Notes under the pieces: generated by a model
Database searches by the model: none
Seen by the model: only the letters and a program-made list of their open reading frames with translations
Told to the model about the DNA's origin: nothing
Translations under genes and position numbers: made by a program
Shown here: positions 1 through 64,000 of the stretch, in pieces
Position numbering within the stretch: the first letter of the stretch is position 1
How the letters are laid out: each line of letters starts with the position of its first letter
DNA from: Haliotis rubra
Lineage: Eukaryota
Length of the DNA stretch: 64,000 bases
Direction: 5' to 3'
Assembly: GCF_003918875.1 (NCBI RefSeq)
Contig: NW_025764892.1
Span: 930,001-994,000 of the forward strand

Positions 1-344
1 TATATGTCTTTCTCACATTTGATTTTCTGTTTCCCTCCTTTCATTTTCTTCAATTTGCGACACACGTTTCCACATTGTGTAGCTAGCCTGTTTTCGATTC
101 TATCATTCTGGTGAATCTTGATGTATGCAAGCTGAGAGTTGAGGATGTCAACCATTGTCAAATTGCCATACTCTTCTTTTGCTTTGTTTAAATTTTTAAG
201 GAAGAGATTTGTCATTTGCAAAGACACTGCGAATTTATCATCTTTCCTTAGGTATTTTGAGTTGATACATGGGCTTGGTTCCCCTTTCAGAGAAACAGTG
301 TCCTTGAACTTACTCAGTTGTAAGTTACTCAGGTTGTCTGACAT
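1..344 (-). CDS. Open reading frame running off the left edge (114+ aa, MSDNLSNLQLSKFKDTVSLKGEP...RIENRLATQCGNVCRKLKKMKGGKQK...); possibly the 5' part of a transposon-encoded protein
   Basis: Manual translation from ATG at 344 has no stop before base 1, so it is absent from the ORF track. No family recognised. Confidence 0.4.
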   Translation of the reverse strand, partial: MSDNLSNLQLSKFKDTVSLKGEPSPCINSKYLRKDDKFAVSLQMTNLFLKNLNKAKEEYGNLTMVDILNSQLAYIKIHQNDRIENRLATQCGNVCRKLKKMKGGKQKIKCEKDI

Positions 345-450
345 TGTGTATGTTTCAAGAGCTTAAAAATAGTATGAAAATGACAAAGAAACAAACAACT
401 CAACAAGGTGAATGTTCAAAACATTGTACATATATCAGAATGATTATTGT

Positions 451-983
451 TTAATGATGGATCATGTCCAAGGTGCAAGCTCGTGTGCGAGCCTGAAACA
501 CAACTGTCTCCACAGGGATGCTTATCTTGGCGATTCGGCCGTCATGCACGGTGTACTTGGTCCTTTGTCTCAGGCAGGGTTTGGCCCTGACCGGAAACTC
601 AACACATGTGCCTTCGCCGTGTTTGTCAATGTTATACCACCAGTAGGGTGGGAGACACAGATGTTCTAGCTCTTCTCTACCAAGAAGAGTTTCTCTGTCA
701 GCCCTAAATAAGGCCCTAAACACGTTTAAATGACAGGGGACTGAAAACTTTAGGCCCCGAGTCTTCAGTCTTGACTGAAACGACTGCCCAACGTCACGGG
801 AAAAGGTCTCTCGTTGACTATCTGATATCTCGGGTTGGTCGTACGAGCGTCGGATGCTGGCTGGAATGTGCTGATCCGGTTCCCAGGTCGACTGCTCAAT
901 AGGATACCCCTGCCACTTGACAAGATATTCTGTACCCTAAACAGAGGAGGAAAAACATGTATTAACACACGCTCCTTATACAT
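451..983 (-). pseudogene. Small, probably disrupted ORF upstream of the edge ORF (...LPPYWWYNIDKHGEGTCVEFPVRAKP...), likely mobile-element derived
   Basis: Track ORFs 765-983 and 451-723 on the same strand, with protein-like composition and higher GC than the flanks. Family not identified. Confidence 0.3.
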
Positions 984-2013
984 TTACGACATGACGTTTT
1001 CAAATCGACGAGTGGGTTCACTTTGTTCAACGTAAAAACAACACTACACGGTGCTAATTGATTCCAAATTATATTAGATAGATCTGTAATTGTTATTCTA
1101 TCTATTTGATAATTAACCACCTGACACACAATGAACTAAACGAACCTCAATCAACGATGTTAAGGCAAATACCGGAGTTAATCCTGCTTTTGTAAGGGAA
1201 CCGTATTAACGTAATTAAGTATTAACTGTTTTGTTGCGGTAATGAAAACAGTTGCTACAATGACCGTATGTTCTGTCTTCATTTCCGCCCATTTCGATGT
1301 ATTGTTCACTCACATTCTGACTATATCACACTTGACTGACAAAACACAAGGACAGAATTAACATGCTCTCACGTGTGGCAACATGCAAATGCAGTCAGCC
1401 GAATAAGACATTGATTTACCGAATTCATTTTGTTCTTGGTCTTAATTTTGTGTGTCTTGTTTTATTGACACCTGTGTGTCTGCCTGCCTGTCTGCTAGTG
1501 ACAATATTCAATACACAACTGCGATCACTGACCACATGCAATTTGAACTTAACACCAATCAGGCTATACACCATAAACAAAACGCATTGATTTATGGCCC
1601 GAGTTCAGTCTCTGTCACATTATGTAATTACACAGACAGGCAGGTGTGATACTTGAACACATGACATGTTATGATGTCTGTTGATTGCAAAATGTTATAC
1701 ACAAAAAATGAGCATGTATTTACAAAACCCAACATCTCTATATAAACACACACAATTAGCCGTGAAGGCGGCATCTGCAAATGAACCAGCCGTTACACTT
1801 GAGTGCACACCCACCCGCTCTGACTGGGTTCGGTATCCCGGCTGCTTCGTTTCGAGGGAGGTAAACCGAAGTACAAAATATTGCACTTTTGATTTCCTAT
1901 TATACGCTAATAATTTTGTTCATTTGTTTTTTCATAATCAGCAATGCATATTATATGTCATGAAGAAGTGATAATTGTGTTTTAATTATGTTTGATTTTT
2001 TGGTTGCATGTGA

Positions 2014-4410
2014 CCTTTAAAGAACAGGCAATTCCAAGTCCGAGTGGGTTCAACCCTGTCTGAGCATTATAATCAGGATCAGGGAGTCCCGCAAGGCAGT
2101 ATTTTGTCTGTAGCAGTCTTTAGCATCAATATTAACAGTTTATCAAAGGTTTTAAATGATTCAATTGATGGATCACTTTTTGTGGATGATTTTAATATAT
2201 CTTGTCGCGGTAAGAATATGCATACTATTGAACGGCAAATGCAGCTGTGTTTAAATAAAATACATAAATGGTGTCTTGAAAACGGCTTTAAATTTTCTAA
2301 ATCCAAAACTAACTGTATACATTTTTGTAGAAAATATAAGCCGCATAAAGACCCGGAACTGTTTCTCAATGGCACTCCCATCAAAGTTGTAAAGGAGGCC
2401 AAGTTCTTGGGTTTAATTTTTGACTCGCATCTAACTTTTCTTCCCCATATCAAGTCCCTAAAGACTAAATGCTTGAAAGCACTTGACTTGTTGAAAGTCG
2501 TTTCCAATTCTAAATGGGGAGGGGATCATGCTACCCTCCTACACCTATATCGATCATTGGTACGTTCCAAACTTGATTATGGCTCCATCGCTTATGGTGG
2601 AGCCTGCAACAGTAATCTAAAACTTTTAGATTCTGTCCACCACCAAGGTCTAAGACTATGTCTTGGTTCCTTTAGAACTTCACCTGTTGACAGCCTTTAC
2701 GTCGAGGCTGATGAGCCATCTCTTACACAACGCCGTATAAAATTAACTTTACAGTATATAACAAAACTTTATTCCAATGAGTCAAACCCTGCATATAACT
2801 GTGTCTTTAATCCACTATATGAAGATCTGTATAACAAGAAGCCTTCTCTTGTTCCGCCTCTTGGTATAAGAGTGAAACCTTTCCTTTCTGCTGCTGGCAT
2901 TGAGCTAGAACATATAGCTCCTTCCCGTTTTCTTTCTTCTCCTCCTTGGCAATTGGTACGGCCACAAGTTGATCTAACATTAACTACATTTAAAAAATCA
3001 GAAACAAACGAATTACAGTATAAACAAGAATTAGTCAATTAAGAAATAAATATAATACATACAAATCCTTATTTACAGATGGGTCCAAGGATGGTGGCGC
3101 AGTGGCATGTGCACCACTGTCATTGGATCCCGAACAATATCTTCTAGAATACCGGATAACACCTCTATATTTACAGCAGAAGCAAACGCCATCTTAACAG
3201 CTCTTAAATATATTAATAAACACCGTAAATATAAACAATATATCATCTTTTCAGATTCTCTTTCGTGTCTTCAGGCTATTAAAAATCTTTCTTGCAAACA
3301 TCCACTTTTATTAGAAATTATTGAATTGTACAATGAACTTGCTACTGGCCAATGCGACATCGTCTTTTGTTGGTTACCCAGCCACGTTGGCATTTCTGGG
3401 AACACAATGGCTGATATTGCTGCTAAGGCAGCACTCAACAAATCTGTGACACCACTTCTGATCCCATACTCTGATTACAAAGCTGCTATAAGATCTTATA
3501 TCCGTGATCTGATGCAAAAGAAGTGGGACACCCAAGTAGGTATCAATAAATTATATGCAATAAACCCCTATATCGGTTACACTTACTTGGGTTGTCAGTC
3601 CAGATTTGAAGAGGTCATTATGCGACGATGTCGTATTGGCCACACTAGATATACGCATGAGTACCTATTAATAGGTGAGGATCCTCCGTTTTGTATCCCT
3701 TGTGATGAACGAATCACGGTCAAGCATGTCTTGCTTGACTGTGTTGAGTACTCCATCACAAAGGATATCTATTTCAAATCCCGAACTATGAAGGATCTTT
3801 TTTACTAATGTAAGTCCTCATTTAATTATTGCTTTTTTAAAAGAATTAAATTTGTTAACAGATTTGTAAATAGCTAAATATTTTATGATTGGAAGTTTGA
3901 ATTAGTAACATAGATTGTTAGTGGCTGTATCCTCGAGGGGGGGTAAAGCACTGTAAAATTATTGTCCTCCTGAGAGGGTACGTAAGTTCCAAAACATTCA
4001 AAGTAAATTTCAACTTTCCGTTTTTTAATCGTAGAATATTTGTAATTTTAATGTATGGCTAGATATGTCTTAATTGCTAACGGCTGAGGGGATGATATAA
4101 ATCCAGCTAGGGCCCATGCAGGAAGCAAATGTACTGTAAGTCCCCATGGTCCCTAGTATGGTGATCTACCTTCAGTTGTTAGCGATCTATAGCCCATTTT
4201 TTAGATTGTGTTGTCCCCTATGGTTAAAATGTTTTAGATTCAATTACTAGTTTTACATATATATATCTGTGATATTCTAGTTGCTTTACTGTCCTTCGCT
4301 GACAGGTTTTATAATATATACATATTCCATTACAATGTAAAATGTTCTCGTCACGATATGGCTGAAATATTGCCGATGTGACGTTAAATATTAACTCACT
4401 CACTCACTCA
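2014..4410 (+). mobile_element. 5'-truncated non-LTR retrotransposon, I group (I/Nimb-like): RT + RNase H + C-terminal Cys/His motif, about 550-bp 3' UTR and (ACTC)n tail
   Basis: RT motifs GVPQGSILS, LFVDD, KFLG; RNase H motifs FTDGSK (3072), IFTAEA, IFSDSLS, WLPSHVGISGN; CIPC..KHVLLDC. Ends ...gatgtgacgttaaatattaactcactcactcactca. Confidence 0.95.
2044..3808 (+). pseudogene. LINE ORF2 remnant (reverse transcriptase-RNase H), frameshifted near 3030 and 3110
   Basis: Track ORFs 2044-3042 and 3107-3808; the FTDGSK segment lies in a third frame between them. Confidence 0.9.
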
Positions 4411-6658
4411 TCAATCGTTAACACAATCGGCAGATATATAACCTACATTTCACATGCTTGTAAATTATCTCGATTATCACTAGTCGTCTAAAGCGCCGCA
4501 TGCCAGAAAATATTGGTCGCAATTTAGATCCCAAGTTAGCCCACATAGCATTTTTTTGTCCACGGGTTTCACCAACGTTGTAAACTTCTCTACTATGGGC
4601 TTTCCTCCAACTTTAAGCCTCAGACAGCACTGTTAACGCACTCACTTTCTGACTTTTATACACAAACAAGGCTAATGCAGTTTTCATTTGGTCTTTCTGT
4701 GTTAAATTTCATATCAAAGCATGGGATAGTTGATACATAAAGCTGTAAAATAATATGTAGGCTAAATAGACCAGTTAGAATGTTGATGAATGCAGCTTTA
4801 AACAACACGTTTTATTTTTACATTTGTCTAAAACATATGTCGATTTGACCTTCGTTTAATCTGAAATGAGCCCATAAAAGTTGACATTACTAAATAATGT
4901 CTATTAGAAACAACTAAGTCGATTCTACGATTCTGACTACAGCATTAGTTTCTGTGTATGAACCACAATGAAATAGTGATGATACTAGATGTGTTATTAT
5001 ATACCATTGGCACGCAAAGCTAGTCAATAGTTCACTTGGAAATATAAACACACACAAAAAAACACGGGAACATATAGTTCAAGTCAGAACAGGGCAATGC
5101 ATCCGACATTTCTGGCCATGTTTTAACCTTGATCGAACAACTAAGCTTGAGTCGTTGAGCTATGTCGTTCTTTGAAACGTTGGGTAAAAGAACATTCTCG
5201 ACTGTAACTCAAACGGTGCGAAATGTAAACACCAAGTCATTATGATTCTCGACACAAATGGGAGGTTGACATTGGAGAGTTGAACAGTCTTGCTGAGATG
5301 TATTTATTCTGAATCTTTCTGCCCAGGTTTAAATATGAGACAGACACGTTATCTCCCTGGCATTGGCTAGCTGATGGTTATCGAACGATGGTTACCATCG
5401 ATTTACTGGACATTAAATGGGAACGTCTTTTCCTTATCATCTTGAATTGCCATTGCCAATACGAGCAGAAATTCCGATTCATATCAATATCAGAAAGAGA
5501 TAAGCAAGAAGGGACCACACTTTGTGCCATTTGGATTCCATAGATGTTGGCAATAATGTTATCCAGCATTTCGCATACAGTTTCCTCAGAAAACTGCAGA
5601 TAACACATGCTTTCGATTTGGATAAATTGTATTTAGCCCCTGACAATATATTTGTGACTGCATGTAACCACAGCAAGTAGTAACTAAATAACACGGATCA
5701 AAACACGAAGGTAAACTGCACAAATAAAAACACCATAACTGTAATAGAGTAAACATTTGACCTTGACTACATCACAACACGGTATTGTACATGCACCCCC
5801 GCTCACCTCCAAATATAGCATGACACACAAAACAGCGATAACCGTCCAAGGTAAAGAGTGCCTCGGTAATGATTCACACTTGCCGATCATCTGCCATTGA
5901 GTACAATATAGAGATTGTTGTGATACCAACCTGACATGTGTGATGGTATGATGTTTGTGCGATTCTGTGTGCAGATGTTTTCCTCTTTGAGATGTAGATC
6001 ATGGCTCATATGACTGTTCAAAGTTTGATCCATTGCTGCCTTCAGTCTGGCTTATAGCAAAGTATACGGTGTTTGTTTGTGCATATTATATCTTTAGAAT
6101 GACAACACTCTTGTTTGGTGGTGGAGTACATTTCCAAATTTGACACTTCAGTGACAGAAAGATAGGTGCGCAAACATCCATGACCTATTCTTACAAGACC
6201 TAAGTTACCTGCCGCTAATCCAGTGAGAGTAATGTATTTCTGTGTGGCGTGTGCTTGAAATTCTAAATATATGTTACTGTTGAAGCATCGCTTCATCCTT
6301 TGAACATCATATCTCAAGGGGAGGTGATATATCGACCAGCTTTGTTGGGTAGGAGCATTGTGACGCACATATTTACTCACTGTATAGATTGAGTTACACA
6401 TTTTGAGTTGGGCCGAGACATACACCCAAGCCATTGTGACTCCACCTTGTTTCAGGTATGAGTACATTTAGGATCTGTTCTGGTTGCCATTTTATGGGTG
6501 CTAAATATCACAAAAACTATGGCTCGTGACTTAATTCTGCATACATGCTCGTATGTTTCCCCCACTGAGTGTGCATCTGAGTGTGTAGCTTATTTTGTGG
6601 TATGAATCCGAATGTTACGTGAAACAAATTTGTTTGAAGCTGATGACTGCTACACTTG

Positions 6659-6935
6659 TGTCGTTTCGGTCATTTGAACGTGTGTATTTTACTTTCATAA
6701 ACGACAAACAATCGTTTCTGATATAACCTGTAATATAACAAATTACACAAGGACGTCTCGTTTTGGGTGCCTAATAGTACATGGACATTGTCACTTAAGT
6801 CGTTTCGGTCATTTTAACGTGTGTATTTTACTTTCATAAACGACAAAAATTCAAATATAAACGCCGCTTTAATAAAACAAATTACACAAGGACGTCTCGT
6901 TTTTTGGTACCTGATAGTAGCAGGACATTGTCGCA
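6659..6935. repeat. Tandem duplication, about 140-bp unit x2
   Basis: gtcgtttcggtcattt.aacgtgtgtattttactttcataaacgacaaa at 6660 and 6799; aaattacacaaggacgtctcgtttt also occurs twice. Confidence 0.85.
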
Positions 6936-6959
6936 TACAGATGATAAAGGTAGACTTAA

Positions 6960-7740
6960 GCAATAAGCTTTATTGAGTGTTGCAAGACATTTACATATCA
7001 CGATTGCACTTTAATCACAAACGTTCAATTTCAATTTATTTCTCGAAATACCATCAACCGTGGTACATGAGAATACAAACTTAGAATATTCATATAAACT
7101 AGCATGTCAAGATGGCAAAAAAAAAAAAAAACAACAGAAGAAGAAGTTTATGTATCTTTGTGGACTTAAATATTACATTAATATGCTTAGATAGGGGTTT
7201 TAGACAGTTTGTTGACTTTCCATATAATGTAATTGAATTCAGGTAAGAAGACAAATATGCTTGTCTGTATGGTATTAAAGCTTCGCATTTGAACAGATAA
7301 TGGAGTTCATCTCCCACTGCATAAATCACACACGCGATATTCTCTGGGAACATTTGCCCAAAGACAAACCTCTACAGGTAGGTGTTGATTACCTTTTCGG
7401 AATCTTAAAATAGGGAAATAGATATGTTTTAGCAGAAAGAGATATCTCTCAAATTCTATATAGGTTTTTAAGATACGGTAAAAAGAGGATTTGGTGCTTT
7501 GTATCATTGAGGTATGCCATTTCCGTAGAAATTGGTCTTTGAGGATCTGTTCGATCTTTAAAGAGAGAAACTTAGTTGCACAGAGAAATGGATTGTAAAA
7601 TATTTCAGTTAAACTGCAGTCATACAATGTCTTTCTTACATATTCAATCAACGGAAATACATTATTTTCAGCACTAACTTGCAACATGATAGAATAAATA
7701 TTATGTGATAGTTTGGTTTGGCAGGGGTTTGTTATCACAA
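6960..7740 (-). mobile_element. Degenerate 3' end of a second LINE type (RTE-X/L2-like)
   Basis: ORFs 7307-7738 and 7099-7353 join to give ...FRKGNQHLPVEV..W.NVPREYRVCDLC..GDELHYLFKC, the CxxC...H...C motif of LINE ORF2 C-termini. AATAAA on the minus strand near 6970. Confidence 0.7.
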
Positions 7741-9068
7741 ACTAAAGTTGTCATGAATTGGTTGCAATGACAAAATCACCATTGGCGGAAGGTAGAGGAT
7801 GCTTTCACCTGAGCAGAGTGTATGCTTTGTTATTTTAACAGGAAAATCTTGCTAAGTTGATCACAGATTTATTCACGACCAAGCCCTATTCTTTTCTGTG
7901 ACCTCGCCGACCAGTAGAACAGAAATGCGTTCCGCATAAGCCATTGTCATTGCCTATAGATGGTTGTGTTCGTGAGCATTGCAGAAGCAAACCGACAAAC
8001 TTATTCTCTATTCTCGGATGTGTATATTTTATTTGGAATTCAATACTGCAACACTCAAATTTATGTTTTAAACGCTACGAACTGGAATTCATGATTATGT
8101 CATAATATTGTAAATGTTTGATTGGAATTAACATGATTGTACCAATTGCTTCTAATCACAAACTGATTTTCAGAGAAATGTAAAATGTTTATATGTACTT
8201 GTATATGAGAAATTGCAATAATCATGTCAAAAATATTAATCCTTTTTACATGAACATTTAGCATATGAAATGTCTCATTCTGTATTCAAAAATAGCTGAA
8301 ACATTTGCACTTTAGGTAAAACAACAGTTATACGTACACATTAAAAAGTACTCAAACATAAGCATTAGTTTGTATATCATAGATTAGATGGCTTTAGTAT
8401 ACAGATTAAATATCAAATACTGAATCCGTGAAACCCACGTCAGATGGCAAGTTGAAGCAAATAAGCATAAGTGAAAATACAAGTAAGCCTATTCCTATAT
8501 CAAATAGGACTCTTCGCATAGGCCGAACACAACTTTCCGTTCAGAAGATGATAAACAATCATGGACCTGCTGGGTGTCACTGACACAAGTGGTACATGGA
8601 ACACTATTACGCGCCAGCTTAACTAAGTATGTCAAACTGACGGATATTTGGAGGTCTTTAGGCTTGGGGGCATTAACGCATGTGAGTGAATCTGGTAGTA
8701 GTTCAACAATGAATGTTAGTTTTTATGTGGGCAAATTCTGACTTTCAAAATACGCTACTGCATCTCGCACGAGAAGCTTTGTCTACCTATTAACATGACC
8801 AAGTATGTGTCTGTTTTATATGATCTGGATTGAAATATTCCAAGTGCTAAGAGTGGCTGTCTATTTGAAAGGCCATTTTGTGGTGTTTTTCTTATAATTA
8901 TTTCAGTTCTGAAAATATCCCGATGTTAACACCTCCAAACATTACCCACGGAATTAGAACTCGACATTGTGCTTTCATGAAAATGTCTATTAAGTCACGC
9001 ACTGAAATAACCCCGTCAGCAGTATCGGTCACAACTGACAGATAATTGTTGGTTTCTTGAATGTTTTT

Positions 9069-12000
9069 CTATTCCTGTGATGACTCAGAGGTGTTGTCGT
9101 GAACCACACGTCCAAACCATGTTGGTATGATCAGGGAGTCATTGTCAGACGAAGATATGCTGCTTAATGTAGAGTCATTTACAGTTAAGTCGCTCTCCCG
9201 TCGTACAAGTGGACTGTAAAAACGCTGACCCGCAGAGGGATCCAACTGTTCCTCGTAGATTTCATTGTAAGTGTTCCTACTGTACAGAGGTTGAACAGTG
9301 TCCACCGATCGCTGTGGATTTTCCCTCGCTCTCGTCGACAGTTTCTGCAGTCTAAAGTAAAATCATGCAATTACTTACAACTTACAAGGCCAGTGGAAGG
9401 AGCTGTAAATTGTAAGCTGTTTCCAATGAAAGGTTTTGTTGTATAAAGACATCTACAAAACAATAACAAAGGTTTATAAGTACTACAATTACACGGTATT
9501 TATACATATACATCTTACGTACCCTCAAACAAAAATATTTTTTCCTATAGTTGTGTGTCCTCAGTCATAATATTAGCCATGAGGACATATGAGGACATAT
9601 CATTAATCCTCAGTCGTGCCATTTTACCAGGTTTCCTAATTATAGTTAGACGTGTATATCACGTCTCAATCTTGCCACTCTTACTCACGATCTTACTATC
9701 TTTCGATAGTGAAACTAAAACTCTGCTCAATTAGAGGAAATCACACTTGAAACTAACTTTCTTTTCCGTGATAAGACAGATTAAACCTTTTGACCTGAAT
9801 TTTGAACTTTAAAAGGTATTATCACTTTCAAATGTAATGACAGATTAATTCTGGTTAGAGTATGAACTATTGCGCATTCGACTTGTGAAGATCCGGGCTA
9901 GAATTGATCTTCAGTAACCCATGCTTGTCGTAAGAGGCGACTAACGGGATCGGGTGGTCAGGCTTGCTGGCTTGGTTGACACATGTCATCGGTTCCCAAT
10001 TGCGTAGATCGATGCTCATGCTTTTGATCACTGGATTGTCTGGTCCAGACACGATTATTAACAGACCGCCGCCATATAGCTGGAATATTGCTGAGTACGG
10101 CGTAAAACTACTCTCACTCACTCATCATTGCGCATTCCCTTCGATTGTCGTAAAAAAACTGAGATCGGGTACCGACTCAGTTCTGAAGTTGTGATATGCC
10201 TGAAACGTAGCTCTGTCTACTCCAGTAACCAAACACACACACAGACACATACACGCACACACGTACGCACACACACACGCACGCACACACACACACACAT
10301 ATACACACTCATGTTGTTTGCTAAAAACTATTTATGGAGACTCATTTGCTCTAAAAAAAGGCTACACTTAATTATATACAGTATATTATTGAAACAATTC
10401 CATGATAAGATTTAATTACGTGGTGTAAACTGACAAATAGTAAACAATACTGTATTGTTCTGCAAATATTTTATCACGGAACACAGTAATGAATATACTC
10501 CTTGAGTTACGTGTATGAAGATTATGATGATCCTGACATAATTGAACAATGTGTTAAAAAAATACATGGCTGCAAAGACGATATGCATGGCATGTTCTGC
10601 CTGATATTGCAAGTACCGTTTGTTGACAAAAATAGCACAATGCTTCTCGTTTGATAGTAAATTATAGCGAACAGCTATTGACATTAGAAGATGAAAACGA
10701 CTTGTCATACAAATGATTTTTCCGCTAAGTACATAACTCACCTGACAACATATCTGATGGAAAATGACAACATTTTATGAATGTATCTTGATATTACATA
10801 TATTGCACGGAAGTACATTTTGTATATCGCCTCCACTAAAGACCTATAGCAAAGTGAAATAGCTAATACCATATCCTCCTTTTCAGTATATATACTCAAG
10901 AATGACCTTCCCCTCAACATAACACATCGTCATTACTAGCACATTCAATACTATAAATATGTCCACTTTATACTATCGGTAACTTTGGTCAAAATTAGAC
11001 AAAGCCTTCCAACATATCCATTTGTAGTGGGCTGCTTTAAAATGGTCTGTGAACAAAGGTACATATTACTTGCCTTTCAAATGTTAAAACACTACAAATC
11101 ATGAGCATATTAGTGTCTCCATTACTAAGAAAACCCAGTTGTGACTTCAACTTACCTATGGCTAAGTATGCAGATCAGAATAGCAGCAGTGGCCCCGAAG
11201 ATGATTAATCCGATTACAAGTGGGTTCGTGGCGGACTGGGCAGATGGAACCTTGGAAGATGTTGCATCTGAAACATTACCATAGTGGTGCAAATGACAAT
11301 GAACTGCGGCCTTTTAAAAAGAAATAAGAAGTTTACTGATACCATGTTTTAATTTCTATTTCCTTAACTTTTCAAACCGAGTCTCTGTCTTACATGTACA
11401 GTGATTCATGTATGTATCCATCTGATCTGTTCTGTGGAGGATAACATCACATCATGCAGTTAATATACACAACCGATCAGTATGCATTGAACGATACGTA
11501 CCAAAGGTTGTCATTTGTATAATATCAATACAGTGTCCATCGTTGCGTTCACAAAGGCCTGACTGGCAGTTAGTGCAGGTCTGTTTGCAGTCCACTCCAT
11601 AGTACCCGTCCTTACATTCAAAGCAGAAACCAGTTTTCATCTCACAAACATCATCTTTACAATTGTAGCATCGCAGATGACACGTTTCCTTATAGTAACC
11701 ATTAACACACTTCATGCAATGGCCTGTGGTTTGATTACATCTCATGTCTTGGCATCTGGAACTACAGCCGTCTGTGCATTGTTGACCTCTGAAGCCATCC
11801 TTACACCCATTCATACATCTGCCTGTGTGTTGATCGCATACAGGTGAACATTCTCCGGTTGCACTTGATTTAGACTGACAAAATGGAATACAATTTTCAG
11901 AACATGGAGTGTCACATTTGTCCCCATGAAACCCATTGATGCATCCTTCAGGGCAGCCTGAACTTGAACACTTTCCCAAACAGTTGGTACAGTCAGTTTC

Positions 12001-13261
12001 ACAGTTGTCTCCAGTGTAATGGGTGTCACATTTCTGACATACCCCAGAAGTGAAGTTACACTGTTTACATCTAGGCAGACATTTGTCACCACACACGTGG
12101 CTATCCGAGCAGTGTTTCCTGCAGACACCATTCCTGTAACATCCTTCAGCACAGGAAATCGGACATTCATTCTCACAAAATTCACCTACATGACGTTTTT
12201 TACATTTCATACAATCATTTGCTCTTCGTTGGCTACATTTTAAACAGTTTGGTAAACATGGAATGTTGCATAGTTTCCCCGAAAATCCATCTTTGCAGCC
12301 ATGTTCACAGACAATGATTCCACCAGTAGTCACTCTGCATGTTCCCATGAGGCAGTTATTACCTGGTGAACAAGCATGAGTTGAACTCGTCGAAGTCGTT
12401 GCACAAGCTGGTTCCCTACACGTTTCACTCATGTTTAAGACTGAAACAGGACAAATGGGACAATCAGTATGTTGTATTGCCCATGGTAATAAGTGTTTCA
12501 CATAACAACAAATATATTTAGGCCTAAACTCGCATATTCATTTATAATGATATCGCCACTCAACACAAGCAATACATGCTTGTGGTTGAGTTCCAAAACA
12601 ATACGCCCTATGGTCTTATCTCTCTTTAGATACGCAAAATATTTCAAAGATTGTTGTAAAACATTGATGACTATCTCTGTTGGTCTAGGCACTGATCAAG
12701 AAGATAGGTTAGGTGTGCATGTTCTCACCATGACAGGTAAATTCGCATGCTTAATTTGTCATGGATTCTGATAAATCAATATAGAATTTGGACGGATGCT
12801 AGTACGTATTGGGTCGAGATCATTCCCTTAACCAGTTTAGTGATTGATGTGTCACCATGTTAGCAAAAAGACTTACAGTTATTTTCAGAGTGCCAAACAT
12901 TATTGTTTCCTGTGTATCCGTATTCATTATAATGCATTTGTAAAATTATACACATGATGTAGTTTCACATTCTCATTTATAAGAAGATACATACCCGTGT
13001 TGCAGATAACTGCGAGGGCAATACATCTCCATATCCCTGAAGAATACCTGAAATAGTAATATTGTGTATATATTATAACAACTCGTGATCAGATTGCTCT
13101 ATATTCATACCCAGTTACACACCTGAAGCAGGGTATGAGTGCTTCTGTACAATATCAAAATAGTTGCACGGCTACTTTCCAGTGAGAAGTGAAATAACTG
13201 CTGAATATAACATTATTTCCACAATAACGGGACTAATTGAAAACACTTACATTCTATACAT
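9069..13261 (-). CDS. Type-I membrane receptor with multiple EGF-like/laminin-EGF repeats (MEGF10/SCARF1/Draper-like), 465 aa, apparently intact
   Basis: Exons 13251-13261, 12995-13047, 11502-12440, 11156-11267, 9069-9351; all GT-AG with consistent phases (1398 nt). Signal peptide MYRMYSSGIWRCIALAVICNT; Cys-rich repeats C..G[FY].G..C...C...C; TM LVIGLIIFGATAAILICIL; 94-aa Tyr/Ser-rich tail. Confidence 0.9.
9880..10126 (+). mobile_element. SINE family B (central tgcttgtcgtaagaggcgactaa, V-domain-like), full copy
   Basis: 11-bp TSD attgcgcattc (9869-9879 / 10127-10137); LINE-like 3' end with ACTC tail; eight related copies or fragments elsewhere in the window. Confidence 0.9.
10232..10308. repeat. 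Imperfect (CA)n microsatellite
   Basis: Read directly from the sequence. Confidence 0.95.
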
Positions 13262-13783
13262 CTGCTCCTTGTTTTAGACGAAAACGATCTGATGTTAAAC
13301 AGGAAATATTCTCTCAACCGTCAATTTCCTTACAAATCAAAACGGAAAGTGGATCCGTGTGTTTGTTCTTTGCTTGTTCTTCCCCTTCGACGCCGCCATA
13401 TAGCTGGAATATTGCTGAGTGCGGCGTAACTCACTCATTCATTCATTCTTCCCCTTTGACGGTTTTGTGTTTGTTTCTAAAACGTATTGAAATTACTCAA
13501 GACAGGAGGCAAACAGGAGCAAACAGTTTTATATAAATGTTCACTGACCTAACAATTATTTTCACACAACAACTTATAAGAATACAAACTACTGACTATG
13601 TCAAATAAATATCCAGTTTCGAAACTCTCTAAACGACCTACTGTTCTAACTATCACCATGCTGATTGACTCTAAAATATGAGACATGTACATTTCTTGCC
13701 TTGCAAGATCTACTGTGCAAAGTGCCAACATGTGTATTGACGACAAGATATGAAGCGCACATTTCTTGCTCACAGATGCTGAC
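13262..13783. promoter_or_regulatory. Putative shared bidirectional promoter region of the two EGF-repeat genes
   Basis: Start codons diverge at 13261(-) and 13784(+). GGAA-core (ETS-like) motifs near 13300 and 13343; SINE 3' fragment at 13389-13448. Transcription starts not determined. Confidence 0.45.
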
Positions 13784-15383
13784 ATGGCACTTTCGAATCT
13801 ACTGAATCGAAGAATGATAATCATTGGACTCTGTAAGTATTGTATCCTTTGGAAAAAGAGGCAACTAAGCTGACGCGTTAGCTCACCTGACAAAATGTTT
13901 TGTGAATTTATAACATAGACGGCTTCAGCGCCTTACAATAGTCACTTTCCACCCATCCTCATACTTAATTCAGAGTGATGTTACATAGGTTATGGGTATT
14001 TTAATGTTTTGGGTGCAGGTGAGGAAAAGCCAGGCTTGCTTTTTTGAAGGCTTCAACATTACAGTTAGGGCTGGATGGAAGGGAAAATAGCATGGCTGAG
14101 GGTCTGTGAGGCATTCTAGTTAACACGCTACTAATCACTCATTGCATGCACAGTTTTGCATTCAAAGAATATTCAATAGTATTTTACTCTTTTCTGACAA
14201 TCTTATATGGCCCAAACGTGCACATATGCGAAAATATCTATACGTCCGTGTTCAATAATTGTTCGTTTTTGGATAAATACGAAAACATTTCATCAAGACA
14301 TGTCACAAAATGGGACATAATTCTGTTGATTTAATAACTTGCATAAAATGCTGTATCTGTGACATTGTGACATATAATCGGAAGAAGGAATTATATGATA
14401 TCGACACAGTATTCTACTGGATGAAGGAATAAACTGCCTAATGTTACTAAATCATATATAACAGCACAAACCTTTAAGAATAAATGACACTGCCCATATT
14501 AAATGGCTACTTGCCAGTGGTAAATTAACTGCATATGAACTGTTCTGGTTATGACTTTGAATGCCACACTTGTACAAGTAAAATACCAGAGTGTAGTAGA
14601 ATGGTTTATTCTTGCTTTATCATGTACTTCTTTCATATTTCATGCTTAGGTGTCTTCATTGTTGGTGGTTCCGAGTACAATTGCCTGTCGTTGTCGCCGT
14701 CCTTGACGTGTGGGGAATGTTATATTGGCTGGTATGGTGATTACTGTGACAAGGCATGTGACTGAAACCCTGGTGGATGTAACAAAGTAACAGGTGTTTG
14801 TATCCAGTGTCAAGCTGGCTATTACTCCACAAACTGTTCACTGACATGTCCACCTCAGTGCGGAGAGAGCTACGGTGACAATGTCTTCTGTGACCGTACA
14901 ACAGGAAACTGTCTAGAAGGCTGTAAACAGACATGGTGGGGGGATAAATGCGAACACAGGTGTGGAACACAGTGTAGTGATTCAATTTGTTTCTTCCATG
15001 ATGGTTCTTGTGCCTTTGGTTGCGAACACGGGCTTACAGGGACCCACTGTAACAAATCCTGTTCAGTTGGATGTTTGGGCGGCAACTGTCGTCAGTGCAA
15101 TGGATGTTCCGATGGGTGGCGGGGACAGGCCTGTGAGTTGCACTGCTCTGAAAACTGTCTAAGATGTCAACAGAAAAGTGGAAACTGCACAGCATGTCGC
15201 CAAGGGTTCGAGTATGATGGACGAAGTCAATGTACCGCTATGATCCATGGTAAATGAATTTATCAATGTAACATATCACATGCTCGTTATTAATAGTTCG
15301 ACTGTCCATGAATACACAATGCCCTAAATAGTTAATGCTGTTTAAATAGTGGTCAAGTGTAACAATTGTTGTATTTGAATATA

Positions 15384-16919
15384 TACTCTCCCAAAAAAGA
15401 AACGCATCATGAAAATAGCAATTTCATGTAGCAATGAATTAAAACGTGATTCATTTTACAAAAGGTTTTGCTCTGTTTATGAGTCCTATGGTGTTTATGT
15501 TTTGAAACATCACAACAAAACGCACTATCTGTAAAATACCCGTATTTAACAGCATGATTTTCAATTTCGGCGGGTAGTGTCACAGAATACACAAATTCAC
15601 ATGCAATGCACGTGAAAGTTGGGGATCAGATAATCTCAATGATGGGTATAAAAGGTTGATTGCTGTCTGTCGATTATTCAATGTATTTGGAATATTGTTG
15701 ACGAACGCAAAATGCCACGTCTAAGTGAAGCCAACCGTCATGTCGCCATTGGTTTGCTTGAAGCTGGCCAGTCTCAACGTGCCTTTAGTTGCCCGACGCA
15801 TGAATGTTCACCAAAGCACCATTTCACGGCTCTGGGAGACTTATCGCCGTCAGAATGCGGGGTAGCAGATGCCCCTCGTAGTGGGCGACCTCGAGCGACC
15901 ACTGCGGCGCCGGATCGCTACATCCGGGCACATCACCTGCGTCATCGAACAGCTGAGGCGACCAGTACCACTCGACAAATACCCAGATTGAGGAGGCTTT
16001 CTGCACAGACCGTCAGGAACAGGTTGAGAGAGGCTGGTTTACGTGCCAGAAGACCTTATTTTGGCCCTGTGCTTCGACAACAACATCGTCGACATCGAGT
16101 TCAATGGTGCACCAACGTTCAGGCCTGGAACCTAACGAATTGGCGTAGAATGTGGTTCAGTGATGAATCACGATTTCTATTGGAACGACGCGATGGAAGA
16201 ATGCGGGTGTACAGACGTCGACGTGAACGTTTCGCCGACGCTTGCGTTTCCCAGGTGGACAGATTCGGCCGGGACAGTGTTATGATGTGGGGAGCGATCA
16301 CCTGCCGTAGGAGAAGTGATTTGGTGATGATCCAGGGCACCCTGACAGCTCAACGATACTGTGACGAAACCCTACGCCCACACCTCCTTCCACTCATTGA
16401 TCGCCAGAGGGAGTTGTTTCAACAGGACAATACCAGGCCGCACACAGCACGTCACACTAGAGACTTCCTCCAGAACCACAACATCAATGTGCTCCCCTGG
16501 CCCTCAAGATCACCGGCCTTAAACCCGATTAAATATCTGTGGGATGCCCTGGTAAGACGGGTGCGACGCCGTAACCCTCACCCCTAGACACTTCAGCAAC
16601 TCGCACAGGCACTACAGGCAGAGTGGGCTGCGATTGGGCAACACGAGATTCTGAGACTTATTCGTTCGATACCGAGGCGATGCCGTGCAGTTCTCGATGC
16701 CCACGGTGGTCACACGAGGTATTGACTTCAGCGCTACCACACGTCTCCATGTGACACTCAAACTGACTTTCCTCGAGTTGGTGCCAAAGACGGATAAGTC
16801 TGCATTCCCAGTGTGCAATTTCGCTATATTTCATTGACTCATAAAGCCTACAAGATGTTTCAAAATAAACTTAAAATACAGTTGAAATTCCTATATGCGT
16901 TTCTTTTTTTGGGAGAGTA
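15384..16919 (+). mobile_element. Tc1-family DNA transposon, full length, inactive
   Basis: About 24-bp TIRs tactctcccaaaaaagaaacgcat / atgcgtttctttttttgggagagta with TA flanks. Transposase 15712-16725 has SGRPR, FSDESRF, QQDN and SPALNPIK (catalytic E replaced by K), a premature TAG at 16585, and continues to GGHTRY*. Confidence 0.95.
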
Positions 16920-17782
16920 TATATTACACTTTCCCAGTAAAGTACAGTTTCCAAGTACCTTGAGAGTTGACTGTTCATGTGTTTAATTACTAAACACGAG
17001 TCACTAAATTTGATTATTGTGTTGGGATCTAGTATGTTTTTGTTTTGTTTTTTATTTCCTAGGTGTTTGAAAAATGAGACAAGGCATGAGTACCATGAAA
17101 GAATTATTTGATTAATGTTTGAAGGGTCAAACATATTCCTAATTGAATTAGGAATGACTCATACATTTTACATTTCTGCAGCGTGGGCTGCGTTTTACTT
17201 TCACTGAAAGTGCCTCAAGAATACATCACCCACGACGTGTATCTGGTCGTGAAAGAGAAGCATCATGTGTTTGGGGTTGTAGAACTATAAACTAATGTAC
17301 TTGTAGAATAGAAGACAATCCTTTTTCGCAGACACTCAATTGAAATATATTCCCTAGAATGTTGCTCTTTCATGCAGTCACTACCAGCGAGGTCCCGATT
17401 CCAGAGCAAGATTCCAAAGTTGCTATTGTGGTTATTTCCATCATAGTTGCTCTCACCATAGTTGCAGCAGTCTTTATTGGGATCTATATCAGGTACGCTC
17501 ATGATTATTTTGACCATGTATATTTCAGTAATCTCTAATGCCATAACGATAAAGTGTTTCAACATATTAAGCGTTAGATGCCTGGAAATATGCTTTGAAA
17601 GCAACAGGTGAGACAAGAAAGTATGTACATCGAATAAATAACTGTCTCTGCATTTAAAATAAAATCTACGATTGAATACTATGTATGTTCAGTGGGGGTA
17701 TCTGAAGGATGCTCATAATTATACCTAATCAATCATCCTGACAGTTAAGAAATCGCTTCTTTCAGTTTTGAACCAGATGAGT

Positions 17783-17912
17783 ACCCGTGAAGATCTGGGT
17801 TAGAATTGGTCTTCGGCAACCTATGCTTGCCGTGAAGGGTGGCCAGGCTCGTTTATATCGTTGACATCAGTCAATCAATTGTGTAGATCGATGCTCATGA
17901 TGATCACTGGAT
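17783..17912 (+). mobile_element. SINE family B, degenerate 5' part
   Basis: cccgtgaagatctgggttagaattggtcttc... similar to the 9880 copy. Confidence 0.75.
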
Positions 17913-18240
17913 CAACGAAAAAACCATGTCAGTAGCCATAATCAATAATCCATTTTTTCATTAGTTGTAGGAGACGAATGCATCCTCAGGAGACTTGCAG
18001 GGACAAGTGGTGCATAAATTGGTAAATTGCTAAATACTATCAGCCGCACACGCAAGAATATGTCTACTAGGGCTATACACAGTTTAGGGTTTAGGTTAAC
18101 CATTTGTGCTCATTAACATAATCTATTCTAAACACAAGTTACTCATATTTAGACATTAGTCATCCTGACAGTTAATATATTGCTTCATTTAGTTTTGGTG
18201 ACTAAAAAACGTATTTTAGTCTATGAGTATTGACGACAGG

Positions 18241-18930
18241 CCTAACTGTATTGATTTTTCCATCACAAGGGATAAATATTTCAGTGTTAAAACTGTTGGA
18301 GATCTTTTTACATAATGTTAATTATCATTTTATTATCGAACTTTTATAAGAAATTGAATTGATTGATAAATTTGAGTCCTGTGTTTTGTAGATGGATTTG
18401 TTTTTTAGAACTGCAAGTTTCAATCAGTTACTGAGATTGTTAGTGGCTGTATCCTCAAAAGGGGTTGATGTAGCGTAAACTTATTGTCCTGCTGAGAGAA
18501 TACAGTCCCAAAACATTAAGAGTCAATTTAATCTCCCCACTCTTTTTAATCGTAGAATATGTGACATTTTAATGTATGGCTTGATTGCTCCGAATTGCTA
18601 ACAGCTGAAGGGATGGTGTAAATCCAGCTAGGGTCCATGCAGGAAGCAAATGTACTGTAAGTCCCCATGGTCCCTAGTATGGTGATCTACCTTCAGTTGT
18701 TGGCAATCTATAGCCTGATTTTATATTGTATTGTTCTCTTTAAAATATCGTTTTATGATAGCATGCTAGTTTTACTTTAATAATATCTGTGATACACTGG
18801 TAGTTTTACTGTTCTTCGTCAACAGGCTTTTAATTTGATTTTTATTGTTCTACAATACAATAATTATTGTTCTCGTCACGATATGGCTGAAATATTGCCG
18901 ATGTGACCATAAATATTAACTCACTCACTC
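18241..18930 (+). mobile_element. 5'-truncated copy of the I-group LINE (ORF2 end + 3' UTR)
   Basis: Collinear with 3735-4410; 11-bp TSD ttgacgacagg (18230-18240 / 18931-18941); ACTC tail. Confidence 0.92.
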
Positions 18931-19156
18931 TTGACGACAGGGCTATTGGCGTTATGTTTATTTCAGATATAGATCGCTCATTACAGTCAGTTGCTTAGTG
19001 AATGAAAAACCATGCCAGAAGCCAACTGTCAATAATCCTTTTACCGCCCTTATTTGTAGGAGAGGAATGGCTTGCTGGGGTAAGAGGATACATGGGTGAG
19101 TAAATTGCTAAATAGTTTCAGCAATAATATTCTAGTGATGTTGTATTAAATGTAGG

Positions 19157-19273
19157 TTTTTTATGATATACAAATATTCCATTTCAATGTCAAATTTGTT
19201 CTCATCACGATATGGCTGAAATATTGTCGATGTGACGTTAAATATTAACTCACTCACTCACTCACTCACTCAC
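19157..19273 (+). mobile_element. Very short 3' fragment of the I-group LINE
   Basis: Matches about 4305-4410; 13-bp TSD tattaaatgtagg (19144-19156 / 19274-19286). Confidence 0.92.
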
Positions 19274-20479
19274 TATTAAATGTAGGCAAGTTGAAGAGCT
19301 CCCTGTAGAATAGGGTAATCCTTTTGTTAAATGTATTCCATTCATCAGCACATAGTGGGTATTTTGTAGGTTAACCACGTGTGGCTATTAACTTACTCGA
19401 AACAAGTTCTAACTGCAATGCAAACCATACGTTTAGTTAATATGCATCATCCCAGAAACATTTTAAATTTTATGCATACATTTATATTTTATGTAGCCAG
19501 ACTCTTTATCATTGGCACGCACTAATTTCATGAGAACTGTGATTGAAGCGTTAGAGCAGGAAATGTTTAGATAGCATTACGTTTATGGCATCTGTTGTAA
19601 TCACTAATTTCCCGTGATGTATTCATATAACGTTAGTCACTAGTTTCCCTTTTAGGCTATATAAAATTTCGAAATATTTCAGACTGATTTATTACTTACT
19701 TTGTAAGAAGCGATTTTATTGGATAAAGATTGGTTTCAAACGACGCTTTTTCACTACGCTCTGCTTATAAGGGTCGTGATTGGTCAAAATCAGACACGTG
19801 ACTTAAGCAGCCAATCATATTATGGAAATGGATACCGTCCTCGTAAACGAACACCTTTAGATTAAGACGAAAGGTTTTGGGTAAAATAATGCTATTCTGA
19901 ACATATTAAGAAAGACATCGCTACCTATACGTAAATTATGGAACGTATTGGACATATCGTGCTAGGTTATGGCCCATGACAAAAATGCTTCATGCATATA
20001 TTTTCACATTAAGCATCGTGTCCAGGCGTCAAGACGGAGGCGGTGAAAGCAGAGATGTAACTTATCAGTGACTTGACTTACATTGCATGATCGCACAAAA
20101 GTATGGAAATAGTAATTTTATATGTACGTTTGACAACTTTCATGAATGTTATTGTTGATTTCAATTTATTTAATGAATTCCTCGATGTTTGAAACATCGT
20201 TACTTTGCTATTTGACAATGCTATTGTAGACCCGCTGCCGAAGCATAAACACGAATCGTTGTTTTCAATAACATTGCGAAAAATAGTTTATAATTTTAAT
20301 TCTGCCAAAATATATATTCAGTTGAAATTTAATAAGAGATTTCAGACATTTTTATTTGATTTAAACAACATGAATGTGCATTCAGACACTGCCTTGTTTC
20401 TTATTCAAACATCTTGTTAATGCTAAAGTGACAGTACGACAGCGAACTTCCGTGTGCGCAGGCGTCATAAGCGAACCTA

Positions 20480-20555
20480 GCTAAACCGGCACTCTGTCAA
20501 AACCGGCATTTTTATTTGGTCCCGACTGATGCCGGTATTGACAGAGTACACTGTA
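20480..20555. mobile_element. MITE end fragment (Tc1/mariner-type terminus ...acagagtacactg + TA)
   Basis: Internal inverted repeat actctgtcaaaaccggca / tgccggtattgacagagt. Confidence 0.5.
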
Positions 20556-22558
20556 GTCTGTTTTGCTTAAACCCGGCATAGCTTGTTAACTCCGGTTGTT
20601 TTCATTTTTTAGATCCCGTCACAATGCCTCGCAAGTTGGAGGAACAGCAAGACTTACAGATGTCCCTTGCAGTACAGAAGAATGATTCCAAATCCGCCAT
20701 CTCTGTGCAAACATCCAAGTCCATACAGACCACAACATGTATTGCATCCAAACAATTTCGACCAGAAAGCATACCAGCCAAGGAAACTTCTAAAAGCCAT
20801 CCACGTCAAAAGACTCCAACCTGTCATGAACAGAGATCGTGGTTATTACCTTCCAACACCTTCCAACACCTTTCACTACATACATGCATTATATATACTC
20901 TTCAAAAAAGTAGGGGAACTCCATTTTTAATTCACCATTGATAATAATGAATGTTTTGAGAGTGCATCACCACTTGCACTTCCTTATAACCATAGGGAAA
21001 CTAGTTGGTTGTACACAAATCGCTCTTGAAAGATGATTGGTGTATGACGTCAAATTTGTATGTGTACGATTTACATTTTCAAACCATAAAAACGGTTAGA
21101 ACAATCACTAACAACTGTGCGATGCAAGATGATTGTCGAAAGTTAATGGTCTACGGTCATTTATCGACCTTCTTGAAAACCGTCAAAATCAAGAATGACA
21201 CCCCATGCACGTGTATGGGGCTACTGCGCTGTGCACGTGCATCCCATGCGTTCTGTTTAGGGGTGGTGATAAAGAAAAGTGAAGGTGCGTTCATAAGATG
21301 TCTGTCTTTGAAAAGTTTGTTAACGCTTATAATTCCTATTCAAATTGAAATCTCAGATATCCTACTTTTTTAAGAATATATATATTTTTAATCTTCCCAC
21401 TTCTGTACATCACATGCTTCATAATCGCGTTAGTATCTACACGCATATTTCTCATTCGTTTACATGTAAGTTGCACAATCTGAGAACAATCCCCCTTCTT
21501 CATCACACCATCATGGCTTCAGTTGTGTGTAGCGTGAACTGTTCCTAGATTGGCGCCAAAACAACTTTTATTCCTCGATACGAAGAAAACCAAACAGATG
21601 GTGATAGTCAAAAAAGAATATACAGCAAATACCAATAACTGTTACAAAATAATACCAACAAATACTGCACCGTTTACGTAAACTGAGGTCCTTTATTGTT
21701 AGCAGTTTTATTCTTGTTTTGTTTTATTCAAAAACATCCGAGTCAGCATACATTGTCAATGCCTATAACTCTTTAAATCAATAGGCTTAAATGCTAAATG
21801 TGTTTGCCCCATGTACAACAATCTCATGCTATGGTATCTCATCACAGCATCTGATGTCATATTTATTGCCATAGACTTAAATCAGGAATAATCTGTATAG
21901 TTATGTTTTCGTTGAAAAAGTAATATATGAGTTCTAACTAACTAAACACTAAAGCTGTCCTGTCATGTTTGGTTCATGGATATCGTCAAAATGATCTTCA
22001 GCAATCACGTGTGCCATTCAATAAACACTTGCTCGTTCACATACACAGTCAGTGCCCTCCAGAAATTATCACTTACACATCTGATTGACTTTGTTTTGTG
22101 ATATATGTGACTTCGTTGTATTTCTTGTTGTTATTTCTTTGGTTTTTTATTGTTTCCCTTATGTTATATCATGTATGATATATAATCTATTTGGCAGTCC
22201 CATCTATTTGGTGTGTCGAAGATTATACATATACTTCACTTTCCAAATAAGTTAAAGTGATGGGTCATGTAAAATGCAATTTCAATGCGCTGTAATTATA
22301 CAAAATATGTTAATCAGCATTTACACAGTCCATTTTTCACATATGCTGTGAAGGATCGAGTTTCGGAGGATACATCCAGAATATTTTTCTGAAACAGGTT
22401 GCAAAACAGTATCATATCATAGTTCCAAAATACGTCCTATTTTCCTCTATCTTATATAAGTAAATGTGACTTTATAAAATAGGACTACACAACACATTGT
22501 GTGGGTATTACCAAATGATGTGAGTACTAAAAGCCTATCTCAACGTTATGTCCAATAG

Positions 22559-22669
22559 GGGGCGGTGGGGTAGTCTAGTGGTTAAAGCGTTGGCTTGTCA
22601 CGCCGACGACCCGGGTTCGAATCCCCACATGGGTACAATGTGTGAAACCCATTTCTGGTGTCCCCCCGC
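22559..22669 (+). mobile_element. SINE family A (tRNA-derived), lacking the 3' tail
   Basis: A box gtagtctagtggttaa and B box ggttcgaatccc; 12-bp direct repeat tatgtccaatag on both sides. Confidence 0.9.
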
Positions 22670-22797
22670 TATGTCCAATAGTCAGCACTGTAGATTAGCA
22701 GTATCGTAGGTATTATTTAAATAAATGGCAGTTGAACGAGAGACCGTATCATAACTTCTGTGAGCATCGGTGTTATAAATGACAGCCTTTATTCAGG

Positions 22798-22857
22798 GTA
22801 TATTCACTGATGAGAAAGACCTAGGCTTTATTCGGCGTTTCTCATCAGTGAATATAC
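22798..22857. repeat. Perfect 20-bp inverted repeat with a 20-nt spacer
   Basis: gtatattcactgatgagaaa ... tttctcatcagtgaatatac. Confidence 0.9.
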
Positions 22858-23040
22858 AAATAAGTTTAGGGTTTTGTGAAAAATAGACTGTGAAAATATT
22901 TACATTAGGACGTCATTAGATAATGATACGCTAAAAAGGGTTTGATACAACCGTTTTTAATGATGCCATTAACTAATGATGCATTAAGATTTAATTACGG
23001 TTTAATGTTGACATTAGCTAATGAAGCAATAAAACAACCG

Positions 23041-23155
23041 GATCCAGGGTTCGATTCTCCACATGGGTACAATCTGTGAAGACCATTTACCCGACCGTGA
23101 TATTGCTGGAATATTGCTAAAAGCAATGTAAACTAAACTCACTCACTCATTCACT
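23041..23155 (+). mobile_element. SINE family A, 5'-truncated
   Basis: B box through to the ACTC tail. Confidence 0.85.
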
Positions 23156-24763
23156 CTAGATATTGGAGAGCATGATTTGAGCACTGTCTGTGAACAAATG
23201 AACCCGTCATATCAGAGCAGTGGGAACAGGCTGGAGATAAGCTTCAAATCCAACCGTATCAAGCAAACCAAAGGGTTTATGATTAAATACATACGGTTGG
23301 ATTTGAAGCTTATCTACAGCCTGTTCAAACTGAAATATACAGCCCTAATTATCTTTTCTCACATTTGGTCGGTGGTGTTTTCATTCGGCGAGTTTTCCCC
23401 TGTCGGTATATAGGCAGTGAGTTGCATTGCATTTATCCTCAGTCTTTGGATTGTGAGACGTAATACCGTTTGAATAACATTCAAAAACTACTCGATGTTG
23501 TGTACATTCTAAGCCATATCCTTTTTACCTGATAGAACTTATATTTAACTGTCGTTTCGTCAGAGCTATTGCTTCGACAATGTTATCCATGGAGGCGGCC
23601 ATATTTAAGAATTGAATGTCACTTTGTGTGTTTGCACTGAAAAATGAACGATGTCAAAGCGTTGTTCAAACTCGTGTGAACGAGCGAGTTTACGATGATA
23701 ATAAAATTATCAAACAGAAACAAATATCAATAACAATATCATTTAACAAACTGTCATTGTACCTATAAAAATATGACGATTCGTTTGACCGCGTAATAAT
23801 ACACTGACCGACTTCGAAGTTGTGCGGTGTGGCGAATAGGAAGCAGATTCCGTTGGTGTATTCTTTTTATTTGTGATTGTTTATTGTGAAACTTAATGAG
23901 CAGTTTTTAAACAGATCACGGGGCAAAACCCCCAAACCGCGAGAGATTAAACTCTTGTGAAAAGGAACAATGCTCGGCAATTGGAAATCCGTTTGGTCGT
24001 GAAGAAGTGACATTGCCAAAATTGGGGTGACTTGAAACAGGATCGCTCGCTAAACTGGCATCACCAAATGCAACAAGATCATTGGGGGGTACACAGTTCG
24101 TTGACAAAATTACTTTTGCAAATTCTGTATTTTAAGCGTCAAAAGACATTTCCACATTCATAATGAGTCCAGTGACGCTCTACATGTAATAATTTTGCAC
24201 CAATATAATAAATTAATATGTTTTGCTTGTTGATTGTAAACAAATTACGTCATGAGTATTGTGACGTAGTTCTTGGTCAGTTGACAGTTGACAGTTCTAG
24301 ACTGATTGTGGTGGATGCGAGTCGCTGTTTTTCCGTATATATTTTCACCGGTGTCTACCGAGAACACCACAATATTATGTAAGTATACTATATCCAAGCT
24401 TTGCTTGAGACAGAACTTACTTAACCAGAAGTTTGTTCTGGTTTGTATAATATTTGACATTACTGACTTTGATAAATTTATATGTAATAACTCTGGTTCA
24501 TTGTTTCAACTTCATGTTGTCAAGTTATTTTCTAATTGGTAAAAACTGTAATTAACAGGGTAAAAGTGAGAGTGGTCCACAGAACCGACATGCTCCCTAA
24601 ATGAAATTTATTTTTCTCATGACATTTTTATCGTCATTGACGTCATAGAAGAAAATCCATTTTTAACACATATTTTTTAGTCACTTTTAAGATTGAGTGT
24701 ATAAAGTTATGTATATGCACACAAACTAATTTAATATATACTTATATCGTTCAGATATCAGAC

Positions 24764-25939
24764 AGGGCTGGATATTGCCCTGATTCTCATATCGCGATAT
24801 ATTGCAATAATTTAAGAGATATTGCAATGCATATTGTGATATATTGCCTGGAATGTTTCTGTCCAAGTGTGTACATCATAAATTCATAATAGCTCTCTGT
24901 GTGCGACATCATCTTCTTAGTTACACCATACTTTCAGGCCCCCATCCCCATTGTGTATGGCTTTACGTCAATGGTTTACAGATAAATAAAGTAATATAGA
25001 GCCTTAGTGTAGCATGTTTAACTGAAGTACTGTATTGCAACAAAGTTTTGCGAACATAATGATCAAGGTAAGATGATTTTCATTGTCAGTGTGTGCACTT
25101 CCATGCAGTATGTAATTATTGTTACTGTATGTCAGTGATTCATTCAGATTCAACTCCAACATAAACATGTGTTAACATGAACTATTGAAAAATGAAACAA
25201 AAACATGATTTAGGTGAACTACTTGAGCTTAAAATCTCATGTGACCTTCAGTAACTAAGATCCTTGACTAGAATGTCATTATACAGTCCTACAAAATGTA
25301 TAAGACTTTGGCCTGATGACATATGTCCCATTATGAATCAAACGAAAATAACAAAATAAAGTGAAATGGTTTCTCAGATCCAGAGGCTCTACTAATAGGT
25401 CCAAATAAAGATTTGTCAAATCTTAGAAGGGCATTTAAAAGTGGAATGCATAGTTGTCAACTTCTTTATTGCGAATAACACAACGTTTCGGAGTGTATGC
25501 TTGATCCTTCACAACAAGAAGTTGCAATTCATAACTCGTGCTTCTCTCAATAGATTGGTGCATTTGAGGTCACTTAATTCCTCCAAAATGTCTCATATTA
25601 AATCATTCAAACCCACAAAACTTAAAGCATTTGGTAGAAAATAAGGCACTTTTGGAGCAACTTATAAAGACACTTCCACTTGGAAAATGTTACATGAAAC
25701 CAACTGAAATAAAAGTATATTTGGCACTTTTAGAGCACATTTTGTTGCCGTTGAGGGCAAGGGCAGATAATTCAAAGGGAGCTAACTCAGGATGACCCAA
25801 TATATTGCAGAATCTGAACTATATCTAGCTAAGATACATAGCGTTCACTGACATGTCTTAGCTAAACTATATCGCGATAATCATATCGCGAGATACTGTA
25901 CCGGTATATACCGGTTTACCGGTAATATTGCACAGCCCT
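24764..25939. mobile_element. Non-autonomous hAT-like DNA element
   Basis: Termini agggctg / cagccct, subterminal atatcgcga repeats at both ends, flanking direct repeat atcagac(a). Confidence 0.7.
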
Positions 25940-27162
25940 ATCAGACAGTATTTCCGTAAAAATGCCAAATTATAAATATAGTAGCACAGTACTTTTATCA
26001 GTGCACGATAAAATGCGGAAAGATTTATTGATTTTAACGCATAACAAAATTCGGGATAACATATAGCAGTGTCTATTTTTCAAACAGCCTAAATATTTGC
26101 ACTTGAGTTTACACTATGGGACAGGCGATTTATTATTCTAAATTTCTGTTTAATGTTTTAGCTGTAGGTAGATCCAATGCTGCGCAAACGAAATTCTGAC
26201 GCAACGTTCACTTTTCAAGGAAGTTGTAACGACGCTCTAATGATACCCCAAAACCTTCATAAAGTTAATGACGCGCTAATGACAACACGACGTCATTAAA
26301 ACCTTAGCACAACAGAATTTAATGACAGATCACTTAATGAACGTTTAATGGCACGTTAATGCTTCATTAAAGTTTCATACAACCGGGTCCTGATCATTAA
26401 TAAATTATTCTCTTTGTATTTTAAGAAAATTCATATTCACTTCATTCATTGTATGTTCTCAAATTATGTTCCTATGTTTCTGTTTTCCTTTTTTATCTAT
26501 ATTAGTGTGGAAATCAAACGTACGCAACAGTTTAAATTAGTAGTACTGATGAAGTACAGCAGTGAATTTGTAATTATATAATATATTATAGTGTACAAAA
26601 GGGTAATATACGTAATTACGTTTATACATTTATACGTTCAGCAAATCACAATTACATAAAATTGGTCTCGATTCTTGCGTTGTATATGTTATTGCATGTT
26701 TGCAATCAAAGTGAATGTCGAAGAATGTGGTTCTTTTCAAATATATACTGTTGGTGTTTAATTCAATAGATCCAAACTACCCTTGACGAAATTAGTGTTC
26801 AAACAGTGTACACATTTATTTGGCGAGGTAACTATACTATACACGCAAAACCGTTAGCGCACATAGCACTTGTTTTATTCAGCTGCTCATATATTGCTAC
26901 GTTCACAGTATTCTCATCAATAATAAGCTTTATTTGTATATACGTTGCACTCATTAAATAACATGCCGCTTGGTATATGGTGTTTGGCAATTTACCGTAG
27001 TCTACATCTAAAAGAAATTGTCATATAATTCAACCTGCAGTTTAAATTTTATATTAATATTGGAAAGTGCATTCTTATTTTTCTGATTAAGTCATGTTGG
27101 TTAAACTAAAAAAATGTCTATCAGTTACATTCTTCATAAATATCAAAGATCATATAAGATTG

Positions 27163-27546
27163 GAGAGAATCACAGTCAAGCATGTCCTGCTTGGCTGTAT
27201 TCATTTTTTCCATCCTGTTTCAAAGTTTCATCAATGAAGGATCTTTTTAATGTAAGTTTGCTTTTAATTATTGGGGTTTATTTAAAAGAAATTGATTTAC
27301 TAACCTTACACAAATTTTGATTGATATGTTTCGTATAGAATGTTTATATGGTTTTGTGCTGTTGACATATTGTTTTATGGTTACATGGTAGTTTTAAGTT
27401 TACATATGTGATACTCTAGGCATTTAATTGTCCTTCGTTGACAGATATTTATATTGCCTGAGTTTATTTTTGATATTCAACATTCATAGTCACGATATGG
27501 CTGAAATACTGCCGATGTGACTTTAAATTGTAACTCACTCACTCAC
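27163..27546 (+). mobile_element. 5'-truncated, internally deleted I-group LINE copy
   Basis: Begins with ERITVKHVLL codons and ends in the ACTC tail; TSD tcatataagattg (27150-27162 / 27547-27559). Confidence 0.85.
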
Positions 27547-28655
27547 TCATATAAGATTGCTTTAATAACTGGTAACATATATGTTAATATAAGTGTGGTC
27601 TTATTATTCGTATTAAGTTGTATCCTTCTTAGTCGTAAATCCTATATCATTACGTTCTTCATAAATATACAAAATTATGTAAGATTATGTAGGTAATTTG
27701 TAGCACAGGTAGTAGGTTTCTTATTGAAGATTAAACATGTTTTCAATCCATTGTCCTCAGTTGCTCTGTATCAAAAGTATTTTTATTTTCAGCATAGTGT
27801 AAGGTGCTATCCAAGGTTGTAATTTTGCTGATGTTTTATTATGAAATGTAAAGACATGAGATCCATCGAATAAAGACTGGCCATTAATAGATGCTTCTCT
27901 TGGTTATTTTAACGCGTGAGTTCCCATGCTAATTCCCCGAAACACCATGGCCATTACATTCAGTGATATCTACAGCGTGTCTAATAGTCAATGACCTCTC
28001 ACATTCTACTGATCTGAATCACACATAAATCGTGAATACTGTAGATCATGCAATCTGTGATATGCGATCACTCTAACCGCATTTTCAAAAGACACACATC
28101 GTAGTGTTAATATGCATGCGAAATAGAAACAGAAATACATTATAGAGGTTTGCTCGAAACCATTCAATTTGATCATTCAGAAAATGGTCACTCGGGAATT
28201 TTTCCATAATTAACCAGTGCTTCTTGGGAATCCTTTTTTGAAGAACCCACATTCGATAGCTACTTAACTTAGCGATAAATGAATGAGGTTTCTCGAGAGA
28301 TATCTAATCTCCAAAGTCACATAAATGCCATAGATGTTATAGAAATAAGTTCTTGCCCGTAAAGTTAATTACCGGAAATAAAGTACAAACTAAACCACAT
28401 TAACAAAATGATGTCACATAAAATTATCATATTAAAAAAATGATAAAACTTTCATGATTGGTTTGTAAACAGAACTATGGACACATGAATGATCGGATTC
28501 TTTACAGCATAATATGCATGATACTCAGAAAAGTTCCATCTCATGTCAGTAGACGTCCTGGTCGATCGTCATGGAAAATGTACAGTAGCATTTTGTAGCA
28601 GGCGTGGAGTCATCCCTATCAGTTTGCTGACGGGGTTAACCTCTTTGGTCATGAG

Positions 28656-28824
28656 GGGGCGGTGGGGTAGCCTAGTGGTTAAAGCGTTGGCTCGTCACGC
28701 CGAAGACCCGGGTTCGAATCCCCACATGGGTACAATGTGTGAAGCCCATTTCTGGTGTCCCCTCCCTTGATGTTGCTGGAATATTGCTAAAAGTGGCGTA
28801 AAACCAAATCAGTCAGTCAGTCAG
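28656..28824 (+). mobile_element. SINE family A, full length, (CAGT)n tail
   Basis: A and B boxes; TSD tctttggtcatgag. Confidence 0.92.
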
Positions 28825-29068
28825 TCTTTGGTCATGAGCATAAGGCGGATTGTTCGAATTCCAGTACGAGACTCGGGTATTTTATGGCCGCTACAAGTTG
28901 AAAGGGAGACTACTCGGTGATGAATTATAGTGTACACGTATGACCACAAGATCTATCAGACAAAATATACGAATAGAGAGGACATTGAATCCATTTTCAA
29001 TTACATGTACATATTTGGAGATTAATTGATAAAATATATTTTACGGGGAAAACGGGTTGATCGAATAT

Positions 29069-29264
29069 TGAACAAAAGTTATGGATAACAACTTTTTATT
29101 CCATGAGTGCGACGTATCGATACAGAATCTTGTACCATAGTCATTCCTGTTCGACAACGGTACAAGAATATGTATCGAAACGTCGCACCCACGGAATGAA
29201 GAACTTTTTGTTATCCATAAAGTTTGTTCAGCATGATACGTCCCAACTTCTAAAATGCCACTCA
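29069..29264. mobile_element. Penelope-like inverted terminal structure (about 67-bp arms, 22-nt spacer)
   Basis: Imperfect long hairpin, homologous to 40136-40546; contains the ...gtatcgaaacgtcgc... motif. Confidence 0.6.
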
Positions 29265-30189
29265 GACAAAGATTGATAGAAAAATTGTTCTAAACTCCCT
29301 CCACTGACATGTATCCGTGAAATGCTAATTAATGGATTATTGCAGTATTTAGCCTATGGATAGGCCACGACTTCTTTGTTGATATGTAATAACTGCCATT
29401 ATATCCCCTGTTGTCCACACACCTGCCGCGGCTAGCTTTGATATTTCTCTCTTGAGTGAATGCTCTGTGTTGATATACCAAATTGTACGGATGCAGCCAA
29501 TCAAAATCCACATCAAAATTTGCACTTACATTGGTAAGCCAAAATGACGACTCCTACTCACGTCGGTAACTTCAACCTTTCGGTATCCAATCTGTCAATA
29601 ATAACCATGGAACATTGCTACATAGAATAATCCTGTAATTGTGCGTTTTGACATTTCCATCGGTGTACGTCTCCACGTTAACGTTTTTCCGGTGATATTT
29701 GAAACGGTAGGTGACAGATGAATTTAGATGAGCTTACGTCCATTACTTACCTAAGAACACCATGCACACAAATACACTTCACAAGTTTGGATTCTGCGGG
29801 AAAGTATTTATGATGTAATGTCATGAACAGTTATTGTAAGCAAATCAAAAGTTAACGGAAAAAGAAACGGAAATCAACAAAATACACGCACTTGATAAAG
29901 GGTATTAATATGGAGTATTACATTTTAAGAATCTAGGAGTTATTCCTTTTCCGCGTGCAAATAAAGTGATATTACTGGATGTTATTTGACAAATCAAACA
30001 GCCGTAAAATGTATGAGACCCGTGCTGGGTGGGCGAACCTTCTATTCGAAGTCGGACGCCTTGTCCACATGACCAAAGAGGGCGTCTGCCGTCAAGCTGA
30101 CAAGGTAAGGATGTCGATGGAATTAAACCCACCAAATGACGTCAATTTCTAACTGATTATGTCTCATGTGGGCGAATTTTCAGAATTGT

Positions 30190-30348
30190 CGGTGCGGTTT
30201 AGTAGCCTAGTGGTTAAGTCGTTGACTCGTCACGCCGAAAACCCGGGTTGGATTTCCCACATGGGTACAATGTGTGAAGCCCATTTCTGGTGTTTCCTGC
30301 CGTGATATTGCTGGAATATTGCTAAAAGCGGCGTAAAACTAAACTCAG
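30190..30348 (+). mobile_element. SINE family A
   Basis: Matches the family consensus. Confidence 0.88.
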
Positions 30349-31112
30349 AACTCAGAACACTTTTCAACACGCACACTGTTATCTGTGAACATGTTGTATT
30401 GCTTGACTTTAGGTTAGATGTAGTGGTTTCAAATTCGTCACTATCGTACATGTTTGATATATTGCTAAATGCGGCTGAGTAAATAAACAACAGTTCAGTT
30501 TCATCCTTCAGTTGTAATTTCAATCTCTGTTTTTATCCATTTAATGTCACTACATTTTGTTTATGATCGTTTGATGTGAAAGCCTGGGTATAAAAAGACA
30601 ATAGCTTGTGTGGGAACATTTGGGCTACACATCAACAAAGTACAATACAGAATGTATTGTTATAAGCCATGGTACATGTTCAGCGGGAATATGGAGTAGC
30701 AAGCTCTTACATTTAGGAATCAAGGAGTTATCCCGCTTTTCCACGTGCAAGTGCTGTCATATTTCCACTGCGAGGTTACCGCCGGGTGTTATTTGGCAAG
30801 ATTGAGGTTGCTGTTGCTGTAGTTATAGCGCAATGTTCCTCACAGGCGATGGTTTGTTAGTGTAATTGTTTTGTAATAACCATAGATCAGTGTTTTACTT
30901 CACTCGGAAAGCCGGGGCCCCTTCACATCATGTATAGTATTGAAATATATCGATATGTATTGAGTTTACCCGCGTACACAAAGCCACCTATTCAGACTGC
31001 CGTCATTGATGTGTAAGAATATACGCGGACGTCAGAGGAAACAGCTGTTAACGAAAGTATGGATAAACGATCTCCCTGAAGTACACCTTCCCGCAAGATT
31101 GCACACACCACG

Positions 31113-34100
31113 ATGAGGTGGCTTTTCTTGTTGGTTTGTGTGTTAACATTAACTGTCCTTGCTTACGGAAACACGTCAACAGACACAGGTAAGCATTCTA
31201 CAAACTACACCTGGGATCTAAGCTATTGGGTGGATCAGTTTTATCAATGCTATTGTAATTAAGTGATAACAAAAATCTACGATGTGTGCGCCCATTATTC
31301 ACCTCACACCATCCCGTAGTTGTTGTTATTTATCAAATGTCTAATATTTCTTAGTTAATGTCTGATATTCTTTTGTATCTTGATAGTATTACCTGGACAT
31401 TTTCATTTCGTAAAAGATCGCGTACGGCTTCTATTATTGTGTGATTTCGTCTGTCTGTGTAGCTGTAGCTGTTAAATAACAGGGGCGGTGGGGTAGCCTA
31501 GTGGTGAAAGCGTTGGCTCGTCACGCCAAAGACCCTGGTTCGAATCCCCACATGGGTACAATGTGTGAAGACCATTTCAGGTGTCCCCCCGCCGTGATGT
31601 TGCTGAAGTATTGCTAAAAGCGGCGTAAAACTAAACTCAGTCAGTCAGTCAGTTAAATAACAATGCTATTAAAACAAAAACTGTTCGTTGAAAATTATAT
31701 TGTTCACGGTTAACGCTTTCAGTCACATTAATCTTGAAATAATGAAATTCCAATCCCTCACATATTCGCATAATATATACAGAACTACTTCACCTGTATT
31801 GATTGATCATAATCAAATTTCAATGTTCACTTCAGTACGGTGTTATATTTCTTAGCCCAGGACGTCTCTATTCGAAGTACGTAAACAACAGCTGGATTGA
31901 ATGACTTATTAAGCTCTCGCGAAAACAAACAAGCTTATAAAGATTCCAATTCATTTATTTGGCTATAAATTCCCATTTAAAATCTAATCTGAAATTTGTT
32001 TTGATAATTGCTGTAACTGTTTACAGCCGTTCTCAAATGATCAGTTCTGTTTGATAGTCTATAGGGTGTTTATAACAACCTACTTATATGGACTAAGTTA
32101 AAGGCCACATTATAATGGGACGATCTTAGACCTTGTATTTACATAAAGTCGCAAGTAAATCTTACCTTTTATCGCCATGTGTGGTAACTTTGGGGCAGCT
32201 GAAGTATATGTCTTTAAATATTTTCTCCTGTTACAGCATTAAAATATGGTCTAAACGGGTACTGTATTAAGACTTAACAAATTAATTTGCCAGTTTGTGC
32301 AGTGCCTATTCGTGAGGATGTTTGCGTTCTAATGAAGTAAAGCTAACAGCTAAGCTAAGAGATGTTAAGATGTGTTCAAGCAATAAAATACCGTATTATT
32401 CCTTGCCCTGCAGTGTCTGCAGTATGTGGACAAGTTCTCTTGAGGAATAGTATATTATCATGCGTTAAATGTGAATACATAATATGCGACAACACCATTA
32501 TACATTTGATTGTAACATTTATTCTGTTCACATCAGGTTGTCCTGAAGGCAAAAAAGAAGGCGATATATGGACAACCCATGGCGAAACGGAATGTGAGAC
32601 ATGCAGGTGTGAAGAAGCCCTCACGGTCTGCAAAGAGTAAGGTCATACATGTATATCAATGATCATCATTAAGATCCCAGCGATGGCTATAAGCTGGTTT
32701 TCCTATTACGTCAACGACGCGATCTCGTTTAGTCTTCACAGTAACAAACGAACCATCCCGTTTAGTCTTCACAGGAACAAACGAACCATCCCGTCTAGTC
32801 TTCACAGTAACAAATGGACCACCCCGTTTAGTCTTCACAGTAACAAACGAACCACCCCGTTAGTCTTCACAGTAACAAACGAACCACCCCGTTAGTCTTC
32901 ACAGTAACAAACGAACCACCCCGTTTAGTCTTCACAGTAACAAACGAACCACCCCGTTTAGTCTTCACAGTAACAAACGAACGATCCCGCTTAGTCTTCA
33001 TGGATACATTCGAACTGACATAGACGCGATCATGTTAAGTGTCCAAAGTAACAAACGACCTGACATAGACGCAATCATGTTAAGTATCCAAAGTAACAAA
33101 CGACCTGACATAGACGCGATCATGTTAAGTGTCCAAAGTAACAAACGACCTGACATAGACGCGATCATGTCAAGTATCCAAAGTAACAAACGACCTGACA
33201 TAGACGCGATCATGTTAAGTATCCAAAGTAACAAACGACCTGACATAGACGCGATCCACGAGAGGAACCACGGAAAGGAATACTGTGTACGGGGATAAGG
33301 AGTGAACCATGGACGGGTACACTGTGTACAGGGATAAGGAGTGAACCATGGACGGGTATACTGTGTACGGGGATAAGGAGTGAACCATGGACGGGTGTAC
33401 TGTGTACGGGGGTAGGCAGTGAACCATGGACGGGTATACTGTGTACGGGGATAAGGAGTGAACCATGGACGGGTATACTGTGTACGGGGATAAGGAGTGA
33501 ACCATGGTCGAGTATACTGTGTACGGGGATAGGGAGTGAACAATGGACGGGTGTACTGTGAACGGGGATAAGGAGTGAACCATGGACGGGTGTACTGTGT
33601 ACGGGGATAAGGAGTGAACCATGGACGGGTATACTGTGTACGGGGATAAGGAGTGAACCATGGACGGGTGTACTGTGTACGGGGATAAGGTAGTGAACCA
33701 TGGACGGGTATACTGTGTACGGGGTAGGTAGTGAACCATGGACGGGTATACTGTGTACGGGGGTAGGTAGTGAACCATGGACGGGTATACTGTGTACGGG
33801 GATAGGGAGTGAACCATGGACGGGTGTACTGTGTACGGGGATAAGAGTGAAGTGAACCATGGACGGGTGTACTGTGTACGGGGATAAGGAGTGAACCATG
33901 GACGGGTGTACATGGAAGGATATGTGTGACTATGGAGGGTAGAACCATGGAGGGAGGGTAGGAAGTGAACCATGGAAGGGGGTGTACTGTGTTAACCATG
34001 GAAAGGGTATGCTGTGTACAGGGGTAAGGAGTGAACCATGGACGGGTGTACTGTGTACGGGGATAGGGAGGTGAACCATGGAAGGGTATACTGTGTACGG

Positions 34101-36711
34101 GGATAGGGGAGTGAACCATGGAAGGGTGTACTGTGTACAGGGATAAGGAGTGAACCATGGAGGGTGTACTGTGTACGGGGTTAAGGAGTGAACCATGGAC
34201 GGGTGTACTGTGTACAGGGGTAGGAGTGAACCATGGAGGGTGTACTGTGTGCGGGTGTAGGGAGTGAACCATGGACGGGTATACTGTGTACAGGGGTAGG
34301 GAGTGAACCATGGAAGGGTGTACTGTGTGCGGTAGTAGGGAATACTCCATGGAAGGGTGTACTGTGTACGGGGGTAGGGAGTGAACCTCTGAAGGGTGTG
34401 TTGTGTACGATGGTGTACTGTGTACAGGGGGTAGGGAGTGAACCATGGAAGGGTGTACTGTGTACGGGGGTAGGGAGTGAACCTCTGAAGGGTGTACTGT
34501 CTGCGGGGGTAGGGAGTTCTCCATGGAAGGGTGTACTGTGTACGGGGGTAGGGAGTGAACCTCTGAAGGGTGTACTGTGTACGATGGGGGAGGGGAACCA
34601 TTTACAGGGGTATACTCCATGGAAGGGTGTGTGTGTGTACGGGGTAGGAGTGAACCGCTGAAGGGTGTACTGTGGACGGGAGTAGGGAGTTCTCCATGGA
34701 AGGGTGTACTGTGTAGGGGGGAGGGAGTGAAGGGAGTTCTCCATGGAAGGGTGTACTGTGTACGGGGTAGGGAGTGAACCTCGGAAGGGTGTACTGTCTG
34801 CGGGGGTAGGGAGTTCTCCATGGAAGGGTGTACTGTGTGCGGGGGTAGGGAGTGAACCTCTGAAGGGTGTACTGTCTGCGGGGGTAGGGAGTTCTCCATG
34901 GAAGGGTGTACTGTGTACGGGGGTAGGGAGTGAACCTCTGAAGGGTGTACTGTCTCCATACAGGGTGGTGGTAGGGAGTGAACCTCTGAAGGGTGTACTG
35001 TGTGCGGGGATAGGGGAGTTCTCCATGGGAAGGGTGTACTGTGTACAGGGGTAGGGTGTGAACCATGGCAGGGGTAGTATACTGGGCACAGGGGTAGGGA
35101 GTGAACCATGGAAGGGTGTACTGTGTACAGGGGTAGGAAGTGAACCTCTGAAGGGTGTACTGTGTACGGGGGTAGGGAGTTGAACCATGGAAGGGTGTAC
35201 TGTGTACGGGGGTAGGAAGTGAACCTCTGAAGGGTGAACTGTGTACAGGGGTAGGGAGTTCTCCATGGAAGGGTGTGAACCTCTGAAGGGTGTGTTGTGT
35301 ACGATGGGGGAGGGGTGTTTACAGGGGAGGGAGTTCTCCATGGAAGGGGGTGTGTTGTGTACAGGGTAGGGGGTGAAGGGTGTACTGGTAGGGAGTTCTC
35401 CATGGAAGGGTGTGTTGTGTACAGGGGTAGGGAGTGAACCTCTGAAGGGTGTACTGTCTGCGGGAGTAGGGAATTCTCCATGGAAGGGTGTACTGTGTAC
35501 GGGGATAGGGAGTTCTCCATGGAAGGGTGTACTATCTGAAGGGTGTCTGCGGGGGTAGGGAGTTCTCCACAGAAAGGTGTGCTGTGTACGGGGGATAGGA
35601 GGTGAACCACAAAAGGGTGTACTGTAGTGTAGTGTGTACAATGGCTGGGAGTGAACCACCTAAGGTTGTTCTTTGTTCGGAGGCTGGGACTGCTCCGCTT
35701 TGTCGTCATCAAGACTATGACACTGGATCAGGTAAACCAGCGATCGATAGCACGATCATCACCGGGCCTAATAAACGGCAATCACTGGGTACCGGAAACA
35801 TGTTCGTTCCAGTTCGCTATATGTAGGTTTACATCCATCTTAATCTGTTACATTTTAACAAAGCCGCATTGTTGTTGTATAAAAATCTGCAGACATTATG
35901 AAACCTAAATGGGTATTAAAGGTTCAAGAATACAACACGTATGCTTTCAATGATGAGGAACAAATAGACTCTTATCCAATGTATTATTTGTTCTTCGGAT
36001 TATTTTATTATACTTCAGTTTGAGAACTGCAAAGATGGTCCTGCTTACCAACAAATTCAAATGACTTAAAGGGAGAGGTTGTCCCATCTGTTCCACGGTT
36101 ATGAAAACAAACGAGTCAAACTGCATAAACCCTGAAAATACTTGCCTTTCATTGTCTGCATTATAGATCACGACCTGGATCTGTCAGATGTATTGTTTCA
36201 CTTGCATGTGTATATGACGGATGCCCCCGGTGGAGCAGGATACGCTCACCTTTTCGCGAAGACCTGTTATCATTACTTGTATATAATGAATCATAAACAC
36301 TTGTCCATGATGTAGTCGGAAAAGAAAATCGACCCTGCTTTTGACAGAGATTTCTTGTGGATCTGGGAATGTTTTGTATTTATAATTGTTTTTAATTTCT
36401 GTTTTGTCACGGCCGAAACCTCTCAAACAAATCAAACCGAATGTCTTTCTATTCCTGTATTTCTCAACAGTTGTCTGGAAATGCTAGACCCCTACAGTTT
36501 GATCCCAGGGTGCTACCTCAAGGAGACCCAAGTCAAAGATGGCGAATACCCCTCGTGCTGTAAGATGGACCGAAACATCTGTCCCGACGACAAGGACTTC
36601 AAGCAGTCTGAACTGGAGGCGTTTCAGAGCCAGCAGATGGTAGACATTGCCCAACAGGAGGAAGAAGAAGTAGACGGTGACTTGCTGGGGACAATGCAGC
36701 GTGACTTGTAA
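31113..36711 (+). CDS. Secreted single-domain von Willebrand factor type C (SVWC; Vago/granularin/La1-like) protein, 138 aa, with an acidic C-terminal tail
   Basis: Exons 31113-31188, 32537-32636, 36471-36711 (GT-AG, phases 1 and 2, 417 nt): MRWLFLLVCVLTLTVLAYGNTSTDTGCPEGKKEGDIWTTHGETECETCRCEEALTVCKDCLEMLDPYSLIPGCYLKETQVKDGEYPSCCKMDRNICPDDKDFKQSELEAFQSQQMVDIAQQEEEEVDGDLLGTMQRDL. G-x-x-W, CxxCxC and YPxCC hallmarks. Confidence 0.88.
31482..31651 (+). mobile_element. SINE family A, full length, (CAGT)n tail, in SVWC intron 1
   Basis: TSD gttaaataaca. Confidence 0.92.
32725..35660. repeat. Compound minisatellite: 33-bp units (32725-33000), 45-bp units (33016-33255), 39-40-bp G-rich units (33265-35660)
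   Basis: Units cgtttagtcttcacagtaacaaacgaaccaccc; gacatagacgcgatcatgttaagtgtccaaagtaacaaacgacct; ggagtgaaccatggacgggtatactgtgtacggggataa. Confidence 0.97.
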
Positions 36712-37467
36712 TTGAAACCTTCAAGAAAAGTTAACTTGATTGAATTCATGTATTGATTTTTATAGAAGTGAATATTAAAACGCAGTGGCAATGTACTCTT
36801 GTTATTTGATCTTGATCTTGATCATGTGCATCCACTAATATTACTACAAACAAGATCCTTTATAGGATTTGTTCTCCGCTTTCTCCGATCTTACTCTGAC
36901 AATACGAGTAAGTGAATCAGATAGTCAGATTCGATGACAAGGTTGATGAATGTCATATCTCGGACGCTGTTGAGAAACTTATATCATAACATTTTAGGTT
37001 TGAAATTTCGAAGATATTTAAATATCTTAATTTCCCATTTACAATGCGTGTCACTGATATTTGTATACGTATAATTAACATCAACATTTCCCCCGCAAGC
37101 ACATTACCTAAACATCAACAAACCACTGTGGTGTATGGTCCTCTTTGGTTTTCATCGGAACAATAACATCTTCATCTATTGCTGGTCTGGAAAGGATTAG
37201 ACACATTGAAATGGATGACAACTAGGCAACCAAAGCGACTCCTCATAGATTCATGCTCTACTGGGAGACGGCCTTTTCTGTAGACAAACTGAAGTCCGGA
37301 CAGATCTCTAAATGAATGTGTATAGAGTTTGGACAAACAATCGTACTGGAGTTTACAGCTAATATCACATTTATACGATTTCGTACAAAGTAAGAAGGCA
37401 CAATTTTCAAATGTCTTCCGCTTTAATGCCATACCCTGTCCCCGGCCTGGTACACTTTGCTGCTAGA

Positions 37468-37838
37468 AGGATGATGTAAGTCCCCATGGCCCCTAGTACA
37501 GTGATCTCCATTTATAAGTTTGAAATTATGAATAATGATCTATTTACTAATTGACACACTGATAAGTTATCAATCATAAAAATACCAATATCCCTAACTT
37601 ATTTTGTCCAGCATAGTTGCTGGCGATCTATAGCCCGGTGTTATATTGTATTGTTCAATATGACGGTATATTTGTTTCTGGTTACATGCTAGTTTTAAAT
37701 AACATCTGTGACATTATAGTTATTTCACAATCCTTTGATGACTGGATTTATAAAAATTGAATTCATTATGTATGCAGAATATTTCTGGTCACTGAAATAT
37801 CACCGATGTGACACTAAATTTAACCTCACTCACTCACT
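37468..37838 (+). mobile_element. Degenerate I-group LINE 3' UTR fragment
   Basis: gtaagtccccatggccctagtac..., gcgatctatagcc and the ACTC tail. Confidence 0.75.
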
Positions 37839-37972
37839 GGAATACTTTGAGGTCCTTCTGGAAGAGAGTTTGAATAGCTTGTATACAGTTAAAGCAAGCA
37901 CTCACTCACAGAAAGCTGGTGTGCGTTTTTCGACATGCTTCTCTTTCGATTTTGTCAACGTTAAGTTGACAA

Positions 37973-38127
37973 GGGCCGGTAAGGTAGCCTAGTGGTTCAA
38001 GTGTTCGCTCGTCAAACCGATTTCCAAAAAATGGGTAAAATGTGTCAATCCCAGTTCTGGTATCTCCCCGCCTTGATATTGCTCGAATATTGCTAAAAGC
38101 GGCGGAAACATATACTCATTCACCCAC
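37973..38127 (+). mobile_element. SINE family A, degenerate
   Basis: gtagcctagtggtt ... aatattgctaaaagcggc. Confidence 0.75.
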
Positions 38128-39354
38128 TATGTGTAAATCTCACAACTAAATATAAAGTGTGGCAGAAGGTATATCACACATGCATCATGTCATTCAGAAT
38201 TCAGAATCATTGTACCGATATCGTGAAGTCAGCATGACACACTCCGAGTGACGAGCTCTATATATGTACATTAATGCATGTCAATCTACCATCCGATATA
38301 CATTCATTGTCAGGTAGGAATTATGTGCATAGAACGGCGAGTCGGCGATGAACAGCGGTGAAACATTGTAAGGCATGCACTACATAGCACACTGTACAAG
38401 CAACATGGCCTTGAAGCGTACAGCAAAGTTTTAGTGTTAACGTTCATTGGATCATTGATGTATCCGAGACTCCCCTCCGAGAAGATGAATTAATATTTCC
38501 ATATGGACATACACCCTCACTTCTACCAGTTACAGTTACAGCTCACTTCACCGTGTCCTAAATGTTGTGCATAAACAAGCTCGACTATGGCTACTTGGGA
38601 AAATTGGTAGGTCAAGGGTCACGTGTTCTCCACGATTTCACCTAACAGACGAGGTGAAGGATACCGAGACTGACACTTGTGCCTCCTAACAGCTGATCAT
38701 ATCATCTCAAGTTTCACCATCGTTGCAGTGGGAGATATACTATAGGTAGGTGTTGTAAGGTGACATTCTGCAAAACGTTGAAACTGCACAGTGTTCGACG
38801 TTTGATTGGCATTTTAGAAGATGATATTTGATGAACATAGGGATTTTTTTTCTGGGTTACATCTTCTATGGTAGAGTTGCTGTTCAATATTCTTACTGCT
38901 TCATCTCCCATGTAGATGGCGAATTAGATGCTTGATTGGCATTTTAGAAGATGATATTTGATGAAGATGTAACCCAGAAAAAATCTCTATGTTCATGTAC
39001 AGTGTTCGTTGTATATAATTGTTGACGATTTCGTTAGGTTAAGGGTTGTGTCTACTGGGGGAGAAAGTATATTATATTTTAGGAAAATGTATATTTAATC
39101 ATATATCTAAATTTCCTTGCTATTACAAATTAGTTCATGCCTGGAGCTTGTAGATTCACGATTTTCTAGCACACATTGTCAGGAACTCAATAGGGTCAGT
39201 ACTATAGATGTCGCAGTAAATGTTCATCAAATATTCCACAACTGTTGATCAGCGCATCGATCGGTACATTCCCTGAAGTGACACAATACTGAAACCTATT
39301 TCTGTTTACAACATTATAACTGCTATTATGTGTACCTATATATTCAGGGAGTCT

Positions 39355-39792
39355 ATATATTGGGGATGGACCCCCCATGTGTGTCCCTTGCGATGAGGTT
39401 TTCACCATCAAGCATATTCTGCTTGAATGCGTGGACTTATCGTCTGCAAGGGACTAACATTATGATGCAACAAGTCTGAAAGATCTGTTCTCCTGCGTGA
39501 GCGCTCATCTCATAGTGAACTACCTTAGGGAAGTTGATCTGTATCATAAACTGTAATTGTGAAATGTGACTATCATAAATTGTAACTGTGAAATGTCACT
39601 AACAAATTGCCTACCTTTAAATTTGGTGCTATGACTTTTTCTGCTTTTAAATGACAACGTAATGAATATATGTTTTGGAAATAAAACTCATTCCGAGTAT
39701 GTACTTACAATGTTTATTTATGCAAACTTGTTCTCGTCACTATATGGCTGGAATAATGCCGATGTGACGCAAAACCCATCTCAACAACTCAA
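39355..39792 (+). mobile_element. 3' fragment of a diverged sister I-group LINE
   Basis: Translates GDGPPMCVPCDEVFTIKHILLECVD...SLKDLF; related tail gccgatgtgacg followed by caactcaac. Confidence 0.8.
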
Positions 39793-39951
39793 CACGGAGT
39801 CTATACGTGGTTACATCTTGTGCAGAAAAGAATGTCATTTGAATAATATTTTCATTATTTTAACATAAACGGTATTTGTTTTTAAATTTAATACAGTAGT
39901 ATTACATGGTTTTAGATGATCGTGTTTAGACATAGCAAGTTTTCATTTTTC

Positions 39952-40103
39952 AGGTAAAATACCTTTATAACGAACTCCAAGGAACCACTGAAATTAGTTC
40001 GTTATATCCGTAGTTCGCTATTCACTTTTTTAAATGATAATACTACTATAAGGTTTAATCGGGACTTTTAAAACAGTTCGCTATAGCCGTCAGTTCGTTA
40101 TAT
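39952..40103. mobile_element. MITE fragment (pogo/Tigger-like, repeated gttcgttata / tataacgaac)
   Basis: Inverted and direct copies of a 10-bp subterminal motif. Confidence 0.5.
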
Positions 40104-40135
40104 GTAATTGTTTGAATACATTGGCTAGTACACGT

Positions 40136-40546
40136 CAATATAGAACAAACTTTGTGGATAAAAACTTCTTTTTATTCGTGAGTGCGACGTTTCGATACAG
40201 ATTCTTGTGAACATGAAGAAGGGGGAAGTATATATATACTGGATGCAACAATGTAACAAAGAAAACAACATAATTAACATAATTGGCTAGGCAGAAAGCT
40301 GATGAAGCCAGAGAGTAGACAAAGGACAGGCGTGGAAGCCAATGCTGTACAAATAATAATTAGATGTTTATACAGCAGAGTTTATACAGTAGATTGGGCT
40401 TGGTGAATGAGTGCATCTTCATGTTCCATTATGCTTGACAACGGTACAAGAATCTGTATCGAAACGTCGCACTCACGAATAAAAAGAAGTTGTTATCCAT
40501 AAAGTTTGTTCTATATTGTACTTCCCAACTTCTGAAATGCCACTCA
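40136..40546. mobile_element. Penelope-like element remnant with about 72-bp inverted arms around an about 235-bp spacer
   Basis: caatatagaacaaacttt...cgacgtttcgatacagattcttgt / acaagaatctgtatcgaaacgtcg...aaagtttgttctatattg; AATAAA follows the gaaacgtc motif. Confidence 0.65.
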
Positions 40547-41589
40547 AAGAAGTTAGTACACGTCAAACATGTATGGAATGCACGAAATGCATGACTGGTG
40601 TATAAACTCGATAACATTGTCATTGATAACGTTTTACAATACACAGAACGCTGTAACATGTTACACCGGCAACAGCCCAGCCATACTGCAAAGACATTAC
40701 TAAATACATATATGACACGGCAAAACAATTATATCTTCAGTGCAACGAACGTCAATGACAAACTGTCAATTTGACTCTAAAGAATGTTAATTACACCGTG
40801 ACGATTGTCTATTTCAAGTTATTAAAGGCCACGATGTATCATGCTGACTCAGCAAGTGTTCCACCTAAACACAGGATCAGTGTCGCTATCAGAGCGGGGA
40901 TAATCTATTGCCTGTAACTTATGTTTAGTCCCCAATCAACTGTGTTCCTCTCTGATCGAGAATGTACAATCAAGGACATTGGAAGTCAATTTTCGTATGT
41001 CAGCATTTATGATCCTCTGAGTCATACGATACAATCATGCTTGACTGCATCAAACAATGCAAGTCGGTTTCACACGCTCTGTATCAGATATCTTTTGTGC
41101 AATCGAATGAAGAAATATCGTTTATGAGCATGTAATTGCTTTCTATTTCCGTCATATATATACATCCGTGCCTGAAATATGTACACCATTTACTCAGATA
41201 CCTTTTATATACGCATATTGTATTGAGTATTGAAGTGTTTGTCAAGGCATGTGATACTGACAATTAAACGTATCTTAAACAATCTCTATCGTCTATGCTC
41301 AAAGCATCTCTTTGATAATAGTGTCTGCACTTTAATGCCACCAGTTACTGGTAAACACAGGTTCGACTTCAGTTAAAGTTTTTATATATATATTTCGTCG
41401 TATCTTATAGAATCTTTTACAATAGTATAGCATCTTAGTATAGTATCTCATTAATGTGTGCATCTTTCCATGAGGTACCATACAAGCGAAGGCAGCCGTT
41501 TTTCTAAGCTTGCCGGAAGTTTATTCTTTCGTTTGTTCGTTACAAGCATCGATTCATGTAATTCGGGTTCCATGGACACAATCAGGGAC

Positions 41590-41782
41590 TGAGCAAATGG
41601 GTTTAGTTTTACGCCGCACTCTGGAAGATGTAAGCTATGTGGCAGAGGTCTGTAAATAATAGAGTCTGGACCAGACAATCCAGTCATCCACAGCATGAGC
41701 ATCGATCTACGCAATTGGTAACGGATGACAATCAACTAAGTCATTCAGCTTGACCACATTGGTTACCTCTCATGACCAGCCT
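41590..41782 (-). mobile_element. SINE family B, degenerate
   Basis: Reverse-complement match (gtctggaccagacaatccag, agcatcgatctacgcaattgg). Confidence 0.8.
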
Positions 41783-42027
41783 ATGATGCAATGGTCCCGT
41801 ATTCTGAATCAAAATCCTTACCGATGAGCGCGGGATGAAGTGTAATTTTTGCGTTCATATCATGGCATTATTGCCATCACGCTTGCGGGGGTCAGCACTT
41901 CTGATTATGACTGCATACAACAGACTTTACTCGCCAATGATATATATTGATTTGAAATAAAGCAATAGTGGCCACAACTATTATCTGTACTCCTTCTTAC
42001 ATATCGTGCTTAAGTGGATACATGTAG

Positions 42028-42194
42028 AGTGAGTGAGCACGGTTTTACGCTACTTTTAGAAATATTCAGCAACGTTACGGCGAGGGACACCAGAAACGGG
42101 CTTCGCACATTGTACCCATGTGGGGAATCGAACCAAGAACCGGTCTTGAGCGTGTCGAGCGAACGCTTTAACCACTAGGCTACTCCACCGCCCA
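42028..42194 (-). mobile_element. SINE family A
   Basis: Reverse-complement match to the consensus. Confidence 0.88.
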
Positions 42195-42439
42195 GGGTAA
42201 ATGTGAAGATATTTTGAAACATAATGAAACATGAGTATAATTCTGTGTTGCTTGAGAAATAGCAATATACCATCATACAATGGCGATTTTCTCCTCAACT
42301 GTTCTTTACGCCTTGCCACCTTATGGGTTATCCACTGCAGGCATTCAGCGTGACATATTTTAATGACTAAGCTGCCTCAGCCCCCTCTGTGATACTAACC
42401 AGTTACATATATTCATTTTTTTTCGTTGCAGCTTTATCT

Positions 42440-43624
42440 ATGGAGGTGCTTGTGCTCGGTATACTCCTCGGTGTGGTAGCTCTGGCTCTCATTGTATTGT
42501 TAAGGAGGAAATCAAGCGCACAGAGAGAGGACCAGGTAAACAGGCCCTACAGTGTTGTTCCGGTTCACTGAAGGCCAAGAATGCCAATACATTAATCGAC
42601 TTAGTCAAGAGTATATCTGGTAACAGAGTTTGGTAACAGCCTTACTGGTAACATTTGTTGAAGAGGATTCAGTATACAATCTAAACCCAAGCAATATTCT
42701 GACCATGTGTTGACACTAATAGCTCACTGCATGTATAAGGATTTTGTGATCAACCGTAGTCTGTCTCACAGTCCCTGAACCGCATTATTGTCTCTTGTGC
42801 CCAGCCAATTCTACAGTGCTAAAGCAGTAAATGGAGCAAGTCTATATTTCCCCAGGATAAGGAATCTTCCATCTCACTGGGGCTCCTTTTCAATTTAAAA
42901 GGAATTGTTTGTTTAAGAGACTAAGCGCCAGCCTAGATCAACTGCTATGTGGGTACTGGATGCTGACAATGATTTGAGGGATGATTATTTGTCTTGGTCT
43001 ATTTCAAATTTGATTTGGTTACATTTTTCACGACGACGTGTCCTCTTGAGTTCCTCAAATTGAAATGATACCCCGTTCGTCTTGTCTTTTAATAAATATT
43101 CCTAAATTATTCGTCCATCTTCAGGGAATGTTCAGGACATTCTTTGAAGCATGTACTGTATGCATAAGGGCCGTGTCATAAAAATAGCTCAAGGTTTACT
43201 CAAGAAGTCTTTGGACTTTGAACATGAATGACAATCTTGTTAGTTCAATGATTGGATATTATTGAACGAGACTTATTAGTTCACAGGGTTACTAGTCCTT
43301 GTCATTTGTGTTACCATTAACTTGTGGTTAAGGTTATATTTTATATAATAGTGGTCATATTTCAGATATAGACAAATACATTCTTGCAGTAAGATATGTT
43401 TCAGTCCATCTACTTTCATATGATTACTTGCAGTGTAAGCAGATGCGTTTAAACTTTTGTTCTAGGATGTACAATCACCCAAGAGACAAGGTTCCGTCGA
43501 GGTAAAGAAAGGATCAGTTTCGGAGATGGCCAAAGCGTTTGACCGAGCCAGTGGGGGCAGCTCTCCGATCATTACTGGCCGACAACAGGTCAAGCAGCGG
43601 ATCAGGGACGAGGTCTTTGAATGA
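42440..43624 (+). CDS. Uncharacterised 84-aa single-pass membrane microprotein, paralog A
   Basis: Exons 42440-42535 and 43466-43624 (phase 0, GT-AG): MEVLVLGILLGVVALALIVLLRRKSSAQREDQDVQSPKRQGSVEVKKGSVSEMAKAFDRASGGSSPIITGRQQVKQRIRDEVFE. Acceptor 8 nt upstream of the ATG; AATAAA at 43697; paralog at 51333. Confidence 0.85.
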
Positions 43625-43862
43625 ACATCCTGCATTTAGCTCAGTTAGTGTAAGCGTATGAATTCCAATTCCATCGTGTATGACTGCCGCAGCTTGAATA
43701 AATGTATATTTTGTATTTATTCCTTTTCAGTTTATCTTTAGAGAGTTCAGGAAATGGATATTTATATACAGACCCAATGATCGGACACCGCACATGAAAT
43801 GCAAACACAAAGCTATGAGCCTCCGTGTCTTAACGTGTCTTTAAGCAGAGTCAAGCCTGGTT

Positions 43863-45542
43863 TGAGTGAGTGAGTGTGTGAGTTTAGTTCTACGCCACCT
43901 TTAGCCATATAACAGCAAAATCACGGTTGAGAACACCACAAATGGGCTTTATATACTCGGCAGCAAAAAAATCCGTCAGTACGAATTCAAAATTAGATAA
44001 GCACTGTAATCAAATCATTACAGAAATGGACACAATAAGCGGATCAAAAAAATTTTTGTGTACAATATCCTGACACATCAATGAATAACTCAGCAATTTC
44101 AAGACATTACGTGAACGTTTGCAGTCCATTCCGACCCTTGACTTCAGTATCTAGTGTGACCACCACGAGCGGCAATAACTGCAACACAGCGTCTATGCAT
44201 GGAGTGCACCAATCGATTGATGAAAGCCATTGGCACATGGAACCACACTCTGAGAAAGGCCTGGGGCAATAAATCGGCTGTGTTCGGCCTTGGTATGACA
44301 TTATTCAGTCTCCTCTGAATTTCATCCCAAAGATATTCAATTGGGTTTAAATCAGGACTAAGGGCTGACCACTGCATAATGTTGACACCGTTCTGCTGTA
44401 GGAAGTCCCGTGTAGCTCTGGCAGTATGGGCCCGGGCGTTATCATGCTGGAAAATGTTATTCCGGTGACGTGCGAAATGTGGTATGACATGGGGTCTGAG
44501 AGCTTGGTCGATTTAGCCCACCGCTGTGATACAGCCTCCTCTCCCTGGACCAAGGTTCTGGAACACCACAGGACCCACTCTCTGGTTCAGGCCTATTCAA
44601 CCCAATGATGCTTGCACCTCCCCATGAGTCTTTTTCCATAACACTTTGGTCTGAGTAACGCTGGCCACGTCGTCGCTTTATTCTTGTTCTGCCATCTGCA
44701 GTTGATACGCAGTACCGACTCTCATCTGTGAACAGAACAGTTCTCCATTGCCTGTATCGCCAGTTTTGGTGTTGTAGGGCAAACTGTAGACGTTCACGCC
44801 GATGACGAGGAGCGAGGATATGTCCACGGTCAGGTCTACGGCAAGGGAGGTTCCCGCTGTTAAGACGTCGGCGTACTGTATCAGTACTGATTGGTCTTCC
44901 GTGCGTTCCCACTGTCTGGCGTGCTGTTTCGGATGCCTGCATGAAGGGATTCTGTACATGCTGTCGCACAACATGGCGGTCTTGTCGTCTTGTGGTCCCC
45001 CTTGGTCTGCCAGTACGGGTGCGATCATTTGTGGTGTTAGTGGCCCGGAAACGTTGCTGCAGCCTGTAGATGGTCTGAACGTTGACCTTGAAGTTATTGG
45101 CAATGGCTTGTGCAGTGTGGCCAGCTTCAAGTCTTCCTAGCGCCTGGTTCCTCTGAGCTGTCGTGAGAAGGGGCATCCTGCTGACGTTGTAATGTGAATT
45201 TTTCAACCAGGTTTGGGGGTGCATTTTATAGGGCTGGTCCTTGTGAACAGCACGTGCAGCATGAGTTGCATGAAAAACATGGAGAACACCGTACCATCTC
45301 CGAGATCAGGTTGCGTTTTTGAGACCATTTCCTGGGTTCCATTCTGAGTTTGGGAAGGAATGTCTTTGCGCAGGTAAAGTTGGAGATGTTGTCAAAATTA
45401 TACAATCAAGACATGAAATGAGTTTACAGTTATCCGTTTCTGCGAAGGAAAATTCCAAACAGACGTTTCTTTTGCGGCTCAGTATATATTGTACTCATGT
45501 GTAAAATCGAACGCTTCAACCACCAGGCTACCCAACCGTCCC
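43863..45542 (-). mobile_element. SINE family A copy split by a Tc1 insertion
   Basis: Tail half at 43863-43951, head half at 45487-45542. Confidence 0.75.
43954..45484 (-). mobile_element. Second Tc1-family transposon, full length, frameshifted
   Basis: Imperfect TIRs tactcggcagcaaaaaaatccgtc / gacgtttcttttgcggctcagta with TA flanks. Transposase 45176 to 44144 has TGRPR, FTDESRY, HDNARAH, SPDLNPIE and GGHTRY spread over several frames. Confidence 0.93.
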
Positions 45543-46076
45543 AAACCAGATTTATTTTGGGTTCGAAGTCATTCGCCGCTTTCCACCTTGTAGGGTGAAT
45601 AGGTCAATGAATGCTTATTTGTTACCTCTAAGAACCGATTGACCTGCAGAAAGAAAGGTTCGGGTTAAACGACTAATTGAAAAGTGCTAGTAAACTGATG
45701 TACTAAAGAAACTACACACTCGGTGCTTTAAGGTTATTTCCCCCAAATCGGCGTAAATATTTTGACAGGTGTTTTGATTGTGACTTACAATCACAAACAC
45801 TGTGTACGACCACAGATATCGTACCCAAATACAATGTTGCCAGGGTCTTAAGTTCACGCCAAACGTAGACGATTCATCGCATACCCCGAAATGGACGATA
45901 TGCCCGGATGCAGCCAAAACACACAATCTGTCACAATCTGTGTTCCTGCTGAAACTCAACGCTATTGATGCTGATGACGTCACTGTGAAGCATCCGGTTG
46001 TGCAAATGGAGAAAGCTCAAATGATGGTCATCTTGTTGGGTGGTCACTCTCGGTCCTCCAGCTCAGAGACTGTCAG

Positions 46077-46246
46077 GGGCGGTGGAGTAGCCTAGTGGTT
46101 TAAGCGTTCGCTCGTCACGCCGAAGACCCGGGTTCTAATGCCCACATGGGTACAATGTGTGAAGCCCATTTCTGGTGTCCCCCGCCGTGATGTTGCTGGA
46201 ATATTGCTAAAAGCGGCGTAAAACCAAACTCAGTCAGTCAGTCAGG
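46077..46246 (+). mobile_element. SINE family A, full length, (CAGT)n tail
   Basis: TSD gactgtcag. Confidence 0.92.
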
Positions 46247-47439
46247 GACTGTCAGTTGTTTGGCCCGTCTGGTTGACCTGTCTCATTAGTCGGCCCTGTA
46301 CAGCCATACGTTCTGGCAATATGACTGTTCAAAGCCCCATCCTGCGACACTCCAGTGGCTCGTCCTGGCTCCGCTGCTGATAATCTTGGCGTATATATAT
46401 GTACCTTTAACAAGTTTGTCACTAACTAATTTATCTTAATCGACTGTGTTTTACACTGATGGCGCGTAACATGAACATGCAATTCAACAAAATCATGATT
46501 TTCATGATATCCCATGCGAAACACTTTTGTAAAAGATATATAAAACAATAATGTTTGTGACTTGTCAGTCATACTTTCAAAATATATTCGTCGTTTACAG
46601 AAAAATAATCTTAAACCACCAGGTGTATATTTTATCTGGTACGTCAGATTAACAGCTTGCCGACCATCTACCAGCCCCACCCACACAAGGCAGCCATTCA
46701 CAACACAAGTATATATATACTCCAAAGTATACCCGTACCCTTGTCTATGAATACATTGCAAACAGATGGGTGTACGCAAAACACCAGGCGTGAACTGTCC
46801 TTGTTATGTCAGTTTGTTTCATCAGTAACAGAAAGTTTGGATTCCACTCGATGACTATCGGATCCTGCCACGTGTACGGACAAGAAATCTATTCCCTATT
46901 TGCTATTCACTAGGAAAATATTTTAGAAAAACTGAATGGACTGGAATGGGAAATGAGCATGTTGGAGATATTATATTCCACACATACTGTCGAAGGTTCG
47001 ACGAAAGAAGAAACACCCTGTCGGTTTTCCAATGTACAAAATCAACTGGCCTTAATTATTTCATCGTTTATGTAAGTTAAACTAAATCAAGCAAAAACTC
47101 CATATCCTACTTTTACGAGATCATAATCCAAGCTGTGGATCCAATCCTCCTTTATCTTTCCTTCACAAAACATTCTACAGTATTGTCCATGTTATATAAA
47201 AACATGGGATAGTGCTAACATACGTTTGTCTTTCTTCATGATGATATACTTTTGGGGGGATTACAAATGAATGAATTCATCACTTGCAGAATTACTTTGG
47301 AGGTATCTATCAAAACATAAAGTATGGGTTTGTATCCTAAATTGAACATATGATTTAGACGTTTATTATTGAGTGGGATATCGATGATTTATTTAGCATT
47401 CCTGTAATTGTCCGTGAGACAAGCGTTCCATGATTATAG

Positions 47440-47673
47440 GTGTTTGTTTGTTGTTTAACGCTGCATTCAGCAATATTCCAGCTATATGACGGCGGCCTGT
47501 AAATAATCGAGTCTGGACCAGACAATCCAGTGATTGACATCATGAGCATCGATCCACGCACTTGGGATACGATGACATGCTTTTACAGGAGCCTGACTAC
47601 CGTATCCCGTTAATTGACTCTTACGACAAGCATGGGTTGCTGAAGACAATTCGAACCAGGATATTTACGGGTA
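47440..47673 (-). mobile_element. SINE family B with (CAAA)n-type tail
   Basis: Reverse-complement match to the 9880 copy. Confidence 0.88.
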
Positions 47674-47846
47674 TGTTTCACCTTTAAGAGGTAAAAAATA
47701 TATATGAACAATTTGAACCAGTACAGTTAAATATTATCACCTGGTAGTCAATATCGTAAAAGTTATATGATGGAGTTACGTGGGATAATATGCGATGTTA
47801 CTTTTGAATCTGTTCGCACATAGGGTTAGCGTTAGGTTAGGAGCTA

Positions 47847-47868
47847 ATATATATATATATATATATAT
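47847..47868. repeat. (AT)n microsatellite
   Basis: Read directly from the sequence. Confidence 0.9.
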
Positions 47869-48302
47869 GGGTTCCAAATATACCACAGCGACAAAGGTAG
47901 CGTTTCGTTGATCAGACCAGGAAACCCTGAATATCGAGCTGCTACGGAAAGTAAACAGCTCTATATCGTGGCAAACCGAAGGAAAATATGAACGTGTTTA
48001 CAACAATGTACTAGAGTTAAATCTGAATGTTTGAAATAACTTGACATTTCACATACTCTGAATATCGATCGTCACTTAAGTTATTCATTAAATACTATGC
48101 GTAAGGCAGTTCCGGATCACTAACGAAACAACGACTGCATGCGCCTTCGCGAAAAGATGTCTTAAGCGCCTAAGGACAATTTCTGTATTAGCAATGTTTC
48201 ATGTTACTCACGTCAAAATATGAAATCGATACGATCCTGACTTATTCGAGAAAACTAGCTAAAGAAACACTGCGCCAAACTACGGCAGTTGCGAATCATT
48301 TC

Positions 48303-50665
48303 AGGGTATTCCAGATCACGTGACAAAACGAGGCAGTGTTTGGTTATTGATGCACGTTTGGGGCATCAAGGGGCTGTGTCAAAAAGTAACGCGTGTTTAA
48401 TTGAACAGATGCATGAACAATATTTATAATGGTGTCTCATTTACGAATAACAAACATTTCAGTAGATAACATCATCTGCTAGGTAGATATAGCTGTAACA
48501 CTTGGTGCTCATAACAACACACACCTATTCCAGTATCAGGATTCCAGGTACCATCGTGAGCTGAAAAATATTCTCTTGTGGTTTATACATACGTGGTTTA
48601 AGGTACTCATCTCTTCTATATCGAAATTTAGTCATATTCATACTACGGGGTCTTGCTGTTTGTGGCTGATGAATTAGGTGAAATTCACTAGACGCTGATC
48701 TGTTGTGAACCTAATGTACTATTTTAATATTTTGACGTGACTTTGACATGCGACTTTGACTTGTAAATTAGAACTGTCAACACAAAATAATCCATTTTTC
48801 ACGAACTTTAACGCTTTTATTCAGTCAATATAAGACATTTATCATCATCAGTCACTGAAAGTAAAGCTAACGAAAATAATAAATTAATACTAACATATTT
48901 GAACTCTGTATGTGTGTGTATCTTCATATGTCCAAAAGAGAAACAAACTAGTGTCTATTCCAGCCTCATTGATTCCACCTCTGGCATAAGTAACAGGGCA
49001 TTCTTAATTGTCACAAAAGCCATGTCTCTGTTGCCGTGGTTAATCACGCAATGACAAGGTATGACCACGCCTCCTCCTTTCTCTGCTGGTGCAGGCCAAG
49101 GGGGGAAACTTGGAACAGGTTCTCCAGCTGCTCAGCGAACACACTGCCACCCACATCAAGAATTCGCCTGAATGACCCTCAAGACCTCTTGTCACATGAC
49201 CAATGGGTAGACCAGCTACATCCTTAAGTACAAGATTACGCTTCACATCTGTAACCAAATTATGCAAAATTATATCAAAGGATGTAGCGGCACTAGCAGA
49301 GAGTTCCAGTCCAGATATGTCCGCAGTGGTTGAGGTTGCATCACGGATACTGGTAGTCTTCATGCATGACTTATCATAAAGTTTCTCGTAAGTGTCAAAA
49401 CATGGAGACAGCCCAACTACATCATATCCCTTGTGGATACGTTTCTGGTACTTCTCTCTTACTGGTGTTGACAAAGCATCTTCCAGAGATGTTAAGGTCA
49501 TAGCAGCACCTGTGTTCTCACCCGAGATGCTGTGTGTTTGGGTAAAACTAGGTACTGCCGTTCCCTGTAATAGATCTCCAAACTCCAAACGTTAGCCCAT
49601 CTCAGTATTTACTCATGGAGACTTAAAAAGGTTTGGTTGCTGATTTACCTTTCAGCCATTAAAAATTAGAGGTAAGCCCTTTACCCACAACGAACATTAT
49701 ATTTATGAACGTAAATTACGACTTCACCAATACGTATCATATAGATAAATACATCATGTTTAAAATGTGACTATTCTAAAATCAAATACTGGTCAATATG
49801 TCACTGACTATTCAAGTAAACAATTGCGAAAGTTTTCATTCTTTCCTGTTGAACGCTCAAATAATTATTTTTTGAATTGTAAAAATGATGCTAGTTTAGT
49901 GGCTGTTGCACATTGAACTATACTGTATCTGTACTGTATATGTATCTGTACCTCTGTTTGTACGATACAAGTTTACATGAAGTTATTAAAACAAAAGAAT
50001 TATATGAGTTGGAAAGAACAATCTTTTCAACCTCTAAGCTTGTCAAGTTAGTTATTTCCAGTATTGATAACCCTTTACCTGGCATACTCTTCTGTACAGC
50101 AAATTACAAAACAGATTAAATGAAGATGAACAAGTTTTACGTATCTACTTTGTGCAAATCACGTCCTCCACAGACCCAAAAGTAAGTATATGTTTTAAAT
50201 AAAGGGAACCGACGTAACATCGTAAAATATTTACTTTATTTCAACAGTTATTAATAGTTTTCGGCAGTTGAAAGTTTTGAGATGATCCCTATATTCTGGC
50301 TATCCGGAACTGACTTAACCACGTGGTCCCATAAATTGCTTATTTCTCCAAAAATATGGCAGATGTAAAAAAAAAAAGGTGAAATGTATATGCATGCAAT
50401 GGATTGCTAACATTTAGCAAGTTGATTCTATTGTTGTTTCACACGGGCCGTCCCGAATGAGTTTTCCTGATGTGCCAACGACAGATGACGCGATGATTGG
50501 TGTCCTCGTTACAGGGCGCGCAAGTACACTTCTGGTTCAGATCAAGTGAAACAAAATATATCATCTTAAAATAACACATTGAGTGTAGAAATCCATCGAG
50601 GTTTACAGTTTCTAGGTGTTAATGTGTGTGGAAGTGATCCGGATTACCCGTGATCCGGAATACCC
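48303..50665 (-). mobile_element. Decayed DNA transposon, probably pogo/DDE_1-like (C-terminal remnant only)
   Basis: Inverted pair gggtattccagatcacg (48303) / cgtgatccggaataccc (ends 50665), with related motifs at 48102 and 50298. ORF 49040-49588 contains LEDALSTPVREKYQKRIHKGYDV, recalled as typical of invertebrate pogo-like transposase C-termini. Confidence 0.45.
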
Positions 50666-51332
50666 TTACCCACTGTACATGTAGATGGCTTGATGATGTT
50701 ACCCACTTACTCAAGAAATCGCTCACGAGATGATCAAAGGGAGATCACTCTCATTTGCATTATTAAGGTCAAGACCATTGCAGGTTTGGACGGCCATGTT
50801 GTTTCTACATTGTATGTTTAATATGGTAATAACTCGATTGTTGTATGTTGGCCTTTGCAAAACGAAACCTCAACAAAACAAAATGTACCGTAGATAATGC
50901 ATGTCGATGTCACAATATGGCAAATGAGTTTAAATCACTAAATCTAATCGTACTCGTTGTTTTGGTCTATTCTTCTATTTAATTCCAATATACCATAGAA
51001 ATTATCATTAGAAAGCTAAGCGTGTATTTTCCACGGTTCTATCACGTATCAAAAGCGTGATCTAAGGAGACTTTACTGTTTTCAATGTAGCGGTTTCGAA
51101 AGAAGATTCGATACCTGCAAATTAACATTCGAAACCAGATGGAAATCTGGAATTTTACTCTATTTTGACCAATCCATGACAAGCGTACTTGTCTGTCTTA
51201 TGATGTAGCTTATACGAAGCGGATCCTAACCATTATGTCGTGTACAACAGATCATGCCTCAACACATTAAATACTTTATACTACCAGATTGTACTGGTTT
51301 GAAAAGGTATCATGAATATTTCAGCTTCACCT

Positions 51333-52591
51333 ATGGAGAAGATTATTCAACAGTACGCTGTGCCTGTTGGTGTATTCACCCTATTGATGGTTATCACTTT
51401 ACTTGTGGCTGTAATCAGGAAAACATGCTCATGGGTAAGAATAGAATCCAATCTGTACACAGGCATAAGTTGGCTGTTATGTTTGATGATGAAAACAGGG
51501 ACTTAAAATTGATTCACACCTATTTCTCACCAACATAAAAAACATGCAAACATGCTATCTGTCATAATTGCATAAATTGGCCTCTGTTAATGCCATTAAC
51601 TCAACTGCATACCACAATGAGAGGATTATCCTCCTATGGCCAGACAGGTAGCATATGGGTACATTGCCCAGGGAGCTGAGTGAGTGAGTTCTGTTTTACA
51701 CTGCTTTAAGCATTATTCCAGCAATATCATGGAGGGGGCTTCAAACAGTTTTCCCATGTGGTGAGGAAGCCGGTGACCACAAACACTTTAACTACTAGGC
51801 TATCCCCTGGGAACTGAGAAAGAAATCGAGTACACACTGATCTACTGACCCAGTGTATAATATGGTGCTTTAAACATGCCAACTGGTGTGCCTGTGAAGA
51901 TACAGGTTAGAATTCATCTTCAGTAACCCATGCTTGTTGTAAGAGGCGACTAACCGGATTGAGTGGTCAGACTGGCTGACGTGGTTGACACATGTCATCG
52001 TCTCACAATTTAGATCGATGCTAATGCAGTCGATCACAAGATTTTGTGGTCCAGACTCCATTATTTACAGACTGCCGCCATATAGCTGAAATATTACGTA
52101 GTGCCTCATTAAACAACAACCAAACAACCAATGGGTGTGGATTGTGCGCATTATGCAAGTATGCTGATTATGTCAATATTTCATTCTAACAGTACTGTTA
52201 AAACAAATAATCCGTGAATTATTATGACAGTTCTCTTATTGCTAAAGATGTAATTTGTAAAGGGTTTCCTTTTGTTGTGTCTAAAGACATGTGACCAAAT
52301 ATGGTTCTTTTCTTTGTATTTTGCATCTATTAATGTGATTTGTATCTGTTTTTCGGCTTTTCTGAAAATGCAATATTTCCAAAATATTTGTTCACAGTAT
52401 GTGACGAAATGTAGTTTTACAGAATGTTGTCATTTTAGATTTCAAAGAAAAGGGAGAAGAAACCCCTACTAGTGAAGATAGGACCAGTTTTAGAGATGGC
52501 TAAAGCGTTTGACAGGGCAAGCAAGGACAAATCACCAGTCATCACAGGAAGACTACAGGGGATGAAGCAGCGCATACCGACAAGAACCTGA
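51333..52591 (+). CDS. Uncharacterised 84-aa single-pass membrane microprotein, paralog B
   Basis: Exons 51333-51434 and 52439-52591 (phase 0, GT-AG): MEKIIQQYAVPVGVFTLLMVITLLVAVIRKTCSWISKKREKKPLLVKIGPVLEMAKAFDRASKDKSPVITGRLQGMKQRIPTRT. Same acceptor-to-ATG spacing as paralog A. Confidence 0.82.
51677..51808 (-). mobile_element. SINE family A, degenerate
   Basis: tgagtgagtgagtt...tttaactactaggcta. Confidence 0.7.
51891..52129 (+). mobile_element. SINE family B with (CAA/CAAA) tail
   Basis: Matches the family consensus. Confidence 0.88.
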
Positions 52592-53421
52592 TGTAAAATC
52601 TAGTGAATCATGAAATATTATATTCACTGGAAATGTCCATGTGTGTTGGATACAGACAGGAAATCATTGGTAAAAATGTGGCTCAAATGTTAAAAAGGCC
52701 TAGTTGCCTTTCAAGTCATGATCTCTGCTGCTTAGTTATTAACTTATCCAAATTGCAGAATTTAAGAATTTTCTATCAGAAAAGGCTCTCCTCACTTGCT
52801 AAGGAGCTTAATACACATTTGAATGATCTGAGATAACAATTTGACACAATATTAAGAGCAGTTTCTAAACAAACAATTTGTAAATTGATAAGGCAGCATC
52901 ATTGGTAAGAATCAGTCAAAAAAAAGTCGCTTGACAATGACATGAAATTACCTAGAACCTTTCTGCAGACAACAAAAACTGATTGGGGTTAAAGGACACT
53001 CATCAGAGGCCTTACAACTAGTAGCTCAGAAACATCCCTTACTCAATACTCCATTTAGTATTGATTTCAGTTTGAGATACAGTGTACAGTCAAATATGTG
53101 TTCAAGGCACATATTCTATTTGGAAAAATGTTGACAAGAAAAGAGTGCCAATCAAAGAAGAAAAGAGTGTTGGTATATAAAAAAGTCATCTTTAAACATT
53201 CGAAAGACATCAAAACTGAATTCATGACATGTCTTTACTTATGAATTCACAAATATAACATACATGTCTGTAAAAAATAACAACAATTTGCTCCAAAACA
53301 ATAAGATTTTCAAGCAAGTTGAAAATGGACTCTCATTTTGCAGCACTGTACAAACTGTCATATTATCACTATACATGTACATTTCACCCTACTGATTGCC
53401 TTACATTCAAGTGCAAAATTT

Positions 53422-53584
53422 GACTGACTGAGTTTGGTTTTACTCCGCTTTTAGCAATATTCCAGCAACATCACGGCGGGGACACCAGAAATGGGCTTCA
53501 CACATTGTACCCATGTGGGGATTCGAACCCGGATCTTCGGCATGACGAGCCAACGCTTTAACCACTAGGCTACCCCACCGCCTC
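53422..53584 (-). mobile_element. SINE family A, full length, (CAGT)n tail
   Basis: TSD tgcaaaattt. Confidence 0.92.
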
Positions 53585-54799
53585 TGCAAAATTTAAGAAA
53601 TTATGATGATGGTATTGTTTGATTACCTGATTTTCACTGATAACTATTGAAATAGAGAGACAGTAAACAGTCTTCAAAAACATATAAATATATATTGTAT
53701 TATGAGCATTCTAGAAGTTGGCGAGTCAATAACAAGGAATATGACTCTATAGATAACAACTTCTTTATTGCACAGAGAGATGCTTTGATGTACATTCTTA
53801 CTCCCTTATCAAGTTCTTTACATTTTCAACTTGATAACTGTGCTAGAATCTACTCTATGCAATTAAACAAGAAGTTGTTATTCATAAACAAACCTGTCAT
53901 ATCATGAACAAAAATAAATATGTATTAAAGAGAGGCTACGATACAGAGTGTTCTCTGTCTAGATACAATTCCTGAGGATTGCACTCCTCGTAAAACCGTA
54001 ATGCCTTAACTCGGTCATCATGTAAACAGACAGCCATTGACAGTAAACTTTTCATGTATAACACAGTATGAATTAACAAAGAATTGTCTTGTACGCACTT
54101 TGCTTGGACAAACATTTTGCCTTAGCCTCGTCTCCCTTTAAAGGTTCGTCCAGAATTGTACGTACATGCTATTCAGCTCATTAAAATTTGGCACAGGAGC
54201 TATGCCTCCATTTTCCCCTGATTAAGCATTTAATGATGAAATATGACCATGCGCTGCTGTTTTAGGCTCTCTGTCGACGTTGTAGGCAAAGAAGAAAAAT
54301 AACAAAGAGGCCATTTTTTCGTGAACTTTAGGCCAATGAGTGAACCACTTGACTGTGTTAACGTCATATGTTTACATTAATTTCCCGCTGCATTTACTAT
54401 TGCATGAGGGCCAAAGTCATGACCCTTATTAGGGACTTGAAGGTAGTCGGAACGTGGGCAATGAACAGTGATATTAGACAGTGGTATGCATTCCGATGGC
54501 ACTTTTTCATAAAATGTGACAACTTCCTGGTTGTATGTTAATGATATCACAATGATCATGTTATGAATAGGCAATTTCATTTACCATAACAGGATTCCGG
54601 TTTAATTTGTAAATTATACTTACTGATTCTCCCAAACCAGATATTGGATAACATTTAGGGACGAAATACAGTCTGTCAAATAACTGTGTAACAATGAATG
54701 TTACAAAATATAATAACTGAATTAATATTACCATTTATGTTAAAACAAATCCTCTGATATGGTTTTATGCTATTATCTCATTCATAAAATATACATATG

Positions 54800-55030
54800 C
54801 CCTGAAAGATCCAGGTTAGAACTGGTCTTCATCAACCTATACTTGATATAAGAGGTGACTAACAGCATCAAATGCCCAGCTTTTCTGATTTGGTTGATGT
54901 ATGTCGTTGTCACCCAACTGCATGAATCAATGGATCAATGCCTTAAGGTCAAGCAGGGGATTGTCTGGTCAGGATTCAATTATTTACAGACTGTCACATG
55001 TATGGAGGACTGAATGCAGCAACAAAGACA
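54800..55030 (+). mobile_element. SINE family B, old degenerate copy
   Basis: gatccaggttagaactggtcttc...taagaggtgactaac...gattgtctggtc. Confidence 0.7.
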
Positions 55031-55144
55031 CTATCAAACATAACATACAGTCTATTTTTAGTTTAAACATATTTTATTCACAATGTGAAAATGATCGGGG
55101 ACAAGTTCTTTCAACTTATTAAACCCCTCTCCACAGTCTATGTG

Positions 55145-55318
55145 GAAGAAGGTCCAGGTTAGAATGAGCCATCAGTAACCCATGCTTGTCGTAAGAGGCG
55201 ACTAATGGGATCGGGTGGTTAGGCTCGCTGGCCAGAGTCTGGTCCATTATTTACAGACCGCCGCCATATAGCTGGAATATTGCTGAGTGTGGCGTAAAAC
55301 TAAACTCACTCACTCACT
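55145..55318 (+). mobile_element. SINE family B, internally deleted, ACTC tail
   Basis: Consensus match at both ends. Confidence 0.85.
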
Positions 55319-55499
55319 ATGTGGAAGATTACAGTATTAATGTACATATTAGATTTCCTGAGCCTAACACAACATTATATTACCAAGGCCATACACCCAA
55401 ATAAAGCCAACAAGTCCTCTGCTAAAGCATCGTACAATTCACAACATATCATGAGCCTGTATGTACCAATCATCATGCCAGGTGTTCTAGAAATGTTGA

Positions 55500-55665
55500 G
55501 GGCGGTGAGGTAGCCTAGTGGTTAAAGCGTCCACTCGTCACGCTGAAGACCCGGGCTCGATTCCCCACATGGGTACAATGTATGAAGCCCGTTTCTGGTG
55601 TCCCCCGCTGTGATATTCCTGGAATATTGCTAAAAGTGGCGTAAAACTTAACTCACTTACTCATT
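55500..55665 (+). mobile_element. SINE family A
   Basis: Matches the family consensus. Confidence 0.9.
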
Positions 55666-55751
55666 CGAAAAGCTGAGCTTATTCTACCAATTACAAACAC
55701 ATGCAAATGCAAGTCAATTGATCACATTAAGATACAGTTTTTCAAGTCTAA

Positions 55752-56308
55752 GGGACCATTCATAATTTTTGGCTTAGGGGGTGATGACAGTGTATGAAAT
55801 AAGCCAAAAATCAAGCCAGACATCAGGGATGGTAACTTCAAAATGTTACCAGCCCAAAATAGATTTAACCAGCAAATATGGTGAATTTACTCAGCTGTAT
55901 GGAACATCTAAAAAATTTGCCAGACCATCAGGCTGGCAAGCTGTAAATTTAGACTGTCCATCAGAAATCTAGACCGTTTCGGGCGGTCGGACGGGCCTTT
56001 TTCATACAATAGCGATCACGGGTGTCTTCCACATAGACTGTATGTTATGTTTGATAGGGTCTTTCCCATAATTTTTAAGCATAAATTTTTTATGTTAATC
56101 TGAACAAAATTGCTGACCCTACTCCACGCCAAACACCCCACTCCACCACTACAAGTACACGTGTACAAAATTGATGGCCCCCTAGCTATCCAGAACCAAA
56201 TGGATGACTGCCCCCTCCCCTTTAAAATCATCATTCCCAATTCATCCCCCTTCCCCTCACACACACAAAGACACACACGCACCATTATAAATTAGTATGA
56301 ATGGTCAC
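55752..56308. mobile_element. PIF/Harbinger-like MITE
   Basis: Termini taagggaccattcata / tatgaatggtcactaa with TAA-type flanks. Confidence 0.6.
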
Positions 56309-56397
56309 TAACAGTAACATGCATTTTGTCCATCGGATCTACATTTTGTTCAGCTCTCATGTGCAGAAGTACAGTTAAGTCCAGTTGATACTTCAAA

Positions 56398-59300
56398 TCA
56401 TATCACAAACTGCTCATCGCTGATGGTCTCAGATTCACCAAATTTCTGTTTCCTATTATTCAGGGATTGTTCTGTTGTGGCTGAAACATAAAAATAAATG
56501 CAAGGATAGATACAGATAGAGACCAGGGACTAGTTGTTTTACATAAATTACATACAACATAAAAACATCACTTCACTGACATTTCTGTGACCTCTTTTAA
56601 ATTATTTACCAAACATATTCATTACAAAAACATAGGGTTTGTTAGAGGTAAAAGAATTTAGAGGTAGATGAAAGAAGCATGATGCTCAGAGTGTTTCACT
56701 GAATTATAAACGACTGAGATTTTCTCTATATTACTGAAATTTGTTGACAGACTTAACAAAAGGAAAAAGTGAATTTAAGTTTTATTCTTTTGCACTTTAG
56801 TCAAATTTGGCAAAAATAAAGTTTCCAAATGGCATGCCTATGTATTGACATAATCTCCATGAAGTGGATGTGCCTGCCATGATGAATGATAATAATTATT
56901 CCTGCTTGAAATGATTTGTGGAAGCGCAAAGAAAGGATCCATTCTGTTATGATTAGCTTAGGGATTCAGAGCTTGATTCCTTTATCTGAACCCCTTGAAA
57001 ATCCTGGTTAGAATTGGTCTTCAGCAACCCATGCTTGTCGTAAGAGGTGACTTACGGGATCGGGTGGTCAGGCTCGCTGACTTGGTTGACATGTCATCAT
57101 ATCTCAACTGTGCAGATCAATACTCATGCTGGCGATCACTGTATTGTCTGGTCCAGACTCGATTATTTACAGACGCCGCCATATAATTGGAATAGTGAGG
57201 AGCACGATGTTAAACAACAAACCAACCAAAAACCATTTATCTGATGACAATCTGAAATTTCAGTTGAACACACTGGATTTTGATTCAACTAAATTCAATG
57301 ATATCACAGCTCAAAATTATCTAAAAGCATTGTGACTTGCATACATGCATTTAACAAAATACATCACATTTACCTTCATCCTCCATCAGTTCTAGCTGTA
57401 CTTGTTGTTCTGTAGCCTCTTTTGCTAAAACAAATTCAATCATATTAGCAATTATATGAGTCAAAATTTACATTTGTAAACTGTTAAGAGATATGCCTTC
57501 AAGTTAAGAAATGCTTTCGTAATCATTACCTGCTCAAACCTTTAACTACCTGCATTTACTTTATGGTATCTGGATTAAAAAATATATGTGGTGATCATTT
57601 AATACTTGATAAATGGTAATTTTCACTTTGTATCAGTTGTTCACCATTTGGTCGGGATGATTGTTGTGGTTGCTGCTCCTGTTGTTGCTGCTGTTGTCCC
57701 TGCTGTGATAGTTGCTGGTTGCTGCTGTGTCCCTTGACCTGCTTGTGGTTGCTGCTGTTGTCCCTGCTGTGATAGTTGCTGTCCTTCCTGCTGTGGTTGC
57801 TGCTGTTGTCCCTGCTGTGAATTCGCTGACAAAGAAAAACCAAGTATTTCAAGACCCAATAAAGAATCTGTATTTTTTGTATTTAGGCCAAAAATGTGCA
57901 TGTATGTTGTTGATCAAATTAATGTCAATTTTATCAAAGTCATCATGTTCATAAGCTTTATTTATGCCTTTTCACACTGACTGGCCATAACCTTCAATCT
58001 CATCATATTGCATGCATGTAAATGTCTAGTAGCAAACATAGATGTAGACAAGATGAAATAATGAAATATGAACCAAATATGAAGACTCCACACTAAAACA
58101 GGCCAAAACTTCCATGTACTAAACTGTCTACATGCTGCTACCCAAGTGAAAGATCATGAAAGCCACTTTTACTTTCATCACAACTGAGTTGTCATTCTCA
58201 CTGATAGAACAATTTTATTTTTCTTAAAAAAGATATCACATCACACTTCTGTAGCAATAAATAATCTCTCAATAATACTATCAGCCCTCAGGGAAGCTAC
58301 CATATAATTTCTTCCCGAAAAATTACATATTTAGATTACAATATTAAAATAAAAAAGTTCGAATGAATTAATGCAACATTGCATTAAATGGACTCTCACA
58401 CCCTCTACTGATTGAGCGACCCCTATAGAGTTATGTCCCTTGGAGCACTCTTTATGAATATTCTACGCACAACTTGTGATTGAAACCAGTTTGGCAAACA
58501 CGGACAACACCACGTGTGACAGTTTTCGATGTACGGAGCAATTGTTTATATTCCATATATGGAAGTGTTCTCTGTTTGGAAGTTCTTCGGCTCCAAGTTT
58601 CAGTTATTTATTTCAGGAAAGTTGTAAGGGATAATAAGTCTTTTAATGCATCAATAGGAAGCTAAAGTGAGTGCATATGCCCGAACATGTATAATATAGG
58701 CCAAAATATTGTTGAAAATGTGTGACATTGTGCCTTTAAACATGAATTTCTTCAGTCAGGTTTCATGTGACCTATAATAACCTTGACCTTGGACTGATGC
58801 ATGCATCCCACAGATCATGCATGTAATACTAACCAGTGGCATTTGGAAGTTGTACATAGATGTCCAAGACATTTTTATGGATTAAACTTCATTTTTATTT
58901 CCCTCATGACGTTTCGGGACCATTCCAGGTCCCTTCATCGGGTGACCTGACAGTTGAGACTATGATGTCGTCACTATTGTTCATGTCAATAACAAAAGTG
59001 AATATTAAATTCTTCAGTCAATAAATGTTTTAAACACCTATCAGTGATATTAAAACTACCCAATAGCCTATAAATATCTGAAATATGCCAAGTCAGCAGT
59101 ATTCCAGCTGTATGAGGCAGCAACTCCAGGTAAGCAATACTGAAGCTATGTCTTATTTGTTTTTAATGCTGCACTCAGCATTTTCCAGCTATGTGTGGCA
59201 TCTTCAAGGGTCCTCACAGTATGCAGTCATATGGAGACAAAAACATAACATACTTACCATCTGTAATGCTCAGGTTTCCAAAATGAACAGGAGGTCTTTT

Positions 59301-62300
59301 ATACAGCTTATCCTGTAAAGGTTTACAAGAGTGTTTCACAAGTTTTGCAGCACAGTAAAAAGGAAATGATTGAAGCATAAAGATATGACCAATAGCAATG
59401 ACACAAGCAGTTCCAAGGATGAGGACTCAGTGAAGACATGAACTTGTCAGATTGTGAATAGAATTATCATGAGACGGCTAGAGAGGCCTCTTAAGATGCC
59501 TATGTAGCATGTGCATGTTTGCACTGTTCCTCTAACAGTTGTACCCCTATCCCTTGTCAAAGATGTGAACTTGGATGCTTAACTTCATAACAGATTCTTC
59601 AACAACTTCTTCTGTTTGTTTTTAAACAACAACCAGGGATTTACAGGACGCGAATTCCTGCGTCCTATATGCATAAAAATTGACAATGGACATAACAAAA
59701 TTTATTAGCTCATCCACAGGGACGCAGAAAAAGTCCTAATACTTTTTGTAAAAATTCCAATCAAGTGACAATAAGCTATCACTGAGTTTGCTACTAGCTG
59801 GGTGATGGTATTATTTGCAATTTAATTACTGTAACAATGTGATGATCATGATGCACAATACAATAACAGTATTAATAATAATATTCAAGTGTCTGGGACC
59901 CCCATTTTGTTGTCCAGGACCCCTGAAAATTAAGAGTATGAGTCCAAGGCACCCACAAATACTGACTTCACAAATCCCTGCAACAACTATTGTTGTAAGT
60001 TTGTTAAACAACAAAATTTAAAATTTTGAATCTTTAATGTTTTTAAGTTTCCAAATTGACATCTTAAACAAGGGGTGGGAGATGTCTAGAGATAGGTATG
60101 TAAATAAAATGAGTTGTTCCACAATTCATAATTCTCGTTTGATGACAAACAGACTGTAACTTGACAAATACACACCTGTTTTGCTGCCACGGCAATACGT
60201 TTCCGTATATCCCCATCCCTCAGCATTGCTTTTGTTGCATCTTCATTCAAAGCTGTCAATATCTGAAACAACATCAACAAGATGTTTACAAGAGTTTATC
60301 ATATAGATCTAAGGATGATGATTTTTTTTAAAACTAAGAATATGTCAGTGAGAATCCTTGTAACTCTGGATTTATACTAATCTTTTAAAGCAACATTAGT
60401 ACAAAGACTCCTGCCATGACATGTGTATTTCGCAGATGGACCTGCCTGGCTACTGCATGTTTGATCAAAAGGTTATGATTGTAATTATGACCAAAAGATA
60501 TATAATCTGAAAGGGATGTTAGGGTTGTTTTTCTACTGTTTTGAAATTTGGTGGAAAGATAATTTTGTGTTACCTGTTTGAAATTATTTTTAGCACCCTG
60601 TCAATATTTTTAGAATTATGATATGTTTTCAATTTCTTGAGTGATTTTTGGAGTAAATTTTATAGTTTAGAATTTGAATTTTGGTAGTTACTTTGCCACT
60701 TTTGGATGTATTCCTGTTTTTATAGGCTTTTGTTTTCATTCTTAGATAATGGTAGTGCAGTTTTGGCAACTTGGTTAGCATGTTTGGCAGGGATCTATAT
60801 GAACTCTACTACTTTGCCGAAGGATTCAAGATCCTGAGTGCTTTGAAGTATTGGAACTATTAGATTAGGTTGGTTTTTGGTGTTTTGAGTTTTTATTGCT
60901 TGGAGCCTGCCGGGTGAGTCTGTTAGAATTAAGATTTTATTGTGTTCTTTTACAATGGGTCATTGAGTGCTGTTACTATGCCTATTAGTTTCATAACAAT
61001 TCTATCTCTTTGACTAAAGTTTAAACAATAAAGAGATGGTGATTGGCTTTGGTACATAATGGAGCATGTCTGTTATAAATGAAATCAGCAGAAGATTATG
61101 ATATTACAATAAACGTACTTGCATATATGAGGCTAAATCTTAAAGGAGAATACGAGTGAATTGCAATAATTTGATGGGTGAAAGATAAAGTCATCAGAAA
61201 CATTCCCATATTTTCTATTAAAAATTATGTATAATTATGTTTTAATCGCGAAAACAGTTTCTGTAAATCTCAGCTTCAGCCATTATGCATATTTCGCTGG
61301 AACCCATGTGACCTTTCCGCTCGTGACGTCAAATGTGTCTGGAGTCCGCCATATTGCCAAAGACCAAGCGCTACAGTAGTACAAATCGTGTTGTTTCTGT
61401 CGTTTTTTTAAATGGTACGATGGTGTATTGCGTAGCCTGGGATGCACGGCATCATCGAACATGGGAATGAACCACCATTTCTTCCGTTTTCAAAGTGAAA
61501 TGACAGATTTCGGCAGGAGAAGTGCGCCGATCATTCCGAGTCGGACGCATATGAAAGAGACATGCACGCATGGGGTATGGAAATCCCCAAGCTAGGCTGA
61601 AGAAGGAAAAAGTACCCACTAGATTCATTAATTATACTCCATCATTCCCTGTAACAACTTACTGTCAGTGGTATTTTTAACATAAATTAAATCAAGTCCA
61701 ATTGCCAGTCGAATTGCCCCCGCTACAAAATGACCCAGAAAATTTGGTCAAATTACCCCAGTGGGATAGTCAAAATGCCCCAATTTATTTAAAATGAATA
61801 AACATAGGCCATAAATGCATAGTTTTGTCAACGTTGATATTATGTTCTTCAAATATAAGTATATACATAGTAATGAGTTTACTGATGAAACATTCATCAG
61901 AAATATTACTTCCTAATAACTTTTATATAAAGAACATAATATCATAATAAGTTGACAAAAACTATGCATTTACGGCATATATTCAATCATTATAAATAAA
62001 TTTGAACAAATTAGAATGAATGACCAAATTTGCTGGGGCATTTTGTAGCTGGGGCAGTTCGACTGGTACACATGAGATATATATTATCAAAATCAGTAAG
62101 AGATTTCACATGAGCTTGAAAATGTTTCGCTATAACGTTCTTTTCGGTTTGGAGCCCTAAATGATGCAGTCAACTTGAAACATTGCCGAATACAATGGCA
62201 AATCATGAAGTACTTGTTGCTTTCATTGTTTTCCATTTTGTCCAATTACGCACGTCGGCATCAGACTCGCTGTTTGTCAGTAGTGTGTGCCGTGAAAGTT

Positions 62301-63963
62301 GTTCTGTATTCGCATTGGCTGACAGGATGTCATTCTAAGGCTATGACCGAGTACCATAACTATTTCCGTAACAAAACAATGGGGAAACATGTCCTGACTA
62401 GTATTTTATAATTCACCAGTTTTCGGGGAATAACTTATCTGCGTCGCGAATATTATCTCTGCTCGACCAGGCTGGGATCTTGTATCGAGACTTGATACGT
62501 TATTAATGAGAACTAGGATCCTAAATTTTTTCAACAAAATAATTCCAGTGTAATTTTTGAAGCAGATAATTTTTATTTTCCTCGTCTGAAGCATAATTAT
62601 TTTGTTTTTAAATCCCAGACACCCTACAGTCACCCATTGGACACAAAATGAATTGTAATCACATTTTTTTTTAAATAATTCTTAGTGACTGGTCATATAT
62701 TTATAGGGGTGAGTTTGCTGGCTGGAACTGTATGACATTTTGCTGACAAATAGTAATCTTGTTAAATGATATGGTCTATTTTAAAATTTATTTTGACCTC
62801 AAGCGGTGCCTCCGTTTTGCTTGATTCTTCTTCTTCATCTTCAGTGGAAGATTGTGTTGCAAGATGTAAAATCGGATCGTATTGATACGGCAAGTTCTTG
62901 AAAGGCATTGATTTAGATGTTGGACGAACATGAATACATGACACATTTTATGGAAAACAACTCTTTTGTTCTTTATCATGACGCACTAGCTAATTCTTGC
63001 ACCTCCTTGCAGGCAATTTCTTAAACTTTGTAGACAGAACTTATATCTTATTGAAAGTGTGTCCAGGAGATGAATCCTTGTCACCTTAGGCTAAGATTTA
63101 TCTAATAAACTATGTAACTTATACTTTTTATAATATATTTTCTATGAGATGGGTTTTTATTAACATTGACTTGTGTCTTTCTCTAAGCTGTTACATATCC
63201 TGAAGACACTAATACTTTACATTCATATTTTCCTAATACCTGACTCCTAAAATATCAATTGTTGTGGTAATCAAAACTAAAATCTTGTATAAGTCTGTTA
63301 TTCCATGATAATAGTTTTGGGGTGAGAGCACATGAATAATATCATTTGCCATATGAACAAACTGAACTTTCACTGTTTGACATTGAATCAAAGGCAATAG
63401 ATTAAACAGTTGATTGACCTAGACTGTACTTTACCGTAAATCCAAAAGGACAAACTGAACGCAAATGAAAGGGTGACCATGGGTTTTCGCCCTCAATGAA
63501 ATGGTCACATTGTAGGTGATTCAATATTCGTAAGTCAATAGATTATCTGACAAGTTATAAGGAGTGTTGGTTACACTTGATGTGGAACTTGCTGAGGAGA
63601 ACTCTGAAGTTTGAAGCCAGAACTCGACTGCAATCTTTGTCATGTATGTCATTGTTTCTGCCATGTTCAGTGAAATTGGCACGACTATTTCACCACCAAT
63701 AAATTAGGAATTTCCACATAAAAATGCCTCATTTTATTATTGTGAGCAGAGGACACTCATTTTTGTATATTAAATTCCACTCACATTAATTTCATGATTT
63801 ACAGTATGTCACATCAGATCAATTGCTACAGCAACTGAGTGAATGACATTGACATGATCTTCATATATGGCAGGTATTCTTCATATTGGCATATAAAAAT
63901 AAATTCTCGGAAAAATAATATCATGTTATCTTACCTTCAAAAAGGGAAAGTTGGAAGGAAAAT
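56398..63963 (-). CDS. 3' part (6 exons) of an unidentified gene entering from the right edge; Gln-rich/acidic C-terminus, apparent 1-nt frameshift
   Basis: Exons 63935-63963 (DFPSNFPFLK), 60176-60262 (ILTALNEDATKAMLRDGDIRKRIAVAAKQ), 59258-59312 (DKLYKRPPVHFGNLSITD), 57645-57825 (Q-rich, 181 nt), 57374-57424 (AKEATEQQVQLELMEDE), 56398-56480 (ATTEQSLNNRKQKFGESETISDEQFVI*). All GT-AG; phases are consistent except for the Q-rich exon. Confidence 0.75.
56990..57235 (+). mobile_element. SINE family B, full copy, (CAAAC) tail
   Basis: TSD tttatctga (56981-56989 / 57236-57244). Confidence 0.9.
58872..58950 (-). ncRNA. Minimal hammerhead-ribozyme-like motif of Penelope-type terminus (variant core)
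   Basis: Minus strand reads tcac-ccgatgaa-gggacc-tggaat-ggtccc-gaaac-gtc-atgagggaaataaa. Confidence 0.45.
59634..59980. mobile_element. hAT/P-like MITE
   Basis: TIR cagggattt / aaatccctg; flanking direct repeat caacaac. Confidence 0.65.
61144..62670 (+). mobile_element. Decayed THAP-encoding DNA transposon (Kolobok-like)
   Basis: TTAA flanks and an AGG start; partial terminal inverted match atgggtga / tcacccat. Broken THAP at 61420-61626: MVYCVAW-GC...FFRF...CADH...YE...RLKKEKVPTRF. Confidence 0.6.
61705..62066. mobile_element. Fold-back MITE nested in the THAP element
   Basis: About 45-bp TIRs (ccagtcgaattgccccc.ctacaaaatg...aaatttggtc) plus inner inverted arms (gccataaatgcatagttttgtcaac / gttgacaaaaactatgcatttacggc). 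Confidence 0.85.
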
Positions 63964-64000
63964 CTGAAAATAAGTAATTCAGTAAGTAACTTAACCATGT

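What the first reader, a model, noticed from the sequence alone, without database searches (positions are those of the whole stretch)
42440..52591. Pair of 84-aa membrane microproteins sharing an unrecognised cytoplasmic motif
Seen: two 2-coding-exon genes 8.9 kb apart on the same strand. Both have a phase-0 intron, an acceptor 8 nt before the ATG (cag|ctttatctATGG vs cag|cttcacctATGG), an N-terminal hydrophobic helix followed by basic residues, and a length of 84 aa. The TM halves are highly diverged, but the tails keep VKKGSVSEMAKAFDRASGGSSPIITGRQQ-VKQRI vs VKIGPVLEMAKAFDRASKDKSPVITGRLQGMKQRI, with synonymous changes inside the motif (gcc/gct, cga/agg, gcc/gca, ccg/cca). That pattern suggests protein-level selection. 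The motif exons do not appear in the ORF track. Inference: signal-anchor adaptors with a cytosolic amphipathic helix resembling S-V-x-x-[LM]-x-x-x-F-[DE] short motifs of cytoskeleton-associated proteins, plus candidate phosphosites (SPKR, conserved SP). I do not recognise the family.
Basis: partly seen in the sequence, partly recalled or inferred. Interest (0 to 1): 0.75.

Follow-up and report, generated by a model that had tools for sequence, protein, structure and literature searches.

The report
Two orphan membrane microprotein genes
Two neighbouring small genes each encode an 84-residue protein, if translation starts at the ATG just after a splice site, with one membrane-spanning helix and a conserved tail motif that has been kept by selection; one gene is spliced in RNA-like data, but no relatives were found and the function is unknown.

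Summary
Both exon pairs are at the stated coordinates. Each reads 84 aa: a strongly hydrophobic N-terminal helix, then basic residues, then a tail with 25 of 49 aligned residues identical.

Exon 2 is under purifying selection. dN/dS is 0.15 overall and 0.09 in the core, while synonymous sites are near saturation and flanking DNA has lost all similarity.

For gene A, contigs of two RNA-like runs break exactly at the predicted donor and acceptor. Exon depth is 6-15 times intron depth. A 60-nt upstream piece is joined at the predicted acceptor. That piece is absent from the assembly and has no in-frame stop in its 30 visible bases, so the ATG start is likely but not proven. The RNA also leaves the genome 29 nt after the stop codon. 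Gene B's expression could not be tested.

No credible relative exists. Pfam and a word search were blank. The 51 hits of the exhaustive profile search sum weak internal repeats, 50 of them in proteins sharing one repeat unit. Only these two copies occur in the genome. A borderline resemblance to a segment of UDP-glucose 4-epimerase is an untested lead.

Best reading: lineage-restricted N-out/C-in membrane microproteins presenting a cytosolic docking helix. The cytoskeletal-motif idea is unsupported.

The parts
42432..42535 (+). Gene A, exon carrying the ATG (coding 42440-42535: ME, a 19-residue hydrophobic helix, then RRKSSAQREDQ)
   Evidence: An RNA-like contig in X1 (depth 165) covers 42431-42535 exactly and carries 60 further bases 5' of the acceptor that are not in the genome.
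42536..43465 (+). Gene A intron, phase 0, GT..AG
   Evidence: Intron contigs in X1/X3 have depth 10-14 against exon depths of 43-165. They overlap the exons by 29-30 bases, about k-1 if Logan's k is 31 (42507 and 43493), which places the graph branch points at the two splice sites.
43466..43624 (+). Gene A tail exon, coding part with TGA; the RNA contig runs on to 43653
   Evidence: AlphaFold2 on the exon alone gives one helix at residues 18-28 (VSEMAKAFDRA), mean pLDDT 66.
43502..43603 (+). Conserved core of tail A (VKKGSVSEMAKAFDRASGGSSPIITGRQQVKQRI)
   Evidence: core dN/dS 0.09.
51325..51434 (+). Gene B, exon carrying the ATG (coding 51333-51434: MEKIIQQ, a 21-residue hydrophobic helix, then RKTCSW)
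   Evidence: No RNA data were laid on it.
52439..52591 (+). Gene B tail exon, coding part with TGA
52472..52576 (+). Conserved core of tail B (VKIGPVLEMAKAFDRASKDKSPVITGRLQGMKQRI)

Best explanation
These are two tandem paralogous genes, 8.9 kb apart on the + strand, separated by a decayed Tc1/mariner element. Each most likely encodes an 84-residue single-pass membrane protein. The hydrophobic segments (19 and 21 residues) are too long, and lack a small-residue cleavage region, to be typical cleaved signal peptides. They have a near-neutral N-terminal flank and a strongly basic C-terminal flank. By the positive-inside rule this places a 2-9 residue N-terminus outside and the roughly 55-residue tail in the cytosol. 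The membrane helix has diverged freely, but the tail has kept a short amphipathic helix (V-x-E-M-A-K-A-F-D-R-A-S), a Ser-Pro, and I-T-G-R-x-Q-x-x-K-Q-R-I. Function therefore lies in the tail, not in helix-helix packing. The inferred mechanism is that the protein tethers a linear docking motif to the cytosolic face of a membrane, where it recruits or regulates a soluble partner, possibly switched by phosphorylation at the conserved Ser-Pro or at the juxtamembrane RRKSS of A. Shown: the sequence anatomy, the duplication, purifying selection on the tail frame, and transcription with splicing of gene A. Inferred: the start codon, the topology, translation, and the docking function.
For: The anatomy was read directly and the hydropathy computed. 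The tail alignment has 25 invariant columns. dN/dS is 0.15 for the whole exon and 0.09 for the core, with pS about 0.7 and Fisher p = 6e-6. All neutral flanking similarity is lost. Runs X1 and X3 behave as RNA: depth is zero in non-repeat intergenic bins that the DNA runs X5 and X6 cover, and exon depths of 165 and 91.5 (X1) and 100 and 43 (X3) compare with intron depths of 10-14. Their contig ends fall exactly at 42535 and 43467. A 60-nt piece is joined at the acceptor at 42431/42432, while a DNA contig of X6 runs collinear across that site. The ATGGAG and the 8 nt before it form the best-conserved block of an otherwise diverged exon 1, 16 of 18 bases. This fits a start-codon context better than an internal Met-Glu. 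The predicted structure is one short helix over the invariant block and disorder elsewhere. Only two copies exist in the 1.38-Gb assembly.
Against: The reading frame is open through all 39 known mRNA bases upstream of the ATG, and position -3 is T or C, a weak context. A longer N-terminal extension is therefore possible. The 5' exon cannot be found in the window or the assembly. No contig spanning the exon 1-exon 2 junction was among the listed joints, since 623 were not shown. Gene B has no RNA evidence. There is no cross-species comparison, no peptide evidence, and no known partner. The mechanism is analogy only.
Confidence: 0.5

Rival explanations
1. The two exon pairs are the transmembrane and cytoplasmic-tail exons of larger type I membrane protein(s). 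The ectodomain exons would lie upstream, outside the window or in unassembled DNA. Alternatively, they are two alternative 3' cassettes spliced to one shared upstream gene.
For: Both exons start at an acceptor 8 nt before the ATG with the frame open across it. The spliced-on upstream piece of A has no in-frame stop and no ATG in its 30 visible bases. A TM helix followed by basic residues and a short tail is the usual end of a type I receptor. EGF-repeat genes were noted in the same window (not checked here), and a sub-threshold CUB-like open frame lies on the + strand.
Against: The upstream piece matches nothing in the 42 kb of window upstream, so A is not spliced to the EGF/CUB exons seen here. 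No paralogous upstream exons exist between the two loci. Only 7.6 kb, largely transposon and SINE-like repeats, separates A from B. The ATGGAG and its 5' context are the best-conserved part of exon 1. The exon-1 contig ends after only 60 upstream bases despite depth 165, which fits a short 5' UTR.
Confidence: 0.25
2. The proteins are secreted peptide precursors. The hydrophobic N-terminus would be a cleaved signal peptide, and the conserved roughly 40-residue tail would be released at basic sites as a signalling peptide.
For: They are small proteins with an N-terminal hydrophobic segment. Several basic pairs are present (RRK, KR, KK in A; KKR, KK in B). Gly-Arg follows the conserved SP[IV]IT.
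Against: The hydrophobic cores of 19-21 residues have no small-residue cleavage region and abut RRK or RK directly. The dibasic site before the motif in A (KK|G) is K-I in B. There are no cysteines and no G-[KR][KR] amidation signal. No signal-peptide predictor was available, so this rests on sequence rules from established knowledge.
Confidence: 0.07
3. The open frames are not translated. The transcript would be non-coding, or B would be a silent decaying copy, with the similarity being a conserved RNA or DNA element.
For: There is no peptide or ribosome evidence. B is untested for RNA. The proteins are absent from all protein collections searched.
Against: Changes concentrate at synonymous positions in this frame, 16.5 of 23.5 synonymous sites against 12.5 of 78.5 non-synonymous sites. 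That is the signature of translation, not of an RNA or DNA element. Both copies keep intact frames, the same length, and good splice sites after a duplication old enough to saturate synonymous sites.
Confidence: 0.05

Closest known systems
Single-pass regulatory micropeptides (phospholamban, sarcolipin, myoregulin, DWORF, insect sarcolamban)
   Same: Under 100 residues with one membrane helix. Phospholamban also has a basic, phosphorylatable cytosolic segment next to the membrane (RRAS, against RRKSS in A). This comparison comes from general knowledge.
   Different: Those proteins are tail-anchored, with the helix at the C-terminus, and act through a conserved membrane helix that binds the SERCA pump. 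Here the helix is N-terminal and poorly conserved, and the tail is the constrained part. No Pfam match, including no phospholamban or sarcolipin match, at E up to 10.
Small single-pass accessory subunits of channels and pumps (KCNE, FXYD)
   Same: N-out/C-in topology, small size, and a cytosolic tail with helical and phosphorylatable segments that modulate a larger partner. This comparison comes from general knowledge.
   Different: KCNE and FXYD have defined extracellular segments and signature motifs (for example FXYD), absent here where only 2-9 residues precede the helix. No sequence similarity was found.
UDP-glucose 4-epimerase (GalE/GALE), helix-strand segment of the C-terminal domain
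   Same: Local sequence: SV[LS][ED]M-x-KAF[ED][KR]ASG-x-S-x-P...GR. A profile search of solved structures gave plant epimerases at E = 0.06. This genome's own GALE reads GYSVLDMVKAFEKASGKS|IPYSKVERRLGD, 11 of 18 residues identical to gene A. The matching part is helical in my model.
   Different: Only about 25 residues match, with nothing before or after. GALE has an intron inside the segment and the two genes have none. The score (about 16 bits) is what chance gives in a large library. There is no Rossmann fold and there are no catalytic residues. This is a lead, not a relationship.
Repeat proteins carrying ...TETAPATDTASSGLNGRLQRIAQR... (the library gives no source or taxonomy; by eye they look bacterial or phage-like)
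   Same: E-x-A-x-A-x-D-x-AS...GRLQ..QRI lines up with the tail motif. Whole-protein E-values reach 8e-19.
   Different: The scores are sums over 3-9 near-identical repeats. The best single repeat scores 18 bits, with an independent E-value of 240 for the library. I treat these as a chance resemblance.

Membership tests
Any Pfam-A family | Profile match at or near the gathering score | tested here: not met
   There were zero families for both tail exons and for the B helix exon. The A helix exon gave only sub-threshold hydrophobic-segment matches (best 14 bits against a cut-off of 27).
UDP-glucose 4-epimerase (TIGR01179 galE) | Full-length protein of about 330 residues with an N-terminal NAD-binding Rossmann fold and catalytic Tyr-x-x-x-Lys | tested here: not met
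   The genes encode 84 residues, with a membrane helix where the Rossmann fold would be. The genuine GALE exons lie on contig C2397 in three tandem copies.
UDP-glucose 4-epimerase (TIGR01179 galE) | Significant local similarity showing descent of the tail motif from a GALE fragment | tested here: inconclusive
   E = 0.06 against 177,635 solved-structure sequences. 10 of 16 residues were identical in the tblastn match to this genome's own GALE, E = 0.003 in a 9.5-kb targeted search. No GALE protein was among the 51 hits at E <= 1e-3 in the 1.84-billion-protein search.
Phospholamban/sarcolipin-type micropeptides | C-terminal (tail-anchor) membrane helix with conserved SERCA-binding residues | tested here: not met
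   The helix is N-terminal. The helix sequences are poorly conserved between paralogues. No Pfam match.
Repeat proteins with the TETAPATDTASSGLNGRLQRIAQR unit (hits) | Tandem array of the roughly 60-residue unit, with an individually significant match | tested here: not met
   There is one copy of the motif per gene. The best single-repeat score is 18 bits, independent E-value 240.
Neuropeptide/prohormone precursors | Cleavable signal peptide and conserved dibasic sites flanking the conserved peptide | tested here: not met
   The hydrophobic cores are 19-21 residues and abut RRK or RK. KK before the motif in A is KI in B. This was judged from sequence rules only; no predictor was run.
Single-pass N-out/C-in (type III signal-anchor) membrane proteins | One hydrophobic segment of about 19 residues or more, with net positive charge on the C-terminal flank | tested here: met
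   Kyte-Doolittle windows score 3.33 and 2.76. The N-terminal flanks are ME and MEKIIQQ (net about 0). The C-terminal flanks are RRK and RK, followed by KKREKK. Topology itself is not testable with these tools.

The most novel reading that the evidence does not exclude
The conserved tail motif would be an exapted fragment of the UDP-glucose 4-epimerase coding sequence. It would have been copied from a processed transcript, since it spans what is an exon junction in this genome's GALE. Placed behind a membrane-anchor exon, it would create a new membrane-tethered peptide gene that then duplicated, with both copies held under purifying selection. A second unexcluded possibility is that A and B are alternative terminal cassettes, or a linked transcript, driven from one distant or unassembled 5' exon.
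Probability: 0.15. Interest if true: 0.6.

Novelty: new variant of a known kind. Interest (0 to 1): 0.35.

Why it matters
If the start codon and translation hold, this is a taxonomically restricted family of membrane microproteins that gene annotation appears to have missed: the exon peptides found nothing in either protein collection. It has a rare advantage for such candidates. An old paralogue pair gives a clean signal of protein-level selection on a short linear motif. That makes the tail peptide a ready bait for finding its partner. It is one more documented case of small-ORF genes hidden in animal genomes. It does not bear on a long-standing open question, and orphan single-pass proteins are common, so a specialist would find it useful rather than surprising.

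Tried and rejected
- **Word-index protein search** with tail A (29-91 aa candidates): no candidate.
- **Exhaustive profile search** of 1.84 billion proteins with the two-tail alignment: 51 hits. 50 share one repeat unit and one is another repeat protein. All scores are sums of weak repeats. Rejected as homologues.
- **ESM Atlas by features:** best score 0.78, below any useful level.
- **Pfam:** nothing.
- **Own genome**, searched with the protein and with the profile: only the two copies, plus one E = 2.5 match on C2848 that looks like chance.
- **Exact-product look-ups** of both tail exons in public assemblies: none.
- **Degenerate DNA pattern** for EMAKAFDRA in JGI metagenomes: 7 hits in contigs of 43-67% G+C. 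None shares anything beyond the motif with the tails.
- **Search for the spliced-on 5' piece:** the 30 known bases are absent from the window and the assembly at up to 3 mismatches. The last 20 bases give only chance-level hits on other contigs. A positive control pattern was found. A spliced-leader origin is unlikely, because a multi-copy leader gene should have matched.
- **Self-comparison of the two upstream regions** for further paralogous exons: only SINE-like repeats.
- **Calcineurin (PxIxIT), microtubule-end (SxIP), PP1 (RVxF) and 14-3-3 motifs**, checked by eye against the tail: none fits.
- **Not done:** the joined 84-residue proteins were never sent to a search or fold.
Full report
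**Observation**

- Gene A codes from 42440 to 42535 (MEVLVLGILLGVVALALIVLLRRKSSAQREDQ) and from 43466 to 43624 (52 residues and TGA).
- Gene B codes from 51333 to 51434 (MEKIIQQYAVPVGVFTLLMVITLLVAVIRKTCSW) and from 52439 to 52591 (50 residues and TGA).
- Both join to 84 residues, and both introns are phase 0 with good GT..AG sites.
- Both ATGs sit 8 nt behind a CAG acceptor.
Everything was done exon by exon, by reference.

**Real paralogues under selection**

- A sensitive self-comparison of the two loci finds only interspersed repeats of about 170 bp, plus one collinear unique match. That match is the tail core, 43502-43602 against 52472-52575, at 73%.
- The tails align with 25 invariant columns, including EMAKAFDRAS.
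- In the core, 16.5 of 23.5 synonymous sites differ against 12.5 of 78.5 non-synonymous sites. This gives dN/dS 0.09 for the core and 0.15 for the whole exon, with Fisher p = 6e-6.
- Synonymous sites are near saturation and the introns and flanks share nothing. The duplication is therefore old, and both copies have been constrained in this frame.
- A nucleotide alignment of exon 1 still shows homology. The best block is TT-x-CAGCTTyAyCTATGGAG (16 of 18), with a second block over the basic juxtamembrane codons and an 18-nt indel between them. The whole two-exon unit was duplicated.

**Expression of gene A**

The run search returned seven runs of one organism, each holding about a fifth of the sampled words. 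That is roughly the exonic share of the query. I laid four of them on 37900-43850.

*X1 and X3 behave as RNA.*
- Their contigs give zero depth in unique intergenic bins that the DNA runs X5 and X6 cover.
- Exon depths are 165 and 91.5 (X1) and 100 and 43 (X3), against 10-14 over the intron.

*The contig ends fall on the predicted splice sites.*
- The exon-1 contig ends at 42535 and the exon-2 contig starts at 43467.
- The intron contigs overlap the exons by 29-30 bases (they start at 42507 and end at 43493). That is about k-1 if Logan's k is 31. This is what an assembly graph does where spliced and unspliced forms diverge, exactly at the predicted donor and acceptor.
- No junction-spanning contig was among the 15 joints listed (623 were not shown). 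Splicing of exon 1 to exon 2 is therefore strongly implied but not directly seen.

*The upstream acceptor is directly seen.*
- The 165-base exon-1 contig of X1 aligns from 42431 and carries 60 further bases 5' of it.
- A DNA contig of X6 runs collinear across the site.

*Open ends of the gene model.*
- The last 30 of those 60 bases contain no ATG and no stop in the frame of the ATG (they would read LGFSKTQIYRALS-M).
- They are not in the window or anywhere in the 1.38-Gb assembly at up to 3 mismatches. A control pattern was found.
- The 5' exon is therefore unlocated, and the ATG at 42440 is likely but unproven as the start.
- The short 60-base extension at high depth, and the conservation of the ATGGAG context, favour a short 5' UTR.
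- At the 3' end, the RNA contig leaves the genome at 43653, next to GTAAGC at 43650. RNA depth is zero over 43671-43850. There may be a 3' UTR intron 25 nt after the stop, rather than use of the AATAAA at about 43696.

**The protein**

- The hydrophobic segments score 3.33 and 2.76 on Kyte-Doolittle over 19 residues.
- They are 19 and 21 residues long and lack a small-residue cleavage region.
- They have neutral N-terminal flanks and RRK or RK (then KKREKK in B) on the C-terminal side.
- From the positive-inside rule (general knowledge), this predicts an N-out/C-in signal anchor with a cytosolic, basic tail.
- AlphaFold2 on tail A with its paralogue gives one helix, residues 18-28 (VSEMAKAFDRA). 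The rest has low order, with mean pLDDT 66.
- The helix is amphipathic, with V, M and F on one face.
- The membrane helix diverged while the tail was held. I therefore infer a membrane-tethered docking or regulatory motif, possibly phospho-regulated at the conserved Ser-Pro or at RRKSS in A. That mechanism is inference only.

**Relatives**

- Pfam finds nothing, the word-index search finds nothing, and the Atlas finds nothing usable.
- The exhaustive profile search gives 51 hits down to 8e-19. All are repeat proteins. 50 carry 2-9 NGR[LI]Q motifs, and the four I read in full carry the unit ...TETAPATDTASSGLNGRLQRIAQR... 3-8 times.
- The best single repeat scores 18 bits, with an independent E-value of 240. 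I reject these as homologues.
- A degenerate DNA scan of metagenomes gave seven chance hits, none sharing anything beyond the motif.
- The genome holds only the two copies.

**A lead I could not settle**

- The profile hits plant UDP-glucose 4-epimerases in the solved-structure set at E = 0.06, over SVLEMVAAFEKASGKKIP..GR.
- This genome's own GALE has three tandem copies on C2397. It reads GYSVLDMVKAFEKASGKS|IPYSKVERRLGD, with an intron at the bar.
- Eleven of 18 residues match gene A.
- The score is what chance yields in a very large library, and the similarity stops at both ends. I give descent from a GALE fragment about 15%.

**Surroundings**

- A frameshifted Tc1/mariner transposase lies between the genes (44147-45305, minus strand).
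- A minisatellite with a 39-bp period fills 33265-35276 and produces long spurious open frames.
- A sub-threshold CUB-like open frame lies at 23132-23410, and EGF-repeat genes were noted upstream.
- The 5' piece spliced to gene A matches none of this.

**Verdict**

This is a genuine pair of small genes, apparently missed by gene annotation, that are selected at the protein level. They are most likely N-out/C-in membrane microproteins of a lineage-restricted family. The function is unknown and the 5' end is unresolved. Interest is moderate.

Noticed in passing
window 44147-45305 (-): A decayed Tc1/mariner transposase lies between the two genes. It has HTH_Tnp_Tc3_2 (E = 6e-13) and DDE_3 (E = 2e-9) domains in two overlapping frames, so it is frameshifted.
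   Followed up: partly
window 32726-35538: Minisatellite arrays with periods of 33, 45 and mainly 39 bp (about 50 copies). Because 39 is a multiple of 3, they give a 909-codon open frame on the minus strand and long frames on both strands. These are probably not genes.
   Followed up: partly
window 23132-23410 (+): An open frame with the C-terminal part of a CUB domain (Pfam E = 0.004, below the cut-off). It may belong to the EGF-repeat gene noted upstream.
   Followed up: no
window 30180-30348, 31480-31652, 37972-38122, 42027-42193, 46063-46245, 53421-53606, 55489-55666: A SINE-like repeat of about 170 bp, 72-92% identical between copies and in both orientations. Depth is very high in both DNA and RNA-like runs. 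One copy ends 240 bp before gene A's acceptor.
   Followed up: no
window 43650-43655 and 43671-43850: The RNA contig of gene A's tail exon diverges from the genome at 43653, beside a GTAAGC. RNA-like depth is zero downstream, although an AATAAA lies at about 43696. This may be a 3' UTR intron leading to an unlocated exon.
   Followed up: partly
G000:C2397:277600-390930 (-): Three tandem copies of a UDP-glucose 4-epimerase gene, with exon matches at about 277.6-288.7 kb, 319.9-332.0 kb and 382.0-390.9 kb. Some matched stretches contain TGA or TAG stops.
   Followed up: no
L005 1441-1680 (G000:C2848:26228-26341, +): A 61-codon open frame reading ...LTLVLCCCRHMLRIYKRKGGMVGEMSKASKRKVHGSTPLVTGCKN..., a weak match to the tail profile (E = 2.5). 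It is probably chance, but it also follows a hydrophobic-then-basic stretch.
   Followed up: partly
window 57598-57977: A CAG/CTG-type low-complexity stretch, open in several frames. It is Gln-rich on the minus strand and Cys/Pro-rich on the plus strand.
   Followed up: no
window 42505: All four runs, both DNA and RNA-like, read C instead of G. This changes Arg22 (AGG) to Ser (AGC) in the juxtamembrane RRK of gene A. The runs differ from the window by about 3-4% overall.
   Followed up: no
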